Shown: positions 1-64,000 of the stretch, in pieces
Numbering within the stretch: the stretch's first letter is position 1
Layout of the letters: each line of letters opens with the position of its first letter
NCBI GenBank assembly: GCA_041652815.1
Contig: JBAZGN010000003.1
Span: 129,530-193,529 of the forward strand
Reading direction: 5' to 3'
DNA: 64,000 nucleotides
DNA from: Candidatus Omnitrophota bacterium
GTDB lineage: Bacteria; Omnitrophota; Gorgyraeia; Duberdicusellales; 4484-171
Notes under the pieces: generated by a model
What the model saw: the letters and a program-made list of their open reading frames with translations, nothing else
Databases searched by the model: none
Told to the model about the DNA's origin: nothing
Program-made: the position numbers and the translations under genes

Positions 1-760
1 TTTTATCAAATCCTTGGGTTTATACACTCTATGCCGTATTTTTTATAATGTTTTTGGTATGAACGATGCACTTATGCATCTTTTTATGTTTTTGGGAGCA
101 CTTTCAATAATCATTGGCGGTTTTCTGGCCTTAGGGCAAAGCGACATAAAGAGGCTTCTGGGATATTCTTCTATAAGCCAGGTAGGATATATGGTGTTAG
201 GCTTAGGAATTGGCACACCGCTTGCCATAACCGGGGCGCTTTTGCATTTGTTGAATCACTCCGTATTTAAATCCTTGCTATTTTTAAATGCCGGTAGCCT
301 TGAGTATGCAACCGGCACCAGAAATTTAGAAAAACTTGGCGGGTTGCGGACAAAAATGCCAATGACTTCAGCAACGTCATTAGCAGCATCAATGAGCATA
401 TCCGGCATACCGCCTTTTGCCGGTTTTTTTAGCAAGCTATTAATCATAGCTGCCTGCATTGAAAGCGGTTATATCGGTTATGGCATTATAACGATTATTG
501 GCGCGATTCTTACGATTTCCTATATTTTGAAATTTCAAAAATATGTTTTTTTCGGGCAATTGAAAGAAACAAATAAAAATATCCGGGAAGTGCCAATCCT
601 TATGAAATTTTCAATGACTGTTCTTGCATTTATATGTATTTTTGGCGCTACGCTGATGATACCTAAGGTGAAGGATTACTTTTTAAAACCGGCAGTTGAC
701 AGTTTAACTAAGGGCATAAAGTATACCAATTTAGTTTCACAGCAGTTATATGAAAAATAA
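1..760 (+). CDS. NuoN/MrpD-family proton-pumping antiporter subunit; C-terminal part, 5' end outside the window
   Basis: Reading frame is open to position 1. Motif LLGYSSISQVGYMVLGLG matches the NuoL/M/N-MrpD signature. Multi-TM protein followed by MrpE/F/G-like genes. Confidence 0.7.
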   Translation, partial: FIKSLGLYTLCRIFYNVFGMNDALMHLFMFLGALSIIIGGFLALGQSDIKRLLGYSSISQVGYMVLGLGIGTPLAITGALLHLLNHSVFKSLLFLNAGSLEYATGTRNLEKLGGLRTKMPMTSATSLAASMSISGIPPFAGFFSKLLIIAACIESGYIGYGIITIIGAILTISYILKFQKYVFFGQLKETNKNIREVPILMKFSMTVLAFICIFGATLMIPKVKDYFLKPAVDSLTKGIKYTNLVSQQLYEK

Positions 761-1253
761 ATTAGTATTGTTTATTTTCTGTTTTCTTGTTTGGATATTT
801 TTGCGATACTTGCCTAATTGGCAGACAGATTGGCAAAGCCTCTTAGTTGGAGCTGTTGTAGCTTTTGTTGTAACCGCACTCTACGGCGACTTGTTCACGG
901 GACGGCCGGCATTATTCCTGGAATATAAACGCTACCTTTGGTTTATTTATTTTATTGTTTTGTGCACATGGGAATGCCTAAAAATTAATATAGAAATGAC
1001 GATGCGGCTTATCGTAAAAGATATACCAATAAATCCTGCAATTTTAAAATTAAAAACCAACCTAAAAACAGACATCGGCCTGACATGCCTTGCAAATAGC
1101 CTGACACTTACGAAAGGAGCGATAACCATAGATATCGAAAAAGAAAAAGGCTTAATCTATATACACTGGATTGATGTTAAGCGGGCGGGCAAAAATAAAA
1201 TAGAAGAAACTATTGAAAGGTTTGAAAAAATAATTAAAAAAATTTTTGAATAA
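750..1253 (+). CDS. Na+/H+ antiporter subunit E-like (MrpE/MnhE family)
   Basis: Segment LANSLTLTKGAITIDIE...LYIHWIDV resembles the MnhE signature ANSITLTPGT...LYVH. 4-nt overlap with the upstream gene. Confidence 0.6.
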   Translation: MKNKLVLFIFCFLVWIFLRYLPNWQTDWQSLLVGAVVAFVVTALYGDLFTGRPALFLEYKRYLWFIYFIVLCTWECLKINIEMTMRLIVKDIPINPAILKLKTNLKTDIGLTCLANSLTLTKGAITIDIEKEKGLIYIHWIDVKRAGKNKIEETIERFEKIIKKIFE

Positions 1254-1257
1254 TATA

Positions 1258-1626
1258 ATGAAAACACTACATTATATAATAGGGCTTTCGATTTTACTGG
1301 CAATACTTACGGTAATAGCATTTTTCCCCTTGAAAATACTTATTTATCAGCAATTGGACTTTTTATGGCTGCTCAAGCGCGGCATAAGCATTATTCTTTT
1401 ATGTGCGTTTTTTTGCCTTTTCCGTGTCCTTCGCGGGCCGACCTCCGCCGACAGAATAGCCGGAATGGACATGCTTGGAATACTTATAATAGGCATATGC
1501 GCACTTCTTAGCATAAGCACAAAAAGAACATGGTATATGGATATAGGCATTGCCTGGGCGCTGCAGAGTTTTATTTCAACTTTGGCATTTACCAAGTTTT
1601 TGGAGGGTAAAGACTTTGATGAATAA
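1258..1626 (+). CDS. Monovalent cation/H+ antiporter subunit F-like (MrpF)
   Basis: Motif RVLRGPTSADRIAGMDMLGILIIG is the MrpF/PhaF signature. The ORF-track start at 1246 is a TTG; the ATG at 1258 is more plausible. Confidence 0.6.
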   Translation: MKTLHYIIGLSILLAILTVIAFFPLKILIYQQLDFLWLLKRGISIILLCAFFCLFRVLRGPTSADRIAGMDMLGILIIGICALLSISTKRTWYMDIGIAWALQSFISTLAFTKFLEGKDFDE

Positions 1627-1933
1627 TATAGCCGGGATAGCTTTGATAATAGCAGGGCTTATATTTGATTTTATAGGCTGCCTGGGCCTGGTAAGGCTTC
1701 CTGATGTATATAACCGGTTGCAAGCATCAACTAAATGTGTAACCTTTGGGACTTGCGCCATTCTCCTTGGAACAGTGTTTATCATAGGATTAAATACTGC
1801 CGGAGTAAAATGTATTTTAACAATTATTTTTTTACTTTTTACATCACCCACAGCATCGCATGCGCTAGCGCGCGCCTGTTGCAAGACAGATGTAAAATTG
1901 TGTAACAAAAGCTTAATCAACGAATACAAATAA
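1619..1933 (+). CDS. Monovalent cation/H+ antiporter subunit G-like (MrpG)
   Basis: Motif RLQASTKCVTFG matches the MnhG signature RLHAxxKxxTxG. The ATG at 1619 overlaps the mrpF stop. Confidence 0.6.
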   Translation: MNNIAGIALIIAGLIFDFIGCLGLVRLPDVYNRLQASTKCVTFGTCAILLGTVFIIGLNTAGVKCILTIIFLLFTSPTASHALARACCKTDVKLCNKSLINEYK

Positions 1934-1936
1934 CTC

Positions 1937-2539
1937 ATGAAATATCCTAAATTAAGAGAGATTAAAGGCGCCTTAAAATCATTTTTCAGCAAGCCGTATA
2001 CGACCAGATTCCCGAAGGAACCGCACATTCCTTTTAGCTCATTTCGCGGAAGGCCTTATTATTACGAAGACAAATGCATTGGCTGTACCGCCTGCGTTAA
2101 TGTCTGCCCTACCAAAGCCTTAAGCTTTACGGATATCACCGATGGCAACACTGCAAAACGAGTTTTAACCATAAACTGGGATGTATGCATCGCCTGCGGG
2201 CAATGCGAGCTTAACTGCGTAAGCGTAGAAGGCATAATGCTCTCTAATGAATTTGATATCGCAACCACCGAACACCGGAGCGTTCTTCGCCAGACAATCG
2301 AGAAAGAAATGATTCTTTGCGAGCATTGCAACTCGGCTTTTGCCTGCCGCGACCATCTAAATTGGACAATAGAAAAACTCGGGCCACTTTATCCGCCGAA
2401 TACAACCCTGCTTACGTTTAACCAAAACGCCCTTGCGCTAAGTGCCGAAACACCCCATAATGAAAGGCTCATCGGCCGGCCTGACCGCTTCAGCGTTCTT
2501 TGCCCGAGGTGCCGTAGAGAAGCAGTTTTCCAATCGTAA
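1937..2539 (+). CDS. NuoI/HycF/MbhN-like 2x[4Fe-4S] ferredoxin subunit with a Cys-rich C-terminal extension
   Basis: Two motifs, CIGCTACVNVCP and CIACGQCELNCV. N-terminal TTRFPKEP...FRGRP resembles NuoI. Extra CxxC and CPRC motifs in the C-terminal half. Confidence 0.65.
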   Translation: MKYPKLREIKGALKSFFSKPYTTRFPKEPHIPFSSFRGRPYYYEDKCIGCTACVNVCPTKALSFTDITDGNTAKRVLTINWDVCIACGQCELNCVSVEGIMLSNEFDIATTEHRSVLRQTIEKEMILCEHCNSAFACRDHLNWTIEKLGPLYPPNTTLLTFNQNALALSAETPHNERLIGRPDRFSVLCPRCRREAVFQS

Positions 2540-2553
2540 ACGGAGTAAAAAAC

Positions 2554-3651
2554 ATGAAATGCCTTGCGTTTGACCTCGGAAAAGTTCTATTCGATTTCGA
2601 CTATGGTATTGCATTAAGAAAAATTGAAACCAAAATAAAAGTACAACCGAAAGAAATAATCAATCAACTTTTCTTTAATGATTTTGCCAAAGACTTCGAG
2701 AAAGGCCTTGTGAGCACGCGCGATTTTTATGAAAAATTCAAAAACGCATTCAAGCTATCATTAACCTATGAAGAATTCATAGATACCTGGTGCGATATCT
2801 TTTCATTAAATAAAGACGTTGCAAGCCTCATAGAAAAGCTAAGCTATATTTATCCTGTTTATCTTATATCGAATATAAACGAGCTTCATTTCGAATACCT
2901 TCATAAAAATTACCCTAATGTATTTTCATTTTTCGACGAACTCATACTTTCATATAAAGTAAAATCATTAAAGCCGGAAAAAGAAATTTACCAGCAGCTT
3001 AAAGATAAAAGTGGCTACAAATATGAAGACATTATTTATGTAGATGACCGGCCGGATCTTATATGTGAAGCAAAAGAACTTAACCTTAAATGCATTAATT
3101 TTACAGGGTTTAACGAATTATTGGCTGAACTTAACCATCATAATATCACAATTCCTACCGAGGAAGAAAAAACAGCGTTTAAAATGCTGAAGAATGAAAT
3201 CTTAAGGCACAAAAAAACACTTATTGTGGGCATAGGAAACACGGATAAGTCTGATGATGGCGTGGGTATATACTTAACAGAAAGAATCAAAAACAAAACC
3301 CATTTAAAAACTATAAACACAGGCCGAATGGTTGAAAATTACTTGGGCAAAATAGCAAAAGAGAAAGCTGATCTTATTATTTTTATTGATTGCGCCACAC
3401 TATCCAGCCCGCAAACATTTGGTTGTTTCAGCCCAAATAGCATCAAAGATTTGCCATTACATTTAACCCATGATGGCTCACTTTCGCGAATTTTCGAATA
3501 CTTGCAAAACGTAAACCGCTCTGATATACTATTCCTTGCCATAAGCGGATTTGATTATTCCTTGGGCCAAAATTTAAGCAAATCTGCCGAAAAACAATTG
3601 CAAATTTTGGGTAATTTTTTTGAAAAACATTTTTCTGCCGATTGTAATTAA
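2554..3651 (+). CDS. Fusion protein: N-terminal HAD-like domain (degenerate motif I) plus C-terminal HycI/HybD-type [NiFe]-hydrogenase maturation endopeptidase
   Basis: C-terminal half has TLIVGIGNTDKSDDGVGIYL (GxGN...DDGxG protease signature). N-terminal half has FDLGKV...YVDDRPD, which is HAD motif-IV-like. Confidence 0.6.
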   Translation: MKCLAFDLGKVLFDFDYGIALRKIETKIKVQPKEIINQLFFNDFAKDFEKGLVSTRDFYEKFKNAFKLSLTYEEFIDTWCDIFSLNKDVASLIEKLSYIYPVYLISNINELHFEYLHKNYPNVFSFFDELILSYKVKSLKPEKEIYQQLKDKSGYKYEDIIYVDDRPDLICEAKELNLKCINFTGFNELLAELNHHNITIPTEEEKTAFKMLKNEILRHKKTLIVGIGNTDKSDDGVGIYLTERIKNKTHLKTINTGRMVENYLGKIAKEKADLIIFIDCATLSSPQTFGCFSPNSIKDLPLHLTHDGSLSRIFEYLQNVNRSDILFLAISGFDYSLGQNLSKSAEKQLQILGNFFEKHFSADCN

Positions 3652-3655
3652 AAAA

Positions 3656-4075
3656 ATGATTTTCCGAAGAAAACCTCGCCAAAGAAACTTCCCTTTTATA
3701 AGAATTATTTATTTAAGCATCATAGTTTGTTCTTTATTTGCGGTTAACGCATGTGTTCCAGTTCTGGTGGGAACAGGTGTAGTTGCAGGATACACCCTAA
3801 GCAATGATTCGGCAATTGGGGAGGTAAAATGCGATTACCGCACTCTTTGGGATGTTTCCATGGATAAATTACAGAATTTAAAACCTAAAATATTGACTTC
3901 AAATGAATCCAAAGGACTGATAAAAGCAACCGTATCCGATAATGACGTAACCATTAAAATAGATACAATAAACTCGTCAATGCAAAAATTAAAAATTTCT
4001 GCGCGTAAATATCTTCTTCCAAAACCGCAATTCGCACAAAAGATTTTCGTTAAAATCGTACAAGACTTAGAGTGA
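3656..4075 (+). CDS. DUF3568-like lipoprotein
   Basis: Signal peptide with lipobox VNAC. The ORF-track start at 3620 overlaps the upstream gene, so the internal ATG is more likely. Confidence 0.45.
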   Translation: MIFRRKPRQRNFPFIRIIYLSIIVCSLFAVNACVPVLVGTGVVAGYTLSNDSAIGEVKCDYRTLWDVSMDKLQNLKPKILTSNESKGLIKATVSDNDVTIKIDTINSSMQKLKISARKYLLPKPQFAQKIFVKIVQDLE

Positions 4076-4860
4076 ATAAATCAAAAATTTTAAACAAAAT
4101 CCTGTCCGGGCTTTTCTTAACCATTTTATGCTCTTGCGTTCCAAGTTATGATTACTCGCACATACGTGTAACTCGGGTAATTGACGGTGATACGGTGAGG
4201 CTTGAGAACGGAGAAACTCTTCGTTACATAGGCATCGACACCCCGGAAATAAAAATAAAACAAAATAACCGCTTTATCTATAATCCGCAGCCCTTTTCGC
4301 TGGAAGCGAAAAGGCTTAACGAAAAACTTGTAAAAAATAAAATAGTACGCATCGAGTTTGACATAGAAAAAACCGATAAATACAAACGATTGCTGGGCTA
4401 CTGTTTTATCGAAAATACATTAGTAAATGCAAAACTGGTAGAAGAAGGCGTTGCTGTTACCTACACAATCCCGCCTAATATAAAATATGTAGATATTTTT
4501 ATAAAATCGCAAAAAAATGCGCGTCAAAACCTGAAAGGAATGTGGGGAGTCTACGAAACTATCACCGCAGATAAAGCAATTAACCATACAAACCAGATAC
4601 GTACTGTAAAAGGAAAAATAGTAAGCGGCCGGCGCACAAAAAACGGTATACTTTTAACTTTGGAGACGAGTCGTGAATCGCCTTTTAAGGTAATGATATT
4701 TAATAATTCTTTGAAATATTTTTATCAAAAAAATATAGACCCTGTTAACTATTATAGAGAAAAGGTAATAGAAGTCAGCGGAAGGATACGCCGTTACAAA
4801 CAAACCGCACAAATAATAGTAAGCTCGCCTGAAGAGATATCAATACGTAATGTGGAATAG
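4072..4860 (+). CDS. Thermonuclease-family (staphylococcal nuclease-like) lipoprotein
   Basis: Motif RVIDGDTVRLENGETLRYIGIDTPE is the SNase signature. N-terminal lipobox LTILCSC. Confidence 0.75.
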   Translation: MNKSKILNKILSGLFLTILCSCVPSYDYSHIRVTRVIDGDTVRLENGETLRYIGIDTPEIKIKQNNRFIYNPQPFSLEAKRLNEKLVKNKIVRIEFDIEKTDKYKRLLGYCFIENTLVNAKLVEEGVAVTYTIPPNIKYVDIFIKSQKNARQNLKGMWGVYETITADKAINHTNQIRTVKGKIVSGRRTKNGILLTLETSRESPFKVMIFNNSLKYFYQKNIDPVNYYREKVIEVSGRIRRYKQTAQIIVSSPEEISIRNVE

Positions 4861-4861
4861 C

Positions 4862-5516
4862 TTGTTAATCTTTCACAAGCTAGGCTGGAGCGTTTTGCTG
4901 CCTGTTCTATTTCTGGCAGGCTGCGTTACTATCTATAATCCTGCCACGTAAAAGCACGAAACTTATTTTATTGATGAAAAAACAGAAATCGCCATAGGAA
5001 AAAATATGACGAAAGAGATTCTGCAAGAAATAAAACCGTAAAAGATGCAAATCTTTCAGAATATGTAAATCGCATCGGAAAGAAAGTCGCCGCCAAAAGC
5101 GACAAGAATAATTTACCGTATTATTTTTATATACTTGATGACAAAAAAATAAATGCCTTTGCTGTACCAGGCGGCTATATTTTTATAAATAAAGGCCTGC
5201 TCGATAAATTAAATGAAGACGAACTTGCATTTGTTCTAGGGCACGAAATAGACCATATCGCTACACGGCATTCGATAAAAAAACTCCAGGTCGCTTTAGG
5301 ATTTAATATACTTACCAGTATAGCGCTGGATAACCCCGATTGCGCATCAACGCAACAGGCAATGGGCATAGCGTTTAACGTTGTATCTTCGGGGTATTCA
5401 CGCCAGGACGAGCTTTTAGCAGACTCGTTGGGGCTAAAATACTTAGCTAATGCAGGCTACATCCATATGCCTCTATAAATGCCTTAAATAGCTTAGAAAA
5501 AGAGGAGGGGGTCTAA
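4862..5516 (+). pseudogene. M48-family metallopeptidase lipoprotein (BepA/YfgC-like), disrupted
   Basis: TTG start with signal peptide and LAGC lipobox. In-frame TAA after ...IYNPAT. At least two -1 frameshifts (after ...LQEIKP and at AGY/DPYA). HEIDH zinc motif and NAFAVPGGYIFIN are still recognisable. Confidence 0.6.
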
Positions 5517-5786
5517 CTTAGGGTTAGTTTTTTTACGGACTCATCCTTTGACACAAGAACGGATTAAGCAACTATAAAAGAAGATCGAAGGTAAAATACC
5601 TTAAAATTTTTCTTAAAAAAATACTTTTTTGTTGTATAATATATAATTCGTAAATAAAAGCAACTACGTTGATTTTCTTATATTTTAATCCCCTTGTTAA
5701 AATTCCATGGGCTGCCGAAGGCTCGCCCATGGATAAATAAAGGAGCGGGACGTTGCCCCAAGGATACACTTGGGGCTCCAGTATAT

Positions 5787-7118
5787 ATGGCTGAAGATAG
5801 ATTATCAAAAATAGTATCTCTGTGCAGAAGGCGTAGCTTTGTTTTTGGAGGCTCGGAAATATACGGCGGGCTGGGAAGCTTCTGGGACTACGGGCCTTTA
5901 GGCGCCAGGCTTAAAAAACGCATTAAAGATATCTGGTGGGATACTTACGTAGAAAAGAAAGAAGACATCCTGGGGTTGGATAGCAGCATAATAATGCATG
6001 AAGATGTCTTTAAGGCTTCCGGTCACTTAGAAGGGTTCACTGATTCATTGGTTGATTGCCCTAAATGCAAAAAGCGATTTCGCATAGATAAACTTGAAAA
6101 AATAAATGAAAATCTATACCGCTGCGCGGAATGCAAAAGTGATATAGATAGCACTAAACACAAACCCCGCAAATTTAACCTGATGCTCAAGACAAACGTA
6201 AGCGCAACCGAAGATGAACCGAACTACGGGTATCTGCGGCCGGAAACTGCTCAAGGCATATTTACAAACTTTATAAATGTATTGAATTCAACCCACAAGA
6301 AACTTCCCTTTGGCATTGCTCAAATAGGAAAAGCATTCAGGAACGAAGTTACGACCGGAAGCTTTATTTTCAGAATGAAAGAATTTGAACAGATGGAAAT
6401 AGAATATTTCGTAAAGCCACAAGACGCAGCTAAAGCGTACGAATATTGGGTGAAGGAACGGTTTGATTTTTACACTTCGAAACTTGGAATTAGGAAGGAA
6501 AACTTAAGGCTGCGCGAGCACGAAAAAGATGAGCTCGCACACTATGCTAAAAGCTGCACAGATATTGAATATAACTTTCCCTTTGGCTGGAGCGAGCTTG
6601 AAGGTATCGCCAACAGGGGTAACTTCGATTTAACCGAACATGCGCGCGTAAGCAAAAAAGACCATAGCTATTTTGACGAAGCCACAAAAGAAAAATTTAT
6701 TCCCTATGTTATCGAGCCATCAGCAGGGGTAGACAGGACATTTTTTGCCGTAATTTCTGATGCTTACCATGAAGAAGAAGTAAATGGGAAAACAAGAGTG
6801 GTACTTAAACTTAAACCGAGCCTTGCTTCTAATTACGCGGCAATTTTTCCGCTTTTAAAAAATAAACCGGAACTGGTTGAGCTTGCAAAAAAAATTTTTT
6901 ATGATATAAAAGATAAATTCCCTGCTACTTATGACGATACCGGCGCAATAGGGAAATTATACCGTCGACAGGATGAAATCGGAACACCTTTCTGCATAAC
7001 TGTCGATGTCGAAAGCCTCACCGATAGTAAAGTTACAATCAGAGACAGGGACACAATGAAACAGGAACGAATAGGTATTGAAAAGATTCTGGAATATATC
7101 GAAGCAAAAATAAAATAG
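5787..7118 (+). CDS. glyQS: Glycine--tRNA ligase (alpha2 homodimeric type)
   Basis: Class II aaRS GlyRS signature throughout. Start chosen at ATG 5787 (MAEDRLSKIV...); the ORF-track 5' extension overlaps a leader hairpin. Confidence 0.85.
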   Translation: MAEDRLSKIVSLCRRRSFVFGGSEIYGGLGSFWDYGPLGARLKKRIKDIWWDTYVEKKEDILGLDSSIIMHEDVFKASGHLEGFTDSLVDCPKCKKRFRIDKLEKINENLYRCAECKSDIDSTKHKPRKFNLMLKTNVSATEDEPNYGYLRPETAQGIFTNFINVLNSTHKKLPFGIAQIGKAFRNEVTTGSFIFRMKEFEQMEIEYFVKPQDAAKAYEYWVKERFDFYTSKLGIRKENLRLREHEKDELAHYAKSCTDIEYNFPFGWSELEGIANRGNFDLTEHARVSKKDHSYFDEATKEKFIPYVIEPSAGVDRTFFAVISDAYHEEEVNGKTRVVLKLKPSLASNYAAIFPLLKNKPELVELAKKIFYDIKDKFPATYDDTGAIGKLYRRQDEIGTPFCITVDVESLTDSKVTIRDRDTMKQERIGIEKILEYIEAKIK

Positions 7119-7138
7119 AAACTAAAGGAGGCAGCATC

Positions 7139-9886
7139 ATGGCGAAGAAGTATGTTTATTCTTTTGGAGGAGGCAAGGCCGATGGAAATGAAAGTATGAA
7201 AAATCTTTTGGGCGGCAAAGGTGCAAACCTTGCTGAAATGGCTGGGCACAAAGATTTGCGCTTGCCAGTACCTCCGGGTTTTACCCTAACAACGGAAATT
7301 TGTACATATTATTACGAAAACAAACGTACTTATCCTAAGGGGCTCAAGGAAGATGTAGAGAAAGCTTTAAAAAGAGTAGAAACAATAATGGGCAAACAGT
7401 TTGGAAGCCAAACCAACCCATTGCTTGTATCGGTACGTTCCGGCGCAAGAAAATCAATGCCGGGAATGATGGAAACGGTTTTAAACGTAGGCCTTACCGA
7501 AAAAACCATTCCTGCCTTAATTAAACTAACAAAAAATGAACGCTTTGTATATGATGCATACCGCAGGCTGATTATGATGTATTCTGACGTTGTAATGGAA
7601 AAAGCTGCAGGAATTGAACCCGAAGGTGATGAAGCCGGCATCAGAAAGCAGCTTGAAAAGATAATGGCGGCGATGAAGAAAGAAAGACGCGTTGCTAACG
7701 ATACCGAATTATCTGCTGCCGATCTTAAAAAACTTTGCTCTTTATTTAAAGTCAGGATTAAAGAAGTTCTTAAAAAAGAATTTCCCGATGACCCGGAACA
7801 ACAGTTATGGGGCGGAATTTCTGCGGTATTTCTTTCCTGGAACGGAAAAAGAGCCATATCCTACAGAAGAATCGAAAATATTCCTGATGAATGGGGAACA
7901 GCAGTAAACGTGCAATCAATGGTTTTCGGCAATATGGGAGAGACAAGCGCAACCGGAGTCGCGTTTACCAGAAATCCCGGCAATGGTGAGAACAAGTTCT
8001 ATGGCGAATATCTTATTGACGCGCAGGGAGAAGACGTGGTTGCCGGAATACGCACGCCTGCACCGATAAATGAATATTCAAAGAGCGAACACAACAAGGC
8101 TCTGGTAAGCCTTGAAAAAGGTATGCCAAAAATTTACAAAGAGCTTGTCGACATACGAAACAGGCTTGAAAAGCATTATCGCGATATGCTTGATATAGAA
8201 TTTACTATTGAAAAAGGAATACTTTACATGCTTCAATGCCGCGTAGGAAAACGTAATGGCCCTGCGGCAATAAAGATGGCAGTTGATATGGTCAAGGAAA
8301 AACTTATCGCAAAAGAAGAAGCTGTAATGAGAGTGACGCCTGCGCAATTAGACGAATTACTTCATCCGATAATTGACCCTAAGGAAGAATTAGCAAATAA
8401 GCCTATCGCAAAAGGCCTTCCTGCTGGCCCAGGGGGTGCAGCCGGAATGATTGTTTTTAGCGCAAACGAAGCCGTAAAATGGGCGAAAGAAGGCAAAAAA
8501 GTGGTTCTGGTGCGCGAAGAAACAAACCCTGAAGACGTAGAAGGAATGCGCGCTGCACAGTGTATACTTACGGCAAGAGGCGGTATGACATCGCACGCTG
8601 CTTTAGTTGCCAGAGGATGGGGAAAATGCTGCATAGTTGGCTGCGGCGGCCTGTATGTAGATTACAATGCAAAAACATTAAAAGCAGGTGATAAAACACT
8701 CAAGGAAGGCCAGTGGCTTACCCTAAACGGCACAAAAGGAAACGTTTATGCAGGGCAACTTAGGATGATGGATGCTTCCGAAGAAAATCAACTCCTTTCG
8801 GAATTTTTAAAAATGTGCGACCTATTCAGGCGTTTAAAAATCCGAGCCAATGCTGACACTCCGGATGACGCTCAAAAGGCAAGGTCTTTTGGCGCAGAAG
8901 GCATCGGGCTTTTTAGAACCGAGCATATGTTTTACGGTAAAGGTGCGGAACAGCCGCTCTTTTTGCTACGTAAAATGATAGTTTCAAAAACAAAAGAAGA
9001 AAGGAAACGCGCGCTCAGCGAACTGTTTCCGTTTGCAAAAGCAGATATAAAACAAACCCTTGAAGCCATGAAAGGTTTTCCTGTAACTATACGTTTGTTA
9101 GACCCGCCGCTTCATGAATTTGTACCGCGGGACGAAAAGCAACAACAGGAATTAGCCCAGAGCTTAAGCATAGGAATTGAGGAATTTCGGAAAAGAGCCG
9201 ATGAGTTGCATGAAAACAACCCAATGATGGGCCATCGTGGTGTACGCTTAGGTATAACTTATCCTGAAATAACCGAAATGCAGGTAAGAGCTATCCTTGA
9301 AGCTTCAGCCGAGCTCATCAAATCCGGGGGCAAGGTTGAACCGGAAATCATGGTGCCGGTTGTATGCACCGTAGAAGAGTTAACTGACCAGTTAACTTTA
9401 GTTAAAAAAATCTATGAAGAGGTCCTTAAGAAATATTCCTTAAAAAAAGTACCTTCTATGTTCGGTACAATGATAGAAATCCCGCGCGCAGCATTAACTG
9501 CTGATAAAATAGCACAGGTTGCAGAATTTTTCTCATTTGGAACAAACGACCTTACACAAATGAGCTTTGGATTTTCCAGAGACGATATCGGTGGATTTTT
9601 GCCTGAATATCTAAAAAAAGGCATATTGGCCGATGACCCTTTCCAGACTATCGACCAGGAAGGCGTGGGCCAATTAATTAAGGTAGGCATCGAACGTGGC
9701 AGAAAAACCCGTAAAAATTTAAAAGTCGGTATATGCGGCGAACATGGAGGAGAGCCAAAGTCAGTTGAATTCTGCCACAAAGTCGGGATGAATTATGTAT
9801 CGTGTTCTCCGTTTAGGATACCTATTGCAAGGCTGGCTGCAGCACAGGCGGTTTTAAAAGAAAAAACCAGCAAAAGGAAAAAATAG
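7139..9886 (+). CDS. ppdK: Pyruvate, phosphate dikinase
   Basis: 915 aa with PEP-utilizing enzyme motifs (GGMTSHAALVARGWGKCCIVGC). RBS AAAGGAGG at 7122-7129. Confidence 0.92.
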   Translation: MAKKYVYSFGGGKADGNESMKNLLGGKGANLAEMAGHKDLRLPVPPGFTLTTEICTYYYENKRTYPKGLKEDVEKALKRVETIMGKQFGSQTNPLLVSVRSGARKSMPGMMETVLNVGLTEKTIPALIKLTKNERFVYDAYRRLIMMYSDVVMEKAAGIEPEGDEAGIRKQLEKIMAAMKKERRVANDTELSAADLKKLCSLFKVRIKEVLKKEFPDDPEQQLWGGISAVFLSWNGKRAISYRRIENIPDEWGTAVNVQSMVFGNMGETSATGVAFTRNPGNGENKFYGEYLIDAQGEDVVAGIRTPAPINEYSKSEHNKALVSLEKGMPKIYKELVDIRNRLEKHYRDMLDIEFTIEKGILYMLQCRVGKRNGPAAIKMAVDMVKEKLIAKEEAVMRVTPAQLDELLHPIIDPKEELANKPIAKGLPAGPGGAAGMIVFSANEAVKWAKEGKKVVLVREETNPEDVEGMRAAQCILTARGGMTSHAALVARGWGKCCIVGCGGLYVDYNAKTLKAGDKTLKEGQWLTLNGTKGNVYAGQLRMMDASEENQLLSEFLKMCDLFRRLKIRANADTPDDAQKARSFGAEGIGLFRTEHMFYGKGAEQPLFLLRKMIVSKTKEERKRALSELFPFAKADIKQTLEAMKGFPVTIRLLDPPLHEFVPRDEKQQQELAQSLSIGIEEFRKRADELHENNPMMGHRGVRLGITYPEITEMQVRAILEASAELIKSGGKVEPEIMVPVVCTVEELTDQLTLVKKIYEEVLKKYSLKKVPSMFGTMIEIPRAALTADKIAQVAEFFSFGTNDLTQMSFGFSRDDIGGFLPEYLKKGILADDPFQTIDQEGVGQLIKVGIERGRKTRKNLKVGICGEHGGEPKSVEFCHKVGMNYVSCSPFRIPIARLAAAQAVLKEKTSKRKK

Positions 9887-9895
9887 TATAAACAT

Positions 9896-10717
9896 ATGGA
9901 AGCAATAAAAGCATACTTGGATAGGATAAAACACATTTCTCTTCTTTCTAAGAGCGAAGAAGAGGATTTGATACGCAAAGCAAAACGCGGCAACCGTGAA
10001 GCACGGCGTAAAATCATAAACGCCAATCTTAAGCTGGTTGTAAACATTGCCAAACATTACAGCCACTTTGACCTGCCGCTGATGGATTTAATTGCTGAGG
10101 GCAATATCGGGCTTATGCGCGCAATTGACAAATTCAATATCGGCAAAGGCTTTCGTTTTTCAACTTACGCTGCCTGGTGGATACGGCAAGCAATTTCCCG
10201 GGCGCTGATTGACCAGGGCAAAACCATTCGTATACCGGTTTATATGAGCGAATTTATGTCCAAATACAAGAAAATAAACGAAAGCCTGCGGCAGAAATTA
10301 AAAAGGGAACCCAGTAGAAGCGAAATAGCTGTTAAGATAAAACTTCCGGTTGAAAAAGTCGGAGAAATAGAAATGTGGATGCAGAAAAAAGCTTCGCTCG
10401 AAGCTCCAGTAGGAGAAGACGGCGAATCTCAATTGGGAGATTTTATCCAGGGAAGCGAATATGCCGATACCAATAAGGAAGTTGAGAAGTTTTTTGACCA
10501 TGAAAGAGTTGTGCATTTGTTAGACTTCGTTACAGAAAGAGAGCGGCAAGTCCTTAATTTACGCTTCGGCATAGAAAACGGCAAATCACATACATTAGCG
10601 GAAGTTTCAAAAATTTTAAACGTTTCACGGGAACGTGTAAGACAAATCGAAAAAGACGCGTTAATAAAACTTAAAAAATACTCCGTGCAGGAACAGCAGA
10701 AAGACCTGGAAATTTAA
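9896..10717 (+). CDS. RNA polymerase sigma-70 family factor (RpoD/SigA-like, regions 2-4)
   Basis: Region 2 (DLIAEGNIGLMRAIDKFNIGKGFRFSTYAAWWIRQAI) and region 4.2 (TLAEVSKILNVSRERVRQIE) are present. Confidence 0.85.
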   Translation: MEAIKAYLDRIKHISLLSKSEEEDLIRKAKRGNREARRKIINANLKLVVNIAKHYSHFDLPLMDLIAEGNIGLMRAIDKFNIGKGFRFSTYAAWWIRQAISRALIDQGKTIRIPVYMSEFMSKYKKINESLRQKLKREPSRSEIAVKIKLPVEKVGEIEMWMQKKASLEAPVGEDGESQLGDFIQGSEYADTNKEVEKFFDHERVVHLLDFVTERERQVLNLRFGIENGKSHTLAEVSKILNVSRERVRQIEKDALIKLKKYSVQEQQKDLEI

Positions 10718-10736
10718 TTTACATAAAAGGAGGGTT

Positions 10737-11255
10737 ATGAAACTAGAAAAACATATCAGAAATATTCCTGACTTTCCAAAAAAAGGGATTCAATTCAAGG
10801 ACATAACCACCTTACTTAGTGATAAAAAAGCGTTCAAGGCTACGGTTAACGGCTTAGCAAAATTATTTAAGGACAAGGAGATAGACTATGTGGTTGCTGC
10901 TGAAGCCAGAGGTTTTATTTTAGGAGGAGCGCTTAGCTATAAACTTGGTTGCGGCTTTATTCCGGTAAGAAAACCGGGGAAACTTCCATATAGAACATAT
11001 AGCCATTCATATTCCCTGGAATATGGAACAAACGAATTGCATATTCACGAAGACGCTCTTCCAAAAAACGCAAAGGTACTTATCATTGACGACCTTTTGG
11101 CAACAGGCGGCACAGCATTAGCCTTAGTTAATCTGGTAAAAAAATTTGATGCTGATATCGTTGGCGTTGCTTTCCTCATCGAACTTACCGACTTAAAAGG
11201 TAAAGAGAAATTTAAAGAATATCCAGTGTATTCGTTAATCAAATTTGACATATAG
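10737..11255 (+). CDS. apt: Adenine phosphoribosyltransferase
   Basis: PRTase motif VLIIDDLLATGGT with overall APRT architecture. Confidence 0.88.
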   Translation: MKLEKHIRNIPDFPKKGIQFKDITTLLSDKKAFKATVNGLAKLFKDKEIDYVVAAEARGFILGGALSYKLGCGFIPVRKPGKLPYRTYSHSYSLEYGTNELHIHEDALPKNAKVLIIDDLLATGGTALALVNLVKKFDADIVGVAFLIELTDLKGKEKFKEYPVYSLIKFDI

Positions 11256-11345
11256 ACTGGAAACCTGGTTCATACCGTAAAATTCTGGATAATAAGACAC
11301 CAAAAAACCGTTATTTCTTATCAAGCTTATTTGGCTTGATTTCTT

Positions 11346-11418
11346 GCCCCTATAGCTCAAACGGACAGAGCGCGGCCCTCCTAAGGCTGAAATCCCCGTT
11401 CGACTCGGGGTGGGGGCA
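11346..11418 (+). tRNA. tRNA-Arg(CCT)
   Basis: Hand-folded cloverleaf: acceptor GCCCCTA/TGGGGGC, D-stem GCTC/GAGC, anticodon loop CTCCTAA (anticodon CCT), T-arm CCCCG-TTCGACT-CGGGG. CCA is not encoded. Confidence 0.8.
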
Positions 11419-11563
11419 TGGTTTAACACCCTTTAACGTCTCACAGCCTATCGATTTGCCTTTACGCCCTTACAGGCAGGTGTCGGATACACTGCAAAGA
11501 AAGCTTTGGCTTACAGCCAAAGAGTGTATACGACTCGGGGTGGGGGCATGGTTTAACACCCTT
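11401..11563. repeat. 33-bp perfect direct repeat (11401-11433 and 11531-11563) duplicating the tRNA-Arg 3' end plus 13 nt downstream
   Basis: The sequence cgactcggggtgggggcatggtttaacaccctt occurs twice, 130 bp apart. A small hairpin (ctttggcttacagccaaag) lies between the copies. Confidence 0.8.
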
Positions 11564-11708
11564 TGTATCACGTCCCACGTAACAAGTATCATGTTTAAGA
11601 CCTGTTACGTACCACTTGTTACTTGTTACCTTCTACATGGCTACGCAACCGCTTAACACAATCGACAGAAACTAAGCTATTCTTTTCATTAAAAAACCAC
11701 CTTTTGCC

Positions 11709-11736
11709 TTGCTGAATTGCAGTTATTTGGTATAAT
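11709..11736 (+). promoter_or_regulatory. Putative sigma-70 promoter for rpsU (TTGCTG-16-TATAAT)
   Basis: Near-consensus hexamers with 16-nt spacing, about 20 nt upstream of the rpsU RBS. Confidence 0.45.
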
Positions 11737-11757
11737 AAAAAGAATTAGGAGAAAAAT

Positions 11758-11919
11758 ATGGCTGAAGTACGCATAGAAAAAAGAGAAGATTTTGAGAAAG
11801 CCCTACGCGCATTTAAAATGCAATGCAAGCGTGAGGGTATATTACAGGATTTCAAAGACCGTCAATATTACACTAAACCTTCTCAAAAAAGGCGGGAAAA
11901 CGCAAAGAAGAAACGTTAA
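11758..11919 (+). CDS. rpsU: 30S ribosomal protein S21
   Basis: 53 aa, MAEVRIEKREDFEKALRAFKMQCKREGILQDFKDRQYYTKPSQKRRENAKKKR. RBS AGGAG. Too short for the ORF track. Confidence 0.85.
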   Translation: MAEVRIEKREDFEKALRAFKMQCKREGILQDFKDRQYYTKPSQKRRENAKKKR

Positions 11920-11997
11920 ATTTATTTTAAACAATGTAGAGTAAAAATTTTCACTGCCAAAAGCTAATAATCATTAACAGTAAAATTATTTAATTGC

Positions 11998-12276
11998 ATG
12001 AATTGCGAAGAAATAAAAATAATAATACCCTCCTACATAAAGCACACCGCTACCGACCAGGACATATCAAAAGTAGAAGAACATTTATGTATCTGCGATA
12101 GTTGCCGGCAGCACCTTGCGCAATTAATGAATAAGCCAAGCGCTATACCTATGCCGCAGAAAGAAACTCTTCCTGAAATACCCATGAAAAAAGACACAAA
12201 CATATTAGAGTATGTTATGCTTGGCATAGGTGTTGTCGTGTTACTTTTTGTAGTTTTTCTTTTAATAAAGGGGTAG
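11998..12276 (+). CDS. Anti-sigma factor, zf-HC2 (ZAS) type, with C-terminal TM helix
   Basis: Motif EEHLCICDSCRQHL (H-x3-C-x2-C) near the N-terminus. Hydrophobic C-terminal segment. Confidence 0.6.
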   Translation: MNCEEIKIIIPSYIKHTATDQDISKVEEHLCICDSCRQHLAQLMNKPSAIPMPQKETLPEIPMKKDTNILEYVMLGIGVVVLLFVVFLLIKG

Positions 12277-12310
12277 CTAAATACTACCTTCTTAGGTATT
12301 GCAAAAAACC

Positions 12311-13030
12311 ATGAAAATTACTACCCGCGAGAAAGAAGACGTCGTTATACTTGATTTGGAAGGAAGCATTGATATCAATTCTTCGGATTTCGTAGAAACC
12401 GTAGGATGGGCCCTGGTTACAAAATCCAAGAATATACTGTGTAATTTTGAAGGAATAAACCTAATCGATTATGTCGGTATATCGCTGATTGCGGTTGCTT
12501 ATAAAAACATTCTAAACCATAAAGGCAGAATGAAACTTTGTAACGTGCCTTCTCATGTACAAAAGTTATTTTCAATAGTAGGCCTGGATAAAGTATTTAC
12601 TTACTATGAAAATGAGGACGAAGCCGTAAAAAGCTTTACAGAAGAAGTATTGTTCTCACACATTCTTGAACAGAGGCTTCGCCGGCGGTTTAAACGTATA
12701 CCTTTACATAACATTATCGAGTATAAACAAAAATATTCAACGAAAGATGTTTTCTACAAGGGTAGAATAATCAATTTAAGTGCCATAGGTGTATTTATAG
12801 CCGCAGAGAAAGTATTTTCGATAGGCGAAATACTTACCACGCGCATAGATTTAACCCCTGCGCCAGGAGTCATCGAGGTTGACTCCAAGGTTGTCTGGGA
12901 ATCCGATAACGAAATCCAACCTATGGAATCTCCGGGTATGGGGCTTGAATTTTGCAACATAAGCCCCAAGGTCCAGGAACAAATTATAGATTTTGTAGAA
13001 AAACACCTTACGCATAGCTCTCAGGAGTAA
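12311..13030 (+). CDS. STAS-domain anti-sigma-factor antagonist fused to a C-terminal PilZ domain
   Basis: N-terminal MKITTREKEDVVILDLEGSIDINSS is a SpoIIAA-like STAS fold pattern. C-terminal RRRFKRIPLH...GRIINLSAIGVFIA is PilZ-like (RxxxR...D/NxSxxG). The ORF-track start at 12299 is a TTG. Confidence 0.6.
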   Translation: MKITTREKEDVVILDLEGSIDINSSDFVETVGWALVTKSKNILCNFEGINLIDYVGISLIAVAYKNILNHKGRMKLCNVPSHVQKLFSIVGLDKVFTYYENEDEAVKSFTEEVLFSHILEQRLRRRFKRIPLHNIIEYKQKYSTKDVFYKGRIINLSAIGVFIAAEKVFSIGEILTTRIDLTPAPGVIEVDSKVVWESDNEIQPMESPGMGLEFCNISPKVQEQIIDFVEKHLTHSSQE

Positions 13031-13032
13031 AC

Positions 13033-13146
13033 CCCGTTAGAGGATTAAATAGTTCTCTAACGGCATTGCCGACAGCGACATTGGGACGCAGTCGGTTTCA
13101 AACAGAGAAAGTTGCTAAACTTAATTGGTGGCTTTCTCTAACGGGG
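13033..13146. repeat. CCCCGTTAGAG/CTCTAACGGGG inverted-repeat element (nested hairpin)
   Basis: ccccgttagag at 13033-13043 pairs with ctctaacgg at 13055-13063 and with ctctaacgggg at 13136-13146. Confidence 0.6.
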
Positions 13147-13152
13147 TAAATT

Positions 13153-13737
13153 ATGAATATTATTATAATCATTTTCATTGCCGCCGGGGTCATCTTTACG
13201 TTATACGCTTTCATAGCTTCAACCAGCGAAACAAAAGATAAAAAACGAAAAGAAAGCAGCATCTTTGACCTTAAACAACAGGTCATTTCCTCAAATGTAA
13301 AAATACAAAATCTGGAGTTCGATAATTCATCGCTACGTACTGAAATGGAAAAATTGCGCAGCGAACTTACGGCTGCCAAAGAAGATTTAAACGATTCCCG
13401 CGAAAATGAAGGCGCCATCAAAGAAGACTTACAAAATATGCGGCTTGCTGAAGACAGCCTTAAATCAACTCTTGATACGCTTCGCGCGGAAAATGAAAGC
13501 CTAAAAGACAAACTCATGGAAAAAGAAAATGAAAATAAGAGGCTTCTCGACGAAAATAAAGATTTTAGAGAAAGAATGAAAATAAAACCGGCAGGCGCAC
13601 CTAACAGCGAAATAGATACGGTTAAGAAAAACATAACCGACGCGATACATAATATAGAAAAGAAAAATATAGAAGATAGCCAAAAGAATAAAGAAACGAA
13701 AATTGATAAAGATACCGAAAGTAAGGATTCCCTATAA
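13153..13737 (+). CDS. Membrane-anchored coiled-coil protein (hypothetical)
   Basis: N-terminal TM helix followed by a long charged heptad-like region (LEFDNSSLRTEMEKLRSELTAAKEDL...). The antisense ORF 13098..13787 is low complexity. Confidence 0.5.
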   Translation: MNIIIIIFIAAGVIFTLYAFIASTSETKDKKRKESSIFDLKQQVISSNVKIQNLEFDNSSLRTEMEKLRSELTAAKEDLNDSRENEGAIKEDLQNMRLAEDSLKSTLDTLRAENESLKDKLMEKENENKRLLDENKDFRERMKIKPAGAPNSEIDTVKKNITDAIHNIEKKNIEDSQKNKETKIDKDTESKDSL

Positions 13738-13752
13738 ACACAAGGAGGCTCT

Positions 13753-13914
13753 ATGAAGGTAGGTGCACGCCGGATAAAAATATTCAAAATAAAAAACCGC
13801 CGCGGCTATGCATGCATTTTTTCAAACCATCTCACTGAAGGTAAAAGCACTATCGAAGCCTATGACCGGATGCTGAAAGCCCTGCGTAGAAGCGGTATCA
13901 AAGTAAAAAAATAA
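13753..13914 (+). CDS. Small basic hypothetical protein (53 aa)
   Basis: Strong RBS AAGGAGG 4 nt upstream of the ATG. Protein sequence MKVGARRIKIFKIKNRRGYACIF... Confidence 0.4.
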   Translation: MKVGARRIKIFKIKNRRGYACIFSNHLTEGKSTIEAYDRMLKALRRSGIKVKK

Positions 13915-13961
13915 CCTTTCAAGCTTTAAAACCTGCTTACAAACGTTTAATTTTACAAGCA

Positions 13962-14294
13962 ATGACCTTACAAAATATAATTGATAAACTCTCTAGCATA
14001 AATATCACGGAGAAACGCACGATATCCGAGGAGTACGACGAAATAGTTATTTTGAATAAAGATATCAGTGCATTAAATAAAATATTTGCTGACATCTTCG
14101 GAGAACCTGAAAAAAAGCAAGGGGTGAAGCCCTCTAAAGATATCTTACTCTTAACTGAAGATTATGGCGGTGTTTGGGAAAATCAAACCCTTTTCAAAAA
14201 AGATAATGGACAAAATATCATAATCGCTATGCTTTGGCCGTGGCAGGACAATATACATACCACATTAAAAATGGCAACAATAAAGAGTAAATAG
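13962..14294 (+). CDS. Hypothetical protein
   Basis: 110-aa ORF with no recognisable motif. Confidence 0.35.
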   Translation: MTLQNIIDKLSSINITEKRTISEEYDEIVILNKDISALNKIFADIFGEPEKKQGVKPSKDILLLTEDYGGVWENQTLFKKDNGQNIIIAMLWPWQDNIHTTLKMATIKSK

Positions 14295-14296
14295 AC

Positions 14297-14950
14297 ATGA
14301 AATATATTTTTATATTTTTAATTTTACTGTTTTTTTCGTTAAATCTTCAGGCAAAAGAGTATAAATACATCGAAAGAATAAAAGATTGCTATACAGATAT
14401 ATTCTGGAAAATAAGATCGGAAAAGTACTGGACCGTGCTTGAAACGAAACACGCTCAAGAAACCTACACCACGACAAATGATTCGCATCTAAATGCCTTA
14501 GAGTGGCATCTGGTAAATACCACCGACAAAACAGATATTCTAGCTAAACGGCGAAAAGATTTAATCACGATAAGCGGGGTTTTTAAATCAAAACCGATAG
14601 AAAGAAGCATAAAAATCGACAAAGACCCCTGGTACCAACCAATGTCTTTTTCATTATCAAAACTCGCAAAGTCGAGAGGAAAAGCCATCACCTTTTGGAC
14701 GTTAAATCCTATGGACCTAAAGCCATATAAAATGAAGGCTTTAAATTACGGAAAAGAAACAATAAATGTAAACGGAAAAGAAATAAAAACCTATAAGATA
14801 AAAGTTATTCTTACCGGTTTTCGCTCAATGTTCTGGCATGCCTTTTATTGGTACCGCGTAGATGATAATGCCCTTGTGCAATATAAAGGCGCTGACGGCC
14901 CACCAACAAGCCCCATAACCGTAATTAACCTGGTAGAAGAAAGTTTTTAA
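14297..14950 (+). CDS. Secreted hypothetical protein
   Basis: Signal peptide MKYIFIFLILLFFSLNLQA. Tightly follows the upstream gene. Confidence 0.5.
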   Translation: MKYIFIFLILLFFSLNLQAKEYKYIERIKDCYTDIFWKIRSEKYWTVLETKHAQETYTTTNDSHLNALEWHLVNTTDKTDILAKRRKDLITISGVFKSKPIERSIKIDKDPWYQPMSFSLSKLAKSRGKAITFWTLNPMDLKPYKMKALNYGKETINVNGKEIKTYKIKVILTGFRSMFWHAFYWYRVDDNALVQYKGADGPPTSPITVINLVEESF

Positions 14951-14998
14951 ACCTTAGGCAGAGGAGAGACCACTCTTAGAGGGGTATCCTTTTATCGG

Positions 14999-15027
14999 TT
15001 TACAAAATCCTAAGTTTGTGTTATACT
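14999..15027 (+). promoter_or_regulatory. Near-consensus sigma-70 promoter (TTTACA-17-TATACT)
   Basis: Hexamers at 14999-15004 and 15022-15027, followed by a GT-rich leader of about 80 nt and the RBS of the 15108 gene. Confidence 0.5.
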
Positions 15028-15107
15028 CTTTCTGTGTTTTTTAGTGGTTTTTAGTGTTTTATGGTGTTCTCATAAATCCAAATTACTAAATAAATCAGGA
15101 GGAAGTA

Positions 15108-15320
15108 ATGGCGAGTAAAGCAAAAAAAGGCAGGCCTAAAAAGGTAGTAAAATACACAAAAACGATAAATGTCCGGTTAACCCGGGAACAATGGGTTGAG
15201 ATATTAAACTGGGCAGAAAAGGCCCACCTGGAACCATCCGTATACATACGAAAGATAGTCCTGGATTTTTTAAACATTCATTACAATCCGCAAGGCGTAA
15301 CAACCAGTCCCCAAAAGTAA
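15108..15320 (+). CDS. Ribbon-helix-helix DNA-binding protein, MobC/CopG-like
   Basis: Motif KYTKTINVRLTREQWVEILNWAEKAHLEPSVYIRKIVLDF is an RHH pattern typical of mobilisation or plasmid accessory proteins. RBS AGGAGG. Confidence 0.5.
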   Translation: MASKAKKGRPKKVVKYTKTINVRLTREQWVEILNWAEKAHLEPSVYIRKIVLDFLNIHYNPQGVTTSPQK

Positions 15321-15383
15321 GCTCGAGACGGAAAGATTTAACCCCATTAATAGCAATACCTGAACCCACCAGGCAGAACAAAG

Positions 15384-15409
15384 AGAATGTACCTTGAGAA
15401 TGTACCTTA
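15384..15409. repeat. 13-bp tandem repeat x2 (gagaatgtacctt)
   Basis: Perfect tandem duplication directly downstream of the RHH gene. Confidence 0.7.
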
Positions 15410-15883
15410 CTTCCTATAATATATCTTATGTTAACTTTTATTATTGTCTAAAATCAGCTAATAGCTAATAGGGTCAATCATTTATTGAATTATTATAAAA
15501 AGCTGTGAATTCAAGGCGGGCTTCTTACCTCTATCTATATATTCTTACTTTATGTTTATTACCGTATTCTTCCAAGCCTATAAGAATCCTACCGGAAACT
15601 AGCCTTATAATACCCCTAAATCAGTCAAAATAGCCTCGATTTTAGCTTTAAAATACGGGATAGGGTTTGTCTATGGCGGGAAATAAAAAAGGCCGATAAG
15701 GGAGATTTTCCGATGCAACCCAGCTGCCGTAGCAGCTCCAACTGCCTAGCTTGCTTTGGTCTAAAGCAACGGCTTGTTGTACTACTTTAGGCCTGTGGCT
15801 TTGCGACCCCCGGCTTTCGCGACGGGGTTTACCCTTACCGGCAATTAATATATACAATATATTTTTATTATTTTCAAGTAGGC

Positions 15884-16372
15884 CTAAATTTTGTAGGATC
15901 TTTTCCGTAGACTAAGGATTAAAATAGCAGCTATATAGCTAAGCAGGCCGCAGCAGATTGCAACAACCAAATACCCAAGCATAATAGGCAATATCATTTT
16001 TAAAACTGACATCTTAAATAGCCCTACGAAGGTGAAATCTTTCACGAATAATGACCATTTTTCTTTTATCTCCTGCCAGTTTACCCCTATTATAATTGAA
16101 CCTATTTTTATCGATATTAAAAAAGTTACAAAACTTAGCCAGGTATTTGTAACTAAACTACCAAGTAAGGCTGTTGCGCGATTGGCTCTGGCTAAGGAGG
16201 CTAAAAAGACTGCAGCAATTGGGCCTGTCCCCGGCAGTATGCCCGAAAATACACCTAAGCCAAGGCCTAAGGCAATTTTTTGCGGGGTATCGTTAGTCCG
16301 AACTAATTTTATATATAGTACAGTTATTAATCGTTTTAAACGTTGTAAGTTTATTAAATTTGAAATCCTCAT
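15884..16372 (-). CDS. DUF2062-family membrane protein
   Basis: Segment ALGLGLGVFSGILPGTGP...ATALLGSLVTNTW is a DUF2062 pattern. Confidence 0.5.
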   Translation of the reverse strand: MRISNLINLQRLKRLITVLYIKLVRTNDTPQKIALGLGLGVFSGILPGTGPIAAVFLASLARANRATALLGSLVTNTWLSFVTFLISIKIGSIIIGVNWQEIKEKWSLFVKDFTFVGLFKMSVLKMILPIMLGYLVVAICCGLLSYIAAILILSLRKRSYKI

Positions 16373-16390
16373 ATGGAAAAGTACGGTAAC

Positions 16391-17341
16391 TTACAGAAAA
16401 TTTTTCTCAAGGCTTGTATCCGGATTAAAATATACTCCAGCCATATCCTCTTTTTGGGTAAAATCCTGCACCCAGCCCTTTAGCCTAAGATTTTGCACTA
16501 ATTCTTTCACCTGGTTATATTCATCGAAATTTACGGTGCGGTTTATTTGAGGGTATAGTTTAGCTTTATAATACGGTTGATATTGAAACATTATACTGGT
16601 TAAACAATTAGGAATATTCTCTTTTATCCAGGAAAGTATCGTAACTGTTTCCTGAATATGCCCGGGAATAACCAAATGCCTCACTACAAGGCCGCTTATT
16701 AAGACATTGCCCTTAAAATGCGCTTTGTTTTTTTGCTTATACATTTCAAGTATTGCTTCTTTATTATAAACATTATAATCGTCAGCATCGGAACATTTGC
16801 GAGCTAAACTTTCGCTTATATATTTCATATCCGGTAGATAAATATCCACTATACCGGAAAGCTTGGCTATAATTTCTTTTTTCTCATACCCGGAAGTATT
16901 ATAAACAATCGGTATGTTTAGGCCGCCTGAAATAGCAATATGCAATGACTCTAAGATTTGGGGTAAAAAATGTGTAGGAGTAACAAGATTGATATTATGC
17001 GCTTTCTCACTTTGGAGCTTAAGCATCAAATCTGCCATTTTCTCACAGCTTTTTAAGCTGCCTTCAAGAAAGTGGGAAAATTTATAATTCTGGCAATATA
17101 TGCACCCAAGATTACAGCCTGAAAAAAATATGGTACCGCTCCCCTGCGTTCCGCTTATGGCAGGCTCCTCTCCCCTATGCAAAAATGCAGTATAAATAAC
17201 CGGGACATTCCCCGCCTTACAGTATCCGCGTTGACCGTTTAAACGGTCAACCTTGCAATTTCTGGGACAAATATCGCAAGCTTCGAGCCTGGGGGTAAGC
17301 AGTTTTAGGCTTTCTTCGATAAGCTTAATTTTACTTTTCAT
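16391..17341 (-). CDS. Radical SAM protein, PflX-like (pyruvate formate-lyase activase homolog, COG1313)
   Basis: N-terminal CDICPRNCKVDRLNGQRGYC plus SGCNLGCIYCQN (CxxxCxxC). Confidence 0.7.
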   Translation of the reverse strand: MKSKIKLIEESLKLLTPRLEACDICPRNCKVDRLNGQRGYCKAGNVPVIYTAFLHRGEEPAISGTQGSGTIFFSGCNLGCIYCQNYKFSHFLEGSLKSCEKMADLMLKLQSEKAHNINLVTPTHFLPQILESLHIAISGGLNIPIVYNTSGYEKKEIIAKLSGIVDIYLPDMKYISESLARKCSDADDYNVYNKEAILEMYKQKNKAHFKGNVLISGLVVRHLVIPGHIQETVTILSWIKENIPNCLTSIMFQYQPYYKAKLYPQINRTVNFDEYNQVKELVQNLRLKGWVQDFTQKEDMAGVYFNPDTSLEKNFL

Positions 17342-17864
17342 TGTTCTTTAACTGTTGCCTGTATTTTTCTCGTAGGACAAGAAAAATTTCCTTATATTCA
17401 GGCGTTTTATAGTCCGGGTAGGTTGTCGGAAGATCCTGGAAATTTGAATCTTTATAATATAAAGTTACTTCTTCAAATATTCCGCAACCCACGTATATGC
17501 GATGACAATAATCCTTTGTAGTTGTAAGCACTAATTTTCCTTCATTAATATAGCCAGGGTCTATGTTTATGGTGCGTTTCGCGTCATGCGCCAGCTTTTT
17601 TTCTATTTTTATACAAAATAATTTTATTGCCACAAACTCTGCCGGGTCTTTCAACTTTTCAAAAGAAACAAATCGCCTGTACAAAGGCTTACCCATTTCT
17701 TTTTCGTAATAATTAGTAAAACTAAAATCAAAGCAGCTGCTTGCAAAATCAATTTTACCGAATTTACGTTCGAGTATTTTATACGTTTTAAGGTAGCTAT
17801 CTTCGTTTGAATAAATAAAACTGCAGAAAAATTTGACGGCTAAAGGAAAGAGTCTTTTAAGCAC
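17331..17864 (-). CDS. DUF4416-family protein
   Basis: Motifs INIDPGYINEGKLVLTTTKDYCHRIYVGCGIFEEVTLYY and TYPDYKTPEYKEIF recalled as DUF4416. 11-nt overlap with the radical SAM gene start. Confidence 0.45.
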   Translation of the reverse strand: MLKRLFPLAVKFFCSFIYSNEDSYLKTYKILERKFGKIDFASSCFDFSFTNYYEKEMGKPLYRRFVSFEKLKDPAEFVAIKLFCIKIEKKLAHDAKRTINIDPGYINEGKLVLTTTKDYCHRIYVGCGIFEEVTLYYKDSNFQDLPTTYPDYKTPEYKEIFLVLREKYRQQLKNNEK

Positions 17865-17867
17865 TTT

Positions 17868-18233
17868 TTAAAAGATATTTGAAGGTTTCGATATCGAAGT
17901 AAGATAAGACATGAGGCAGCGACGGTCGGTTTCTTTTATTTCGCTAAAGTATATACCAAGACAGTATGATTGTTTACCATTGTCCTGCACGTGTTCGCTT
18001 CGAACGACTACACCCTTACAGTTTATTTTTTTTACGTTTTTATGGTTAGCCTTATTAAGCGGCACAAGCAAAACTATATCAAGTTTAGTCATCGGCGCAA
18101 TAGCTTTGTTTACCGCACAATACGCACCGCTACCACTTATATTTTTGGTTTCTGTAACCAGATCACAGTCAGCTGCACAAAGCTTTAAGGCAAGATTACC
18201 TTCGATGCGGGGATAACTTCTTTTTTCGCTCAT
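17868..18233 (-). CDS. PilZ-domain protein
   Basis: Motif RSYPRIEGNLALKL...KNISGSGAY is the PilZ RxxxR...DxSxxG signature. Confidence 0.6.
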   Translation of the reverse strand: MSEKRSYPRIEGNLALKLCAADCDLVTETKNISGSGAYCAVNKAIAPMTKLDIVLLVPLNKANHKNVKKINCKGVVVRSEHVQDNGKQSYCLGIYFSEIKETDRRCLMSYLTSISKPSNIF

Positions 18234-18379
18234 TAAGCTTTAGCGGCTTGTTTTTTGAGGTGCTCTTTAAAACAGTTTTTATTACAAAAATAACCGTTAT
18301 TTCTGTAATACCACTTAACTCTTTTCAAAGATTTATTACACGCAACGCAGTTTTTTCTTTTTTCTTCGCTTTTTGCCAT
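18233..18379 (-). CDS. 48-aa zinc-ribbon microprotein (CxxC...CxxxC)
   Basis: Protein MAKSEEKRKNCVACNKSLKRVKWYYRNNGYFCNKNCFKEHLKKQAAKA. Its stop overlaps the start of the downstream PilZ gene (TAATG). Confidence 0.5.
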   Translation of the reverse strand: MAKSEEKRKNCVACNKSLKRVKWYYRNNGYFCNKNCFKEHLKKQAAKA

Positions 18380-18414
18380 AATTAACCTACCCTCAGGATG
18401 TTAACCTGTTGAAC

Positions 18415-18732
18415 TTACTCTATTATTGAATTAAGATAATTTTTACTCTCTTCAGCTATCTCTACAAATTCTAAACCCGCGGAATACCTCTCAGAAGCCC
18501 TTTCTTTATTGCACCAAACAACTTTTGCTTTCATGCCTAAAACCTTATTTATAAGATTAATATTTAACTTAAGGCAATTATTTTTGGGTAAAAATTCGTC
18601 GCTAAGTATGCGCACCCCGCCTACGCTTAGGTCTTTGCTAACCGTATAAAAATACTCCTTCCCGGGAAGAATATTACATTCTATCGGAAAAGAAATAGGG
18701 CTGCGTGAATTTTTTCTCTTTTCGTCGATCAT
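18415..18732 (-). CDS. PilZ-domain protein
   Basis: Motif RKNSRSPISFPIEC...KDLSVGGV is a PilZ signature. Confidence 0.6.
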   Translation of the reverse strand: MIDEKRKNSRSPISFPIECNILPGKEYFYTVSKDLSVGGVRILSDEFLPKNNCLKLNINLINKVLGMKAKVVWCNKERASERYSAGLEFVEIAEESKNYLNSIIE

Positions 18733-18767
18733 AAATTATACTAATATAACATAATTTTACGCGCTTG

Positions 18768-19856
18768 TCAAATAAAGGCTCCGAATTCCTTCAGTGTTTT
18801 GCTTATCAGGCCCTCGGAAATTCCACCGACAACCTTTACCTTGCCAATTGACTCAAGCAATACCAGCCTAAACTGGCCCGAAACATTTTTTTTGTCGTAA
18901 CTCATTGCTTTATAGATAGTTTTAAAATCATATTTATATTTAACGGGAAGCTCGAATTTTTTAAGCAGGTCACGTATCTGACAAATTTCATTCATACTGC
19001 AAAGCCCCACTCTATTTGACAGAAAAGCCGCATAAAGCATGCCTAAGCTTACCGCTTCTCCATGCGAAATTTTCTTGTATTTTGAAGCTGCCTCAAGTGC
19101 ATGCGCAAAAGTATGGCCGAAGTTAAGTATAGTTCGTATGGATTTTTTTTCCACCTCGTCAATTTCTACTATTTTTGCTTTTATATTGGCACAAACATCG
19201 ATAACTTTTAAAATCGAAGAAGGCTTTAAGGAAAGAATTTCCCGGTAGTTTTTTAATAAAAAAATAAAAAACGCGCTGTTTTTAATAACTGCGTATTTTA
19301 CGGCCTCGGCAATACCTTCCTTGACTTGTTTCTTTTTTAAAGTATTTAGAAAATTTGGGTCAATAAATACAACTTTTGGCTGATAAAATGCGCCTAATAT
19401 ATTTTTTGCCTCTTTAAGGTCAATTGCGGTTTTTCCGCCTATGCTTGCATCAATTTGAGAGAGTAATGTAGTTGGAACCTGCACGTAAGGAATCCCCCTT
19501 TTGTATATCGAGGCAGCAAAACCTCCTACATCCCCCACCGTGCCTCCGCCTATGCAAACGATAAAAACTTTTCTATCTAGTTTGTTTGTCTTTATTATTT
19601 CTTGTATTATTCTAAACAAACTTTCTTTCGTTTTCGCACGCTCCCCGTCAGGAAGGACAATTATACGATGAGGAAAATTGGTAAAGGATTTTTCTATTTT
19701 CTTTCTGTAAAAAGCAAGGACACTGCGTGAGGCGAGAATTATTGCGAAATTTCCAAGGTTAAGCCCCTTAATACGAGAGCTGATGTTCTTAAATAAATTT
19801 TGTTCTATATATATATTATAAGGATTTTTAGATAAATTAATTTTTATAACTTTCAT
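18768..19856 (-). CDS. aroB: 3-dehydroquinate synthase
   Basis: Motifs GGGTVGDVGGFAASIYKRGIPYVQVPTTLLSQIDASIGGKTAIDL. Start at MKVIKINLS overlaps the upstream stop as ATGA. Confidence 0.85.
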   Translation of the reverse strand: MKVIKINLSKNPYNIYIEQNLFKNISSRIKGLNLGNFAIILASRSVLAFYRKKIEKSFTNFPHRIIVLPDGERAKTKESLFRIIQEIIKTNKLDRKVFIVCIGGGTVGDVGGFAASIYKRGIPYVQVPTTLLSQIDASIGGKTAIDLKEAKNILGAFYQPKVVFIDPNFLNTLKKKQVKEGIAEAVKYAVIKNSAFFIFLLKNYREILSLKPSSILKVIDVCANIKAKIVEIDEVEKKSIRTILNFGHTFAHALEAASKYKKISHGEAVSLGMLYAAFLSNRVGLCSMNEICQIRDLLKKFELPVKYKYDFKTIYKAMSYDKKNVSGQFRLVLLESIGKVKVVGGISEGLISKTLKEFGAFI

Positions 19857-20485
19857 ATTGCAGCCTTTATATTTAACAATGAAAAAATAGAACCTACTAT
19901 CGGCAGCATAAACCATTTTAAAAAACCTATCATAATCAGCAAAATTATGATAAATGAACCAATCGTCTCCATTTTAAGATATAAGTAAGAAAGTTTATAG
20001 GGAAGAATAGCACTTAAAACCCTGGAACCATCAAGGGGCGGTATGGGTATGAGATTAAAAATACCCAGGATAAGATTAATCAGTATCCCCTCTATAATTA
20101 TTTCTGGAATAAACAAATAATTCGTAGCCTTAAGCAGGCCGGTTAATAAAAGCGCTATAATAAAATTAATCGCTGGCCCGGCTAAACCTACCCAAAGTAT
20201 ATCTTTTTTCGGATTCTTGAAATGATATGGATTAATGGGAACGGGTTTTGCATATCCGAAAGCAAATTTTCCACTGCTCAAAACAAGTAAAAGAATCGGG
20301 AGTATCAGTGTCCCGAAAATGTCTATATGCGCTAACGGATTAAGGGTTAGGCGGCCGCTTGCCTTAGGCGTTGGGTCTCCGAATTTTGTTGCGACAAACC
20401 CATGTGAATATTCATGAAGCGTTATCGATACGAATAGTATTACACCGATAAAAACAAAATTTAAAATATCAACAGGTTGAATCAT
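19853..20485 (-). CDS. Site-2 protease family (peptidase M50) membrane metalloprotease
   Basis: HEYSHGFVA (HExxH) inside a TM helix, with multiple TM segments. Confidence 0.7.
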   Translation of the reverse strand: MIQPVDILNFVFIGVILFVSITLHEYSHGFVATKFGDPTPKASGRLTLNPLAHIDIFGTLILPILLLVLSSGKFAFGYAKPVPINPYHFKNPKKDILWVGLAGPAINFIIALLLTGLLKATNYLFIPEIIIEGILINLILGIFNLIPIPPLDGSRVLSAILPYKLSYLYLKMETIGSFIIILLIMIGFLKWFMLPIVGSIFSLLNIKAAI

Positions 20486-21153
20486 CTTACAAAGACTAAT
20501 TTATATACAACTACGTAAGAACATGAGCCTTTTGCCATTACGCCTTCTATTTTTACTTTTTTATTCATATACTTAGTTTTTCCTTTTGTAAGTATATTTA
20601 ATAAATATTTTTCTTCAGGTGTTTTCAATATGTAATTAGCTTCACAGTTCGCATCATTAACTGGAAATAAAGTGCCTTCAAGATTAATTACTTTTTCGCG
20701 TTTTTCTAAAAAGTTCTTATTTACCCAGCCATAAATATGCGGGTAGCCTCTTACTTCAAACCAATTATTTTTCTTTCTTCTAAAGAAAAATACTGTTCCC
20801 TTTTCTGCCTGGCCTATTACATAAGAAGACATACTGGGGGTATCGCGTAAATTTAAATTAGAAGCAATAACTTCAACCTTGTTGTTATCTATTTCTTTTA
20901 AGAATTCTGCCGCAGCATAAGCAGAAAAACGCTTGGGAAGTGTTATTTTATACCATTCGAATCTTTCATCAATTATCTTAACCTTTTCGCCGCGCTTTAA
21001 AAACCCTATAGAAGGAGCCATTGCGGTTGCGTCAACTCGTACATTTATTCTGTCTTTGGTTACAATAGCTTCATCCAGTGCATAACATAAGTTGGCGCTA
21101 GCCGAAAAAATGCAGTTGACGATCAAAAAACATCCTAGCCATCTAAGGTGCAT
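20482..21153 (-). CDS. Secreted protein with tandem SH3b-like domains
   Basis: Signal peptide MHLRWLGCFLIVNCIFSASA at the internal ATG. The ORF-track extension to 21327 runs through terminator hairpins. Two SH3_3-like repeats (...WYKITLP..., ...NWFEVRGYPHIYGWV...). Confidence 0.5.
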   Translation of the reverse strand: MHLRWLGCFLIVNCIFSASANLCYALDEAIVTKDRINVRVDATAMAPSIGFLKRGEKVKIIDERFEWYKITLPKRFSAYAAAEFLKEIDNNKVEVIASNLNLRDTPSMSSYVIGQAEKGTVFFFRRKKNNWFEVRGYPHIYGWVNKNFLEKREKVINLEGTLFPVNDANCEANYILKTPEEKYLLNILTKGKTKYMNKKVKIEGVMAKGSCSYVVVYKLVFVR

Positions 21154-21223
21154 TTTGCTAGGCATGCGCCACGGCGTGCTATTTAATACGCGGCATTTTT
21201 TTTGCATACCCCTTCGGCCTTTC

Positions 21224-21262
21224 GGGAAAAAAATGCCTGCGAAGCGTGCATTTTTTGGGTTA
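21224..21262. repeat. Hairpin AAAAAATGC-CTGCGAAGCGT-GCATTTTTT (family copy 1; copy 2 at 39033-39072 in opposite orientation)
   Basis: A 9-bp A/T-rich stem with an 11-nt loop is identical in both copies. Confidence 0.55.
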
Positions 21263-21272
21263 AAAAAGAAAA

Positions 21273-21319
21273 ACCCCGTTAGAACAAAGCCGATTACAAA
21301 TTTAACCTTTTCTAACGGG
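21273..21319 (-). terminator. Rho-independent terminator (CCCCGTTAGA/TCTAACGGGG hairpin plus T-tract) after the 21329-21658 gene
   Basis: A 10-bp perfect stem. On the minus strand it is followed by TTTTTCTTTTTTAA. Confidence 0.6.
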
Positions 21320-21328
21320 GTAATCATT

Positions 21329-21658
21329 TTACTGTTTTGCGGGCTGCTTTGCAGCCTGTTTTGCGGCTGCTGCAGGTTTCGCTTGTTGTGCCTGCGGTTT
21401 TACGCCGGCAGCGTCTGCGGCAGGTACAGCAGCGGCTTCTGCTGGTTTTTCTTCTTTTGCTTTCTCTTTCTTATCTGCCTTGACTTTTACGACTTTGATT
21501 TTTGGCAATCCCAATACCTTGTCGCCTTCTTTCCATGCGCCTCTTTCCTTAAGCCATTTAAGGCGCTCTGTGCGTTTCATTACTGAACGTGCCGATGATA
21601 ATTTTTCGGCCCTCTTCAAAGATGAATGTAAACCCATTATAACCTCCTCAATACGCAA
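21329..21658 (-). CDS. Small basic protein with Lys/Ala/Pro-rich histone-H1-like C-terminal tail (hypothetical)
   Basis: C-terminal KADKKEKAKEEKPAEAAAVPAADAAGVKPQAQQAKPAAAAKQAAKQPAKQ. The start may be the second ATG (MGLHSS...). Confidence 0.45.
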   Translation of the reverse strand: MRIEEVIMGLHSSLKRAEKLSSARSVMKRTERLKWLKERGAWKEGDKVLGLPKIKVVKVKADKKEKAKEEKPAEAAAVPAADAAGVKPQAQQAKPAAAAKQAAKQPAKQ

Positions 21659-22215
21659 TCTTTATAGGTTTTTTTAAGCAAACCCATATTCTTTTGAGCT
21701 TCATTAATAGTTTTAAAAGTCCCTACGTATAAAACAACGAAAGCGCCCTTTTTTGCCGTAAAGGAAGGAAAACCTTTGTCTTTTAACTTTTTTGCTTCGG
21801 CTTCAGCAAAACTTTCTTTATTGTAACTTGCTAATTGTATGTAATAACCTTCTTTAGGATTAATAGCCGCCTGCGTAGCCTCTATTTTTTTATCCGTAAT
21901 TTGCGTATTTTCCACTGCCTGAGTTTGGCGAATTTCGGTTTTTACAAACTGTCTTTCGGGTACATTTTTATCCGAAGTTACAGCCTTTATCGTTTCCCGC
22001 TTTGAATCTTTCTCTAGTAATTCAACCGCATCCTCGCTTTCTGTAGAAATTTTTCTTCCTTTCTCTACGCCCAGAGAAAAAGCCAGGATAAACAGCAAAA
22101 AGACCACAACCCCCGATAGAATAAAAGTATCAAGCGGTATTACGACTAACCGGCGTTTAAGCTTTGAATTTGACTCATCGCCGGCACCAAAAAGCTTCAA
22201 TTGTTCTCCGCGCAT
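21637..22215 (-). CDS. SPOR-domain cell-division/septal peptidoglycan-binding protein
   Basis: N-terminal TM, then C-terminal SPOR-like YYIQLASYNKESFAEAEAKKLKDKGF...AFVVLYVGTF. Confidence 0.6.
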   Translation of the reverse strand: MRGEQLKLFGAGDESNSKLKRRLVVIPLDTFILSGVVVFLLFILAFSLGVEKGRKISTESEDAVELLEKDSKRETIKAVTSDKNVPERQFVKTEIRQTQAVENTQITDKKIEATQAAINPKEGYYIQLASYNKESFAEAEAKKLKDKGFPSFTAKKGAFVVLYVGTFKTINEAQKNMGLLKKTYKDCVLRRL

Positions 22216-22233
22216 AGGGTTTTATTATAAGAT

Positions 22234-23277
22234 TTACAAGAAGGAACGCAAGTGTTTTCTGATGTCTTTCCGGTTAAGAATTTTCAGGAAAATTTCAACT
22301 ATCTGCGGGTCAAATTGCTTACCCATTTGATTACGTAACTCTTTTTCTATCTCCATAAGATGCATTTTTTTTCTGTAAGGCCTGCCAAAATACATTGCAT
22401 CAAATGCATCAAGCAAAGATAGTATCCTTGAGCCCAGAGGTATCTGGTCTTTACTGAATTTTGAAGGGTACCCTTTTCCGTCATACCGCTCATGATGATG
22501 TAAAATTATTGGTATAACCGGTTTTAATATTTCCAAGTCCTTTATCATCTCCACGCCCTTACGCGGATGTTTCATTATTATTTTATATTCCTCGTCGGTA
22601 AGCGGGGTCTGTTTTTTAAGTATCCCTGAGGGGAGTTGAATTTTTCCGGCGTCGTGCAAAAGCGATGCATATTCGAGCGATTTTGTTTCTGATTCAGAAA
22701 GTTTCATTTCTTTACCGATAGCTTTAATTAATTTAAATATACTTTTGGTGTGCAAGTATGAGGTCGGAACATACTGGTCAAGTAATTTTGTGAGCGACTT
22801 TATATAGTTTATCATTAACCTTTTTTCTTCGCGGTAAAGATTAAAAATCCTTAAGGATATGCTTATTTCTTCGGAAAGTGACAAAAACCATTTTTTTTCT
22901 AATTCATTGAATTCCGGGTTATTTGGATTACGTTTAAGATAAACAGCGCCAAGGGCATCGGCAAAAATAAAAGGATAAATCAGGCGGTTTCCGAGCATTA
23001 CTTCCTTCTCCTGATGCAATATTTCTTTCTCCCTGTTGGTAAGTATAGATATGCCTCCCTTTTTAAACGACTGGCTTTTGTCCTCAAGCCGCATCTTCAT
23101 AAACCCCTGGGTGTTAACATTTTTAAATACTACAGTCACTTTATCTGCCAAAAATGCATTTTTATATAACCGGCATATGCCCATTGCAAAATTTTTTATA
23201 TCGCCGGAAGTAGTAATCAGGCGGTATATCGTATGAAATGAAGAAAATATAGTTTTATACTTTTTCATAAGGATCAA
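22234..23277 (-). CDS. HD-GYP domain c-di-GMP phosphodiesterase
   Basis: Motifs HDAGK...HHERYDGKGYP (HD...HHExxDGxGYP). Confidence 0.8.
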   Translation of the reverse strand: MILMKKYKTIFSSFHTIYRLITTSGDIKNFAMGICRLYKNAFLADKVTVVFKNVNTQGFMKMRLEDKSQSFKKGGISILTNREKEILHQEKEVMLGNRLIYPFIFADALGAVYLKRNPNNPEFNELEKKWFLSLSEEISISLRIFNLYREEKRLMINYIKSLTKLLDQYVPTSYLHTKSIFKLIKAIGKEMKLSESETKSLEYASLLHDAGKIQLPSGILKKQTPLTDEEYKIIMKHPRKGVEMIKDLEILKPVIPIILHHHERYDGKGYPSKFSKDQIPLGSRILSLLDAFDAMYFGRPYRKKMHLMEIEKELRNQMGKQFDPQIVEIFLKILNRKDIRKHLRSFL

Positions 23278-24451
23278 AAAATTTCTTATATTCCTCTAAT
23301 GCATACTTATCCGTCATTCCTGCCAAATAATCGCATATTGTACGCTTAACACCATTACCTTGTGTTTCATCCCTAAAGGGCGGCGGAAGCAACTGCGGGT
23401 TATGAAGGTAAACATCAAAAAGGGCGCTGACAAACCTCGTAGCTTTATCGGTCATACGCAATACGCGCCAATGACAATAAAGATTATCAAAAAGGAATTC
23501 GCGAAGCTCACTTCTTAAGTTATTCATTCCATCGCTGAAAGACACAATACGCTCTTCACATTTTATAATATCTTTAAATGTGAACACTTTTAATTTCCTG
23601 ACATTACGAAAAGTATTTTCTATTAAATCGGTAACTTGCGTATTTATAAGGTTTCTTATCATAAGATAAACGCGCAGGTTGCTGTTGAGATTTGAATGTT
23701 CTGCCTTTACCTTTCGGTAAATCATATTCCATAACTGAGATTTCTTTCGTAAATCTTCTTCAAAGATTAACCCTGATTTTATGCCATCGTCTATGTCATG
23801 GTTATCGTAAGCAATTTCATCAGAAACATCCATCACCTGAGTTTCAAGAGTTGGCTGCTCAGCGGGATTAAACTCGGCGTAACGGCTGGCAAAATCTTTG
23901 CCCACATTCATACTGTGCTTGATTATGCCTTCGCGGGTCTCCCAGGAAAGGTTAAGCCCTTTAAATGAAGGGTATCTTTCTTCTAAAGAATCTACTACCC
24001 TGAGCCCTTGCTCATTGTGATTAAAGCCACCCTCCTCTATCATCAGCTCATTAAGTACGGCTTCAACTGCATGCCCAAAAGGGGTATGCCCCACATCGTG
24101 CGCAAGCGCAATTGCTTCGGTAAGGTCGTCATTTAGCTTAAGATTCTTGCTTATGGTCCTTGCTATTTGCGCAACTTCTAAGGTGTGGGTAAGCCGGGTA
24201 CGGAAATAATCGCCTTCATGATAAACAAAAACCTGAGTTTTATATTCGAGCCGTCTAAAAGCCGCAGAATGTATTATTCTGTCCCGGTCTCTCTGGTACA
24301 ATGAACGGTAAGGATGTTCTTTTTCATAATGTTTCCTTCCCCTGGAATGCTTAGACTTCATCGCCAAAGGAGAAAGCATTTTTTCTTCATAGTCCTGCCA
24401 ATTATACCTGCTGTTTAGCTTGATATTTTTTTTTGCTGTAATTTTACTCAT
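23255..24451 (-). CDS. dgt: dGTP triphosphohydrolase-like HD-domain protein
   Basis: Motifs YRSLYQRDRDRIIHSAAFRRLEYKTQV...RLTHTLEVAQIART. Confidence 0.8.
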   Translation of the reverse strand: MSKITAKKNIKLNSRYNWQDYEEKMLSPLAMKSKHSRGRKHYEKEHPYRSLYQRDRDRIIHSAAFRRLEYKTQVFVYHEGDYFRTRLTHTLEVAQIARTISKNLKLNDDLTEAIALAHDVGHTPFGHAVEAVLNELMIEEGGFNHNEQGLRVVDSLEERYPSFKGLNLSWETREGIIKHSMNVGKDFASRYAEFNPAEQPTLETQVMDVSDEIAYDNHDIDDGIKSGLIFEEDLRKKSQLWNMIYRKVKAEHSNLNSNLRVYLMIRNLINTQVTDLIENTFRNVRKLKVFTFKDIIKCEERIVSFSDGMNNLRSELREFLFDNLYCHWRVLRMTDKATRFVSALFDVYLHNPQLLPPPFRDETQGNGVKRTICDYLAGMTDKYALEEYKKFFDPYEKV

Positions 24452-24462
24452 AATCTCATTTA

Positions 24463-24534
24463 TCCCGTTAGAAAATATCCTGCGTGAGCCCCATTAGAAA
24501 CAAATCTCTAAATGGAGTAAGTTTTCTAACGGGA
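24463..24534. repeat. TCCCGTTAGAAAA/TTTTCTAACGGGA inverted-repeat element with nested hairpin
   Basis: 13-bp terminal inverted repeats flank 46 bp. Same terminal motif as the elements at 13033 and 21273. Confidence 0.6.
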
Positions 24535-24535
24535 T

Positions 24536-25021
24536 TTATTTCATTCCTGCGGTATGCTTAATTAATTTCTTGTAAAGTTCGCTCAAGCTTTGCGATATTA
24601 TTTTAGTATCCGATAAAACAGGCATAAAATTTGTATCTCCGAGCCAACGCGGCACAATATGGATATGTAAATGTTTATCTATACCGGCGCCGGAAACTTT
24701 TCCTAAATTTATACCCACATTAAAACCAGCGGGTTTCAATGTAGCTTTCAAAGCCGCTAACATTTTGATAAGCACTTTATTAATATCTAGAATTTCTTTA
24801 TCTTTAAGTTTTTCAATAGAAGAAACATGACGGTTAGAAACAACCATAACGTGGCCATTGTTATAAGGAAAAGTATTAAGAATGGCGAATGAATGTTTCG
24901 ACCTTAGAACTACAAGATTTCTTTTGTCCTTTTTTTCCTTAAAAGCCTTACAAAGGATACACCCTTTAGCGCGGGTGTTAGAAACATAGGTTATACGCCA
25001 GGGTGCCCACAATTTATTCAA
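24536..25021 (-). CDS. HIT-family (histidine triad) nucleotide hydrolase
   Basis: Ends with HLHIHIVPR (HxHxHxx) and has a HIT-like fold pattern. Confidence 0.8.
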   Translation of the reverse strand: MNKLWAPWRITYVSNTRAKGCILCKAFKEKKDKRNLVVLRSKHSFAILNTFPYNNGHVMVVSNRHVSSIEKLKDKEILDINKVLIKMLAALKATLKPAGFNVGINLGKVSGAGIDKHLHIHIVPRWLGDTNFMPVLSDTKIISQSLSELYKKLIKHTAGMK

Positions 25022-25511
25022 ACTTTACTATCCTCCTGTTGATGTTTTTCCCATCTATCTCCAAAATACCATAAGACGGGCATGGCACAAAAATCCTATC
25101 TGTGCAGGAACCAGGGTTAAAATATATCCTGCCATCGATTTCTTTATCAAGCGGATTATGAGTGTGCCCAAAGATAATTATATTTATTGTACTTAATTCT
25201 TGCTTAAACTCTGTATTTATGTAATCCATCAGCATTGCCGGAGAGCCTCTACCATGTATTAAACCTACCCTGATACTGCCCAATTCGATGATTTGTTTTT
25301 CCGGAAGTTCCTTTCTAAGGTCGGAATTATCCATATTACCGCACACAGCATAAGTTTTCGTTATCTTAGAGAGCTCATAAAAAACGCTTGCGGCGACAAA
25401 ATCACCTGCATGTATGCAAAAATTGCTCTTTTTAGCTTCTTCTATTATTACCGCAGGCAGTTTATCCGCCACAATAGGTATGTGCGTATCAGAAATTACC
25501 AATATTCTCAC
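25014..25511 (-). CDS. Metallophosphoesterase, YfcE/MJ0936 family
   Basis: Motifs MRILVISDTHIP...HAGDFV...IIFGHTHNP. Confidence 0.8.
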   Translation of the reverse strand: MRILVISDTHIPIVADKLPAVIIEEAKKSNFCIHAGDFVAASVFYELSKITKTYAVCGNMDNSDLRKELPEKQIIELGSIRVGLIHGRGSPAMLMDYINTEFKQELSTINIIIFGHTHNPLDKEIDGRIYFNPGSCTDRIFVPCPSYGILEIDGKNINRRIVKFE

Positions 25512-27105
25512 TTTCTCTACCCTCTACTCGTTTAGCTTCAACGCAAATAATAGGCTTATTGTATGCCCGGCATAAATCGTTCATCTCATTAATTCCCCAA
25601 GCAATTAATTTATTATTTTTTGCTATTAACTTGGCGCTGGATGTAAAATCCTCAAGCGAAACGAATATCTTTTTTACGTTTTTTCCTTTTAGAGAACCGC
25701 CCTTCTCAATAAAATCAAAAATATCATTATCGTTTGCCTCTTCTTCTTTAATCGCAACGAATAAAACTTCCCTGCCTTCGCCTATGAGTAAATGCATTTT
25801 TTTATCGGGATAAGACATCAGCCTGCTTTTTTCTATCAGTGGCAGCCGGTAGCGGTCCTTTCCCAATTTTAATACATCGTTTCTGAAAGAACCAAAAAGT
25901 TCAAGTACCTTTTTTATTTTATCCTTGTAGAAATCTTCTTTAAAAAGCGAAATCGATTCCTCGACTTTTCTACGGAATAAAAGAAGCCTTTTCTGCGAAT
26001 CAAAGACAGGGGTAGAAAAAAACATTTTGAAAACATGTGATATCCAGAAAGAGAACAAAGGGTCTTTTATCCCATAAACTGCGCCAAGATTTTCCACATA
26101 ATTTAAGTCGCAAAGTTTTTGTAATTTATTTTTTAGATTCTTGGAATCAAAAATACGCAGCGATGTAAGCTCTCCTTCCCTGATATAACCATCGCTTATA
26201 GCAATCAATAACTTGATTAATGCTGTTGAATCACGAAAGTTCTCTTCGATTTTATTTATTTTCTTCATGAATTTTTGGAAAAAATATGTTTCCCGTGCAT
26301 ACAGCGCATCACGCAGTGCCGCAATTATCGAGTAATTCTCATCTTCTTTTTTGTAAGTGTTTTTGACATAATGCCTCATTAAATTGTGGTAGATTGTATT
26401 TGGACCGAGAATGTTGACAAAAAATGACACGAAAAAAGGAAGGCACTCAATATCTTCAAAAGATTTCCTTACGCACATAAACCTGTTTACGAAGTTACTT
26501 TCATCAATAGCTATTTTTTCGAAATTTCCAAACAGAAAATTCAATTCGCTATAAAGCGTTTTTTCCGATTCTCTTGTGTCAACATCGCTTAAAATCACCA
26601 TACAATTGTTTTGCAAAATTATAAATTTAGAAAAATCCTGATGAAAAGTTGGAAAAATATCTCTTAATCTAAGAAAATCTTCTATTATAAAAGCACACTT
26701 TTTTGAGGTTTCATTTATAAATTTATTTATTACTTCAAGAGACTCAATGAATGACGGCGGATTGGTACGCTTAATTATATCTTTGGCAAAATCAAGTGTG
26801 GAAGGCAACATACCCTGGCTATAATTTATAAGATTATCCAGGCTATCCTCTTTATTCAAATATTCGCTAAGTAGAGAAAATAATATACTTTTGAAAAACC
26901 CTCGGCGGTCAATATGAGCAGTTGATGTGCGTATATAAATGACATCTTTAATCGTGTTTACGCTAAAATAATTATCCAAGAGATAGCTTATCTCATCGCT
27001 ATCTTCTCCTAGTATTGCAATATTCTGCCGATACCCTTGCGAAAAAGCGTTTAACCTTTTATCCAAAATTTGTAATTTATTTCTCCAGAATTCCTGCTCT
27101 TTCAT
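25489..27105 (-). CDS. Archaeal-ATPase/DUF234-family protein with degenerate P-loop (hypothetical)
   Basis: C-terminal GIKDPLFSFWISHVF resembles the DUF234 DPffrFW motif. Position expected for Walker A reads NIAILGEDSDEIS (no GxxxxGKT). Overlaps the downstream gene by 23 nt. Confidence 0.4.
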   Translation of the reverse strand: MKEQEFWRNKLQILDKRLNAFSQGYRQNIAILGEDSDEISYLLDNYFSVNTIKDVIYIRTSTAHIDRRGFFKSILFSLLSEYLNKEDSLDNLINYSQGMLPSTLDFAKDIIKRTNPPSFIESLEVINKFINETSKKCAFIIEDFLRLRDIFPTFHQDFSKFIILQNNCMVILSDVDTRESEKTLYSELNFLFGNFEKIAIDESNFVNRFMCVRKSFEDIECLPFFVSFFVNILGPNTIYHNLMRHYVKNTYKKEDENYSIIAALRDALYARETYFFQKFMKKINKIEENFRDSTALIKLLIAISDGYIREGELTSLRIFDSKNLKNKLQKLCDLNYVENLGAVYGIKDPLFSFWISHVFKMFFSTPVFDSQKRLLLFRRKVEESISLFKEDFYKDKIKKVLELFGSFRNDVLKLGKDRYRLPLIEKSRLMSYPDKKMHLLIGEGREVLFVAIKEEEANDNDIFDFIEKGGSLKGKNVKKIFVSLEDFTSSAKLIAKNNKLIAWGINEMNDLCRAYNKPIICVEAKRVEGRESENIGNF

Positions 27106-27108
27106 GTT

Positions 27109-27645
27109 TTAATTAGCCTTAAGATAACGTAAAGGGTTATCGGCGAGGTGCTTTTTTCTTATCTCAAAATGCAAAATCCCTTCTTTGTCAGGTGTAAGCT
27201 GGGCAACATGCCCCACTGGCTCACCTTTTTTTACTAGAAATCCCTCTCTTATTTTTATATCATTCAAATTAGCATAAACAGTATAAAAATTATTTGCATG
27301 CTTAAGTATCACTGTTTTGCCCCATCCGGTTATATGGTCAGCAAATACTGCCTGTCCGGATTCGGAAGCAACAACAACATCCTGCGGCTTGGCCTTTATA
27401 TTTATCCCTTTGTTTGAAGTGTGATTTACATTAGTACCGAAATTATTAATAACTTCGCCCTGAAGGGGCCAAACGAAATTAAGGTACGTATTTCTTGTGC
27501 TGGAGTTAACCTGGTAATTTTTAGAAGGTGTAGAATATGAGCAGGGCTGGTTCGTTACGGTGGCTGGAGTACAGGAAACAAAAGCAAGTATTATGGATAA
27601 AAACAATAGTATATACATAACCACGGAATATATATGATACAGCAA
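27109..27645 (-). CDS. M23-family peptidoglycan metalloendopeptidase
   Basis: Motifs GINIKAKPQDVVVASESGQAVFADHITGWGKTVILKH. Signal peptide with TTG start. Confidence 0.75.
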   Translation of the reverse strand: MLYHIYSVVMYILLFLSIILAFVSCTPATVTNQPCSYSTPSKNYQVNSSTRNTYLNFVWPLQGEVINNFGTNVNHTSNKGINIKAKPQDVVVASESGQAVFADHITGWGKTVILKHANNFYTVYANLNDIKIREGFLVKKGEPVGHVAQLTPDKEGILHFEIRKKHLADNPLRYLKAN

Positions 27646-27685
27646 TTTATAATTAAATACAAGCAGATAAATTACTTATGCGCCA

Positions 27686-27757
27686 GGCATTAGAAGCGGG
27701 ATACGGGACTTGAACCCGTTTCTCCAGCTTGGGAAGCTGGCACTCTACCAGTTGAGC
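27686..27757 (-). tRNA. tRNA-Gly(CCC)
   Basis: Minus-strand sequence GCGGGATTAGCTCAACTGGTAGAGTGCCAGCTTCCCAAGCTGGAGAAACGGGTTCAAGTCCCGTATCCCGCT folds as a cloverleaf with anticodon loop TTCCCAA. Confidence 0.8.
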
Positions 27758-27799
27758 TAATCCCGCTGAAAATGTATCTATACAGGGTTATTCCTTGAT
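27754..27799. other. 11-bp-stem hairpin (ccgctgaaaat...attttcagcgg) overlapping the tRNA-Gly 5' end
   Basis: Perfect inverted repeat with a 24-nt loop between the thiC 3' end and the tRNA. Confidence 0.5.
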
Positions 27800-27848
27800 T
27801 TTCAGCGGCATCGAGGATACATATCCGAGATGCCTAAATGTCCTTGCT

Positions 27849-29102
27849 CTATTTCAGTAAATTACACTTCTCAATTATCTTTAAGGAACAGAAGTTACCG
27901 CACATAGTGCACATATCTTTAGCATGCGTCTTTAGGCTGTTACGCAATTGACGCGCCTTCTTTTCATCAAGAGCAAGTGGAAACATTTTTTCCCAATTCC
28001 TATACGCACGATACGTAGAAAGTTTACGATCTTTTTCCAGCTCATCTTTAAAACGCAGCAAATCAACACAATGAGCGGAAATCTTCGAGGCCATCACGCC
28101 ATCTCTTATATCCGAAACTAACGGCTGGCGCAGATGTTCTGCGGGGGTAACAACACATAAAAAATCTGCACCGAAAAAAGCTGCTATTGTTCCGCCTATA
28201 GCTGCGCTGATGTGGTCATATCCTGCTGCGATATCAGTAGGAAGCGGGCCTAAAACATAAAACGGCGCGCCCTTGCAAATTTTTTTCTGTAAAAGCATAT
28301 TAAAGGCTATTTCATCTAAACGAATGTGTCCCGGGCCCTCAACCATAACCTGCACACTTTTCTTCCGGCATTTTTTAACCAACTCGCCTAAAACCATCAA
28401 CTCGGAAATTTGCAAATCATCGCTTGAGTCGGCTATTGCTCCCGGCCTAAGCGCATCACCCAGGCTAAGTGTAATATTATACTCTTTGGCTAAATCCAGT
28501 ATTTTGTCAAAATTTTCATAAAAAGGGTTTTCTTTTTTATTAACATACATCCATCGCGTTAATATCGCCCCGCCCCTGCTTACTATTCCGCCAACGCGTT
28601 TTTTCTTGGCTATAGTTTTTAAAAATTCCCTGACAATTCCTACGTGTATGGTAAAGAAATCTACGCCATCCTCTGCCTGGGATTTTAAAACATCCCAAAT
28701 ATCATCAAATGTCATCGTTTCGAAACCGCGATGCCGGTTTTCTACCCCTACGGCAGCTTCATATATAGGAACCGTGCCAAGCGGTACAGGACAATTTTTT
28801 AATATTTGCCTGCGGATTTGCGCGAGATTACCTCCAGTGCTTAAATCCATAATTGTATCTGTCTTGCAATCTAAAGCAACTTTCAGCTTTTTTATTTCTT
28901 CGTTTACGTTGGACTTTTCCGTAGATGTCCCTATGTTGGTGTTAACTTTTACCTTAAAACCCTGCCCGATAGCCGGAGGAATTATATGTCTTTTTGAATT
29001 AACGGGAATAACAACTTTACCCTGCTGCAATTGCCTTTCAAGAAACTTAAAGCTGACGCTTTCATTTTGCGCTATTTTTTTCAAGAAACTTTTTTTAAAC
29101 AT
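27849..29102 (-). CDS. thiC: Phosphomethylpyrimidine synthase
   Basis: ThiC-specific blocks such as NTNIGTS, DLSTGG, GTVPIYEA, and C-terminal CTMCGNFCSLK. Confidence 0.9.
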   Translation of the reverse strand: MFKKSFLKKIAQNESVSFKFLERQLQQGKVVIPVNSKRHIIPPAIGQGFKVKVNTNIGTSTEKSNVNEEIKKLKVALDCKTDTIMDLSTGGNLAQIRRQILKNCPVPLGTVPIYEAAVGVENRHRGFETMTFDDIWDVLKSQAEDGVDFFTIHVGIVREFLKTIAKKKRVGGIVSRGGAILTRWMYVNKKENPFYENFDKILDLAKEYNITLSLGDALRPGAIADSSDDLQISELMVLGELVKKCRKKSVQVMVEGPGHIRLDEIAFNMLLQKKICKGAPFYVLGPLPTDIAAGYDHISAAIGGTIAAFFGADFLCVVTPAEHLRQPLVSDIRDGVMASKISAHCVDLLRFKDELEKDRKLSTYRAYRNWEKMFPLALDEKKARQLRNSLKTHAKDMCTMCGNFCSLKIIEKCNLLK

Positions 29103-29104
29103 TT

Positions 29105-29518
29105 TTAGCCTTCCTTATAAATGTAAATCTTTTTTTCAAGCGAATAAATATCATAACGTATTTTTTTAAGCAGCTTAACCTGCGATGGGGAGATTATTTT
29201 GAAAAACTCTTCCAGGACCCTTACAGATTCTTTTGCCCTCTGCAAATTAGCATAAAGAATATCGCGGCTTGTTTTTCTGTTTAGCTCTAAGGCATCTATT
29301 TTCCTTCCTAAATCATAAACGGAGTTACGCGACTTAACCGCTTCTTTGAATAATTTATTTTTAGTTATCTCATCCAATGAATGGCGTAGCGTTCTGGCTT
29401 TTTTTCGCAGTTTGTCATTATCGGACACAAACCTGAAGATATCCTCAATAACCCTTAAGGCTTCCTTGGAACGATTAAAGTTGGCATCCAATACGCGCAG
29501 TAAGCCCTTTTTATCCAT
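29105..29518 (-). CDS. Hypothetical protein co-operonic with thiC
   Basis: 137-aa helical protein (LRVLDANFNRSKEALRVIEDIFRF...) with no confident family assignment. Confidence 0.4.
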   Translation of the reverse strand: MDKKGLLRVLDANFNRSKEALRVIEDIFRFVSDNDKLRKKARTLRHSLDEITKNKLFKEAVKSRNSVYDLGRKIDALELNRKTSRDILYANLQRAKESVRVLEEFFKIISPSQVKLLKKIRYDIYSLEKKIYIYKEG

Positions 29519-29969
29519 TTTTAATTTTTTGTATTATGTCGGTTGTAGAATAGCCGGGGTAAAATTTTATGCGGAATATCTTCTTGACGAACTCCCTGCC
29601 GACGATTTTATTCTCCTTCCAATCTTCGCCTTTAACAAGATAATCCGGCCTCAACTCTTTTATAATTCTGTAAGGAGTGTCTTCATTGAAGATAACAATA
29701 AAATCCACCAATCCTATCGCCTCAAGCACCTTGCTTCTTGCATTCTCATCCATTACCGGCCGGTTCGTCCCCTTTATTCTTCTAATCGAAGAATCTGAAT
29801 TAAGCCCAACAATAAGAATGTCACCTTTGCTTTTTGAATCTTTCAGTATTTTTATATGGCCGGGATGGATAATATCGAAGCAGCCGTTGGTGAAAACTAT
29901 ACGTTTATTTTTTTTCTTTAAATTATTAACTATTTTTTTTAATACCGATAAAGTTTTTACTTTGCTCAT
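29511..29969 (-). CDS. D-glycero-beta-D-manno-heptose 1-phosphate adenylyltransferase (RfaE/HldE domain II)
   Basis: Motifs VFTNGCFDIIHPGHIKIL...LIVGLNSD are cytidylyltransferase-like. Start taken at the internal ATG MSKVKTLS. Confidence 0.75.
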   Translation of the reverse strand: MSKVKTLSVLKKIVNNLKKKNKRIVFTNGCFDIIHPGHIKILKDSKSKGDILIVGLNSDSSIRRIKGTNRPVMDENARSKVLEAIGLVDFIVIFNEDTPYRIIKELRPDYLVKGEDWKENKIVGREFVKKIFRIKFYPGYSTTDIIQKIKNG

Positions 29970-29974
29970 AGTTA

Positions 29975-30050
29975 AGTAATTTATTGATGCTAGATTCCAG
30001 ATACTCGATGCTCGTAAAAAATAAAACAACAAGTATCAAGCATCTAGCAT
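29975..30050. other. About 75-bp imperfect palindrome in the hldE 5' region
   Basis: ttgatgctagat at one end pairs with atctagcatcaa at the other. Confidence 0.4.
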
Positions 30051-30087
30051 CAAGGATCTAAACTGCTTCGACCTGTCGTCTATCTTA

Positions 30088-30654
30088 CTAACGTGAGAGT
30101 TCTTCTTCAACAATTTCGCAGATTATATGCCCTGCCAGAATGTGCATCTCCTGGATACGCGGAGTGTCTTCAGTAGGAATTAACAGGGAAATATCTACAA
30201 GACCTTTTAGTTTGCCGCCGGATTTACCCAAGAAGCCTACAGTTTTTAAACCAAGCTGTTTTGCGCGCGCAACACCCTTAATCACGTTCTGCGATTCTCC
30301 AGAAGTAGAAATTGCAACTATTACATCCCCTGTTTTTGCAAGGGCTTCCACCTGCCGGCTGAATATTTCATCAAACCCATAGTCGTTGCCTATTGCGGTA
30401 ATTATGCAGATGTTGCTGGAAAGGGATATTGCGGCATACGCTTTTCTATTTTTTTTGAAACGGCCGACGAGTTCGGCAGCAAGGTGCTCGGCGTCTGCCG
30501 CGCTTCCGCCGTTACCCATAAAAATAATTTTTCCGTTGTTTCGTAAGCTGGAGGCGAAAAGCTTTGATATTTCCTTTATTTTTTCCTGGCTGCCTTCAAG
30601 CTGCTTAAACGCCTGCAAATGACTTGCCAGAGAATTTTTGATTACTGTTTCCAT
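30088..30654 (-). CDS. gmhA: D-sedoheptulose 7-phosphate isomerase (SIS domain)
   Basis: Motifs GKIIFMGNGGSAADAEHLAAELVGRF. Confidence 0.85.
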   Translation of the reverse strand: METVIKNSLASHLQAFKQLEGSQEKIKEISKLFASSLRNNGKIIFMGNGGSAADAEHLAAELVGRFKKNRKAYAAISLSSNICIITAIGNDYGFDEIFSRQVEALAKTGDVIVAISTSGESQNVIKGVARAKQLGLKTVGFLGKSGGKLKGLVDISLLIPTEDTPRIQEMHILAGHIICEIVEEELSR

Positions 30655-30674
30655 ATTATTAGAATTTATTTTTA

Positions 30675-31700
30675 TCAGCCAAAGAATATTTTGGCAATAT
30701 TGTAAAGTTTAAGATCAAGCGTTTTTAACGCTTTGGTTGCTTCCTCAAGCGGCACATCGACAATATCATTTCCCTTAAGGCTTACCATTCTGCCAAATTT
30801 TTTGGTTTTAACCAATTCATAAGCCTTAACGCCGAATCTGGTGCCCAAAACTCTGTCAAAAGCAGTTGGCGATCCACCCCTTTGGATATGGCCTAAAACC
30901 GTAACTCTGGTTTCATAACCGGTTTTCTCTTCAATAAGCTTGCCTAAACTATCTCCTATTCCGCCCAGGCGCACATGGCCGAATTCATCTAATTTTTGCT
31001 CTTGCAGTAAAAGATCTTTATTTTTAAAAGCTGCGCCCTCAGAAACAACTATGATACTGAAATTTTTTCCTCTTTCGTGGCGTTTTTTTATCGAAGCACA
31101 AAGCTCATCCATATCAATGGGGATTTCCGGAACCAGTATATAATCTGCCCCTCCGGCAATTCCGGAATAAGCTGCAATCCAGCCGGCATGCCTGCCCATA
31201 ACCTCAACTACCATTACCCTATTATGAGACTCTGCGGTTGTGTGCAGCCTGTCAATACACTCCATAACAATATTTACTGCCGTATCAAAACCGAAAGTAA
31301 AATCAGTGGCATTCAAATCATTATCGATTGTCTTAGGTACCCCTACTGTTTTTAATCCATCTTTAAAAAGTTTTGTTGCAACACCCAGAGTATCTTCTCC
31401 ACCTACAGCTATTAATGCATCCAAACCTAATTCCTTAAAATTTTTCTTTGCTGTCTCAACCCCGTTTTCTTTTTTATAAGGATTAGTGCGGGAAGTGCCG
31501 AGGATTGTGCCGCCTTTTGGAAGTATGCCTGAAACAGACCGTAAATCAAGCGGCATGCAATCTTTTTCCAACAAACCTTTCCAGCCGTATTTTATTCCTA
31601 CGACCTCACAAGAATCATTTATAGCAGCCCTGACTACTGCGCGGATTACAGGATTTAAGCCAGGACAATCTCCTCCTCCAGTAAGAATACCAATTCGCAT
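30675..31700 (-). CDS. 6-phosphofructokinase, PfkA family (possibly PPi-dependent)
   Basis: Start taken at MRIGILTGGGDCPGLN, with RBS AAGGAGG; the ORF-track TTG start lies inside that RBS. Co-occurrence with ppdK suggests PPi dependence, which is inference. Confidence 0.85.
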   Translation of the reverse strand: MRIGILTGGGDCPGLNPVIRAVVRAAINDSCEVVGIKYGWKGLLEKDCMPLDLRSVSGILPKGGTILGTSRTNPYKKENGVETAKKNFKELGLDALIAVGGEDTLGVATKLFKDGLKTVGVPKTIDNDLNATDFTFGFDTAVNIVMECIDRLHTTAESHNRVMVVEVMGRHAGWIAAYSGIAGGADYILVPEIPIDMDELCASIKKRHERGKNFSIIVVSEGAAFKNKDLLLQEQKLDEFGHVRLGGIGDSLGKLIEEKTGYETRVTVLGHIQRGGSPTAFDRVLGTRFGVKAYELVKTKKFGRMVSLKGNDIVDVPLEEATKALKTLDLKLYNIAKIFFG

Positions 31701-31727
31701 GTCAACCTCCTTCAAACGCTAATTTAC

Positions 31728-31875
31728 GCCAATCAAACGCCAATGGCCGCGAATAATTTTACTCGCATTTATCCAAAACCGAATAAAAATTCCGGTTCTT
31801 AGATTGTTTCCCATTCGCGTAAATTCGCGTTTATACCCAAAACATTATCAAGGTATAAATTCGCGAATATTCGCG
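31728..31875. promoter_or_regulatory. Operator-like array of 10-bp-phased heptamers: CGCCAAT/CGCGAAT x3 (31728-31754), ATTCGCG x2 (31813-31829), ATTCGCG x2 including the 14-bp palindrome CGCGAATATTCGCG (31859-31875)
   Basis: Exact 10-bp spacing within each cluster. A near-identical architecture occurs at 46700-46812. Confidence 0.55.
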
Positions 31876-31878
31876 TTG

Positions 31879-32451
31879 TTAATAATATCTGTAAGGCACT
31901 TCGGGCTCTTCTGCTTCGACTATTTTTTTCTTGCCCTTAAAAATCATTTTCTTTATTTCTATTTTTACTTTTATATCCTTTTCCTCGCCTAAAAGATTCA
32001 AAAGTTTTTCCCTGACTTTTTCCTGAACTTCTTTTGTAAACGATGCGAAGTTAACCTCTGAATTTAAATTTCCTTTTATTATAACGTTGATGCCACGTTT
32101 ACGGGCGCAAACTTTCGGCCGTACATGAGAAAAACCTTTTTCGGTTTCGAGCATGTTTTTAAGCATGTCCTCTATGGCAAAAAGCGTTATGCTTACCTTT
32201 CCGTAATTAGATTCAGAAATTATTGCGCGTTCTCTGCGATAAATAACGTGCTGAATATAACGGATACAGAAAAGAATAATTAATGCTCCGCCCAGGCCAA
32301 AAGCGAAACGTAAAAAAATATTAGAAAGCAGTTCTTTTTCGATATAGAACACAATATCTGTAAGTTCAATCCAATTCGCCGCTGAACCTATCAAAACAAA
32401 TCCTAAAAAGAATGAAATAAAAATATAGACGAGCACTGCAATGAAACCCAT
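31879..32451 (-). CDS. amaP: Alkaline shock response membrane anchor protein AmaP
   Basis: N-terminal TM plus an AmaP-like architecture directly downstream of the Asp23 gene. Confidence 0.6.
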   Translation of the reverse strand: MGFIAVLVYIFISFFLGFVLIGSAANWIELTDIVFYIEKELLSNIFLRFAFGLGGALIILFCIRYIQHVIYRRERAIISESNYGKVSITLFAIEDMLKNMLETEKGFSHVRPKVCARKRGINVIIKGNLNSEVNFASFTKEVQEKVREKLLNLLGEEKDIKVKIEIKKMIFKGKKKIVEAEEPEVPYRYY

Positions 32452-32454
32452 TTT

Positions 32455-32796
32455 TTACCCCCTTTCTACCTTTTTGACTTTTATATCAACGCTCAGAGAG
32501 TCTATGTTAAGGCCGTTTAACATTTGCGTGATAACTTTTTTTTGTATTTCATAAGCTACGTCAACTATGTTTTCTTCCCAGGAAATCACAACAGGTATTA
32601 CTATTCTCATGTCGTTATCAAATATAATCCTGGTGCCTGCCCAATCGAAGAATTTAAGCAGCCTTTTGAACCTGTAACATTCCCAACCAACCGCCTTTAC
32701 TCCTTTTATATTCTTCGCAGCTGCTTCTGCCAGTTGCCTTATTGCTCTTTTATGTATCTTTATCTGGCCGTATTCCGAGCTTATGTTTCTGTTCAC
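32455..32796 (-). CDS. Asp23/Gls24-family envelope stress protein
   Basis: Asp23 family pattern (...AVGWECY... VDVAYEIQKKV...). Confidence 0.65.
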   Translation of the reverse strand: MNRNISSEYGQIKIHKRAIRQLAEAAAKNIKGVKAVGWECYRFKRLLKFFDWAGTRIIFDNDMRIVIPVVISWEENIVDVAYEIQKKVITQMLNGLNIDSLSVDIKVKKVERG

Positions 32797-34145
32797 TCTT
32801 CCTCCTTACCTATGAATTTCTGCAGAAAGCCGGTATTATATTTTCCCCTTTGAAAATCAGGATCGGTTATTACTTCTTTACAAAATCCGGTTGTTGTCTT
32901 AATCGGCTCGATAAGAAACTCATCTAAAACCCTTTCCATTTTTTTCAATGCTTCCTGCCGGGTTTGCCCTTTTGTTATTGCCTTCGCTATCAAGGAATCA
33001 TAATACTGCGGTATTTTATAGCCGCTGTAGATATGCGTGTCTATTCTCACATCTTTTCCTCCCGGAATATAACAAAAATTTATGGTGCCGGGGCAAGGCA
33101 TAAAACCGTTCTCCGGGTCTTCTGCGTTAATGCGGCATTCAATAGCTGCACCCTTCATATGTATTTCATCTTGTTTTATGTTAAGCTTTTGTCCGGCTGC
33201 AATTGCAATTTGCAGTTTAACAAGGTCTATGCCGGTAATTTCTTCGGTTATTGGATGCTCAACCTGTATTCTTGTATTCATCTCCATGAAATAAAAATGG
33301 CCTTTTTCATCGAGAAGAAACTCTACAGTTCCCACACTCCTGTAATTCATAAGCTTAATGCCTTTTATACACATTTCACCAAGTTTCCGTCTCAAGCGCT
33401 GGTCTACTACAGGAGATGGGGTTTCTTCTATGATTTTTTGATGCCGGCGCTGAATGCTGCAATCCCTTTCCCCGAGATATATCGCATTACTAAAATTATC
33501 AGCGGCAATCTGTACTTCTATATGACGGGGATTTTCGATAAATTTTTCCATGTATATTTCGGAATCACCAAAAGCAGCCTTTGCTTCTGACTGGGCAGTT
33601 AAAAGTGCTCCAACCAGCCGGACATCACTGTGGCATACCCGCATACCTTTTCCTCCACCGCCGGCTTTTGCTTTAAGAATAACCGGATAGCCCATTTTTT
33701 TAGCAGTAGCAAGCGCATCGTCTTTTGTCTTTAGGGCGCCTTTACTTCCCGGTATGAGCGGCAGGTTTGCTTTATGCATAGTTTCCTTGGCCCTTAGCTT
33801 ATCACCCATAAGCCTTATATTCTCAGCAGAAGGGCCGATGAATTTTATGCCGCACGATTCGCATACCTCTGCGAAGTAAGGATTTTCCGCTAAAAAACCA
33901 TAACCCGGATGTATGGCATCACTATCGGTTATTTCTGCGGCACTGATTATGCTTGAAATGTTAAGGTAGCTTTCTGAGGAAGCTGCTTTGCCTATACAAA
34001 TTGCCTCATCGGCAAATTCCAAATGCAGGGAATTTTTGTCTGCCTCTGAATAAACCGCAACAGTCTTAATGCCCATCTCTCGGCAGGCCCTCATCACTCT
34101 TATTGCGATTTCCCCTCTATTGGCAATTAAAATTTTGGAAAACAT
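32793..34145 (-). CDS. accC: Acetyl-CoA carboxylase biotin carboxylase subunit
   Basis: ATP-grasp biotin carboxylase motifs throughout (MFSKILIANRGEIAIRV...). Confidence 0.92.
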   Translation of the reverse strand: MFSKILIANRGEIAIRVMRACREMGIKTVAVYSEADKNSLHLEFADEAICIGKAASSESYLNISSIISAAEITDSDAIHPGYGFLAENPYFAEVCESCGIKFIGPSAENIRLMGDKLRAKETMHKANLPLIPGSKGALKTKDDALATAKKMGYPVILKAKAGGGGKGMRVCHSDVRLVGALLTAQSEAKAAFGDSEIYMEKFIENPRHIEVQIAADNFSNAIYLGERDCSIQRRHQKIIEETPSPVVDQRLRRKLGEMCIKGIKLMNYRSVGTVEFLLDEKGHFYFMEMNTRIQVEHPITEEITGIDLVKLQIAIAAGQKLNIKQDEIHMKGAAIECRINAEDPENGFMPCPGTINFCYIPGGKDVRIDTHIYSGYKIPQYYDSLIAKAITKGQTRQEALKKMERVLDEFLIEPIKTTTGFCKEVITDPDFQRGKYNTGFLQKFIGKEEE

Positions 34146-34245
34146 TGAACCTCACTTCGTTCGGTTAGAGTACAGAAACCAGTAACCAGAAACTAGAACA
34201 GGAAAACATCTGGTTTCTGTGCTTTGGTTTCTGGTTTCAAATATA
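34146..34245 (-). repeat. Repeated leader element: twin CAGAAACCAG inverted repeats plus conserved box TCTAACCGAACGAAGTGAGGT abutting the accC start
   Basis: Same element family as 50070-50169 (rpsM leader). The SD-proximal box also occurs at 57053-57080 (rplX leader). Confidence 0.6.
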
Positions 34246-34246
34246 A

Positions 34247-34666
34247 TCATGCCGGCTCCAATACAAATAATGTTTGGCCGAATTCTACAGGTTGGCCGTT
34301 CTCAACTAAAACTTCAGTAACCTTTCCGCCTATCTCTGCTTTTATCTCATTCATAAGCTTCATTGCTTCTATAATACACACTACATCTCCCGATTTTATT
34401 ACATCGCCTATTTCAACGTAAGGCTTGGCCCCCGGAGACGGCGCGCGGTAGAAGGTACCAACCATTGGAGACTTTATTTCGATTGATCCTTCTCTTTTGG
34501 CGGGTTTTTCTTCTTTAACCGGTTGAGCTGCATGAGAAACAATAACCGGCTGGTTTTCCGAAAACTTTTTAAGCCTTATCTTCTTGCCTTCTTCTTCAAT
34601 CTCAAGCTCACACAGGCTGTTCTCATTCATAAAATTAATAAATTCTTTTAATTTTTCAAATTCCAT
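34247..34666 (-). CDS. accB: Acetyl-CoA carboxylase biotin carboxyl carrier protein
   Basis: Biotinyl-lysine motif EAMKLMNEI. Confidence 0.9.
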
Positions 34667-34730
34667 AACTCCTCCTGTTAAAGGATTTTGTTAATGTTAA
34701 ATCTATATTTATGATAAACATAAAATTATT

Positions 34731-35291
34731 TCAAACTCTGCTTAAATACTGTTTATCCTGGATATCTATTTTAACCAAATCTCCGACACCAATAAAAAGC
34801 GGGACTTGAACAGTGGCTCCGGTTTCAATCTTTGCCGGCTTTGTGCCTGATTTTACGCTATCGCCCTTAAAGCCCGGCTCTGTTTCAATAATTTTATACA
34901 CTACCGTAACCGGCATCTTTAAATTTACAAATTCATTATTATAAAAAAGCCCGGTAATTTCCAGATTTTCTTTTAACCATATTGCCTTATCTTCTATTGC
35001 CGATTTATTACAAATCAGCTCTTCGTAAGTTTCTAAGTCCATAAAATGATAATTATTTGCGTCATTATACAGATACTGTAGTTTTCTTTCTTCTATCTCT
35101 GCCTCTCTGACATTATCAGAGTCACGCAGAGTACAATCTAAAATCTGAGAACTTCTTAAATCCTTAAGTTTTACCTTGCAAAAAGCCGGCCCCCTTGCTA
35201 ATTTTACATGGTTACATTCAAGCACAGTATATGGTTTGTCGTCATAAATGATAACCATAGAAGGACGTATGCTACCTACAGAAATTCCCAC
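34731..35291 (-). CDS. efp: Elongation factor P
   Basis: EF-P fold pattern. Modification-loop region reads HVKLARGPAF (Arg at the position of E. coli Lys34). Confidence 0.88.
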   Translation of the reverse strand: MGISVGSIRPSMVIIYDDKPYTVLECNHVKLARGPAFCKVKLKDLRSSQILDCTLRDSDNVREAEIEERKLQYLYNDANNYHFMDLETYEELICNKSAIEDKAIWLKENLEITGLFYNNEFVNLKMPVTVVYKIIETEPGFKGDSVKSGTKPAKIETGATVQVPLFIGVGDLVKIDIQDKQYLSRV

Positions 35292-36333
35292 TTAAAACTT
35301 CTCCTTTATTTTTGCCGACTAAAACCATATCTTCTATGCGTATGCCAAACTTTCCATCTAGATATATTGCAGGTTCAATCGTAACAACCATTCCCTCCTC
35401 TAAGATTTCGCCGCTCCTTGGGCCTATAAACGGAATTTCGTGGACTTCTCGCCCTACACCATGGCCTACACCATGGCCGAAAAATTTTCCGTAGCCTTTT
35501 TTTTCGATAAAAGAACGGGCAGCCAAGTCTACTTCTTTGACCGCAACGCCGTCTCTTATTTTTTTTATGCTTAAATCCTGCGCCTTCCTAACAATATCGT
35601 AAATTCTCTTAAAGAAAGGGGTTATTTTACCCCAGGTAAACACCCTTGTCAAGTCAGCGCAATATTCATAATACTTTGCGCCCAAATCAATTAGGAAAAA
35701 ATTTTCGGTAAGTTTCTTGTCTTTGCTGGGTATGTGGTGAGGTATCGCGCTGTTTGCGCCATAGGCAACCACTGCAGGAAATGCCACAGAACCAGAACCA
35801 CGGATACGCAAGAATTTTTCTATCTCTATATTAAGCTGTTTCTCCGTCATTGTCCTGTCGCGTATTTCCGTGCTAAAATCAAAAGCATCTTTGCTTATCT
35901 CGGTTGCTTTCTTAATTAGAGATATCTCCTGCGGCTCTTTAATAGCCCTTATTTTTTCGACAAAATCTATTGTTTCGCATAATTCTACCCTGCAGCCTAA
36001 AAGATATTGTTTTATCTTTGAATATTCCAGGTAAGGAATATTTTTAGCTTCAAAACCTACACGGTGAAAATTATGGCTTTTAATCGTATCTGACAATTGC
36101 TTAAAAATATTACCCTTGGCAATAACCACCTTCCAGATACCCAGCGCTTTGGCTTCATATTCATAGATAAAATTAGTAAAATATATAAGTTCATTTTCCC
36201 GGGTAACAAGCAAATACCCATCTGCGTCACGAAAGTCAGAAAGATAGCTCGTATTTACCGGGTTAGAAAGCACAATCGCATCTAAACCCAAGGCTTTTAA
36301 TTGGGCCACACATTTTTTAATGCGGCTTTTCAT
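35272..36333 (-). CDS. pepP: Xaa-Pro aminopeptidase (M24B)
   Basis: M24 metal ligands in a creatinase/prolidase-fold C-terminus (HGVGHGVG...). Start at the internal ATG MKSRIKK. Confidence 0.8.
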   Translation of the reverse strand: MKSRIKKCVAQLKALGLDAIVLSNPVNTSYLSDFRDADGYLLVTRENELIYFTNFIYEYEAKALGIWKVVIAKGNIFKQLSDTIKSHNFHRVGFEAKNIPYLEYSKIKQYLLGCRVELCETIDFVEKIRAIKEPQEISLIKKATEISKDAFDFSTEIRDRTMTEKQLNIEIEKFLRIRGSGSVAFPAVVAYGANSAIPHHIPSKDKKLTENFFLIDLGAKYYEYCADLTRVFTWGKITPFFKRIYDIVRKAQDLSIKKIRDGVAVKEVDLAARSFIEKKGYGKFFGHGVGHGVGREVHEIPFIGPRSGEILEEGMVVTIEPAIYLDGKFGIRIEDMVLVGKNKGEVLSGNFCR

Positions 36334-36340
36334 TAATTTA

Positions 36341-36808
36341 TTACTTAGTTGTTGCAGGCGCGTTCTTAAGAAATTGCGCTGCGGCGCTAAATGCAAGAGT
36401 GTAGCTAGCGGGGCCAAACCCGGTTATAACACCGATTGAAATATCACTGATAAGAGATTTTTTTCTGAAATCCTCTCTTTTATAAATATTGGACAAATGC
36501 ACTTCTATAACAGGTTTATTAACTGCAAGTATTGCATCGCGTATCGCAACAGAGGTGTGCGTATAGGCCGCGGGATTTATAATCAATAAATCATATTTGG
36601 AATTTGTTATTTTTTCTACTATTTCGCCTTCTGAATTAGATTGCAGTATCGTAAGCGAGAATCCATTTTGCTGGGCTTTCTTTTTTAATTCTTCGTTGAT
36701 ATCTTTCAAGGTAAATTTTCCGTAAATTTGCGGCTCGCGGCTGCCCAGAAGATGCAAATTGGGGCCGTGGATTACAAGTATTTTATTTTTTTTCATTTTT
36801 GCTTTCAT
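36341..36808 (-). CDS. aroQ: 3-dehydroquinate dehydratase, type II
   Basis: Motifs [39 protein letters not shown]. Confidence 0.88.
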
Positions 36809-36962
36809 CGATTTCAGCCTCCTCTACCAACATTATTGGTATGCCGCCTTTTATTGGATATTTGCGTAAACACTTTAGGCAAACTATTTTATTGTCTTTC
36901 AAGACTACTTCACTCTTACACAAAGGGCAAGCAAGAATCTTCAATAGTTCTTCGTTAATCAT
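36783..36962 (-). CDS. Trm112/YcaR-family small protein (59 aa)
   Basis: Protein [45 protein letters not shown] matches the Trm112 pattern LLxILxCPxCKG. Overlaps the aroQ start. Below the ORF-track length cut-off. Confidence 0.6.
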
Positions 36963-36971
36963 TTGAATGTT

Positions 36972-37319
36972 TTAACCATTTATCTTGTTCTTTTCCTCAA
37001 CATACATCATTCTTAAGCTAAACAAAGAATCATCAAGGAGTTTTTCTTCTTCGGGGTTTAAATTCCCCTTGGTTTTCTCCTTAAGTATCCCTATTGTATC
37101 GACCAAAAAACGGGCCTGTTCAAGGTTTTTATCGGTTTTGCCGGAAACAGGATTTTCCAGCCTGCCCAGGGCAATCATTGCCTGCATACTTAGCGATGAT
37201 AAAAACAACCTGAAATTAGGCTCATGATATGCTTCATGCTTATCATGCGCTTCTTTTTTTTCTTTTTCCGCATTCGTCTTCCATTCTTCATCAACCTTTT
37301 TTCTTATTTCTTCACTCAT
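36972..37319 (-). CDS. DUF1844-family protein
   Basis: Motifs FRLFLSSLSMQAMIALGRLENPVSGK...KTKGNLNPEE. Confidence 0.5.
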   Translation of the reverse strand: MSEEIRKKVDEEWKTNAEKEKKEAHDKHEAYHEPNFRLFLSSLSMQAMIALGRLENPVSGKTDKNLEQARFLVDTIGILKEKTKGNLNPEEEKLLDDSLFSLRMMYVEEKNKING

Positions 37320-37330
37320 TAGCTCCCCCT

Positions 37331-38152
37331 TTAGCTGATAACTACTCCGGCATATCCGACTACAGAACTTGCATCTGCTCCACTGTCAGCACTTGTTTCA
37401 TACAAGCTGACGCTTGCTTTATTTGCGCCGATTTTTTTCATAATCAAAAGAAGTATAGCCACAGGTGCAATACCGCACATTGAAATATTATCTTTTTTTA
37501 CTGTTTTAACCAAACCCTCTGCGTCAAGATTGACTATATGCTCAAGTGCCAGCCTATCTTTACGCCGCGCGGTGCTATCTGCCTCGTAATGAGTCATGTC
37601 GCTTGAAGCAATAAAAAGAATATCTTCTTTAATGTTTTTTACAGCTAAAAAAATTTGTGTTGCTACTTTTTCGTAGGTACTTAAAGTGGCAACCCCGCAA
37701 ACTATAGGCACAAAACTAAAATTTCCAAAAAAATAATATAATATTGGTAACTCTACTTCTATGGAATGCTCGAATTTGTGCGCAAGCGTATCAGGCGTTA
37801 TGTTCGTGCCGGACTTAAGTATTCTTTGCGCTAAATCGCAATCTATGGATAAATCTGCAAAAGGTATTTTCCAGCTGCCGGAAGCATACATCCCAAAATC
37901 TTCGCCATAACCTGTATGGTTAGGCCCTAAAATTATAATCCGCTTTTTAGGAAGTACTTTATTTACGGCGCTAACCGCAACCCGGCCAGAATATACATAA
38001 CCTGCATGCGGAAGAATCAAGCCGTATGCCACGGCCCTTGCAGAATCTTTTAGCTTAAAGGCCTCAATTGCTTTTCTTAATTCTGACGCCTTATCCGGAT
38101 AAAATTGTCCGCTAACAACGGGTTCTCTAATCATAATAAACACCTGACACAT
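37331..38152 (-). CDS. MEMO1-family protein (AmmeMemoRadiSam system protein B-like)
   Basis: Motifs VVSGQFYPDKASELRKAIE...LPHAGYVYSG. Confidence 0.7.
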   Translation of the reverse strand: MCQVFIMIREPVVSGQFYPDKASELRKAIEAFKLKDSARAVAYGLILPHAGYVYSGRVAVSAVNKVLPKKRIIILGPNHTGYGEDFGMYASGSWKIPFADLSIDCDLAQRILKSGTNITPDTLAHKFEHSIEVELPILYYFFGNFSFVPIVCGVATLSTYEKVATQIFLAVKNIKEDILFIASSDMTHYEADSTARRKDRLALEHIVNLDAEGLVKTVKKDNISMCGIAPVAILLLIMKKIGANKASVSLYETSADSGADASSVVGYAGVVIS

Positions 38153-38338
38153 TTGATAAGCTTGGGGTTTCTGCGTGTCGATTAAACTTATTTGCGCTTA
38201 AATAGATTAACAATGATGTGGCTAGATGTCAATACTTTCCCGCGTCCACGCCTGTGCTAACCTGCTCGATTGACAATATTATCTCTGCGTATAGCTATAA
38301 ATTGCTTACAGGCCTGATGCCCAACGCAATTAACCAAT

Positions 38339-38977
38339 CTAGTTAGTTTTAAAAAGTATAACAACACCAAACTGACAGGTTGCTTCCTTAAGTTCCGGCG
38401 GAAAAGGCAAGAAAGGTAAAGATTCTTTTACACTTCTCTCTGCCACCTCTACCAATTCCTGATTATTACCATTAGCCTCTACAGTTTCTAGTTTTCCATC
38501 TCTTGAAAGCACGAAACTTACAAATACTTCTCCGCGCTCTTTACCTGTATAATTTTTGTGGCAAACTGCTTTGAGCTTTGCATTAAGTCCATTATAATAA
38601 CTCATGTAAGATGGATTATTCCGTAGTTTTGAGTTTTCCAATTTCTCGGAAATAACTATTTTGTTGGTGTTTTTTTCCAGGAGTTGAGCTTTATTCAAAA
38701 ATGGCCTCTCTTTGTCTTCCCCCATTAATTTACGCACAACATTTTTTATGTAAGGCGGCGGCGGGAGTATTTTTGATTCATTAATTTGGGAATTTTTAAG
38801 TTTAGTTTTAGATATTTCACTCTTTTGAATTTCTTTAACCGTGATTCTTACTTCTTTTATTTCCACTTTTTCGTTCAAAATGATATTTTTATTAAATACA
38901 GGAAAAAACCCCGCACCTAAAAATAACGAATGCATAGCAAAAGAAATACCTATGGAAACATTCCAATAATTTCTCAT
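38339..38977 (-). CDS. TonB-family energy transducer (C-terminal TonB domain)
   Basis: N-terminal TM, a Pro-rich PPPPY segment, and C-terminal GEVFVSFVLSRDGKLETVEA...PFLPFP. Confidence 0.6.
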   Translation of the reverse strand: MRNYWNVSIGISFAMHSLFLGAGFFPVFNKNIILNEKVEIKEVRITVKEIQKSEISKTKLKNSQINESKILPPPPYIKNVVRKLMGEDKERPFLNKAQLLEKNTNKIVISEKLENSKLRNNPSYMSYYNGLNAKLKAVCHKNYTGKERGEVFVSFVLSRDGKLETVEANGNNQELVEVAERSVKESLPFLPFPPELKEATCQFGVVILFKTN

Positions 38978-39032
38978 GTGTTAAATTATAACACAGTACC
39001 GTAAAAGTTAAATATTATTTAGATATTAACCC

Positions 39033-39072
39033 AAAAAATGCACGCTTCGCAGGCATTTTTTGGGTTAAGCAG
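39033..39072 (-). terminator. Hairpin aacccaaaaaatgc-acgcttcgcag-gcattttttgggtt at the 3' end of the Lpd-like gene (family copy 2)
   Basis: 14-bp stem. On the minus strand it is followed by AT-rich sequence. Reverse-complement copy at 21224-21262. Confidence 0.45.
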
Positions 39073-40339
39073 CGGCGCGCAAATGTGCGGGAATTATTTC
39101 AGAAATCGTAGGGTGGATGAAGAAACATTTCCTAAAACTATTTATATCTAAATTATTACAAATGGCATATGAAAAAATATTTATAAGCTCTGCGGCATAA
39201 TTTGAGATTATACTCGCCCCCATTATCGTATCCTTTTCTCCTACAAGCACTTGCATAAATCCATCCTGGTCATCGTAAACATATGAAGATGAAAACTTAA
39301 GGAAATTTGTCCTTAATATTTTATATTTTAGGTTTTTTTCTTTAGCTTCTGTTTCTTGAATACCTACCCGTGCTATTTGGGGAATAGAAAAAACACAATC
39401 AGCGATGCCACGATAATTCATGCTTTCCTTTCTTCCCATTATATTCTCGATGCATACTTGCGCCTCTGCCTCTGCAACATAAGCAAGAAGCCTTCCTCCA
39501 GTAACATCTCCGCAAGCATAAATATTTTCTATATTGGTCTGCATTTTATTATCGGTTTTTATCCATCCGCCTTTGTCGAAAAATAAGCCTGTCTTTTCAA
39601 TATCCAACCCGCCTGTATCAGGTGTTCTGCCTACAGCTAGAATTACTCTGTCGTAGCTTTCTAAATCATAATTTTTTAAATCTGCTGAGGTTTCTATTTT
39701 TATTCCATACTTCTCCAGAATAATCTTAAGGCGCCCGACAATTGCACTATCGAAAACCGGCAATATATTTTCCTGTTTTTCAATAAGTGTAACTTTCTTT
39801 TTTAACCTATTGAGCAATGAAGAAAATTCAATTCCAATATATCCTGCACCGACTATAAGAAAATTGTCATCAAGGTTAGAAATAGAAAAAAGTTCTTCGG
39901 CAAAAATACATTTCGGATGCCTCAACAAAGCTTTAGGCTTTGAACCGCTGGCTATAATAATATTTTTGGCTTCAATTTTCTCCTTGCCTGCCATAAGTGT
40001 ATGTTCGTCAATAAAAGAAATGTCAGCAAAGCAAATCTTAACTCCGGCTTTCTCAAGGTAATTGAAGGAGTCTTTTTTTATCTTTTCAATAATATCGTTT
40101 TTCTTGCTAAAGCTTTCCTGCCAGGTTTTACCCAGCTTTGAACTGTTGAGGAAAAATTTGGTGGGTATACAGCCGCGATTTAAGCAAGTCCCTCCGAAGT
40201 CAGCTCGGTTTCGGTCAAAAAGTATGGTTTTTAAACCGTACTTTAACGCATGCCGTGCGGAGGCTATGCCTGCAGCTCCAGAACCGATTATAGCCAAATC
40301 ATACATATTGGGTTTTCGTTTATCGTCTGTCGGTTGCAC
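39065..40339 (-). CDS. FAD-dependent pyridine nucleotide-disulfide oxidoreductase, dihydrolipoyl dehydrogenase family
   Basis: Motifs GSGAAGIASA...GGTCLNRGCIPTK (redox-active disulfide). Confidence 0.75.
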   Translation of the reverse strand: MQPTDDKRKPNMYDLAIIGSGAAGIASARHALKYGLKTILFDRNRADFGGTCLNRGCIPTKFFLNSSKLGKTWQESFSKKNDIIEKIKKDSFNYLEKAGVKICFADISFIDEHTLMAGKEKIEAKNIIIASGSKPKALLRHPKCIFAEELFSISNLDDNFLIVGAGYIGIEFSSLLNRLKKKVTLIEKQENILPVFDSAIVGRLKIILEKYGIKIETSADLKNYDLESYDRVILAVGRTPDTGGLDIEKTGLFFDKGGWIKTDNKMQTNIENIYACGDVTGGRLLAYVAEAEAQVCIENIMGRKESMNYRGIADCVFSIPQIARVGIQETEAKEKNLKYKILRTNFLKFSSSYVYDDQDGFMQVLVGEKDTIMGASIISNYAAELINIFSYAICNNLDINSFRKCFFIHPTISEIIPAHLRAAA

Positions 40340-40344
40340 AGCTC

Positions 40345-40465
40345 GTATCGTTAAACGTCAACCGTTAATCGTCCTTTCTGCATATTCTTGACGCAACCGA
40401 TTTACGATAAACGTAACGAGCTGCGCAACCGTTTACCGTATGACGAAATAGCAAGTGCATATACC
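40345..40465. repeat. About 120-bp palindromic intergenic element rich in GCAACCG/CGGTTGC words (copy 1; copy 2 at 49165-49287)
   Basis: cggttgcacagctcgt pairs with acgagctgcgcaaccg. Shares ttcgtct(a/g)tcg(t/g)ttgc and acgag(c/t)tgcg(c/t)aaccg...ccgtttaac with the second copy. Confidence 0.55.
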
Positions 40466-40481
40466 TCTTGTTGATAATAAT

Positions 40482-41408
40482 TTATAAGCCTAAATCTTTT
40501 AATTGTAAAAACTCTTTTTTTGCAATTAAAATTTTTTGTTTTTCTTCTTCAGTAAGCTCTATTTCAATTATCTTCTCTATGCCTTTCCTATTTATCACAC
40601 AAGGCACGCCTACGCATAAATTGCGAAGGCCATATTCTCCTTGCAATAAAGCGCAAACAGGTATGATTTCGTTTTTATCTTCGTAAATTGCCTCAATCAG
40701 GCGAAAAATAGAAAACGATGGGGCAAAGCTCGCACTTCTATTTTTTAAAAAACTTACTATTTCTCCTCCGCGTAAAGCAGTTTTATCTTGTATCTTCTTG
40801 ATGGCTTCTTTATTTAAAAACTTGCTTACAGCTTCGCCTTTAACGCGTATCTTATCCGTTGAAACTATCATGTCGTTATTATGCAAGCCGAAAACAAAAG
40901 CTTCAAAGCAGGATGTAGAGACTTTACACGCCTCGTAAAGTATGTTTAATAATCTTGCGCTGTCAAGAGATGACCCCATGCCTAATACACGATTTCGTTC
41001 AAAACCGGTTTCCTTGGCAAATATATATGTAATAAGATCTAATGGATTTGTAACAACGATGACAATTGCCGAAGGTGCATGCTCCTTTATATGCATGGAC
41101 ACGTCTTTGGCAACTTTAGCATTTATCTTTAAAAGATCCTGCCGACTCATACCATCTTTTCTGGCAACCCCGGCAGTTACAACCACAATATCGCTGTTAC
41201 TTATGGCACAAAAATCATCGGTTCCTATTATTTGTGTCGAAGAATCAAAGAATGACCGGGTATCTTCAATATCCAGGCTAACACCCTTAGCCAAACCCTC
41301 TGCTACATCAACAACGGCAATTTCCTTAAAAGACAATCGTGAAAATAAATGAAATGCCAAAGCTGAGCCAACAGCACCGGCACCTACAATTGATACTTTA
41401 TTAACCAT
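40482..41408 (-). CDS. mdh: Malate dehydrogenase (LDH-like family)
   Basis: Motifs GAGAVGSA and GMGSSLDSARL. The substrate-specificity position reads AGVARKDGMSRQDLL (Arg rather than the LDH Gln). Confidence 0.75.
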   Translation of the reverse strand: MVNKVSIVGAGAVGSALAFHLFSRLSFKEIAVVDVAEGLAKGVSLDIEDTRSFFDSSTQIIGTDDFCAISNSDIVVVTAGVARKDGMSRQDLLKINAKVAKDVSMHIKEHAPSAIVIVVTNPLDLITYIFAKETGFERNRVLGMGSSLDSARLLNILYEACKVSTSCFEAFVFGLHNNDMIVSTDKIRVKGEAVSKFLNKEAIKKIQDKTALRGGEIVSFLKNRSASFAPSFSIFRLIEAIYEDKNEIIPVCALLQGEYGLRNLCVGVPCVINRKGIEKIIEIELTEEEKQKILIAKKEFLQLKDLGL

Positions 41409-42498
41409 TTTTAAGTACCTTTTTGATCTCTTTTACAATCGCCTCTGCCATTTCCTTTGTGCCAACACTACTTGGGTCAGTTCTGGTTGGTTTTAAATCG
41501 TAGGTAACGTTTTTGCCTTTTTTTATAACCGTAGCTACAGCTTTTTCCAGGATATCTGCTTTCTTATGCTCTCCAATATGTTTAAGCATGAGGCTTGCGG
41601 AAAGTATTGTCGCAGTAGGATTTACTTTATTCTTCCCTGTATATTTAGGTGCTGCTCCATGGACAGGCTCAAACAATGCAATAGTATCACCTATATTTGC
41701 TCCGGGTGCAATACCCAGGCCGCCGATAAGCCCGGCGCAGAGATCTGACATAATGTCTCCATAAAGATTAGGCAACACCAACATATCAAATTCCTGCGGC
41801 CGCAGGACAAGTTGCATGGAAAGGTTATCCACAATTACATTATTTGTCTCAATTTGCGGGTATTTCTTTGCTATTTCATCAAATATTTGGAGGAAAAGGC
41901 CGTCTGTATACTTCATTATATTAGCCTTATGAATGCAGCTGATTTTATGCCGGCGCTCTTTCTTCGCAAGCTCAAAAGCAAACCGGATAATTCTTTCTGA
42001 AGCAAAATGCGATATAGGTTTAATAGAAATAGCGCTTGGCTTTCTTACTCTTTTTTCGCTTATTGCGTTTATATAATCTATCAAATCATTTGTTTTCTGG
42101 TCTTCGTTCTTAAATTCAACACCGGCGTATAAATCTTCGCTGTTTTCTCGGACAATCAGAATATCAGTTCCGGGATATTTTGAGTTAGTTCCTTCAATAT
42201 AACGCGCTGGCCGCACACAGGCATAAAGATCGAGTTCTTGCCTGAGAGCTACGTTAATTGAACGAAAACCAGACCCTACAGGGGTAGTGATTGGGCCTTT
42301 TAAGGCGACCTTATTTTTCTTTATTGAATTTAAAGTTTCGAAAGGAAGAAGGCTGTTATGCTGTTTAAGCGCAGGCTCTCCGGCTAAAACTATATCCCAA
42401 CTTATGTCTAAACCTAACGCATCGATACAAAGACGTGCTGCATCGGTAACTTCTGGCCCGATACCATCGCCTGGGATTAAACTTATTCTATATGACAT
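41401..42498 (-). CDS. icd: Isocitrate dehydrogenase (isocitrate/isopropylmalate dehydrogenase family)
   Basis: IVRENSEDLYAG closely resembles E. coli Icd FRENSEDIYAG rather than LeuB. 3-isopropylmalate dehydrogenase cannot be excluded. Confidence 0.65.
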   Translation of the reverse strand: MSYRISLIPGDGIGPEVTDAARLCIDALGLDISWDIVLAGEPALKQHNSLLPFETLNSIKKNKVALKGPITTPVGSGFRSINVALRQELDLYACVRPARYIEGTNSKYPGTDILIVRENSEDLYAGVEFKNEDQKTNDLIDYINAISEKRVRKPSAISIKPISHFASERIIRFAFELAKKERRHKISCIHKANIMKYTDGLFLQIFDEIAKKYPQIETNNVIVDNLSMQLVLRPQEFDMLVLPNLYGDIMSDLCAGLIGGLGIAPGANIGDTIALFEPVHGAAPKYTGKNKVNPTATILSASLMLKHIGEHKKADILEKAVATVIKKGKNVTYDLKPTRTDPSSVGTKEMAEAIVKEIKKVLKNG

Positions 42499-42512
42499 AG
42501 GCTGGTATATTT

Positions 42513-43013
42513 TTAGATCTTAAAATCTTTATGTTTATGTAAATAATTTATTATGCCCTCGCAAGCGACCAATTCTTTTCTAAAGCTATTCCAGGGAATA
42601 AATTCTAATGTTTCATTGGTGCTTAAATTCTGCATGATGCCCTTATCTACGTCGATCCTCAAAGCGTTGGCTTCGGCAATTGACGAAGTATCCGTTTCAA
42701 TCAAAGGAAGCCCGATGTTAAAAGCATTTCGATAAAATATACGGGCAAAACTTTTCGCAACTACGCATACTATGCCGGCTTCTTTAATTACCCAGGGTGC
42801 CTGCTCACGGCTTGAGCCCATGCCGAAATTTTCTCCGGCAACAATAATTGACTTGTTAGGAATTATCTCTTTATAAAAGTTGGGCCGTATGTCTTCAAAA
42901 AGATATTGGGATAGTTTTTTCATATCGGTAATAGAAAACTTATACCTTCCCGATATTATCCAATCGGTATTTATATTATCGCCAAACTTAAAAACTTTTC
43001 CCTCGAAATTCAT
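42513..43013 (-). CDS. 3-isopropylmalate dehydratase / aconitase-family small subunit (LeuD-like)
   Basis: Aconitase swivel-domain pattern, 166 aa. Confidence 0.7.
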
Positions 43014-44089
43014 AAGCTTTCGAATTCAACAACATTTCTTACCTTCATAAGGGCTATTTCTTTGGTTATTATGCCTTTTTTGTAAAGGTCTTTTAAATTT
43101 CTATCAATTGTATACATACCGTATTGGCCGCCCATTTGAATCATTGAAGGAATTTGCGCAACCTCTCCTTCTCTGATTAGATTTCTGATTCCGGGTGTAG
43201 CAACCAAAACTTCCGTAGCCAAGACTCTTCCTTGTCCTCTCGCACGCGGGAGAAGTAGCTGCGATATTACGCCCTGCAAACAATCTGCGAGCTGGACTCT
43301 TACTTGTTTCTGCTGGTGCGGAGGAAATACATCAATTATTCTTTGAACTGTCTGGGGAGCATCAGGAGTATGGAGTGTCGCAAACACCAAATGGCCGGTT
43401 TCTGCAGCAGTCAAAGTTGTGGCAATAGTTTCTAAATCACGCATTTCACCGACTACGATTACGTTCGGATCCTGCCTGAGGGCACGGCGCAAAGCTTCAG
43501 GAAATGAATGCGTATCTGCATAAACCTCTCTTTGTTTTATAATACTCTTTTTATTTGCGTGAACGAATTCAATCGGGTCTTCAATGCAGATAATCATTTC
43601 CTGCCGCTCACTGTTTATTATGTCAATCATTGCTGCAAGGGTTGTGCTCTTTCCCGTTCCGGTCGGGCCAGTCAGGAGGACCAAACCATTTGGTTTTCTT
43701 AAAAGATCATGCACTACGGCAGGCAAGCCCAAATCCTCTATCTTAGGTATTTGCTGGGGGATACGCCTGAAAGCGCCCTCAACATTTCCCTTCTGGTAAT
43801 GGATATTAACTCTAAATCTATCCATATTGGGTAGTGAAAATGAGAAATCAAGTTCTTTATCCTTTTCCAAAATAGCTTTTTGATCATCATTCAATATACT
43901 GTAAATAAGCGCTTTTGTCTCTTCTGAATGTAAAACAGGTAAGTCCTTTAGAATGTGCAATTTTCCGTCAATTCTTATTATAGGCGAACTATCGACCGTA
44001 AGGTGAAGGTCACTTGCCAACTTTTCCATCGTAGTCTTCAAGAGATTGTTTATATTTACCATGCCGCCTCCCTCTTTAAAAAAGACCAA
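43010..44089 (-). CDS. pilT: Type IV pilus retraction ATPase PilT
   Basis: Motifs LLTGPTGTGKSTTLAAMID (Walker A) and HLVFATLHT, in a PilT-length protein. 4-nt overlap with the leuD-like start. Confidence 0.85.
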   Translation of the reverse strand: MVFFKEGGGMVNINNLLKTTMEKLASDLHLTVDSSPIIRIDGKLHILKDLPVLHSEETKALIYSILNDDQKAILEKDKELDFSFSLPNMDRFRVNIHYQKGNVEGAFRRIPQQIPKIEDLGLPAVVHDLLRKPNGLVLLTGPTGTGKSTTLAAMIDIINSERQEMIICIEDPIEFVHANKKSIIKQREVYADTHSFPEALRRALRQDPNVIVVGEMRDLETIATTLTAAETGHLVFATLHTPDAPQTVQRIIDVFPPHQQKQVRVQLADCLQGVISQLLLPRARGQGRVLATEVLVATPGIRNLIREGEVAQIPSMIQMGGQYGMYTIDRNLKDLYKKGIITKEIALMKVRNVVEFESL

Positions 44090-44109
44090 AGAATTTTAAA
44101 ATTAAACAT

Positions 44110-45363
44110 CTATTTCTTAATATATTTCCTCGGGTCGGTAATTTCACCGCAAAGAGCGCTTGCTGCAACTGTTGCCGGAGAAGCAAGATAGATGAAACTA
44201 TTCGGATTACCCATCCTGCCCTTAAAATTCCTATTCGCGCTGGAAAGCACAATCTCCCCGTCCGCCGGCACTCCCTGGTGCGTTCCCACACAAGGCCCGC
44301 AGCCTGCCGGAAGCACAATTGCTCCAGACTCAAGAAATGTCTTAATATAACCTTTCCGCAAAGCTTCAAGGAATATTTTTGCGGAGGCAGGAGCAACTAA
44401 AAATTTTATTCCTTTACTTACTTTCTTTCCCTTTACTATTTTAGCTGCTATTTCTAAATCCTCAAGCCTTCCATTAGTACAAGTACCTAAATAGGCCTGG
44501 TGAATTTTTAACCCTTCCACCTCTTCTATACTTGCGCCATTATCTACGGTATGCGGTTTGGCCACATAAGGGGAAAATTTTGAGACATCAAACTCCAAAA
44601 CCTTTTCGTATTTACAATCACGATCAGAATAAACCGGTTTATGCTTCTTAACGCCTATTGAAGAAAGATAATCTAAGGCTTTTTTATCAGCAACCAAAAG
44701 CCCGCATTTTGCGCCGAATTCTATAGTCATATTGGTTATGGTAAAACGGCCATCCATTGAAAGCTTATCAATTACTTCCCCGGAGAATTCAACGGATTTA
44801 TAGGTTGCACCGTTTGCGGTTAACTTATGAATTATATGAAGGATTATGTCTTTGCTAAACACACCCTTTGGTATTTTCCCTTTGATAATAATTTTGTATG
44901 TAGAAGGAACTTTAAACCAGTTTTTCCCCGTAGCTAAAGTAATTGCCAGGTCGGTTGAGCCCACTCCGAAGGCTGCGGCAGAAAGCGCCCCAGCTGTAGA
45001 GGTATGCGAATCAGCGCCCAGTATAAGTGCACCAGGATAGGCAAAACCTTCCTCTATTATTAACTGATGCGATATTCCGCAGCCGACATCAAAAAACAGG
45101 TTTTTATTTAGCTTAGTAAACTCACGCATCCTGCTATGGACCTTAGAGACCCCCATGTTAGGAGAAGGAGCTGAATGATCGATAAACATTGCATATTTCT
45201 TTGGAGATTTTACGTTTCTAAACTGGCTCAAACCATCAAGCACAAGTGCGGAAGTTCCATCCTGCGAAAAACAAAAATCAACCGAACATATCCCCACTTC
45301 GCCGGCACGAAGTTTATTCTTAGAATGCGCCGATAATATTTTTTCTATGATAGTATGTCCCAT
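44110..45363 (-). CDS. 3-isopropylmalate dehydratase / aconitase-family large subunit (LeuC-like)
   Basis: Aconitase Fe-S ligand motifs in a 417-aa archaeal-type LeuC/homoaconitase-length protein. Confidence 0.75.
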   Translation of the reverse strand: MGHTIIEKILSAHSKNKLRAGEVGICSVDFCFSQDGTSALVLDGLSQFRNVKSPKKYAMFIDHSAPSPNMGVSKVHSRMREFTKLNKNLFFDVGCGISHQLIIEEGFAYPGALILGADSHTSTAGALSAAAFGVGSTDLAITLATGKNWFKVPSTYKIIIKGKIPKGVFSKDIILHIIHKLTANGATYKSVEFSGEVIDKLSMDGRFTITNMTIEFGAKCGLLVADKKALDYLSSIGVKKHKPVYSDRDCKYEKVLEFDVSKFSPYVAKPHTVDNGASIEEVEGLKIHQAYLGTCTNGRLEDLEIAAKIVKGKKVSKGIKFLVAPASAKIFLEALRKGYIKTFLESGAIVLPAGCGPCVGTHQGVPADGEIVLSSANRNFKGRMGNPNSFIYLASPATVAASALCGEITDPRKYIKK

Positions 45364-45364
45364 A

Positions 45365-45528
45365 AAGCATTAAACTCTAAACACTAAACTCGAAACTCTA
45401 AACAAATCTAAAACTCTAAATTCTAAATTTAAAACAAAATGTTTTAGGGTTGGAACATTGTGGTTTCGAATTTGTTTAGGGTCTAGGGTTTCGGATTTAG
45501 AATTTACCATATTATTTTAAAATATAAG
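45365..45528. repeat. Long imperfect palindrome built from CTAAAC-type repeats (left arm) and GTTTAG-type repeats (right arm)
   Basis: Left arm aaactctaaacactaaactcgaaactctaaacaaatctaaaactctaaattctaaat. Right arm is its imperfect reverse complement. Confidence 0.55.
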
Positions 45529-46683
45529 TTATAATTCTTCAGTGAACACTTTTATTCTGTCGATACCCTTTTCGATATCTTGAGCTGAAGTTGCAAAACT
45601 TAAACGTATATAGCCTTCCGCTCCAAAGGAATCTGCCGGTATAGTTGAAACAAGGTGCTTATCCAGAAGCTGCGATGAGAATTCCACGCTGCTTAAGCCG
45701 CTCTTTTTTATATCACAAAACATATAAAATGTTCCGCTTGGCTTAATCGGCTTAATTTTTTTCAAAGCTGACAATCCCGCAAAAAGCAGATTGCGCCTTT
45801 TTTCGAATTCTTCACGCATTGTTTGCGGCCATTTCTTATCCTGAATTGCCATAAGGCCTGCCGCCTGCGATATGGAAGATGCACAGCTTGTTGTATGGTC
45901 GATTACTTTTGAAATTGCTTCTATGAAATTGTTGGCTCCCTCAAGATAACCGAGGCGCCATCCTGTCATAGAAAAACTTTTTGAGAAACCATTGACCGTA
46001 ACTGTAAACTTATGAGCATCACCGATAGAAGCAAAACTTATATGTTTCGCTCCATCGTAAGTAAGTATTTCATATATTTCATCGCTTAAAACTATTATAT
46101 TTTTGTCTTTTACGGCCTCGTAAATTGCCTTCAATTCATTTTCATTATAAGTTACGCCTGTGGGATTACTTGGGTAGTTTAAAACAAGTAGTTTGGTTTT
46201 CTTCGATATGGCGCGGCTTAATCCATCTATGCTTAATTTAAAATTATCTTTTGCTTTAGTTTTTATAATTTTGACTTTCGCGCCGCACAACTTAACCATT
46301 TCAGGATAACTCACCCAGAAAGGTGCAGGAATCAAAGCTTCTTCGTTTCTATCAAGAAGGGCAGTCATCGCCGCAAAAAGCGCATATTTAGCTCCAGCTG
46401 TAACTATGATATTTGAGCTTTCGCAGGGAATGTGATTTTCTTCTTTTAGTTTGCGGCAAATCGCTTCGCGGATTTCGCTGGTGCCTACGGAAGGAGTATA
46501 TTTTGTAAGGCCTTGGTCTATGGCTAGCTTTGCTTTTTCCTTAATAAATGAAGGGGTATCAAAATCAGGCTCTCCAGCTGCAAAATTAACAACGTCTTTG
46601 CCTTCCTTCTTAAGTTTTTTGGTTAAAGCAGTTATCTTTAGAGTGGAAGATGAGCTCAAAGCCGAAACGCGCGAACTAATCAT
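45529..46683 (-). CDS. PLP-dependent aminotransferase class I/II (aspartate aminotransferase-like)
   Basis: Fold-type I pattern with the PLP lysine in SFSKSFSMTGWRLGY. Confidence 0.8.
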   Translation of the reverse strand: MISSRVSALSSSSTLKITALTKKLKKEGKDVVNFAAGEPDFDTPSFIKEKAKLAIDQGLTKYTPSVGTSEIREAICRKLKEENHIPCESSNIIVTAGAKYALFAAMTALLDRNEEALIPAPFWVSYPEMVKLCGAKVKIIKTKAKDNFKLSIDGLSRAISKKTKLLVLNYPSNPTGVTYNENELKAIYEAVKDKNIIVLSDEIYEILTYDGAKHISFASIGDAHKFTVTVNGFSKSFSMTGWRLGYLEGANNFIEAISKVIDHTTSCASSISQAAGLMAIQDKKWPQTMREEFEKRRNLLFAGLSALKKIKPIKPSGTFYMFCDIKKSGLSSVEFSSQLLDKHLVSTIPADSFGAEGYIRLSFATSAQDIEKGIDRIKVFTEEL

Positions 46684-46699
46684 TTTATATGCTAATTTA

Positions 46700-46812
46700 C
46701 GCGAATCTAACGCGAATTATCGCGAATAATAAAAATAATACACCCAACTAACGTAAATTTATAGAAAATATTTCATTCGCGAACATTCGCGTGCAATTAG
46801 CGAATATTCGCG
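46700..46812. promoter_or_regulatory. Operator-like array: CGCGAAT x3 (46700-46727), ATTCGCG x2 (46775-46791), palindrome GCGAATATTCGC (46800-46811)
   Basis: Same heptamer, spacing and order as at 31728-31875, upstream of the aminotransferase start. Confidence 0.55.
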
Positions 46813-46815
46813 TTA

Positions 46816-47331
46816 TCAAAGAGAGTCTCTCTCTTTTTTAAAAATTCCCTTAACCCCGTCGATTATAGTTTTTTTAGGCTTCTCTTTAAGCGGTGCGTGT
46901 CTTTCTTCTTTTCTTTCTATTTCTACGTGCTTTTGTTCTTTTTCCTTTTTATGTATTACTTTCTTTTCCTTTTTCTCTACTCTCGTAAGCTCTATAAGCG
47001 AAATCTTGGAAGCATCTCCCTTACGATAGCCTAAACCGAAAATCCGGCTATATCCGCCGTTTATGTCTTTAAAGCGCGGCGCAATATTATCAAATAATTT
47101 CTTAACCAGCATATGGTCGCAAAGCACTTTGTAAGCAAGCCGCCTGTTTGCTAACGTTGACTCTTTCGCCAAAGATATAAGCCTGTCTATCCAACTGCTT
47201 AATTCTTTCGCTTTTGCTTCACTTGTCTTAATGCGCTCGTAAATTATCAGCGAACGCAGCAACGATTTTTTAAGTGCTTTTCTCTGCGCTCTTGAACGGG
47301 AAAATTTTTGGCTTTTTTTTCTGTGCCTCAT
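46816..47331 (-). CDS. rplQ: 50S ribosomal protein L17 with a charged C-terminal extension
   Basis: L17 core (MRHRKKSQKFSRSRAQRKAL...) plus a Lys/Glu-rich tail. Confidence 0.9.
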   Translation of the reverse strand: MRHRKKSQKFSRSRAQRKALKKSLLRSLIIYERIKTSEAKAKELSSWIDRLISLAKESTLANRRLAYKVLCDHMLVKKLFDNIAPRFKDINGGYSRIFGLGYRKGDASKISLIELTRVEKKEKKVIHKKEKEQKHVEIERKEERHAPLKEKPKKTIIDGVKGIFKKERDSL

Positions 47332-48350
47332 ACTAATTCCAATTTCTTTCTATCTATTTTTACCCCAAGATTAAGCCCCATGGTTTTAAGAAGATTAACT
47401 ACTTCAGTGAGCGATTTCTTACCGAAATTCCGGTAGGATAATATCTCAGTCTCGGTTTTCTCAACCAAGTCAGCTAAAGATTTTATATTCGCCTCCCGAA
47501 GACAGTTTGCGCTACGCACCGAAAGCTCCAATTCTGTTATAGGAATTTTTAATTTCTCATAGAGCGAAACTTCCTCTGGCGTAAGCTCTTCTGTCTCTTC
47601 TTCGGGAATTTCGCCAAGAGTAAAGAAAAGCTCTAAATGCTTGCTTAAAACCTTGGCAGCATAAATTAGAGCTTCTTTTGGCTCTATACTTGCGTTTGTA
47701 AAAATTTCTATAATAAGTTTATCGTAATCCGTTCTTTTTCCAACCCTAGTATTTTCTACTTTAAAAGTGACTCTTTTAACAGGAGTAAAAATCGAATCTA
47801 TCGGAATAACTCCAATAGGCATGTCTTCTCTTTTATTATTCTCTGCAAGAACAAATCCTCTGCCGCGGCCTACTTCCATCTCTATATCAATTTTAGCCTT
47901 CTTTGAAGTAAGCGTTGCGATATGCTGGTCGGGATTTATAACTTCAATACTCTCGTCAGTTGTAATATCCGAAGCTTTTACTTGCTTTTCCCCTTCTACT
48001 TTCAGGGTTATTTTCTTGGGAGATTTGGAATATGACCTTAGAACAACGTTCTTGATATTTAAAATTATTTCCGGAACATCTTCCAGGACCCCTTCAATTG
48101 TAGAAAATTCATGGGAGCACCCTTCTATTTTAACAGAAGTGATAGCTGCACCCTCAATAGAAGAAATAAGCACACGCCTAAGGGCGTTACCCAGAGTAAC
48201 TCCATAACCTCTTTCCAGGGGTTCAGCGACGAATTTGCCATAATTAGGGCAATAGGTTTCTTGCTCAACTGTTATTCTTTTGGGAAATTGGAAATCTCGC
48301 CAGGTTATTCCCATTGTTTTACCTCCTTCAATGAGATAGCATTTTTTCAA
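47328..48350 (-). CDS. rpoA: DNA-directed RNA polymerase alpha subunit
   Basis: NTD and CTD motifs (LGNALRRVLISS...). Confidence 0.92.
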   Translation of the reverse strand: MKKCYLIEGGKTMGITWRDFQFPKRITVEQETYCPNYGKFVAEPLERGYGVTLGNALRRVLISSIEGAAITSVKIEGCSHEFSTIEGVLEDVPEIILNIKNVVLRSYSKSPKKITLKVEGEKQVKASDITTDESIEVINPDQHIATLTSKKAKIDIEMEVGRGRGFVLAENNKREDMPIGVIPIDSIFTPVKRVTFKVENTRVGKRTDYDKLIIEIFTNASIEPKEALIYAAKVLSKHLELFFTLGEIPEEETEELTPEEVSLYEKLKIPITELELSVRSANCLREANIKSLADLVEKTETEILSYRNFGKKSLTEVVNLLKTMGLNLGVKIDRKKLELV

Positions 48351-48354
48351 ATGG

Positions 48355-48510
48355 TAGTGCAGAAAAAATGCGTAATCGAATTGAACCCCGCCCTTTTGGC
48401 GAAGTCATAATTATTTTATTTACCCCACCAAAAGGGCGGGGTAAATTCGGCCTAACATTTTTCCTTCGGACGCCTGCCTTACGGCAGTCAGCCTTGAAAA
48501 AATGTTGGCC
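48355..48510. other. Structured spacer between rpsD and rpoA: two hairpins with 14-bp stems
   Basis: ccccgcccttttgg...ccaaaagggcgggg and ggcctaacattttt...aaaaaatgttggcc. Confidence 0.5.
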
Positions 48511-49140
48511 TCATTTAGAATAAAGTTCCACTATCAACTGTTCATTGACAGGTAATATAATATCTTCTTTTTCGGGAAGACGTATAATTTTTGCGCTGAA
48601 TGTATCTTTATCTATTTCTAGCCAACCTGCTATGCTGCGCTCTTTAGCATTTGCATCGTATGTTTCTTTAAGCGCTTTCTTAGTATTATCCTTTGCTTTT
48701 ATTTCTATAGTCGAGCCTGCGCTTACAAGATAAGAAGGGATATTTACTCTTTTACCGTTAACAAAAACAAACCCGTGCAAAACCATCTGCCGGGCCGCTT
48801 CCCGCGATGTAGTGAATAACATTCTAAAAATAACGTTATCAAGCCTTCGCTCAAGAAGCTGTAACAGCGCTCTTCCGGTTGCTCCTTTAGTCTTTGTCGC
48901 AATCTGGAAAAACCTTTTAAACTGTTTTTCCAACATTCCATACATCCATTTTACCCTCTGTTTTTCCCTTAACTGCAATGCGTAATAAGAAGGCTTGGAA
49001 GATATCCTTGTATGCATGCCTGGAGGTGTTGGCCTTTTTGAAAAGGCACATTTTTCCATCGAACAACGTGTACCTTTCAGAAAAAGTTTCATTCCTTCCC
49101 GTCTGCACAATTTACATTTTGACCCTAAATTTCTGCCCAT
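48511..49140 (-). CDS. rpsD: 30S ribosomal protein S4
   Basis: S4 signature including an N-terminal Zn-ribbon-like CKLCRREG. Confidence 0.92.
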   Translation of the reverse strand: MGRNLGSKCKLCRREGMKLFLKGTRCSMEKCAFSKRPTPPGMHTRISSKPSYYALQLREKQRVKWMYGMLEKQFKRFFQIATKTKGATGRALLQLLERRLDNVIFRMLFTTSREAARQMVLHGFVFVNGKRVNIPSYLVSAGSTIEIKAKDNTKKALKETYDANAKERSIAGWLEIDKDTFSAKIIRLPEKEDIILPVNEQLIVELYSK

Positions 49141-49164
49141 TTTAACCTCGCTATTTTGTAATAA

Positions 49165-49287
49165 CCTTTAGGTTGCGTTTTTCGTCTATCGTTTGCCTGC
49201 CCGCCTTCGGCGGGCGAGCTCGTTTCGTCTTACGCATAACGCAACCGTGACGAGTTGCGTAACCGCAACCGTTTAACATAGCTTTAA
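49165..49287. repeat. GCAACCG-rich palindromic element, copy 2 (see 40345-40465)
   Basis: Contains ggttgcgtttttcgtctatcgtttgcc, hairpin gcccgccttcggcgggc, and acgagttgcgtaaccgcaaccgtttaac. Confidence 0.5.
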
Positions 49288-49677
49288 TTACACTCTACGC
49301 TTCTTCCTCGGCCTGCAACCATTATGCGGAGAAGGTGTCACATCTTTTACTTTTTTTACATTCAAACCTGCTGCTTGTATGGAACGTATTGCCGCCTCTC
49401 TCCCGGGTCCAGGGCCTTTAACTAAAACCTCAACATCAGTTAAACCAAAGTCTTTTGCTTTTTTTGCAGCGTCGAAAGAAGCTATCTGCGCGGCATAGGG
49501 GGTTGATTTTTTCGTTCCTTTAAAACCAACTGTGCCGGCTGATGCCCACGCTAAAGTATTACCCGAAAAATCAGTGATTGTCACTATAGTGTTATTGAAT
49601 GTTGACTTCACATGGACAACACCCAGAGTTGAAGTCAGATGAACCTTTTTTCTTTTTTCTCTTTTTTGTTTCGCCAT
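49288..49677 (-). CDS. rpsK: 30S ribosomal protein S11
   Basis: S11 signature. Confidence 0.92.
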
Positions 49678-49691
49678 AATGCTCCTACTTT

Positions 49692-50069
49692 TTATTCGCC
49701 TTTTCTTTTAACTCCGCCGACTCTTGGCCTAGGGCCTTTACGGGTCCTCGCATTACACTTTGTGCGCTGGCCTCTTACCGGAAGGCCTTTTTTGTGGCGA
49801 GAGCCGCGGTAGCAGCCTATATCAACCAGCCTTCTTATATTTTGCGTTATCTCTCTTCGTAATTCACCTTCTATTTTATAATTAGCCTGGATATAAGAAA
49901 CTATCTTTGACATTTCTTCATCGGTTAAGGTTCCTGCCTCTTTTTCAGGGTCTATGCCTGTAGCAGAAAGTATACGAAAGCAATTGGTAGGCCCTACACC
50001 ATTAAGATACTGAAGAGCAATTTTTATTTTCTTTTCTTTTGGAATATCGACACCGAGAATTCTTGGCAT
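49692..50069 (-). CDS. rpsM: 30S ribosomal protein S13
   Basis: S13 signature [10 protein letters not shown]. Confidence 0.92.
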
Positions 50070-50169
50070 ATTTACCTCACTTTGTTCGGTTAGAAACCAG
50101 AAACCTGATTACAGAGTACAGAATGATTGCTTAATCTGGTTTCTGTTCTCTGGTTTCTGTAATCTCTTA
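50070..50169 (-). repeat. Leader element, copy 2: twin CAGAAACCAG inverted repeats plus box TCTAACCGAACAAAGTGAGGT abutting the rpsM start
   Basis: Alignable to the accC leader at 34146-34245. Confidence 0.6.
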
Positions 50170-50283
50170 TCATCCTTGTCTTTGCTTGTGCTTCTGGTTC
50201 TTGCAAATAACCCGCACAACGCCTTTTCGTCTTACAATCTTACACCTTTCGCAAATTCTTTTTACTGAACTTCTTACTTTCAT
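50170..50283 (-). CDS. rpmJ: 50S ribosomal protein L36
   Basis: 37 aa, [37 protein letters not shown]. Below the ORF-track length cut-off. Confidence 0.88.
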
Positions 50284-50290
50284 TTTTATT

Positions 50291-50405
50291 CCTGTTTTGC
50301 ACAGATTAGCACAGATTACAAAGCAAATGATCGCAGATAGAATCATCTGTGATCATCTGTGTCTGCCGTTTGTGATTATCTGTGTTTTTCATTTATATCT
50401 GTACG
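50291..50405. repeat. CACAGAT/ATCTGTG heptamer-repeat element, copy A
   Basis: Contains cacagattagcacagatt...gatgatcgcagat...atctgtgatcatctgtg...tatctgtg. Copy B at 55757-55882. Confidence 0.6.
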
Positions 50406-50604
50406 TAATCCTTCCCCTTGTCAAATCATAAGGAGAAAGCTCAACCTTTACTTTATCTCCCGGAAGAATCCTTATAAAATGCATCCGCATTTTTCCTGAA
50501 ACATGAGTAAGAACAATATGGCCATTCTCAAGCTTTACCCGAAACATTGCATTAGGAAGCGCCTCTACGATTTCTCCTTCAACTTCTATTAGTTCTTCTT
50601 TCAT
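50389..50604 (-). CDS. infA: Translation initiation factor IF-1
   Basis: S1-like OB fold ([20 protein letters not shown]). Confidence 0.92.
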
Positions 50605-51353
50605 ATCCGAGTTAAAATCACAGGGCCTTTTTTTGTTATAGCTACAGTATGCTCAAAATGAGCAGAAAGTGAACCATCTCTTGTTTTCGCAGTCCAGCCG
50701 TCTTTGGCTACTTCAACATCGTAATTCCCGGCTGTAACCATCGGCTCAATCGCAATGGCCATGCCATCGGAAAGCTCATCCCCTTTGCCAGGCGTGCCGA
50801 AATTAGGCACTTCCGGATGCTGATGCAAGGCCCTTCCTATGCCGTGGCCCACAAACTTTCTGACAACCGCAAACCCCTGTTTTTCAATAAAACTTTGCAC
50901 GGCGCTTCCGACATCCCCTGTGGTTGCTTGCGGCTTTGCCTTCTTTATGCCCTCGTAAAGCGCTTTAAGAGACGCTTTTAAAAGTTTTTTTGCCGGCGGT
51001 TGCGCTCTGCCCGCGATATAAGTATATGCTGTATCTACAAAGAGCCCTTTATACTTTATCCCCAAGTCTATACTGACCAAGTCCCCTTCTTTGATCGTCC
51101 TTTCCTCTGAAGGGATACCGTGTATAACCTCATCATTTATGGACACGCACAAAGATGCGGGATAGCCCATAAACCCCTTAAACGCTGATTCCATTTCAGG
51201 GTATTCTTTAAGATAATTGTCAAAGCTTTCTTCGATATATTTTGTTGTGACACCCGGCCTGACACACTTCTTAAGCTTCTTTAAGATAAGAGCTGCTACG
51301 CGGCCAGCGGCCCGCATACAGGCGATTTCTTCGTTAGAAAGCCCTTCGGTCAT
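50601..51353 (-). CDS. map: Methionine aminopeptidase type I
   Basis: M24A metal ligands. Confidence 0.9.
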
Positions 51354-51976
51354 ATCAACTTTTTTATGCGCACTAAAACAATATCCTTATTGCCTCGTGC
51401 ATCTATGGCAATAAGTTTATTTTTCTTCTTGTAATAATCCAACAGGCTCTTATTTTCGTTAAGAAAAACTTCCCAACGTTTCTTGATAACTTCAGGGGTA
51501 TCGTCTTTTCTCTGAATCAACTCTGAGCCGCAGCTGTCGCATATGCCTGTTTTTTTAGGAGGCATATTTACCATATGATAGTTCGCCCCGCATTGCTTAC
51601 ATACAAGTCTTTTGGTGAGCCTCTCTAAAATTGTCGGCTCATCAACTTCAAGATAAATAAAAGCATCAATACTCGCGCCTTTTTTTACCAAAATCTTATC
51701 CAGGGTTTTTGCCTGGTTAAGGTTACGCGGGTAGCCGTCGAGTATAAAATTTTCTTCGTTAAGGTTTTCTTCTATTACCTTTGAAACCAAAATATCCGGA
51801 ACCAGCAGCCCTTTTTCCATGTAGCTTTTCACTTCTTTTCCAAGCGGGCTGTCTTTTTTTACTTCTTCCCGAAAAATATCACCCAAGGATATACGTTTTA
51901 ATTTATAATGCTCGCTAAGAGCTATTGCCTGGGTACCTTTGCCTGAACCGGGTGCTCCAAAAAGAATTATCTTCAT
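51350..51976 (-). CDS. adk: Adenylate kinase (with Zn-binding lid CxxC...CxxC)
   Basis: P-loop GAPGSGKGTQ. Lid motif CKQCGANYH...CDSCGSEL. Confidence 0.92.
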   Translation of the reverse strand: MKIILFGAPGSGKGTQAIALSEHYKLKRISLGDIFREEVKKDSPLGKEVKSYMEKGLLVPDILVSKVIEENLNEENFILDGYPRNLNQAKTLDKILVKKGASIDAFIYLEVDEPTILERLTKRLVCKQCGANYHMVNMPPKKTGICDSCGSELIQRKDDTPEVIKKRWEVFLNENKSLLDYYKKKNKLIAIDARGNKDIVLVRIKKLI

Positions 51977-51990
51977 TGCATCCTTTTATG

Positions 51991-52081
51991 ATAGAAGCGG
52001 ATTGCCGCGGATATTTACGCGGATTTCCGCACGCAAGTCGCTGGCGTTTATCCGCGTTTAAATCCGCGGATATCCGCTTCT
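51991..52081. repeat. About 90-bp palindromic GCGGAT-rich element, copy 1 (between secY and adk)
   Basis: tagaagcggattgccgcggatatttacgcggat...atccgcgtttaaatccgcggatatccgcttcta. Second copy at 56097-56183. Confidence 0.7.
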
Positions 52082-52084
52082 ATA

Positions 52085-53440
52085 TTAACGCCTTGCTTTT
52101 AAAGAACCGCCCTTAATAAAACCTTCGTAATGGCGGACCATGAGTTGGCCTTCTATTTGTTTCATCGTATCTAAAACGACACCAATCATAATCAAAAGCG
52201 TTGTGCCGCCAAAAAACGATGCCAGCGCATAGCTAGGCACATTAAATATTTTCATAATGAAATTAGGGAAAACTGCAACCAGAGATACGTATAAAGCTCC
52301 GACAAAAACAATTCTGGTTGCGACAAAATCAAGATATTCTCCGGTTGTTCTGCCCGGCCTTATTCCGGGAATAAAACCACCGTATTTTTTTAGATTGTTT
52401 GATATTTCCTGAGGATTAAAAACTATGGCTGTGTAAAAATACATAAAGAAAAATATAAGTAAAACGTAAATTAGGTTATACCAAAGACCACGTTCCTGGA
52501 GAAGCATCTGCAAGAAACTTACTATTTTAAGTTTTTTCGGCATAAATGTTGCAAGTGTTGCCGGAAAAAGAATAACGCTTTGCGCGAAAATTATCGCGAT
52601 AACTCCGGACATATCAACTCTTACGGGTAAATACGTGCTTTGTCCGCCATAGACGCGCCTTCCAACCACGCGTTTTCCATATTGAACGGGGATTCTTCTT
52701 TGTGCCTGAGTAAAAAGTATAACCGCCATAACCACTAGAACCCATAAAACAAGCAAGGCAATAAGTGTAGTTACAGGGATTTGCCTCTTCGAAGCATCAA
52801 AAGGCGAATACAAAAGATATAACTGATAGAGAGAAGCGGGTATCCTTGAAATAATACTTGTCATAATGATAAGTGATATACCGTTGCCTATGCCTCTTTC
52901 CTGGATTTGCTCTCCAAGCCACATAATAAAAACCGTTCCGCAGGTAAGCGTGAGCACTGTAATGAATTTGAAAACAATTCCCGGATCATGGACCATGCTG
53001 ATACCCTGAAAATTATTCGGGTTTTCAAGCCACATCGCCAGAAACAGTCCCTGGACTACACAGAGGAAAAAAGTTAAATATCTTGTGTATTGGTTTATTT
53101 TTTCGTAGCCGGCTTTACCTTCTTTTGCAAGCCTTTCAAGTGCAGGAATTACTGCAGTTAAAAGCTGCATAATAATTGAGCTTGAGATATACGGCATAAC
53201 ACCCAAAGCGAATATACTTAAACGGTCTAAAGCGCCACCTGTAAAAATACCAAGTATACCGAGAAGAGTTTGCCCTTGAGTTTTAGCGAGATTCTCGAAA
53301 AATCTATTAAGCGCAAAAGTATCTATGCCAGGGGTTGGGATATAGCAGCCTACCCTGTATACTATAAGCAGAGAAAGAGTTATAAGGACCTTTCTCTTTA
53401 GCTCCTCTATCTTAAAGATATTTTTTACCGCTTCAAACAT
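52085..53440 (-). CDS. secY: Preprotein translocase subunit SecY
   Basis: 10-TM SecY pattern. Confidence 0.92.
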   Translation of the reverse strand: MFEAVKNIFKIEELKRKVLITLSLLIVYRVGCYIPTPGIDTFALNRFFENLAKTQGQTLLGILGIFTGGALDRLSIFALGVMPYISSSIIMQLLTAVIPALERLAKEGKAGYEKINQYTRYLTFFLCVVQGLFLAMWLENPNNFQGISMVHDPGIVFKFITVLTLTCGTVFIMWLGEQIQERGIGNGISLIIMTSIISRIPASLYQLYLLYSPFDASKRQIPVTTLIALLVLWVLVVMAVILFTQAQRRIPVQYGKRVVGRRVYGGQSTYLPVRVDMSGVIAIIFAQSVILFPATLATFMPKKLKIVSFLQMLLQERGLWYNLIYVLLIFFFMYFYTAIVFNPQEISNNLKKYGGFIPGIRPGRTTGEYLDFVATRIVFVGALYVSLVAVFPNFIMKIFNVPSYALASFFGGTTLLIMIGVVLDTMKQIEGQLMVRHYEGFIKGGSLKARR

Positions 53441-53880
53441 TGAGCCTCTCCTCCGGCACTTTCTATAATTTTTCTAGCTTTATCGGAAAACTTATCTGCC
53501 TTAAAAGTAGCTTTAATTGCAAACTTTTCTTTTATGCTGGCAAGTATTTTTATCGGCATATCCGCGTCTTTTATGAGTTTTGCGGCCTTGAGAGCTTCCG
53601 GGCCTATTTCTTTGGTATTTTTTATCTTTTCCTGTATGTCACGAAGATTGACTACCTGAAAATATTCTTTTGCGTAAATATTAAAACCTCTTTTGGGCAT
53701 CTTACGCGCGTAGGGAATATTACCGCCGTTAAAACCTATATATGGCCAAACATTGCCGCTTCTTGAACCTGCGCCTTTATTCCCGCGGCCTGCAGTCTTT
53801 CCCCATCCACTGCCTGTTCCTCTACCCAGGCGCTTGCCGGTTTTATTCTTTGTTTTTATGCTTATTTTGGATAAATCCAT
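53425..53880 (-). CDS. rplO: 50S ribosomal protein L15
   Basis: Gly-rich KRLGRGTGSGWGKTAGRG. Confidence 0.9.
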   Translation of the reverse strand: MDLSKISIKTKNKTGKRLGRGTGSGWGKTAGRGNKGAGSRSGNVWPYIGFNGGNIPYARKMPKRGFNIYAKEYFQVVNLRDIQEKIKNTKEIGPEALKAAKLIKDADMPIKILASIKEKFAIKATFKADKFSDKARKIIESAGGEAQCLKR

Positions 53881-53882
53881 AG

Positions 53883-54368
53883 CTATGCCTTCTTTAACTG
53901 GTTTAATCCCATAAATGTAGCCTTAACCACGTTTATCGGATTTGTGGATTTTTTTAAAATCTTAGTCAATATATCCTTGATGCCTGAACAGTCACATATG
54001 GCACGTATTGTCGATGAGGCTATAACGCCCGTTCCTTTTGATGCCGGCTTAAGAAGTATCCGGACAGCCCCGAATTCACCATAAACCTCATGAGGTATTG
54101 TTGTATCCTTTTTATTTATGACTACCAAACTTTTCTTGGCTTTTTTAATTCCTTTCTTTATGGCTTCGGCTACCTCGTTTGCTTTGCCTAGAGCAAAGCC
54201 TACTGAGCCGTCTGTATCTCCTACTACAACCAACGCTGAAAAGCCTAAATTTTTTCCGCCCTTAGTTACTTTAGTTACCCTATTTATAAAAATAACTTTT
54301 TCAACAAAAACTTTTTCCCTGGGTTCGGTTTGGACTTCTGTTTGTTTTGTGAAATTTGTGCCGCTCAA
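53883..54368 (-). CDS. rpsE: 30S ribosomal protein S5
   Basis: S5 signature. Confidence 0.9.
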
Positions 54369-54718
54369 AATTTCAACCCTCCTTCTCTTGCTCCGTCCGA
54401 TAGAGCCTGCACTCTTCCGTGATACTTGTATCCTGCCCTATCAAAACAAACCTCTTTTATGCCAAGCGATGTGGCTTTGGCAGCTATAAGCTTACCTATT
54501 TCTTTGGCCGCTTCTTTATTTCCGCTTTTCATATTCTTAGCTTTGAATTCTTTGCTTAAAGTGGAACAACCGGCAATTACCGTACTGGCATCGTCTTTTA
54601 CCAGCTGCGCATAAATATGCTTCTTGCTGCGAAAAACAACCAGCCTGGGCTTAACAGCAGTTCCTTGTACTTTCCTGGTTACCCTTTCATGCCTTCTTTC
54701 TCTTTGCGGTAATTTCAT
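54365..54718 (-). CDS. rplR: 50S ribosomal protein L18
   Basis: L18 signature. Confidence 0.9.
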
Positions 54719-54802
54719 TTTACTTTCCTTTAAACCTTGATTGTGTTAATTAAGATCCTTCAGCCCTTCGGGCTTCAGGATAAGCAGCCTGTTCCCGGCT
54801 GC

Positions 54803-55342
54803 TTATTTAGCTAAAGCTTTTCCTAATTTTTTCTTTACTTCCTCGCCCACGTATCTGATACCTTTGCCTTTATAGGGCTCAGGCGGGTAAATTTTACGTA
54901 ACACTGCTGCGAATTGGCCTAGTTTTTGCCTATCCGCGCCTTCAACTATAACGCGGTTCGGGTTGGGAACGGTAACTTTCAAATCTTTCGAAACAGGTAT
55001 CTCAACCGGATGCGAAAACCCCATAACCAAAACTAAATTCGTTCCCTTAATCATAGCTTTATAACCTGTGCCGACTATATCAAGCTCTTTTTTGTAGCCA
55101 TCGACAACACCTTTTACCATATTATTAATTATGGCTCTTATCGTACCATGCGAACTTCGTATCTGTTTTTCCTCGCTTTCTCTTTTAACTATCACCTTAT
55201 CGCTAGAAAGCTCCAAAGTTACCCCCTTAGGAATATTCAAGCTTAATTTTCCTTTTACGCCTTCTATTAGCAAGCTGCCGCTAGCAAAACTTGCCTTAAC
55301 TCCTTTGGGCAACTGAACTGGTTGTTTTCCTATTCTTGACAT
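54803..55342 (-). CDS. rplF: 50S ribosomal protein L6
   Basis: L6 signature. Confidence 0.9.
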   Translation of the reverse strand: MSRIGKQPVQLPKGVKASFASGSLLIEGVKGKLSLNIPKGVTLELSSDKVIVKRESEEKQIRSSHGTIRAIINNMVKGVVDGYKKELDIVGTGYKAMIKGTNLVLVMGFSHPVEIPVSKDLKVTVPNPNRVIVEGADRQKLGQFAAVLRKIYPPEPYKGKGIRYVGEEVKKKLGKALAK

Positions 55343-55357
55343 ATTATTTATTGTTAT

Positions 55358-55753
55358 TTACCAAATCTTACCTATATATTCTCCACCGATACCCTTGGCC
55401 TTGGCTTCTTTGTCGGTAAGTATATTAGCGGATGTAGAGATAAGGGCAATACCGTAACCGCGTAAAACCGACGGAATTCTTTCTTTTTTGACATAAATCC
55501 TTCTTCCCGGCTTCGATATTTTTTTAATTTCGCTAAGCACGCTCTTTTTACCGTCATATTTTAAGTATACTTTTATATTTTTGAAATTCTCCAAGTCTAC
55601 TTCTTTAAAGTTTTCCACATAGCCTTCTCTTTTAAGAATTTCACAAATTTTTAAAAGCACTTTGGAGTAAGGTATCAAAGTGTCTTCCTTTTTTACCTTT
55701 ACGGCATTCCTGATAATCGTAAATGCATCCGCTATTAAATCTGTTCTACTCAT
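55358..55753 (-). CDS. rpsH: 30S ribosomal protein S8
   Basis: S8 signature. Confidence 0.9.
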   Translation of the reverse strand: MSRTDLIADAFTIIRNAVKVKKEDTLIPYSKVLLKICEILKREGYVENFKEVDLENFKNIKVYLKYDGKKSVLSEIKKISKPGRRIYVKKERIPSVLRGYGIALISTSANILTDKEAKAKGIGGEYIGKIW

Positions 55754-55756
55754 TAT

Positions 55757-55882
55757 GTCTCCTTATATACACAGATTAGCGTAGATTTTGAAACGGATGA
55801 TCGCAGATGATTTTTATCTGTGGTCATCTGTGACTTCTCATTTCTGGCTATCTGTAATTTTTTATCCGTGATCATCTGTGTA
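55757..55882. repeat. CACAGAT/ATCTGTG heptamer-repeat element, copy B (between rpsN and rpsH)
   Basis: Contains cacagattagcgtagatt...gatgatcgcagatga...atctgtggtcatctgtg...gtgatcatctgtg. Confidence 0.6.
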
Positions 55883-56077
55883 TTACCAACTCGCCTTTTT
55901 TAAACCGGGGATAACCCCCTGCCAGGCAAGTTGCCTGAAACAAATACGGCAAAGTTCAAAATCCCTTATGTAACCGCGAGGCCTGCCGCATAACCGGCAA
56001 CGGTTTCTGTAGCGGGTTGAAAACTTTGGTTTTATTTTTTCTTTTTTCCATTTTTCAATTTTTGCAGTTGTCGCCAT
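55883..56077 (-). CDS. rpsN: 30S ribosomal protein S14, type Z (zinc-binding)
   Basis: 61 aa with [23 protein letters not shown]. Confidence 0.9.
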
Positions 56078-56096
56078 TTTTAACTCCTATTCTATA

Positions 56097-56183
56097 GATG
56101 CGGATTACCGCGGATATTTACGCGGATTTACGCACTGTCATTGCGGTTATCCGCGTTTAAATCCGCGGCTATCCGCTTCTATT
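56097..56183. repeat. About 90-bp palindromic GCGGAT-rich element, copy 2 (between rplE and rpsN)
   Basis: tagatgcggattaccgcggatatttacgcggat...atccgcgtttaaatccgcggctatccgcttcta. The arms are near-identical to copy 1; the centres differ. Confidence 0.7.
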
Positions 56184-56186
56184 CTT

Positions 56187-56765
56187 TTATCGCCTGAAAG
56201 GGAAACCTAACAAGCTAAGCAATTCTTTTGCTTCTTTGTCTGTTTTTGCGCTTGTGTTAATTGTTATGTTCATACCCTGAGCACGTGTGATTTTGTCAGG
56301 TTCGAGTTCTGCAAACACGTTTTGTTCTGTAAGGCCGAAAGTGTAGCTGCCGCTGCCATCAAATGAGCTTGGAGATAGCCCTCTAAAATCGCGTATTCGT
56401 GGAGCGGCAACAGTTACGAACCTATCCAGGAATTCATACATACGATAACGGCGTAAGGTAACGCAACAACCAACGGGCACGCCTTTTTTTAGCTTAAAAT
56501 TCGATATGGGTTTGCGCGAACGGCAGATTTTTGCCTTTTGGCCTCCGATTATAGCAAGTTCTTCTGCGGCTTTTTCTGTAAGTTTTGGGTCGGTAATAGC
56601 TGCGCCAACACCCATGTTAATAACAATCTTTGACAACTTAGGTACTGCTAAACTGTTCTTATAGCCAAATTTCTCCTTCATCTTGGCGATAACCTCCTCG
56701 CGATATACCTTTAAGAGACGCGGAATATATTTTTCTTTTAAATCTCCTGTTGGCATTTTTTGCAT
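56187..56765 (-). CDS. rplE: 50S ribosomal protein L5
   Basis: L5 signature. The start may be the internal Met. Confidence 0.9.
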   Translation of the reverse strand: MQKMPTGDLKEKYIPRLLKVYREEVIAKMKEKFGYKNSLAVPKLSKIVINMGVGAAITDPKLTEKAAEELAIIGGQKAKICRSRKPISNFKLKKGVPVGCCVTLRRYRMYEFLDRFVTVAAPRIRDFRGLSPSSFDGSGSYTFGLTEQNVFAELEPDKITRAQGMNITINTSAKTDKEAKELLSLLGFPFRR

Positions 56766-57052
56766 ATCCTTATTTTGTTTTTATCTTTTAATGTTTTTAT
56801 ACCAAATCTTACAGGTTTGTTGCAGCTTGTGCAAAATAACGCTATTTTAGAAATATGTAACGGCATAGGTATCTCTTTTATTCCGCCGACATCAGCCTCA
56901 GAGCGTTTTTTCATATGTTTCTTTGAAAGGTTTAAACCCTCAACTATCAATCTTGATTTATCCTTAAAAACTTCAAGGACCTTACCGCTCTTACCGCTAT
57001 CTTTTCCGGAAAGTATAATTACTTTATCGCCCTTTTTTATACCTAAACTCAT
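56738..57052 (-). CDS. rplX: 50S ribosomal protein L24 with C-terminal CxxC...CxxC extension
   Basis: KOW motif plus CTSCNKPVRF...CKKCQQ. Confidence 0.88.
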   Translation of the reverse strand: MSLGIKKGDKVIILSGKDSGKSGKVLEVFKDKSRLIVEGLNLSKKHMKKRSEADVGGIKEIPMPLHISKIALFCTSCNKPVRFGIKTLKDKNKIRICKKCQQEI

Positions 57053-57156
57053 TTAAACCTCGCTTCGCTCGGTTAGATAACATATGGCAGTTATCAGGTT
57101 GTAGATGCCAGATGAAATTATCTGCCTAACTGCTATCTGCAATCTGCTATCTGTTT
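57053..57156. repeat. rplX leader: conserved box TCTAACCGAGCGAAGCGAGGT plus ATCTGC/ATCTGT repeat tract
   Basis: cgcttcgctcggttagata abuts the rplX start. atctgcctaactgctatctgcaatctgctatctgt lies upstream. Confidence 0.5.
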
Positions 57157-57522
57157 TCACACCACTTCCGGGGCTAAAGACAAAATCTTACTAAAACGAT
57201 CCCTCAACTCTCTTGCTACCGGGCCAAATACTCTTGTTGAGCGGGGATTTCCCTGTTTATCTATTACAACACATGCATTATTATCAAACTTAAGGCACAT
57301 ACCATCAGAACGCCTTATGGGAAGGTGTGTCCTTACAACCACAGCCCGTACAACTTCGCCTTTTTTTATCGCGGCATTAGGAAGCGCTTCTTTCACATTT
57401 GCCGTAATTACATCGCCTATCAATGCAAAGGGGCGATTTTTTTTGCCAATTACCCCGATAAATGAAACCTTACGCGCTCCGCTATTGTCAGCCACATCCA
57501 GTTTTGTTTTTATGTAAATCAT
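57157..57522 (-). CDS. rplN: 50S ribosomal protein L14
   Basis: L14 signature. Confidence 0.92.
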
Positions 57523-57767
57523 TTCAAAACCTCAAGCAGTTTAAAACATTTTTCTTTTGATATCGGCCTTGACTCGACAATCCTTACCCTATCGCCGGTT
57601 TTTGCCTTTTTTTCTTCATCGTGAACTTTATACTTTTTTCTCTTTATCACCAGCCTGTTATATACAGGGTGAGATATTTTTGTAGTTACGGTAACTACGA
57701 TTGTTTTTTGCATTTTATCCGAAAGAACTACGCCCTCCAGGATTCTTTTACCTTTTATTGGTTTCAT
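57519..57767 (-). CDS. rpsQ: 30S ribosomal protein S17
   Basis: S17 signature. Confidence 0.9.
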
Positions 57768-57948
57768 TTTCTTTCTCCTTAAGCACCGTAAGAATTCTGG
57801 CTATGGTTTTACGAGCAACTCTAAAAACATGCGGCTTTTCCAGGTTTCCGCTACGCTTAAACTCAAAATCCATGAGTTCTTTTCTGAGGTCGGAAATTTT
57901 TTCCTTTAATTCTTCCTTTGATAATGCTCTTATGTCCTTTATCTTCAT
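57748..57948 (-). CDS. rpmC: 50S ribosomal protein L29
   Basis: L29 signature. Confidence 0.88.
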   Translation of the reverse strand: MKIKDIRALSKEELKEKISDLRKELMDFEFKRSGNLEKPHVFRVARKTIARILTVLKEKENETNKR

Positions 57949-58041
57949 CCAGCCCTTCCTTGTAATTTTTTAACTATCTATTGTATTGATGCGTAAATAA
58001 TCCTTATTTGTGCCGCTTCCATTTCATTGGAAGGGCTGGAT

Positions 58042-58452
58042 TCATTTACGCCTCGTAACAAACATTGTTTTGCACGGCAACTTATAGGCAACTAGCCTGA
58101 AAGACGCGCGGGCATAATCTTCGGGAATGCCTCCCATCTCAAAAAGAAGCATTCCCCGTTTTATAACCGCAACCCAGGTATCAACTTCTCCCTTGCCCTT
58201 ACCCATTCTTGCTTCAGCAGGATGCTTTGTTATGGATTTATCCGGAAAAACCCTTATCCAAAGTTTTCCGCCACGATGAATCCGCCTGCTTAAAATAATC
58301 CTTGCACTCTCAAGCTGGCTGCTTTTAAGCCATGCACATTCAAGCGCTTTTATTCCATATTCTCCGAAAGAAACCGTCGAGCCCCTTACTGCCAGGCCGC
58401 GGCGTTTGCCTCTCTGAGACTTTCTATATTTTACTCTTGCCGGAAATAACAT
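58042..58452 (-). CDS. rplP: 50S ribosomal protein L16
   Basis: L16 signature. Confidence 0.92.
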   Translation of the reverse strand: MLFPARVKYRKSQRGKRRGLAVRGSTVSFGEYGIKALECAWLKSSQLESARIILSRRIHRGGKLWIRVFPDKSITKHPAEARMGKGKGEVDTWVAVIKRGMLLFEMGGIPEDYARASFRLVAYKLPCKTMFVTRRK

Positions 58453-58453
58453 A

Positions 58454-59131
58454 TTAAGACCTGCCCTCCGCTACCTCTTCTTTTATCATGTAACTACCCA
58501 AGGGCTTTTCACCTTTATATATCCAAACCTTTACTCCGTTGGTACCATAAGTTGTTCTTGCTACGCCAAAACCGTAATCTATATCTGCTCTAAATGTTTG
58601 AAGCGGAACTTTACCGTATCGATAGATTTCGTTTCTCGCAATTTCAGCCCCCTCAAGCCTGCCTGAACATTTTATCTTTATTCCTTCACATCCTAAACCA
58701 AGCGCCTGGCTTATGGCTTTTTTCATTGCCCGCCTGAAATTTACTCTTTTTGTCATTTGAAATGCAATAAGCTCAGCTACGAGTTGCGCTTCCAAAGCCG
58801 GCTCTGTTACTTCTTCAACATCTACGATTACTTCCTTTTTAGCGAGCTTACCTATTTCCGACTTAACTCTTTCGATGTCCTGGCCGCGTCTGCCTATAAT
58901 CACACCGGGCCGGGATGTCCTTATTTTTATCCGTATCAAAGTAGGAGAAATGCGCTCGATAACTATAGCTGCAATTGAGCCCATCTGATAACTCTTTTTT
59001 ATCAATTCACGTATGCGTACATCTTCCTCCAGAAATTGGGCGTATTCAGTTCTTCGCAGCGAAATCCAGCGAGAGAGCCAATCTTTTCCAAACCCTATCC
59101 TTAAAATATACGGATGAACTTTTTGACCCAT
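58454..59131 (-). CDS. rpsC: 30S ribosomal protein S3
   Basis: KH domain plus S3 C-terminal domain. Confidence 0.92.
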   Translation of the reverse strand: MGQKVHPYILRIGFGKDWLSRWISLRRTEYAQFLEEDVRIRELIKKSYQMGSIAAIVIERISPTLIRIKIRTSRPGVIIGRRGQDIERVKSEIGKLAKKEVIVDVEEVTEPALEAQLVAELIAFQMTKRVNFRRAMKKAISQALGLGCEGIKIKCSGRLEGAEIARNEIYRYGKVPLQTFRADIDYGFGVARTTYGTNGVKVWIYKGEKPLGSYMIKEEVAEGRS

Positions 59132-59143
59132 AATCTCCTTTAA

Positions 59144-59503
59144 TTATTTTATCTTTGCCTTCTCGATTATTTTTTCCGGCGTATCCAATTCAACCAACAG
59201 GTGCGAAGTTCTTTTAATTATTGCTCCTGCTCTTCCAAAAGTAGCGGCACGAAAACGCTTAAGAGTCGGCCCAGGATTGGCAACAACCTTTGAAATAAAA
59301 AGCTTATCTTCTTCATAACCTTTATTCTTAGCATTCGCAATTGCCGATTTTAAAACTTTCTTAAGTAAAAAAGCACTTTTCTGGTTTAACACCTCAAGAA
59401 TGCTTTCTGCTTTTTTGGCATTTAAACCTTTTATCAGCCGGATTGCCATTCGCGCCTTAAAAGGTGAAATTCTTACGTATTTTGCTTCTGCTCTGCTAAT
59501 CAT
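59144..59503 (-). CDS. rplV: 50S ribosomal protein L22
   Basis: L22 signature. Confidence 0.9.
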   Translation of the reverse strand: MISRAEAKYVRISPFKARMAIRLIKGLNAKKAESILEVLNQKSAFLLKKVLKSAIANAKNKGYEEDKLFISKVVANPGPTLKRFRAATFGRAGAIIKRTSHLLVELDTPEKIIEKAKIK

Positions 59504-59506
59504 GTT

Positions 59507-59794
59507 TTATGTCTTTTCTACTGCTTTCTTTGATTTTACACCACCATGCTGACGGAAAATTCGCGTCAGTGCAAACTCTCCCAACCTATGCCCTACCATA
59601 GACTCCGTTATAAAAACAGGGACATGCTTTTTCCCATCATGAACCGCAAAAGTTAGCCCGACAAATTCCGGAGCAATCACCGAAGCTCTTGACCATGTTT
59701 TTATCGGTTTTCTTTCGCCCGTCTCCCTTGCCTTCTGAACTTTTCTAAGCAATTTTTCCTGTATAAACGGGCCTTTGGTTAAACTACGAGACAT
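59507..59794 (-). CDS. rpsS: 30S ribosomal protein S19
   Basis: S19 signature. Confidence 0.92.
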
Positions 59795-59797
59795 GGT

Positions 59798-60631
59798 TTA
59801 TTTTCTCCTCTTAATGATAAACTTGTTACTCATTTTTTTAGGTTGCCTTGTTTTTCCGCCCTTTGTTGGTTTCCCCCAAGGGGTAACAGGATGCGGGTTA
59901 CCCTGGCCAGCTTTACCTTCACCGCCGCCATGCGGATGGTCTATCGGATTCATAGCAGCACCCCTTACTGTTGGACGCCTGCCAAGCCAACGGGTCCTGC
60001 CGGCTTTTCCGGAAATAAAACTTGAGTGCTCAATAAGCCCGATTTGGCCGACTGTCCCACGACAATCTTCACTAACCAAACGAATTTCTCCTGATGGCAT
60101 CTGCAGCTGAATCATGCCTTTGTCTTTTGCCATAACCTGGCCCCAGCTGCCTGCGCTTCTTACTAAAACAGCGCCTCTACCGGGAATTAATTCAATATTG
60201 TGTATTAGCGTTCCCAGCGGCATATATTTTAACTTCATACAGTTGCCGGGCTTTATGTCAACCTGGGAATCTAGCGCACTTGTAACTTTATCGCCCACAT
60301 TAAGTTTATCAGGCCAAATAATATATCTTTTTTCTTTGTCGGGATATTCAAGCAAAGCAATGCGGGCGCTTCTATTCGGATCATATTCTACTGCCACGAC
60401 TTGCGCTTCAATATCAAATTTATCGCGTTTAAAATCTATTATTCTGTATTTTTGCTTATGGCCGCCGCCGATATGACGCGTAGTAATACGCCCTCTATTA
60501 TTTCTGCCGCCTGTTTTGTGAAGGCTTTTTGTCAGCGACTTCTCCGGTGTTGACTTTGTTATCTCGGAGAAATCAGCATTAGTTTTGAATCTCTGCGTTT
60601 GAGTTATTGGCTTAAAAGTTTTAATTCCCAT
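59798..60631 (-). CDS. rplB: 50S ribosomal protein L2
   Basis: L2 signature. Confidence 0.93.
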
Positions 60632-60671
60632 AATCTTAAGCCCCTCCTGGGGCGACGTCCCCGTAAGGGGA

Positions 60672-60962
60672 TTAACCTAATTTGATTTCAAAACCTTTTT
60701 TTAAAGTTATAACAGCTTTTTTCCAGTTGCTGGTTCTACCGGGCTGGTTGTATCTTACCCGTTTAATTTTACCCTTAACAACGGATGTATTTATCTTAAG
60801 AACCTTTACTTTATATATTTTTTCAACTGCCTTTTTTATTTCGATGACGTTTGCGTTATTATCAACTACAAAAACATATTTACCAAGCGCAGCATCTTTG
60901 CTTGCTTTCTCGCTGATAAGGGGGTATTTTAAAACTGAATAAATACTAGTTACTTCAGCCAT
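60672..60962 (-). CDS. rplW: 50S ribosomal protein L23
   Basis: L23 signature. Confidence 0.9.
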
Positions 60963-61585
60963 TTCTTAACTCTCGCCATAATTACCTCTAATGCATCTTT
61001 GGTAAAAATTATTTTTTTACAATCAAGAGCATAGTAGGTATTTAAGCTGGCTGCCGCATCAACCATTACGTTAGGCAAGTTACGGCAGGACAATTTTAAA
61101 TTTTTATCCAAACTTCCCACTACAAACCTTATCCTTAAATCGTCAAGTTTAAGTTTTTTTACTATTCCGAAAACTTCTTTGGTTTTTGGCGAATTTATTT
61201 TTAAACCTTCTAAAATAATCATTTCTTTATCCTGTAGTTTTGAGTTAAGAGCGCTTTTTAGGGCGAGTATTTTCATTCTGTTTGGAAGATCTTTGCGAAA
61301 ACTATGCGGTTTAGGGCCAAACGTTATTCCGCCTTTACGCCAAAGCGGCGAACGTGTGGAGCCAACACGCGCCCTGCCTGTTCCTTTCTGCCTCCAGGGT
61401 TTTCTGCCACCGCCAGAAACTTCTCCTCTTGTTTTAGTTGAAGCAAGGCCCATTCTTTGATTAGCTAAATGAGCTACAACCGCCTGATGCATAAGGCTGT
61501 TTCTGATTTTTCCGTCAAATACGGAAGAATCCAGCTCAAGTTTAGCGACTTCTTTACCTTGTGTATTTAATACGCTTATATTCAC
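60950..61585 (-). CDS. rplD: 50S ribosomal protein L4
   Basis: L4 signature. Confidence 0.9.
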   Translation of the reverse strand: MNISVLNTQGKEVAKLELDSSVFDGKIRNSLMHQAVVAHLANQRMGLASTKTRGEVSGGGRKPWRQKGTGRARVGSTRSPLWRKGGITFGPKPHSFRKDLPNRMKILALKSALNSKLQDKEMIILEGLKINSPKTKEVFGIVKKLKLDDLRIRFVVGSLDKNLKLSCRNLPNVMVDAAASLNTYYALDCKKIIFTKDALEVIMARVKKWLK

Positions 61586-61702
61586 CCAGCCCCTCCATTC
61601 AAAATTTGGCTAGTCTATAATTTATTTTTCTTACCTTGGTATCAAACAACCCTTACCTCTCCGATGAATTTCTTATGCGTTTTCGGAAGGGCGGGGTTCA
61701 TA

Positions 61703-62407
61703 TTATGCCTTCTCAACTGCAACTACCGAGCCTTTTCCCCCCGGTATGGAGCCTGCCACAAAAAGCAATTGTTTTTCTTTGTCAATTTTTACAACTTTAA
61801 GCTGCTTAACTACTCTGATATCTACCCCCATATGTCCCGGCATATGATGGCCTCTTACAACTCTTCCGGGATCGGTATTCGCACCATTTGAACCAATGCG
61901 CCTATGCGTCATTGAACCATGCGCACCAGGGCCTCCATGCCAGCCGTGGCGCTTAATTCCTCCGGCAAAACCTCTTCCTTTTGTGATGCCATGGATATTT
62001 ACAATGTCACCCTCGTTAAACATTTCTATGCCGACTTCCGGCTTTGCCTTTACTTCGGTAGCCGCGGCTTCGGCCGAGGGTATAGACGCGGACGCGGGAG
62101 CTTCCTGTGGTTTCTTTACATCTTTATCGATTGCAACTTCACGGATAAGCTTATACGGTGTTACTCCGAGTTTCTTAAAATATCCAAGAACCGGTTTCTT
62201 TATGTATTTTTGCCGGTGTTCCGGCCATTTAAAGCAGCCAATCCTTGCAACGTCGCCCTTTGCATATTTGATTTCTTCCAATATGCAAACCGGTTCTACC
62301 TCGATAAGCGTAACGCCGATTAAAGCACCGTCGCTACCGAAAATCTGCGTCATTCCCAATTTTTTGCCAAAAATTTCCCTAATCATTTTTATGCTTTTTT
62401 TGTTCAC
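61703..62407 (-). CDS. rplC: 50S ribosomal protein L3
   Basis: L3 signature FGKKLGMTQIF. The start may be the internal Met (MIREIF...). Confidence 0.9.
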   Translation of the reverse strand: MNKKSIKMIREIFGKKLGMTQIFGSDGALIGVTLIEVEPVCILEEIKYAKGDVARIGCFKWPEHRQKYIKKPVLGYFKKLGVTPYKLIREVAIDKDVKKPQEAPASASIPSAEAAATEVKAKPEVGIEMFNEGDIVNIHGITKGRGFAGGIKRHGWHGGPGAHGSMTHRRIGSNGANTDPGRVVRGHHMPGHMGVDIRVVKQLKVVKIDKEKQLLFVAGSIPGGKGSVVAVEKA

Positions 62408-62522
62408 AGATCCGTGCAGACTATTAAAAGTGGCGAGTAGCGAGACGGACGTAGAAGAATTAAGCTTTCTTTCTACTTTATCCCTATCTGCGTATCTTGC
62501 GCCTTCTATCTGCGTTACTACT

Positions 62523-62831
62523 TCAAACTTCTTGTTTTATCTCAACGTTTACACCGGACGGCAAATTCAGTTTTCGTAAAGCATCTATCGTCTTGGGTGT
62601 CGGGTCGTCCAGGTCAATTATTCTTTTGTGAACCGCCATCTGAAACTGCTCTCGTGACTTTTTATCGATGTTGGTTGAACGATTCACTGTATAAATCTTC
62701 TTGTGGGTTGGAAGCGGTATCGGACCATTTACCTTGGCTCCGGTACGCATTGCCACTTCCACTATTTCATGAGTAGACTGATCCAGGATGCGATGATCAA
62801 ACGCTTTAAGTTTTATTCTTAATTTAAGCAT
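62523..62831 (-). CDS. rpsJ: 30S ribosomal protein S10
   Basis: S10 signature. Confidence 0.92.
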
Positions 62832-62878
62832 ATTTCATGTTTCACAGAACCAGGATGCCTGCCTAAGGCTAAACTTAC

Positions 62879-64000
62879 TTAAGCAATAATCTGAGTAACT
62901 ACTCCAGCTCCTACTGTTCTACCGCCTTCACGGATAGCAAATCTTGATTCCTTTTCAATTGCCACAGGCTGAATAAGCTCAATCTCAAGCTCTGCAGTAT
63001 CCCCTGGCATAACCATTTCAACTCCCGCAGGTAGAGTTACAGAACCGGTTACATCTGTGGTTCTAAAATAAAATTGCGGCCTGTATCCTGCAAAAAACGG
63101 CGTATGCCTTCCGCCTTCTTCTTTCTTTAACGAATATATCTGAGCTTTGAACTTCGTGTGCGGAGTAATTGAGCCTGGCTTTGCCAAAACCATTCCACGT
63201 TCAATGTCGGTCTTTTCAACGCCTCTTAAAAGTAAGCCTACGTTATCACCGGCTAAGCCTTCATCGAGCTCTTTTCTAAACATTTCTACACCCGTAACAA
63301 TTGTCTTTTTTGTTTCCGGCTTAAGGCCGATCATTTCAATTTCATCGTTTACTTTAACTTTTCCTCTTTCAATTCTTCCGGTTGCAACTGTTCCTCTTCC
63401 GGAAATCGAAAAAACATCTTCTACAGCCATAAGAAACGGCTTGTCTATTTCTCTTTTCGGAGCAGGAATAAAATCATCAACTGCTTTTAAGAGATCAAGT
63501 ATTGGCTTACAATTCGGGCACTCTGCTTTTCCACAACCGCAGGCAAGCGCTTTTGTCGCTGAACCTTTTATTATAGGAGTTTCTTTGCCGGGAAATTCAT
63601 ACTTGGCCAGTAGGTCTCTTACTTCAACTTCAACGAGTTCAACAAGTTCAGGATCATCCATTAAATCTACCTTGTTGATAAATACTACAATTGCCGGAAC
63701 GTTAACTTGCCTTGCCAAAAGTATATGTTCTCTGGTTTGAGGCATTGGCCCGTCAACTGCAGAAACAACAAGTATAGCACCGTCCATTTGAGCGGCGCCA
63801 GTAATCATATTCTTAATGTAATCATGATGACCGGGACAATCTATGTGTGCATAGTGCCTCTTATCTGTTTCATACTCAACGTGCGAAATGGCTATTGTCA
63901 AAATTTTCGTTTCATCACGCCTGCCTTGCGACTCGGAAGCTTTCGCCACCTGGTCATAAGATATAAACGTAGCCATACCTCTTCCTGCAGATACTTTCGT
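62879..64000 (-). CDS. tuf: Elongation factor Tu; N-terminal part lies beyond the window edge
   Basis: GTPase domain II/III motifs and [26 protein letters not shown]. Open reading frame continues to position 64000. Confidence 0.9.

Follow-up and report, generated by a model that had tools for sequence, protein, structure and literature searches.

A six-gene operon conserved in Candidatus Omnitrophota places two PilZ proteins and a putative Zn-ribbon microprotein beside DUF4416, a PFL-activase-like radical SAM enzyme and DUF2062

Operon structure

The locus lies on contig JBAZGN010000003.1 (GenBank assembly GCA_041652815.1) of a Candidatus Omnitrophota bacterium, within a stretch of 64,000 nucleotides that was analysed as a whole (the window) and whose numbering is used throughout. 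The ORF listing contains six consecutive minus-strand ORFs, with the same coordinates as in a preliminary description of this DNA, which had proposed a six-gene minus-strand operon. From its 5' to its 3' end, the region comprises the following features.

18743–18771, minus strand: candidate sigma-70-type promoter (promoter scan, 11/12 positions matched)
18415–18732, minus strand: PilZ1, single-domain, 105 aa
18233–18379, minus strand: Zn-ribbon microprotein (putative), 48 aa
17868–18233, minus strand: PilZ2, single-domain, 121 aa
17331–17864, minus strand: DUF4416 protein, 177 aa, GTG start
16391–17341, minus strand: radical SAM enzyme (rSAM), PFL-activase-like, 316 aa
15884–16372, minus strand: DUF2062 integral membrane protein, 162 aa
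15681–15843, minus strand: c-di-GMP-I (GEMM-I) riboswitch, Rfam RF01051 (aptamer 15711–15843)

Profile searches uphold the families that had been assigned to these genes, all of which exceed their Pfam cutoffs: PilZ (PF07238; 57.1 bits for PilZ1 and 35.5 bits for PilZ2, with a curated cutoff of 22.5), DUF4416 (PF14385; 198.5 bits against 27, covering profile positions 3–162 of 162), Radical_SAM (37.6 bits against 29.5) and DUF2062 (PF09835; 81.8 bits against 27.4).

The promoter ahead of PilZ1 consists of TTGACA, a 17-nt spacer and TATATT with an extended -10 TG, and its -35 element overlaps the stop codon of aroB. Both hexamers are kept in five relatives (alignment A5), including one (L090) in which they persist despite diverged flanking sequence. 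Read directly from the sequence, the Zn-ribbon ATG is preceded by a GAGGGTAGG Shine–Dalgarno element, and the stop codon of the Zn-ribbon gene overlaps the start codon of PilZ2 in TAATG. The GTG of DUF4416 comes three nucleotides after the PilZ2 stop; in the window the DUF4416 and rSAM genes share 11 nt, and DUF2062 follows rSAM at a spacing of 18 nt. The median gaps across species are -4 nt for Zn-ribbon–PilZ2, -1 nt for DUF4416–rSAM and 2.5 nt for rSAM–DUF2062, and such tight or overlapping spacing across species indicates translational coupling. The small gaps, together with the conserved promoter before PilZ1, make the co-transcription suggested earlier plausible. As judged from sequence and gene order, the block is an autonomous operon with its own predicted sigma-70-type promoter, conserved across the phylum Candidatus Omnitrophota.

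Conservation and genomic context

Synteny was counted over the assessable species-level loci of a genome scan seeded with DUF4416. A PilZ gene lies directly upstream of DUF4416 in 42/68 of these loci, the Zn-ribbon gene is found at 40/68 and the full PilZ–Zn-ribbon–PilZ trio at 33/68. On the downstream side, rSAM is present in 41/73 and DUF2062 in 19/58 assessable loci, and DUF2062 directly follows the rSAM gene in 18 species-level loci. About 40 species-level Omnitrophota genomes share the order PilZ1–Zn-ribbon–PilZ2–DUF4416–rSAM, often continued by DUF2062. The closest DUF4416 matches are 90% identical and carry Omnitrophota names, and DUF4416 identity across the syntenic genomes falls to about 44%. 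A separate scan of metagenomes, seeded with the Zn-ribbon, recovered PilZ in 41 and DUF4416 in 38 (79%) of the 48 assessable loci, downstream on the same strand. Synteny is conserved well beyond the source genome, and this order is present in dozens of species; the preliminary description's own refuting condition, that the families never co-occur elsewhere, therefore does not hold.

The arrangement varies within the phylum. In a second Omnitrophota layout PilZ2–PilZ1–DUF4416 is kept and the rSAM gene is missing, in one locus (L065) a different PilZ protein is encoded directly upstream of DUF4416, and in some species unrelated genes (for an M48 peptidase or a nitroreductase) lie inside the block. 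DUF4416 loci with none of the PilZ, Zn-ribbon and rSAM neighbours are mostly titled as other phyla, with a handful from Omnitrophota. No PilZ or rSAM neighbour was found beside DUF4416 in Syntrophales, Elusimicrobia or other phyla, and a 55%-identical rSAM in a Chloroflexi genome is solitary. The PilZ–DUF4416–rSAM association is confined to Omnitrophota.

An HD-GYP gene upstream of the operon (22234–23277) had been pointed out as a phosphodiesterase. Its profile match (HD_5, 138 bits) and the HDAGK and HHERYDGKGYP motifs in its translation agree with that assignment, but the gene is part of a separate conserved array rather than of the operon. This array (HD-GYP, SPOR, SH3, M50 and aroB) is found upstream in many of the same genomes and has aroB as its downstream end, and opposite-strand genes part aroB from PilZ1 in many relatives. 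In one locus (L038) the genes upstream of PilZ1 are an opposite-strand pair encoding an ExeA-like AAA_22 protein and a T2SSB-like protein; in many species an opposite-strand gene pair or entirely different genes occupy this position, and the block is intact. Since a housekeeping array is conserved upstream as well, gene order in this region is conservative in general. GmhA and an HldC-like protein are also encoded inside the window, 11–12 kb upstream of the operon.

PilZ proteins and Zn-ribbon microprotein

Both PilZ proteins carry the two c-di-GMP-binding motifs of the family, RxxxR (R6KNSR10 in PilZ1 and R5SYPR9 in PilZ2) and [D/N]xSxxG (D34LSVGG39 and N31ISGSG36, respectively). The two motifs occur together in 46/46 PilZ2 positional orthologues and in 41/46 PilZ1 positional orthologues, three of the five exceptions being truncated ORF calls or N-runs. 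Sequence searches of the PilZ proteins against the PDB gave no informative match. PilZ1 and PilZ2 are likely to be c-di-GMP receptors with canonical motifs.

The 48-aa microprotein between them contains four cysteines (C11xxC14...C32xxxC36) and a conserved YYR..(F/Y)C.K.C core. The CxxC...CxxxC pattern is present in 44/44 positional orthologues, and the four cysteines are invariant in alignment A3. Its profile matches the MYM-type zinc finger 2das (E = 5.7e-4); no Pfam model was matched above its cutoff, the treble-clef models VATC (21.3 against 26.6 bits) and zf-FLZ (18.3 against 23.4 bits) remaining sub-threshold. On the basis of these matches and its cysteine pattern, the microprotein is an MYM/FCS-like Zn-ribbon and a putative zinc binder.

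MapZ–CheR1 exemplifies the pairing of a single-domain PilZ adaptor with an enzyme. The PilZ proteins of the window resemble such adaptors in being stand-alone proteins of about 100–120 aa with intact RxxxR and [D/N]xSxxG motifs. Adaptors of this kind have no output domain, so their output must pass through protein partners; a Xanthomonas adaptor binds an N5-glutamine methyltransferase (PMC11250160) and a P. aeruginosa PilZ protein binds HinK (PMC10912698). The Omnitrophota genes differ in that a conserved Cys4 Zn-ribbon microprotein always lies between members of two distinct PilZ orthologue groups and in that the trio is translationally coupled to DUF4416, rSAM and DUF2062. Elsewhere in Omnitrophota genomes, small PilZ genes commonly sit beside other genes (bioRxiv 10.1101/2023.11.21.568195).

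A full-text literature search found no paper with 'DUF4416', 'COG1313', or 'pflX' together with 'radical SAM'. Neither a radical SAM nor a zinc partner appears in a large PilZ survey, and DUF2062 appeared in the literature only as the Brucella effector BspA or in domain listings. In line with the preliminary description, the papers searched contain no PilZ–Zn-ribbon–PilZ trio and no such set of partners.

DUF4416

The DUF4416 family comprises 2,368 clusters at 50% identity. Among 123 representatives (34–52% identity), 22 internal positions are the same in at least 90% of the proteins, including the polar residues K81, E88, R97, N100, D102, K117, H121, R122, D151 and R165 and the aromatic residues F47, Y52 and Y53. 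The fold is an α/β-plait, with HPPK as the nearest, although weakly matching, solved structure. Arg97, Asn100 and Asp102 are invariant in the 123 representatives and lie on a strand that is topologically equivalent to that of HPPK. Alignment to E. coli HPPK with hhalign (using a manually entered HPPK sequence) gave a probability of 0.5, that is, no similarity, and the Pfam HPPK profile did not match DUF4416 even at E <= 10. DUF4416 also departs from HPPK (FolK) in that the first Mg2+-binding Asp would be an Asn, in its additional β-strands and long C-terminal helix and in its surroundings, where no folate-pathway context was seen. The HPPK label is not warranted and should not be applied. A relationship to lipoate-protein ligase, suggested by the only PDB-sequence profile match, a weak one (E = 0.17), was dropped after the fold searches.

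Outside Omnitrophota the neighbours of DUF4416 are variable and only HldA recurs, in one lineage. The gene for the HldA kinase shares 4 nt with DUF4416 in three loci (L166–L168) and lies immediately upstream of it in two others (L044 and L047); in addition, one DUF4416–HldC and one DUF4416–AnmK fusion protein were found. In other phyla DUF4416 is thereby linked, by translational coupling or fusion, to two members of the ADP-heptose pathway (GmhA, HldA, GmhB, HldC) and, by fusion, to one member of MurNAc recycling (AnmK, MupP, AmgK, MurU), whereas none of the genes of these pathways is inside the Omnitrophota operon. The reaction next to these partners is, in either pathway, that of a sugar terminal-phosphate phosphatase. 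An adjacency confined to one lineage and two fusion proteins, each found once, form the base for a sugar-phosphate reading, by which DUF4416 may replace GmhB- or MupP-type phosphatases, with a candidate role in ADP-heptose synthesis or MurNAc recycling. Its fold differs from that of the HAD-type GmhB and MupP.

Radical SAM enzyme

The cluster motif CX3CX2C of the radical SAM enzyme (C76, C80 and C83) is invariant, as is an additional N-terminal Cys4 arrangement (C22xxC25xxxC29...C41). Its PflX/COG1313 affiliation, proposed in the preliminary description, is putative: PFL-AE is its best solved relative, its homologues are named 'putative pyruvate formate lyase activating enzyme' by JGI, and the PflX-type radical SAM homologues number at least 8,000. 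The window enzyme nevertheless differs from PFL-AE and other glycyl-radical-enzyme activases by the N-terminal Cys4 and by about 90 additional residues at the C-terminus, as well as by having no cutoff-level match to their curated models, against which it scores far under the cutoffs (TIGR02493, 16.6 against 231.75; TIGR02494, 28.1 against 174.35; TIGR02495, 31.3 against 131.15). The glycyl-radical motif R[VI]xG[FWY] was found in no credible ORF within the window.

A c-di-GMP-I riboswitch 3' of the operon

A c-di-GMP-I riboswitch, which the preliminary description does not include in its account of the operon, lies 40 nt downstream of the DUF2062 stop. It resembles other members of its class in being full-length and above the Rfam gathering score (50.9 bits against 35; model positions 1–87 of 87). 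It differs from them in lying at the 3' end of an operon rather than in a 5' leader, and in being predicted to be enclosed by a U-tract-ended helix with no ORF after it. In the MFE fold, an 11-bp helix (15842–15832 with 15702–15692) encloses the entire aptamer and is followed by CUUUUUUAUUU. The riboswitch is found at the same place in two relatives (L081 and L083), and alignment A2 shows conservation of a promoter-like sequence, the aptamer and the U-tract, while one G.U pair of the closing helix is replaced by A-U. It is absent in 17 more distant loci and is restricted to the closest relatives.

No credible minus-strand ORF was found after the riboswitch between 15100 and 15700, and the next gene is convergent. 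An 81-aa ORF with a TTG start (15136–15381) was rejected as a target: it is antisense to a NikA-like gene and, as judged by eye, its start region in L081 and L083 encodes a different peptide. A terminator-embedded riboswitch with no downstream ORF, if true, would be an unusual regulatory layout.

Functional implications

We tentatively favor a reading, which we regard as quite possible, in which the PilZ pair, probably with the Zn-ribbon, serves within this autonomous operon as an adaptor that, when loaded with c-di-GMP, would bind the co-encoded enzymes and switch their activity. DUF4416 would be the likeliest target, because no other neighbour stays with the PilZ genes as persistently. DUF4416 itself would most likely be an enzyme that handles Mg2+ and phosphate and whose substrate is a sugar phosphate or nucleotide of envelope-precursor metabolism. 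This is suggested by its conserved acidic, basic and aromatic residues, by a fold that weakly resembles HPPK and by the ADP-heptose and anhydro-MurNAc enzymes to which it is coupled or fused elsewhere. On this reading c-di-GMP would gate the operon's enzymes, and the operon would tie the c-di-GMP level to an envelope-related enzymatic step.

Against the adaptor reading, a PilZ–DUF4416 link within one phylum could reflect an inherited operon of convenience, an explanation that we consider plausible though on the whole doubtful. The genes would then be co-transcribed and vertically conserved, with the PilZ–Zn-ribbon–PilZ trio acting in trans on targets elsewhere, such as pilus or secretion machinery or giant surface proteins, and with DUF4416, rSAM and DUF2062 as housekeeping genes that merely share a promoter. 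Single-domain PilZ adaptors often act on non-adjacent partners (PMC11250160; PMC10912698), Omnitrophota are rich in PilZ genes, the adjoining housekeeping array is conserved to the same degree, unrelated genes have been inserted in the block in some species, and DUF4416 and rSAM occur elsewhere with no PilZ neighbour. However, the PilZ–DUF4416 adjacency outlasts changes of both flanks as well as the rearranged architecture that has no rSAM, intergene gaps across species are a few nucleotides or overlaps, and a search seeded with the Zn-ribbon yields DUF4416 in 79% of assessable loci.

A bolder form of the adaptor reading, which we think unlikely, combines the protein and RNA elements. PilZ1–Zn-ribbon–PilZ2 would be a new heteromeric c-di-GMP sensor directly switching DUF4416, here a non-HAD sugar-phosphate enzyme for envelope precursors that works with rSAM and DUF2062, and the riboswitch in the 3' terminator would add a readout in this lineage. 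If true, c-di-GMP would control one envelope pathway at the level of protein as well as of RNA.

DUF4416 might instead be no enzyme but an ACT/α-β-plait sensor of a small molecule (a guanine nucleotide or second messenger) that forms a signalling hub with PilZ, which we judge distinctly improbable. Like regulatory domains, it is found beside or fused to many unrelated enzymes (HldA, HldC, AnmK, M48, an abhydrolase and a DHH-CBS-poly(A) polymerase), and in Elusimicrobia it shows translational coupling to a GGDEF-HEAT protein, while in Syntrophales it lies beside gmk-rpoZ. Its many conserved K, E, R, N, D and H residues, however, look more like a catalytic or Mg2+/phosphate site than like one for an ACT ligand, and the Elusimicrobia GGDEF matches are partial (about 85 of 161 profile positions). 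We keep the guanine-nucleotide theme (GGDEF, gmk, PilZ) minor because of these partial matches and because gmk belongs to a common yicC-gmk-rpoZ string. Chance juxtaposition in one genome or mis-assignment of families is refuted by the synteny: the Zn-ribbon alone is without an above-threshold Pfam match, the remaining families pass curated cutoffs, and the order is found in about 40 genomes at species level and in a similar number (about 40) of metagenome contigs.

Conclusions

The operon provides a concrete experimental handle on three widespread uncharacterised families, DUF4416, the PflX-type radical SAM enzymes and DUF2062, which a gene cluster conserved phylum-wide links to likely c-di-GMP receptors of canonical type. 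A role of DUF4416 as a replacement for GmhB or MupP, if true, would close gaps in envelope-precursor pathways. The cluster also bears on the targets of c-di-GMP in Omnitrophota, which are uncultured, very small and possibly predatory or symbiotic bacteria.

Gene organization

An ORF listing covering 13–25 kb of the window returned six consecutive minus-strand reading frames at the coordinates of the preliminary description, and its PilZ, DUF4416, Radical_SAM and DUF2062 assignments all lie above the Pfam cutoffs. In order of transcription, the genes are as follows.

18415–18732, minus strand: PilZ1, 105 aa; Pfam PilZ, 57.1 bits (cutoff 22.5)
18233–18379, minus strand: Zn-ribbon (Znr) microprotein, 48 aa; VATC 21.3 (cutoff 26.6) and zf-FLZ 18.3 (cutoff 23.4), both sub-threshold
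17868–18233, minus strand: PilZ2, 121 aa; Pfam PilZ, 35.5 bits (cutoff 22.5)
17331–17864, minus strand: DUF4416, 177 aa; Pfam DUF4416, 198.5 bits (cutoff 27)
16391–17341, minus strand: radical SAM protein (rSAM), 316 aa; Pfam Radical_SAM, 37.6 bits (cutoff 29.5)
15884–16372, minus strand: DUF2062, 162 aa; Pfam DUF2062, 81.8 bits (cutoff 27.4)

Direct reading of the DNA located the reported TAATG stop/start overlap of the Zn-ribbon gene with PilZ2, a Shine–Dalgarno sequence (GAGGGTAGG) 5′ of the microprotein ATG and a gap of 3 nt between PilZ2 and the GTG start of DUF4416. The DUF4416 and rSAM genes overlap by 11 nt, and rSAM and DUF2062 are spaced by 18 nt. A simple terminator scan of positions 15000–25000 gave 22 terminator-like hairpins versus 10.1 ± 3.4 in shuffled sequences; several weak ones lie inside the minus-strand rSAM and DUF2062 coding regions.

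Conservation and autonomy of the block

The closest DUF4416 relatives are 77–91% identical to the window protein, and the named sources among these are Candidatus Omnitrophota. The DUF4416 alignment was scanned against one genome per GTDB species, and the window proteins were compared with six-frame ORFs of the best 80 loci of at least 598 matches. The gene order recurs beyond this genome in about 40 of these species-level loci, which retain PilZ1–Znr–PilZ2–DUF4416–rSAM in order and strand down to a DUF4416 identity of ∼44%; nearly all carry an Omnitrophota title or are Omnitrophota-like bins filed under another name. Of the 68 loci among the best 80 that were assessable upstream of DUF4416, 42 have PilZ as its immediate neighbour, 40 have the Zn-ribbon gene and 33 have the full PilZ–Znr–PilZ trio; downstream of DUF4416, rSAM is found in 41 of 73 and DUF2062 in 19 of 58 assessable loci. 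Median gaps across species are 15 nt (PilZ1–Znr), −4 nt (Znr–PilZ2), 13 nt (PilZ2–DUF4416), −1 nt (DUF4416–rSAM) and 2.5 nt (rSAM–DUF2062). The order also recurs in a reverse scan of metagenomes seeded with the Zn-ribbon alignment, where PilZ (41/48) and DUF4416 (38/48) follow on the same strand in the loci with at least 1.3 kb downstream. The synteny of the operon is solid.

HD-GYP, SPOR, SH3, M50 and aroB genes, an array that is itself conserved, precede the block in the window and in its closest relatives. The HD-GYP gene of the preliminary description (22234–23277) matches HD_5 with 138 bits and has HDAGK and HHERYDGKGYP in its translation. Many other species have two opposite-strand genes between aroB and PilZ1, which in locus L038 encode an ExeA-like AAA_22 ATPase and a T2SSB-like protein, and further species have wholly different genes upstream of PilZ1; the five- or six-gene block is intact in either setting. 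A strong promoter-like site, TTGACA-17-TATATT with TG, lies at 18771–18743 (11 of 12 positions matched), and five relatives retain both hexamers, including in places where the surrounding sequence has changed. Because the block remains intact despite changed upstream genes and its promoter hexamers are conserved, it is an autonomous unit, which disposes of a chance juxtaposition inside a long housekeeping operon.

The block can accommodate unrelated genes: a separate M48 peptidase gene lies between DUF4416 and rSAM in several Omnitrophota (L048, L053, L055, L062 and L070), and a nitroreductase gene lies between PilZ2 and DUF4416 in L020. DUF4416 is fused to an M48 metallopeptidase in L063 (7992–9383) and in the protein P0478, which additionally has a five-helix membrane N-domain. 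A second Omnitrophota architecture (L032, L045, L050, L069, L122, L134, L136, L157 and L163) reads PilZ2–PilZ1–DUF4416–(195-aa protein)–α/β-hydrolase without rSAM, with the Zn-ribbon gene displaced 1.4–3.3 kb upstream, where it adjoins a DUF362/4Fe-4S protein. In locus L065 the gene next to DUF4416 on its upstream side encodes a different PilZ protein, 187 aa long. PilZ–DUF4416 is therefore the most persistent adjacency.

The main rival explanation is that the genes are co-transcribed without direct functional coupling, which we consider possible but somewhat doubtful. The association has limits. DUF4416 lacks a Znr or rSAM neighbour in 26 of the 80 loci. These bear the titles Elusimicrobia, Deltaproteobacteria/Syntrophales, KSB1, Caldiserica, Chloroflexi, Fibrobacterota and others, along with a few Omnitrophota, and L065 is the only one of them in which an HMM built from the Omnitrophota PilZ orthologues found a PilZ gene. 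Neighbours of DUF4416 in non-block loci vary, and include α/β-hydrolase, POR gamma subunit, metallophosphoesterase, AIR-synthase-like, FAA hydrolase, ManC, TadA-like deaminase and Trm112-like proteins. An rSAM homologue with 55% identity is solitary in a Chloroflexi genome. PilZ paralogues are abundant in Omnitrophota, since small pilZ genes commonly follow giant genes there (preprint 10.1101/2023.11.21.568195); the 64-kb window contains three PilZ-domain ORFs.

PilZ proteins and Zn-ribbon microprotein

Both PilZ proteins carry canonical c-di-GMP-binding motifs, RKNSR and DLSVGG in PilZ1 and RSYPR and NISGSG in PilZ2. Both motifs are kept in 46 of 46 PilZ2 and 41 of 46 PilZ1 orthologues, three of the five PilZ1 exceptions being truncated calls or N-runs. 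The Cys4 pattern of the Zn-ribbon is present in all 44 orthologues within a conserved core, NCxxCxK...YYRxxxxxCxKxC, and its best domain-length similarity is to the MYM-type zinc finger 2das (E = 5.7e-4). The public annotation of L081 includes the gene (9484–9633) but that of L083 misses it (9196–9371), and the family is probably under-annotated.

DUF4416

The DUF4416 family comprises 2,368 clusters at 50% identity, mostly stand-alone proteins of ∼180 aa. At 22 internal positions, at least 90% of 123 representatives (34–52% identical to the window protein) have the same residue; among these positions are Lys81, Glu88, Arg97, Asn100, Asp102, Lys117, His121, Arg122, Asp151 and Arg165 and the aromatic Phe47, Tyr52 and Tyr53. 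The set resembles an active site that binds metal and phosphate and offers a stacking platform. AF2 modelled the protein with high confidence (pLDDT 91.9). Its top TM-scores in Foldseek (∼0.4) are to the FolK pyrophosphokinase HPPK, with nothing at E ≤ 1e-3. On a reading of the topology rather than a superposition, the order of secondary structures matches that of HPPK and R97-T-I-N100-I-D102 would occupy the strand that carries R92-T-L-D95-L-D97 in HPPK. Profile comparison of DUF4416 with E. coli HPPK is negative, and Pfam HPPK gives no match even at E ≤ 10. DUF4416 therefore stands as a family of its own and not as a demonstrated HPPK, although HPPK, by a weak match, has the closest fold known.

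Genomic context outside Omnitrophota, where DUF4416 is translationally coupled to HldA, hints at sugar phosphates. In five Syntrophales-like loci (L044, L047 and L166–L168), a match to D-glycero-β-D-manno-heptose-7-phosphate kinase lies immediately upstream of DUF4416; this HldA-type gene overlaps DUF4416 by 4 nt in L166–L168 (about 5000–6540), and the kinase scores 358–369 bits against rfaE_dom_I (curated cutoff 345) in the three loci scanned (L044, L166 and L167). DUF4416 is fused to a heptose-1-phosphate adenylyltransferase in P0439 (rfaE_dom_II, 189.3 bits versus 181.5) and to anhydro-MurNAc kinase (AnmK) in P0402. In both pathways the reaction next to these partners takes off a terminal sugar phosphate and is carried out by GmhB or MupP. 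This suggests that sugar phosphates may be substrates of DUF4416, which might then stand in for phosphatases of the GmhB or MupP type. The window itself encodes adjoining GmhA (210 bits versus 209.45) and HldC-like adenylyltransferase (178.9 versus 181.5) genes at 29511–30654 on the minus strand, with no HldA or GmhB gene seen beside the pair; at least some steps of an ADP-heptose pathway are thus encoded in this organism. In two Elusimicrobia loci (L057, 6286–11089; L079, 1614–6723), DUF4416 is sandwiched with 4-nt overlaps between an upstream GGDEF–HEAT protein (GGDEF match partial) and a downstream DHH/DHHA1–CBS–poly(A)-polymerase-type protein.

rSAM and DUF2062 proteins

Homologues of the rSAM protein number more than 8,000, and JGI labels several of them 'putative pyruvate formate lyase activating enzyme'. 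Invariant residues include C76x3C80x2C83 and an extra N-terminal C22xxC25xxxC29...C41. No curated NCBIfam model was reached, and the sole PDB profile match is the pyruvate formate-lyase activating enzyme (PFL-AE; E = 1e-4). No glycyl-radical-type motif occurs in any credible ORF of the 64-kb window. DUF2062 appears by eye to be a multi-pass membrane protein; the papers found say nothing about its function apart from the Brucella effector BspA.

Downstream riboswitch

A feature missed in the preliminary description lies 40 nt past the DUF2062 stop codon.

15681–15843 (aptamer 15711–15843), minus strand: c-di-GMP-I riboswitch; Rfam, full-length, 50.9 bits (cutoff 35)

It occupies the equivalent position in L081 and L083, the two closest relatives examined, and a promoter-like TTGAAA-17-TATATA and a U-tract after the aptamer are conserved with it. 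In the MFE fold an 11-bp helix (15842–15832 with 15702–15692) encloses the whole aptamer and runs into CUUUUUUAUUU; a G-to-A change in L081 converts a G·U pair of this helix to A–U. No credible minus-strand ORF was found after the riboswitch, the next gene being convergent (NikA-like ribbon-helix-helix). The element may act as terminator of the operon, as a separate small RNA or as a switch that controls antisense read-through. Its absence from 17 more distant loci makes it a lineage-specific addition and not a defining part of the operon. The convergent plus-strand operon that ends opposite the riboswitch (12299–15320) encodes a STAS–PilZ fusion protein (12299–13030), a coiled-coil protein, several small unknown proteins and the NikA-like protein (15108–15320). 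Upstream of it are a putative zf-HC2 anti-sigma gene in L081 and L083 and a sigma-70-family gene in L081.

Proposed function

The operon is conserved, autonomous and tightly coupled; DUF4416 is enzyme-like and the rSAM protein PFL-AE-like with an extra Cys4 motif. We tentatively propose, as a reading with a reasonable though not an even chance of being correct, that the PilZ pair, probably with the Zn-ribbon, would serve the co-encoded proteins as an adaptor loaded with c-di-GMP. The likeliest target would be DUF4416, which stays next to PilZ even in rearranged loci. A cell-envelope process is suggested by the association of DUF4416 with sugar-phosphate enzymes in other phyla, by its M48 fusions, by the membrane protein DUF2062 and by the SPOR, SH3 and M23 genes upstream. 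MapZ–CheR1 is one case of a single-domain PilZ adaptor binding an enzyme. Others are known (PMC11250160, PMC10912698), and enzyme binding by the PilZ pair is proposed by analogy with these.

The earlier statement that no described pathway links PilZ to DUF4416 and a PflX-type radical SAM enzyme agrees with the literature searched, in which no paper contained the term DUF4416 or COG1313, or named pflX along with radical SAM, and with a PilZ superfamily survey that makes no mention of such partners. PilZ adaptors co-encoded with their targets are of a known kind; this trio and its set of partners are new. The synteny offers a way to begin experiments on three functionally uncharacterized families.

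Follow-up and report, generated by a model that had tools for sequence, protein, structure and literature searches.

Recurrent leaders with a shared Shine-Dalgarno box at operon junctions of Omnitrophota

Introduction

Small repeated inserts in operons are usually treated as junk or as signals for transcription or mRNA stability. The window analysed here, a stretch of 64,000 nucleotides from a Candidatus Omnitrophota bacterium with a G+C content of 39%, raises the question of what such an insert is doing when it lies directly ahead of the start codon of a housekeeping gene. A first-pass annotation had proposed that the leaders of accC and rpsM can be aligned, that both end in a box embedding the Shine-Dalgarno (SD) sequence, that the rplX leader keeps part of the arrangement, and that the whole might be a common translational control element or a MITE that donates a ribosome-binding site. 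We know of no genetic system or pure culture for Omnitrophota. We set out here what the window and its relatives in sequence collections say about the origin and the probable role of these leaders.

Results

Three leaders in the window align from end to end

The window matches contig JALOCC010000008.1 (assembly GCA_023227945.1), and the best homologues of its AccC protein are all labelled Candidatus Omnitrophota or Omnitrophica. Two groups of genes are concerned, both on the minus strand: the S10-spc-alpha ribosomal-protein cluster and efp-accB-accC. Pfam served to check the gene identities, for efp-accB-accC on L001, a locus identical to this one. Searching the window for the box TCTAACCGARCGAAGYGAGGT with up to three mismatches returned three matches, all on the minus strand, where 0.01 were expected, and none of 100 shuffles of the window gave three. 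Those at 34149-34169 and 57057-57077 are exact and that at 50074-50094 has one mismatch. They lie in the minus-strand junctions accB|accC (34146-34246), rpmJ|rpsM (50070-50169) and rplN|rplX (57053-57156), each of which carries the box TCTAACCGARCRAAGYGAGGT at a distance of 3 nt from the ATG of accC (34145) and 4 nt from those of rpsM (50069) and rplX (57052). Counted from the stop codon of accB, rpmJ or rplN, the box-bearing intergenic regions are 100-104 nt long.

The alignment of the accC and rpsM leaders up to a start-proximal box, as first proposed, was borne out, with two corrections: genes and elements are on the minus strand, and the intergenic region ahead of accC runs from 34146 to 34246 and measures 101 nt. 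The reading of rplX as a partial member did not survive. A full-length alignment of the three leaders shows a CAG every 7 nt in the 5' half and a CTG every 7 nt in the 3' half, and we count rplX as a complete member because its leader aligns with the other two over its whole length, with heptamers in the same phase and different bases at the variable positions (Table 1). The sequence CAGAAACCAG, with at most one mismatch, occurs 14 times in the window against 2.7 expected; its exact copies are confined to the accC and rpsM leaders.

Table 1. Positions of the parts of the three leaders in the window
Feature	Position	Strand	Sequence and remarks
accC spacer and start codon	34143..34148	-	TCA + ATG
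accC box	34149..34169	-	TCTAACCGAACGAAGTGAGGT; SD GAGGT at 34149-34153; predicted mini-hairpin AACC..GGUU at 34148-34166
accC leader, 3' arm	34170..34196	-	heptamers CTAGTTT CTGGTTA CTGGTTT CTGTAC(T), in register with the box
accC leader, apical loop of long hairpin	34197..34209	-	
accC leader, 5' arm	34210..34238	-	GAAACCAGAAACCAAAGCACAGAAACCAG; CAG-type heptamers; starts 8 nt past the accB stop (34247-34249)
rpsM box	50074..50094	-	TCTAACCGAACAAAGTGAGGT; spacer AAAT at 50070-50073; ATG at 50067-50069
rpsM leader, 3' arm	50095..50123	-	TT CTGTACT CTGTAAT CAGGTTT CTGGTT(T)
rpsM leader, apical loop	50124..50135	-	
rpsM leader, 5' arm and flank	50136..50169	-	ACAGAAACCAGAGAACAGAAACCAG and flank TAAGAGATT; predicted pairing from 2 nt past the rpmJ stop (50170-50172)
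rplX box	57057..57077	-	TCTAACCGAGCGAAGCGAGGT; G..C variant of the covarying pair; spacer TTAA at 57053-57056; ATG at 57050-57052
rplX leader, 3' arm	57078..57111	-	CTGGCAT CTACAAC CTGATAA CTGCCAT ATGTTA(T)
rplX leader, 5' part	57112..57156	-	AAA CAGATAG CAGATTG CAGATAG CAGTTAG GCAGATA ATTTCAT; abuts the rplN stop (57157-57159)

Start-codon copies of the box are confined to Omnitrophota

We looked for further copies in three ways. A scan of one genome per prokaryotic species for the exact box found it at seven loci in six Omnitrophota-type metagenome-assembled genomes (MAGs; one is labelled only "bacterium"), and also in three Algoriphagus genomes, away from start codons. A metagenome scan that accepted any base at three variable positions added about nine copies at start codons, together with about eight matches lacking a start codon, which is close to the number expected by chance. 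Further copies were retrieved from relatives through identical L36, S14 and AccC proteins. All of these sequences come from MAGs or metagenome contigs, and the start codons beyond the three in the window are those of the longest open reading frames. In all there are about 22 distinct start-codon copies, found only in Omnitrophota MAGs or in similar low-GC contigs. The wider search thus placed the box at about 19 further Omnitrophota start codons, among them those of orthologous rpsM and rplX leaders; the box is accordingly neither restricted to the three sites in the window nor absent from the leaders of relatives, yet many close relatives lack it.

Exact 21-mers in Algoriphagus and at two further loci (L013 and L020) were set apart, as they lie off start codons and within arrays of other mini-hairpins; two matches in viral contigs are likewise not at start codons. 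Neither reversed nor orphan copies were found in these searches, and wherever the 5' half of the box (CTAACCGARC) occurred, so did the 3' half. We trained a covariance model on the 22 copies (box and two heptamers); over 290 kb of Omnitrophota DNA it scored these copies at 36 bits or more, a diverged accC variant of a relative at 26.7 bits and everything else below 15 bits. Copy number is low, at one to three exact boxes per genome sampled and one or two in each of the species-representative genomes.

Nearly all copies lie between cistrons. They keep a strict orientation, every one facing a start codon, and a strict spacing to it: 4 nt separate GAGGT from the start codon in about 18 of 22, and 3 nt in two. 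In about 19 of the 22 a co-directional upstream reading frame ends 37-152 nt before the box. The genes that follow include rpsH, rpsM, rplX, rpsD, accC, hisF (twice), an FmdB-type zinc-ribbon gene (twice), coaE, guaB, ahcY (S-adenosylhomocysteinase), a HAD phosphatase gene, acrB and the gene for the beta subunit of a TPP-dependent 2-oxoacid oxidoreductase; these are unrelated housekeeping genes with no functional theme in common. Very distant genomes can carry the box at the same junction, with protein identities of 58% for rpsM, 76% for hisF and 74% for the FmdB-type gene.

The box is predicted to fold into a mini-hairpin that contains the SD sequence

The predicted minimum-energy fold of the box, AACC-GA-RC-RAA-GY-GA-GGUU, has an energy of -3 to -5.6 kcal/mol. 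In this fold the SD sequence GAGGU is the 3' strand of a mini-hairpin composed of an AACC/GGUU stem, tandem G.A pairs, one R-Y pair and a C(RAA)G triloop. The predicted ensemble gives the GGU of the SD a pairing probability of 0.9-1.0, with the exception of the first G in accC (0.39). The R-Y pair, whose two positions had been left as any base in the metagenome scan, covaries: among 22 copies it is AU in 11, GC in nine, GU in two and mismatched in none, with a score that none of 500 shuffles reached. Sliding the 3' partner by one to three columns lowers pairing from 96% to 15-40%. The A-U and G-C states are scattered over the heptamer subtypes and occur with GAA as well as AAA loops, which implies that the pair switched several times independently. 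The occurrence of G-U and the absence of A-C at this pair are consistent with pairing in the sense RNA, on small numbers. The two bases past GAGGT, which were also free in the searches, lengthen the stem in most copies (17 of 20 and 19 of 22). The invariance of 18 of the 21 box positions, by comparison, is in part a product of the search patterns.

At the filled sites the box is the sole SD-like sequence ahead of the start codon. Its pairing with the anti-SD (-8.6 to -9.1 kcal/mol) lies about at the boundary of the top quartile of genes in the window (25th percentile, -8.6), the remainder of which have ordinary AGGAGG-type SDs and no box. From its position we infer that the box probably works as the ribosome-binding site of the gene that follows. 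Inspection, in which no Omnitrophota 16S sequence was used, led us to reject a longer pairing between the box and either helix 45 or the 3' tail of 16S rRNA, as the complementarity is not colinear; that one genome holds both box variants also disfavours it. Readings of the box or heptamers as a K-turn, an integron attC site, a LexA box or mini-ykkC were set aside, also by inspection, because sequence and architecture are unlike.

An SD sequence whose GGU is predicted to be paired, within a weak stem that includes non-canonical G.A pairs, could be that of an RNA thermometer or other structural sensor, the mini-hairpin masking the SD until temperature or a ligand opens it. We consider this extremely improbable: the downstream genes are constitutive housekeeping genes, the anti-SD strand AACC is unlike the U-rich or UYGCU anti-SDs of ROSE or fourU elements, whose heat-labile hairpins precede heat-shock or virulence genes, no Rfam family matches, and a 30S subunit would probably not be stopped by so weak a hairpin. 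At the gathering threshold, Rfam 15 recovers from the window only two tRNAs and a c-di-GMP-I riboswitch, none of them at the elements. In E-value scans no family matched an element in the ribosomal-protein region (45300-62900) or in six related loci.

Phased heptamers are more regular than the long hairpin

Read from the upstream gene, the element has first an optional CAGNNNN array and a loop. About four CTGNNNT heptamers follow, in phase with the box that comes next, and a spacer of four bases separates this box from the ATG. Its conserved core of about 56 nt comprises the four or so CTGNNNT heptamers, the 21-nt box, the 4-nt A/T-rich spacer and the start codon. Units -1 to -4 have the consensus C-T-G-T-N-N-T and are in register with the CTAACCG of the box; C-T-G is matched in 16-19 of 20 copies in unit -1, falling to 12-17 of 20 in unit -4. 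Autocorrelation peaks at lags of 7 (0.47) and 14 (0.41) over a background of about 0.28. The heptamers stop about 24 nt short of the ATG, with the SD-containing box in between. The heptamer type is mostly common to the junctions of one genome and differs between genomes at the same junction.

Where the upstream CAGNNNN array is present, as it often is, it can form a hairpin of 20-30 bp with the CTG array. Folding gave the long hairpin expected by the first-pass annotation in all three leaders of the window, with predicted energies of -28.3 kcal/mol for accC (z -2.7), -29.1 for rpsM (z -3.9) and -25.5 for rplX (z -1.9). Across 20 copies z is -2.7 or lower in seven and marginal (-1.9 to -2.3) in four more; in the others the hairpin is weak or absent. 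It begins 2-13 nt past the upstream stop codon or includes that codon. Sense and antisense folds were compared to learn on which strand's RNA the long hairpin is selected, and show no consistent asymmetry: in 12 of 20 copies the sense fold is the stronger, and G.U pairs number 69 against 46. A reading of the rplX arms as carrying sense-strand G.U pairs is wrong. Since about half of the copies lack a significant long hairpin, and since it has no sense-strand bias, its role at the RNA level is putative.

These properties bear on the possibility that polycistronic transcripts are split by the CAG/CTG hairpin, as a decay barrier or as a cleavage site of the RNase III type, leaving the downstream cistron with a defined 5' leader that ends in the box. 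Intercistronic RNase III sites of phage T7 and the Correia elements of Neisseria are precedents for processing at hairpins, and stems of 20-30 bp between cistrons of ribosomal-protein operons would suit such a role, as would the lack of a terminator-like U-tract and of a promoter consensus: neither an intrinsic terminator nor a sigma-70 promoter consensus was found within the three junctions 34146-34246, 50070-50169 and 57053-57156. Similar junctions in this genome are moreover filled by many other palindrome families. Against processing, roughly half of the copies keep the box and the 3' heptamers with a hairpin that is absent or not significant, the antisense fold is as good as the sense fold, and relatives have no hairpin at the same junctions. 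We give this explanation, including the defined leader it would produce, little credence, though processing may occur at the copies that have hairpins.

The element is a gained insert that replaced compact junctions

Comparison with close relatives indicates how the leaders arose. The accB|accC junction, 101 nt in the window, is 0 nt in one relative (TAA followed by ATG; AccC 96% identical), 9 nt in another (97%) and 31 nt in a third (93%); in a fourth (94%) it is 74 nt, with CAGATAG heptamers of one polarity and a variant box, CTAACCGAGCGCAGAGAGGT-TTAA-ATG. The rplN|rplX junction is 104 nt in the window against 10-13 nt ('aaggaataaatt', with an AAGGA SD of its own) in seven relatives, including the nearest one (rplN 92% identical in nucleotides), and is 91-92 nt in two other genomes, which have heptamers of the ACAGTAA type and the box. 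The rpmJ|rpsM junction is 100 nt in the window, 24 nt in the three closest relatives and 49 nt in another; two relatives have 72-99 nt with ACAGTAA heptamers and the box (ACAGTAA units are found at L021 and L032), and one has 124 nt filled by an unrelated palindrome and no box.

Relative to these close relatives the element is an insertion or replacement: their compact junctions identify it as a gained, polymorphic insert that took the place of the native ribosome-binding site. Filled and empty sites compared, the native junction of 10-24 nt has been replaced and not split, the native SD is lost, and no trace of the native rplN|rplX SD sequence is left in filled sites. We saw no conserved 5' end of the element and, at the accC, rplX and rpsM junctions, no direct repeat flanking the insert that would mark a target-site duplication. 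Neither a transposase nor an RNA-binding candidate appeared among the window's open reading frames scanned with Pfam.

Intercistronic DNA in these genomes holds other repeats as well. This genome has at least five other families of intercistronic palindromes built of short sub-repeats. A close relative (L051) lacks five inserts within 21 kb, several of which belong to other palindrome families, and ahead of the PFK gene, the one such junction for which a direct comparison was made, the native SD is intact downstream of the insert. Omnitrophota spacers commonly carry heptamer arrays with many different units, of which the CTG/CAG type alone accompanies the box. At L015 the SD-start region forms a 13-nt slippage ladder.

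Abundant arrays of this sort invite a purely mutational account, in which polymerase slippage makes heptamer repeats, template switching makes palindromes and the box is a preferred SD context. Heptamers are, by a statement cited in PMC4679880, the most abundant class of long simple-sequence repeats in many bacteria, and arrays of many unrelated heptamer units in Omnitrophota intergenic DNA, arrays of one polarity lacking a complement (L035 and L053) and the ladder at L015 would all fit. An identical 21-nt box at unrelated junctions and in different genomes, however, cannot arise repeatedly in place; its 5' half never occurs alone, the number of CTG units is nearly constant and in register, and the other genes of the window manage with AGGAGG-type SDs and no box. 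A neutral origin for the box is already largely refuted, and as an explanation of the whole element we regard mutation alone as very improbable.

Discussion

A proposed portable ribosome-binding cassette

The explanation that we favour, and hold to be moderately probable, is that Omnitrophota have an intercistronic cassette of their own, of which the leaders are copies, and that it has spread by copying from junction to junction, replacing the native junction and donating a ribosome-binding site. Such a cassette would account for the strict orientation, the 4-nt spacing and the loss of the native SD, and also for the preference for overlapping or very short junctions and for boxes that outlast a decayed hairpin. 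Most likely it would have been copied non-homologously from one junction to another and then passed between relatives by homologous exchange. Where present, the long hairpin may fold the insert out of the way. Because it begins at or near the upstream stop codon, or includes it, a ribosome terminating on the upstream gene would be expected to open it, and initiation on the downstream gene could in this way stay coupled to upstream translation; the position of the hairpin hints at such retained coupling, and would also follow automatically whenever an element fills the whole spacer. The CUG heptamers, once single-stranded, might serve the 30S subunit or protein S1 as a platform for landing or standby.

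Several features suggest that something else may read the element. About four CTG triplets at an exact 7-nt spacing are found in nearly all copies, and the box is identical in very divergent genomes, beyond the needs of an SD: 21 identical nucleotides where the S13 proteins are 58% identical exceed what an SD and a weak hairpin obviously require, which hints at a further partner. In one such scheme an RNA-binding protein recognises the phased CUGNNNU heptamers, the GA-rich mini-hairpin or both, and co-regulates translation of the genes concerned. The binder might be an OB-fold protein of the S1 or Csp type, or a ring oligomer working like HutP or TRAP, and S1, Csp or CsrA-like proteins have been proposed as binders of the published TAACTGA repeats near start codons (PMC4679880). 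We think a regulon of this kind, with any of the factors we name, rather unlikely, since the downstream genes share no functional theme, the presence of the element at essential genes in some close relatives and its absence in others is hard to square with an indispensable regulon, and four bases of each heptamer vary between genomes. The Pfam scan of the window's reading frames yielded no candidate protein.

A bolder version would make the element a phylum-specific translational 'address label', in which a specialised component of the ribosome, or an RNA-binding protein dedicated to the task, reads the four phased CUG heptamers and the SD hairpin with its tandem G.A pairs. Housekeeping genes would thereby form a post-transcriptional regulon, with the label inserting copies of itself at tightly coupled junctions. 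This we rate as distinctly unlikely. If true, it would be a mobile cis-regulatory module of a type undescribed in bacteria, possibly working on the same principle as the unexplained TAACTGA repeats.

The insert occupies junctions that once overlapped or measured 10-24 nt, even in essential ribosomal-protein operons, and appears to survive there by bringing its own ribosome-binding site, set 4 nt ahead of the start codon. If confirmed, it would provide a natural parallel to engineered RBS insulators, in the form of a portable ribosome-binding cassette, and would supply a concrete RNA motif for translation initiation in Omnitrophota. It would also stand as a second, better-defined example beside the heptamer repeats before the start codons of Beggiatoaceae and cyanobacteria. 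For annotation, the comparisons are a warning that operon junctions in these MAGs are hypervariable.

Relation to known repeats and to translational coupling

Searches of the literature for Omnitrophota repeats, SD-bearing MITEs and the box sequence brought up nothing relevant apart from one paper, on TAACTGA repeats, and these are the closest published analogue. They are direct heptamer repeats of marine Beggiatoaceae, some cyanobacteria and Bacteroidetes, in forward arrays of two to six units just ahead of start codons, also inside ribosomal-protein operons, with a patchy phylogeny, no pattern among downstream genes and a proposed role in translation; about 90% of the sites lack an SD, and one inverted repeat was reported (MacGregor 2015, PMC4679880). 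The cassette shares with them the forward orientation of the heptamers ahead of start codons, the operon-internal position, the patchy distribution and the lack of a theme downstream. It differs in its units, which are CTGNNNT or CAGNNNN, and in its low copy number, and adds a conserved 21-nt SD box between heptamers and ATG and often an inverted array or hairpin; the TAACTGA doublet TAACTGATAACTG is absent from the window and from every locus examined.

The other obvious comparison is with small mobile palindromes. Correia elements of Neisseria, ERIC/IRU elements of enterobacteria and RUP/BOX elements of pneumococci are palindromic intergenic inserts of about 100 nt that are polymorphic between strains, are co-transcribed to form mRNA hairpins and can alter the expression of flanking genes. 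The cassette resembles them in its length of about 100 nt and in being polymorphic at orthologous sites. Unlike them it has no target-site duplication or cognate transposase that we could find, its arms are tandem heptamers, its box is asymmetric, strictly oriented and outside the inverted repeat, and it replaces the native junction. Of the first-pass suggestions, a MITE that donates a ribosome-binding site is the nearest, as the leader is a gained insert that replaced both a compact junction and its native SD, although a strict definition of a MITE does not fit. Common translational control or a standby site, the other suggestion, may still apply: the SD-containing mini-hairpin covaries, but the genes downstream have no theme in common. 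Polymorphism at orthologous sites is clear, with empty against filled lengths of 0-31 against 101 nt for accC, 10-13 against 91-104 nt for rplX and 24-49 against 72-100 nt for rpsM. The inverted repeats are significant in 7 of 20 copies and weak or absent in about half, with the box outside them on one side only. Many near-identical copies and a cognate transposase would mark a MITE; the window has three copies in 64 kb, with diverged arms, and no transposase domain among the reading frames scanned. The sites show no target-site duplication.

REP/BIME sequences are extragenic palindromes, often within operons, of 20-40 nt with a GTAG or CGTC head, present in high copy and associated with RAYT transposases. 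The cassette shares the operon-internal position; it is 70-100 nt long, has no GTAG or CGTC head and is low in copy number. The STRR repeats of cyanobacteria are tandem 7-nt units in intergenic DNA and are not known to be associated with start codons or an SD box; one STRR unit, CAACAGT, resembles the ACAGTAA units described above. Coupling through a structure that the upstream ribosome opens is familiar from the MS2 coat-replicase junction and from E. coli rpmI-rplT, where the SD lies inside a long-range structure. The hairpin of the cassette is similarly near the upstream stop and directly upstream of the next ribosome-binding site, whereas its SD lies in a separate mini-hairpin beside the long one, and coupling here is putative.

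The cassette thus resembles known intergenic repeats in its parts, combining start-proximal heptamer repeats with a co-transcribed palindromic insert, while the package as a whole is undescribed; what is new in it is the conserved, structured box that donates a ribosome-binding site.

Cassette copies and the genes around them

In several copies of the cassette (L018, L026, L009 and L012, all loci compared with the window), 37-42 nt separate the end of the upstream ORF from the box. This reading frame seems to continue through the 5' heptamer arm, with its stop codon inside or close to the loop of the hairpin; the insert would then extend the upstream protein by a few residues at its C terminus. 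At three further loci, partial boxes without heptamers lie at short junctions of 21-31 nt, and these may be cassette remnants left after deletion. At L015, tandem repeats of a 13-nt unit, AAGTGAGGTTATG, follow the box. They create a ladder of mini-ORFs, each an SD plus ATG-AAG-TGA, that precedes the genuine start codon, a TTG, of a gene encoding 178 aa, whose putative product is possibly PilO-like.

Exact copies of the 21-mer are also found at positions unrelated to start codons, within mini-hairpin arrays at five loci, three of them from Algoriphagus. The hairpins of these arrays share the loop GA-RCGAAGY-GA on stems that vary with compensation (ATC/GAT, GCC/GGC and GGGTCTAACC/GGTAGACCC). Rfam returned no match for the arrays, which look like a separate family, outside Omnitrophota.

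Features at the window and compared loci
Feature	Location	Remark
Partial box	L034 3497-3519	ACTTAACGAAGCGAGGTTAGAAT
Partial box	L036 2100-2120	..TTAAGCGAGGTTAAA
Partial box	L055 1470-1500	..GCGCAAAGCGCAGAGAGGTCTGA
Tandem 13-nt unit	L015 716-794	minus strand
Mini-hairpin array with exact 21-mer	L007 5170-5450	Algoriphagus limi; also L002, L008
Mini-hairpin array with exact 21-mer	L020 1-310	
Mini-hairpin array with exact 21-mer	L013	
Other palindromes	window 51977-52084 + 56078-56186	
Other palindromes	window 50284-50388 + 55754-55882	
Other palindromes	window 46684-46815 + 31716-31878	
Other palindromes	window 40340-40481 + 49141-49287	
Other palindrome	window 45364-45528	
Other palindrome	window 24452-24535	
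c-di-GMP-I riboswitch	window 15711-15843	minus strand; 50.9 bits
PilZ-domain genes	window 12299-13030, 17868-18233, 18415-18732	
Structured insert	window 48351-48510	rpsD/rpoA junction
Structured insert	L032 3065-3230	
Structured insert	L036 1484-1709	
Structured insert	L039 3617-3810	
Structured insert	L044 3620-3835	

Other intercistronic elements

Besides the box cassette, the window holds at least five further families of intercistronic palindromes, ~85-180 nt long, whose arms are tandem sub-repeats with units of 7-11 nt (GCGGAT-, CACAGAT-, CGCGAAT- and ACGGTTGCG-types, and a telomere-like TAAACTC/CCCTAAA type). Close relatives lack several of these at the same junctions, and at the one junction checked, which precedes the PFK gene, an intact native SD persists downstream of the insert. 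Separately, a c-di-GMP-I riboswitch was found in the window near three PilZ-domain genes.

We also observed a strongly structured insert of 160-226 nt at ribosomal-protein junctions that differ from genome to genome. The window copy has a predicted folding energy of -77 kcal/mol, and the conserved cores are GTGAAGCAG, CTGAACTTACCCC, GGGGTTAATTCG and CATTTTT...AAAAATG...CTCATTAA. Comparison with Rfam gave no credible match, the sole match, mir-3119, being sub-threshold, with 30 bits where the gathering score is 80; possible identities for the insert are a mobile structured RNA not yet described and a MITE.

Follow-up and report, generated by a model that had tools for sequence, protein, structure and literature searches.

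Two hairpin-forming repeats in a ribosomal-protein operon of Omnitrophota as probable insertions of a miniature element related to GxxExxY gene cassettes

Small palindromic repeats between bacterial genes are known from several systems. REPINs are doublets of REP sequences that form hairpins, and RAYTs are transposases of the HUH/Y1 (IS200-like) type; the features of this system considered here are reportedly those described by Bertels and Rainey in 2011, by Nunvar in 2010 and by Ton-Hoang in 2012. Correia/NEMIS elements of Neisseria, RUP of Streptococcus and ERIC/IRU of enterobacteria are MITEs that reside in transcribed spacers. RUP and Correia elements belong to the MITEs that duplicate a TA, Correia hairpins are substrates of RNase III, and ERIC affects mRNA in a way that varies with its orientation. 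The 23S rRNAs of Leptospira and Coxiella contain intervening sequences with an internal ORF (PF05635, 23S_rRNA_IVP). Free-standing homing-endonuclease genes include those for PD-(D/E)XK types such as I-Ssp6803I, and ribosomal-protein operons are known to possess regulatory leaders, autoregulatory ones and attenuators among them. Intervening sequences with an internal ORF have also been described in the 23S rRNA of CPR bacteria (PMC11270868).

The DNA analysed here, referred to as the window, is a stretch of 64,000 nucleotides from an Omnitrophota bacterium; the material consisted of metagenome assemblies throughout, with these 64 kb representing the window's own genome. Its ribosomal-protein operon, whose genes are located on the minus strand, carries two imperfect palindromes of about 90 nt in its spacers (Table 1). 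A preliminary description of the sequence had reported two GCGGAT-rich palindromes of about 90 bp in the spc operon, and both are present; the sites given for them (51991-52081 and 56097-56183) were correct, with exact ends that were a few bases off. Likewise, the distance of 3-4 bp claimed between upstream stop codon and element applies to copy 2 (4 nt) and not to copy 1 (1 nt). The arms of the two copies, described as near-identical, share 93-95% identity and enclose divergent centres. Each arm consists of the terminus TAGAAGC followed by three occurrences of the word CGCGGAT that are spaced 10-12 nt apart, which corresponds to about one helical turn, and the arm layout reads TAGAAGCGGAT-nn-CCGCGGAT-nnnn-ACGCGGAT-nn-ACGC. 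A 20-nt arm pattern matched four times in the window, against 0.00 matches expected from shuffles.

Table 1. Positions of the two repeats, their helices and junctions, and of other hairpins in the window
Feature	Position	Strand	Description
Copy 1	51991-52083	-	93-nt imperfect palindrome, secY/adk spacer
Copy 1, H1	52072-52083 with 51991-52002		helix
Copy 1, H2	52062-52069 with 52005-52012		helix
Copy 1, H3	52050-52057 with 52017-52024		helix
Copy 1, H4	52044-52046 with 52028-52030		helix
secY stop codon	52085-52087	-	upstream bound of copy 1
adk ATG	51974-51976	-	downstream bound of copy 1
Tail after copy 1	51977-51990	-	14 nt, sense CATAAAAGGATGCA, holds adk SD AAGGA
Copy 2	56094-56182	-	89-nt imperfect palindrome, rplE/rpsN spacer
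Copy 2, H1	56172-56182 with 56094-56104		helix, one internal mismatch
Copy 2, H2	56161-56169 with 56107-56115		helix
Copy 2, H3	56149-56156 with 56120-56127		helix
Copy 2, H4	56142-56145 with 56131-56134		helix
rplE stop codon	56187-56189	-	upstream bound of copy 2
rpsN ATG	56075-56077	-	downstream bound of copy 2
Last two rplE codons	56190-56195	-	window AGG CGA, relatives AGG AGG
Pre-element bases	56183-56186	-	4 nt, sense AAGA, between rplE stop and copy 2
Tail after copy 2	56078-56093	-	16 nt, sense AGAATAGGAGTTAAAA, rpsN SD AGGAG
CACAGAT hairpin	50289-50390		word-array type
CACAGAT hairpin	55754-55882		word-array type
CAGAAAC hairpin	50092-50171		word-array type
CAGAAAC hairpin	34146-34246		word-array type
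GCAGAT hairpin	57053-57156		word-array type
CGCGAAT hairpin	46686-46814		word-array type
CGCGAAT hairpin	31716-31878		word-array type
CTAAAC hairpin	45365-45549		word-array type
ACGGTTGCG-type hairpin	49153-49287		word-array type
ACGGTTGCG-type hairpin	40340-40481		word-array type

That both copies form hairpins, as had been supposed, was confirmed by folding. The sense RNA of copy 1 reached -55.4 kcal/mol (z -8.77) and that of copy 2 -51.3 kcal/mol (z -10.50), and none of 200 shuffles folded as well as either copy. The outermost helix H1 comprises 12 bp in copy 1 and 11 bp, including one mismatch, in copy 2; in both copies it is followed by H2 (8-9 bp), H3 (8 bp) and H4 (3-4 bp), with unpaired A/U-rich internal loops of 2x2, 4x4 and then 2x2 or 3x3 nucleotides between the helices. 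The antisense strands yielded equal energies (-57.7 for copy 1 and -51.2 for copy 2), and since both strands fold equally well the fold lends no support to a function at the RNA level. A terminator scan of the sense strand of both copies returned no terminator-like site and no T-tract; the bases after the two hairpins are CATAAAAGGA and TAGAATAGGAG, which is not the make-up of an intrinsic terminator or attenuator. The promoter scan gave a single promoter-like match of chance level, on the plus strand inside copy 1, and Rfam searched at its gathering threshold returned no family at either copy. Copy 1 is present base for base in L001, an independent assembly of the window's strain, and is thus not an assembly artefact. 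An exact-protein look-up with Adk returned only the window's own strain, from which L001 was taken, and the same look-up with SecY found no match.

Comparison with related genomes points to insertion at both sites. An exact-protein look-up with RpsN led to ten contigs on which the S10-spc operon is complete, at 80-89% DNA identity. The rplE/rpsN spacer is 1 nt long in all ten (..AGG AGG TAA A ATG), and the secY/adk spacer measures 18-23 nt in each of the seven contigs that reach adk (TAA TTTTAAAAGAAAGGATTAAAA GTG); the corresponding spacers of the window are 109 and 108 nt long. In distant relatives, whose SecY is 57-65% identical, the distance between secY and adk is mostly -4 to +21 nt (29 nt in L169). 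A reciprocal case was found in L024, the orthologous alpha/spc operon of the MAG SO_2017_LW3_58, which shares about 73% DNA identity with the window and has an element in the rpsM/rpsK spacer; the corresponding spacer of the window is empty and 14 nt long. By this kinship, too, the window would be assigned to Omnitrophota. Judged from these alignments, both copies are lineage-specific insertions and not conserved leaders, and the insertions look recent. Empty and filled secY/adk sites were compared by eye; at 80-89% identity this comparison leaves the insertion junction ambiguous. No unambiguous target-site duplication was detected, the TA at the ends of nearly every copy being either terminus or duplication, and neither a transposition event nor an excision product was seen in the metagenome assemblies compared.

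The repeats of the window belong to a dispersed family. When one genome per species (185,579 species) was scanned with the arm pattern CCGCGGATWWWWACGCGGAT, 60 loci were found, against about 17 expected by chance according to our own estimate; 32 of them were titled Candidatus Omnitrophota or Omnitrophica, and 20 came from the single MAG SO_2017_LW3_58. At least 20 copies are present in that MAG and others in several further MAGs, and two contigs labelled Planctomycetia (L004 and L044) likewise bear full elements. The same pattern had no match among viral contigs, and thus there is no sign of carriage by phages. A profile search yielded 22 full short copies of 83-93 nt that could be aligned. 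Between genomes the elements are about 87-95% identical, as compared with about 73% for the flanking genes. They are located almost always between co-directional genes, with about 16 copies in sense and two or three in antisense orientation. Copy 1, whose centre is CAGCGACTTGCGTGCG, is a member of the commonest lineage of short elements and scored 116.6 in sense versus 60.0 in antisense orientation in nhmmer against the element profile. The preliminary description had likened the repeats to REP/BIME or MITE elements and named as the opposite case that only two copies exist and that relatives share them as a conserved leader. The reverse was found: the element is spread over many unrelated operons, both sites of the window are empty in every relative examined, and orthologous sites, including rpsM/rpsK, are polymorphic for its presence. 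Our literature searches retrieved no description of these repeats.

The short elements are closely associated with the signals of an intercistronic junction. On the sense strand all three reading frames are closed within about 12 codons, namely by the terminal TAG, by a TAA in the 4x4 linker and by a TAA in GGATAAACGC; on the antisense strand of copy 1 one frame is open across the whole element. Many short copies start 0-5 nt past the upstream stop codon, and in five of six gene-bearing copies (see below) as well as in at least five short ones the upstream ORF ends exactly on the TAG of the element (e.g. MnmE, ..CIGK-TAG). A Shine-Dalgarno (SD) sequence is located 4-8 nt past the 3' terminus in at least 13 of the 22 short copies, with a start codon at +13 to +20. 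Because an SD follows the element, the downstream gene stays translatable even when its native SD resides inside the upstream gene. The element may be regarded as a self-contained intercistronic unit made of stop codon, hairpin and SD, and it seems designed to replace a junction between cistrons. Selection for these two signals may lie behind the sense bias, joined in the long form by selection for read-through expression of the gene; purifying selection alone could explain the biases in both orientation and position.

The two junctions in the window differ in the probable origin of the SD. The tail that follows copy 1 resembles the native spacer of the relatives (..AAAGAAAGGATTAAAA GTG), and the adk SD may thus predate the insertion. 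The tail of copy 2 reads TAGAATAGGAGTTAAAA ATG and is missing in the relatives, which have nothing but one A as spacer. This SD-bearing tail is similar to the tails of the gene-bearing elements in L023 (TAAACAAGGAGTAAAA) and L145 (TAAAACAGGAGTACAAAAAG) and would have come along with the element. The four bases ahead of copy 2 are also missing in the relatives and thus represent inserted DNA or its junction. In the relatives, the last two codons of rplE form the SD of rpsN, 4 nt ahead of its ATG. The exchange of these codons in the window is synonymous (Arg-Arg) and has removed the old SD, which appears to have been destroyed after the insertion had split it from rpsN.

The two repeats are not the only hairpins in this region. 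Across the ribosomal gene cluster and the flank downstream of it, other repeat families account for at least six more hairpin insertions that are specific to the lineage (Table 1). At six of the sites occupied by these other-word hairpins the spacer is short in L165, a relative with 87% identity, and other relatives bear hairpin families of their own at different spacers. One of the sister families folds better in antisense. CsrA-type GGA motifs and a resemblance to DnaA boxes were considered and dropped, because the sister families CACAGAT and CGCGAAT have the same architecture despite their other words. Likewise dropped was the idea of a module, AACCGARCGAAGYGAGGT, that travels with CAGAAAC hairpins: a leader much like it is native to rpsM and rpsD in one relative, so that the module is probably a lineage-typical ribosome-binding region.

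It is conceivable that the hairpins are REP-like RNA elements serving the host by protecting 3' ends, by offering an RNase III site or by decoupling translation, in which case their role and not mobility would determine position and orientation. Their strictly intercistronic and sense-biased placement agrees with such a role, and so do the high stability of hairpins that leave the SD free and the number of unrelated hairpin families in similar spacers of this lineage. Nevertheless, we regard a host-serving role as the origin of the pattern as unlikely. The relatives run the same operon with spacers of 1 nt and about 20 nt, which shows that the hairpins are dispensable. Compensatory changes are missing among the 22 aligned copies: 94.3% of the cells pair, and no pair has changed on both sides, so that covariation cannot argue for conservation of the structure and the data lend no support to selection for the hairpin. 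Moreover, neither G-U pairs nor folding energy give the sense strand an advantage, and the origin of the repeats from a gene-bearing cassette, to which we turn now, would be left unexplained.

Some matches of the element profile turned out to be half-elements that are a few hundred bases apart and enclose an ORF. The ORFs of L021 (130 aa) and L023 (111 aa, internally deleted) both lie between such arms and encode GxxExxY proteins (TIGR04256, E 2e-31 and 4e-18, respectively; PF13366, PDDEXK_3); the gene is a member of PF13366 and not of PF01797. Thus, a long form of the element exists, a cassette of about 0.5 kb with arms of the type TAGAAGCGGAT..CCGCGGAT..ACGCGGAT..ACGCACAG and their complement, and with a GxxExxY gene of about 130 codons in the loop. 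In the GCGGAT type the order is TAGAAGCGGAT..CCGCGGAT....ACGCGGAT..ACGCACAG-aaagt-ATG[ORF]..CTGTGCGT-CT-ATCCGCGT(AA)-AT-ATCCGCGG-..-ATCCGCTTCTAT. The arms close with ACGCACAG/CTGTGCGT, and this H4 bracket is common to the short copies. A gene-bearing copy with arms nearly identical to those of the window (P0014, in L145-L147) co-occurs with the window's strain in three samples.

A homologue search revealed close relatives of the protein in Omnitrophota and in Patescibacteria (Sungbacteria and Giovannonibacteria), two groups reported to exchange genes with each other (PMC12455944). Six further genomic contexts were retrieved: L142, L145 and L151 from Omnitrophota, L148 from Sungbacteria (between atpH and atpA), L152, and L158 from Giovannonibacteria. 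In all six the gene is oriented in sense behind a co-directional host gene and flanked by inverted arrays of 7-8-nt words; the next gene is co-directional in five and convergent in L158. Arms around the gene were thus found at each of the eight distinct intact GxxExxY loci examined in the two phyla. A decayed GxxExxY copy in the rpsK/rpsD spacer of L096, the third match of a tblastn search over 1.47 Mb of fetched DNA, has the same layout and links the CACAGAT type of hairpin to GxxExxY as well. A later profile search added two partial homologues, one in L151 (2-175) and one in L051 (7548-8000), the latter with words in inverted orientation upstream of an ORF that runs off the end of the locus. 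The words vary by lineage (GCGGAT, GCAGAA, GCTGAT, ACGGAT, ACAGAT) around a common core C-N-GA-T/A, and the termini read TAGA....GA / TC....TCTA in most loci, with none identified in L158. One GxxExxY protein looked up on many contigs occupied the identical genomic site each time, meaning that no recently moved gene-bearing copy was caught in these samples.

The function of GxxExxY proteins is listed as unknown (PMC3424549). Our literature searches found their genomic setting undescribed and no record of them as transposases. The family is large, with 19,081 clusters (50% identity) at E <= 1e-3, and many homologues are located on contigs of 1-2 kb; the repeats probably help to fragment assemblies of Omnitrophota and CPR bacteria. 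The protein matches TIGR04256 with 108.8 bits (cut-off 35) and PF13366 with 108.9 bits (cut-off 22), and an alignment of homologues shows E30, P68-D69 and E79-x-K81 to be invariant. The best Foldseek neighbours of its AlphaFold model (pLDDT 90.8), none of which reached an E value of 0.001, are all PD-(D/E)XK nucleases (LHK-Exo, Cas4, Hjc resolvase, RecE and lambda exonuclease). Phage T7 endonuclease I was matched weakly by sequence over the catalytic core, with E 0.013 in the PDB and with E 5e-4 in Pfam, where the match did not reach the cut-off. We consider this likeness, which would point towards a nuclease acting on branched DNA or cruciforms, a lead and not a result.

According to a second alternative, a conventional transposase whose gene lies elsewhere, for example of the TA-targeting IS630/Tc1-like type, acts in trans on what are simply MITEs, and GxxExxY is a mere passenger. 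At either end, nearly all copies have an invariant TA, which would fit such a mechanism, and no evidence ties GxxExxY to transposition. However, the 3' TA is mostly followed by T, unlike what insertion into the TA of a stop codon would leave, and no transposase gene was noticed beside any copy in a non-systematic inspection of the loci. A passenger would also not be expected to sit within the same arm architecture at eight of eight loci in two phyla and with different words. On balance we find this explanation somewhat less credible than a host-serving role.

The relationship between long and short forms can be read from the centres of the latter. Short copies keep ACGC(A/C)AG, followed by 3-14 nt and (C)GTGCGT, which are the bases flanking the ORF in the cassette, and their deletion end points differ from copy to copy. 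With bases retained from both sides of the ORF, they qualify as deletion derivatives in the manner of MITEs, a view that is strengthened by the existence of a gene-bearing parent element with matching arms. The centre of copy 1 (CAGCGAsTTrCCGTGCG) is common to many copies in other MAGs, which means that a single deletion derivative has gone on to multiply. In copy 2 the centre (AATGACAGTGCGT) keeps the 3' end of the GxxExxY reading frame and aligns with the tail of the ORF in L145 (AATGCCGTGTGT).

The opposite order of events, in which short hairpins came first as landing pads and GxxExxY entered their loops as a separate selfish gene, appears improbable in the light of these centres. It would account for the fact that the gene always resides in the loop and that short copies far outnumber long ones among the loci examined. 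Yet the last codons of the ORF (..V-R/C-L-S-A-stop) constitute the 3' strand of H4 and H3, so that the ORF ends within the 3' arm, and the ending -SA recurs in about half of 40 aligned homologues across GCGGAT, GCTGAT and ACGGAT words. An ORF end that is encoded by the arm word in all these variants indicates that gene and arms evolve as a unit. Remnants of both ORF edges in short copies with several deletion end points, and decayed intermediates in L037 (3509-3762), L013 and L096, also argue against landing pads. Finally, the idea of a conserved cis-regulatory RNA of the spc operon (an autoregulatory leader or attenuator) or of an intrinsic terminator, which the location in a ribosomal-protein operon might suggest, is virtually without prospect and already refuted by sites that are empty in all relatives, by the presence of the element in unrelated operons and by the lack of an Rfam family at the gathering threshold, of a T-tract and of a sense-strand terminator call.

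Based on these considerations, we think it likely that both repeats are lineage-specific insertions of a non-autonomous mobile element of Omnitrophota that arose by internal deletion from a GxxExxY cassette. The cassette would move as DNA, and the putative GxxExxY nuclease would be the likeliest enzyme to act on the arms, on the hairpin or on a cruciform. It is the most economical candidate for the mover because it is the only gene of the cassette, co-varies with the arms in two phyla and has its end built into the arm. After loss of the gene, miniatures would persist and still multiply, as do REPINs and MITEs. The copies in the spc operon would be co-transcribed and place a stable hairpin between cistrons just upstream of a free SD; the host would tolerate this hairpin, which may undergo cleavage by RNase III or shield the 3' end of the upstream message. 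The roles as mRNA stabiliser, processing site or attenuator that had been suggested for the repeats are plausible as consequences of the insertions and not as demonstrated functions.

With more reserve, we propose that GxxExxY proteins in general might be the nucleases by which palindromic intercistronic cassettes of a hitherto unrecognised class, each with one small PD-(D/E)XK nuclease gene embedded in a word-array foldback, are moved or maintained, and that they might recognise either C-N-GAT arrays or the hairpin or cruciform; at present we hold this wider reading to be possible but more doubtful than not. It would also imply that the cassettes supply a stop codon and a ribosome-binding site, spawn REPIN-like miniatures, pass between Omnitrophota and Patescibacteria and, in some lineages, have filled even the S10-spc-alpha operons.

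Several implications follow from the present analysis. The most conserved and compact operon of bacteria is open to repeated colonisation by hairpin elements, and a harmless route of insertion is offered by an element that brings its own stop codon and ribosome-binding site, after which the old site decayed in the case of rplE/rpsN. The link of GxxExxY/PF13366 with a defined DNA architecture and with miniature derivatives is a first clue to the biology of a large family, and it leads to the testable hypothesis that a nuclease specific for structure or word is what moves or maintains the foldback cassettes. If true, GxxExxY proteins would be counterparts of RAYT transposases in function, with another enzyme fold as their basis. 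A further use of the repeats could be as strain markers. New with respect to the described systems are the parent cassette, a design that combines stop codon and SD, and the extent to which the ribosomal operons have been invaded.

Like REPINs, the elements studied here are short extragenic hairpins with two arms that are present in many copies per genome and in several sequence families per genome, and as with RAYTs a single protein gene is flanked by the same arms in inverted orientation. As abundant extragenic hairpin-forming doublets they also match REP/BIME sequences. By contrast, the gene encodes a GxxExxY protein with a predicted PD-(D/E)XK fold and not an HUH/Y1 enzyme, and it has many paralogues, whereas RAYTs are single-copy. 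The arm is made of three 7-8-nt words instead of one 20-25-nt palindrome, its terminus is TAGAAGC and not the GTAG of REP, and the copies show a strong sense bias between cistrons to which they bring a stop codon and an SD. A REP unit in the sense of a 20-40-nt palindrome with a GTAG-type tetranucleotide is not present: the structure of the unit differs, and GTAG is missing.

The resemblance to Correia, RUP and ERIC elements lies in non-coding inverted repeats of about 100 nt, in insertion polymorphism between relatives and in the presumed co-transcription with flanking genes to give long RNA hairpins. The repeats of the window are 89-93 nt long, lack an ORF, form an inverted repeat over their whole length with the termini TAGAAGC/GCTTCTA, occur in multiple dispersed copies and vary in presence or absence at orthologous sites. 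A longer element with the same ends exists, its sole gene being the one for the GxxExxY protein (predicted PD-(D/E)XK fold) and not for a known transposase. They thus agree with the definition of MITEs, the two ambiguous points being a target duplication and a parent with a proven transposase. Correia, RUP and ERIC elements stem from, or are mobilised by, DDE transposases of the IS type, and their TA duplications are clear. In the present case the one coding element related by sequence bears a gene for a small protein of nuclease fold, and the TA is ambiguous.

With the 23S rRNA intervening sequences the cassette shares a stem of terminal inverted repeats with a gene in the loop (about 120-180 aa in the 23S rRNA case), a highly transcribed host unit and the existence of gene-less versions. 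A PF05635 gene is even located 0.8 kb from the GxxExxY cassette in L142-L144; unlike the latter it is flanked by direct and not by inverted word arrays in L144. Other differences concern the sites, which are mRNA spacers and not rRNA helices, the protein family (PF13366 instead of PF05635), and excision by RNase III, which is established for rRNA intervening sequences and at most conceivable for the elements described here. Free-standing homing-endonuclease genes are comparable as single small nuclease genes between host genes with read-through expression and as a patchy family with signs of horizontal transfer, seen here in close homologues from Omnitrophota and Patescibacteria. However, homing genes have neither inverted repeats of word arrays nor multiplying hairpin miniatures, and no target-site cleavage is known for GxxExxY. 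The RNase III sites in the early region of phage T7 are likewise repeated looped hairpins between cistrons of one transcript and in one orientation; yet they are fixed functional signals, neither mobile nor polymorphic, and have no coding relatives. Weighing these analogies, we place the repeats closest to REPIN/RAYT and to co-transcribed MITEs (Correia, RUP and ERIC) as regards their apparent behaviour, and closest to ORF-carrying 23S rRNA intervening sequences as regards their architecture.

Besides the two CGCGGAT-word hairpins of the secY/adk and rplE/rpsN spacers, the window contains at least ten more intercistronic hairpins that share their foldback word-array architecture and are built from different words (see table). 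At six of these sites L165, a relative with 87% identity, has a short, empty spacer, so the hairpins in the window are lineage-specific insertions as well. More distant relatives (L082, L070, L087, L096, L131, L088, L101, L090, and L093) carry word-array hairpins of their own in the matching operon spacers; that in the secY/adk spacer of L082, for example, consists of GTTACAT repeated five times per arm with a period of 11. Tandem-word foldbacks whose words are lineage-specific are a general feature of these lineages.

Comparison of the window with the strain represented by L168 revealed 98% identity upstream of the rpsK/rpsD spacer and only 89% downstream of it. The spacer itself measures 28 nt in L168 versus about 130 nt in the window, suggesting a recombination breakpoint at the hairpin insertion.

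A recurrent translation-initiation module, AACCGARCGAAGYGAGGT(N4-6)ATG, is located downstream of several hairpins. Because it forms the native leader in L165, a relative devoid of the hairpins, the module probably represents a strong ribosome-binding region typical of the lineage and not a piece of a mobile unit. Another repeated spacer insert, built around CCCCCACACCAA...TTGGTGTGGGGG, is followed by a terminator-like hairpin with A/T flanks and resides, depending on the relative, in the rpsH/rplF or the rpsD/rpoA spacer.

Coordinates of repeated elements and other features (window positions unless a locus of another assembly is named)
Feature	Location	Remark
CACAGAT-word hairpins	50289-50390; 55754-55882	
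CAGAAAC-word hairpins	50092-50171; 34146-34246	
GCAGAT-word hairpin	57053-57156	
CGCGAAT-word hairpins	46686-46814; 31716-31878	
CTAAAC-word hairpin	45365-45549	
ACGGTTGCG-type hairpins	49153-49287; 40340-40481	
rpsK/rpsD spacer	49157-49287	compared with L168
AACCGARCGAAGYGAGGT(N4-6)ATG module	34146-34246; 50070-50169; 57053-57156; L024 5290-5310, 5050-5075; L165	L024, orthologous operon of an Omnitrophota MAG; L165, rpsM and rpsD leaders
CCCCCACACCAA...TTGGTGTGGGGG insert	48328-48512; L174 6617-6810; L179 6620-6835; L024 3200-3400	
36-nt hairpins	21228-21263; 39033-39068	AAAAAATGCCTGCGAAGCGTGCATTTTTTGGGTTAA
Perfect 34-nt direct repeat	11401-11434; 11531-11564	CGACTCGGGGTGGGGGCATGGTTTAACACCCTTT
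tRNA	11346-11418	
c-di-GMP-I riboswitch	15711-15843, - strand	Rfam, 50.9 bits
Small PilZ-domain genes	17868-18233; 18415-18732	

Two 36-nt hairpins flanked by A and T runs are 81% identical, with the stem inverted between copies; both look like bidirectional intrinsic terminators with a common GGGTTAA tail. The first copy of a 34-nt direct repeat overlaps the 3' end of a tRNA gene, and the repeat looks like an att-type duplication left by a small element, integrated or excised. A c-di-GMP-I riboswitch has two small PilZ-domain genes in its vicinity, at a distance of about 2 kb.

Many of the GxxExxY representatives (among P0121-P0267) are about 265 aa long and comprise two tandem domains, possibly forming single-chain dimers. 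Other representatives carry the domain within ORFs of 250-900 aa, which probably represent read-through fusions to the host gene adjoining the insertion. In L144 (1-960), 0.8 kb from a GxxExxY cassette, the heptamer CCCTTAT forms direct arrays on either side of a gene for a PF05635 protein (23S rRNA intervening-sequence protein). Positions 140-185 and 905-960 hold two copies of a stretch of about 45 nt, which takes in the start of the following gene. The two cassettes differ in architecture, the PF05635 gene lying between direct word arrays and the GxxExxY gene in the loop between inverted arms.
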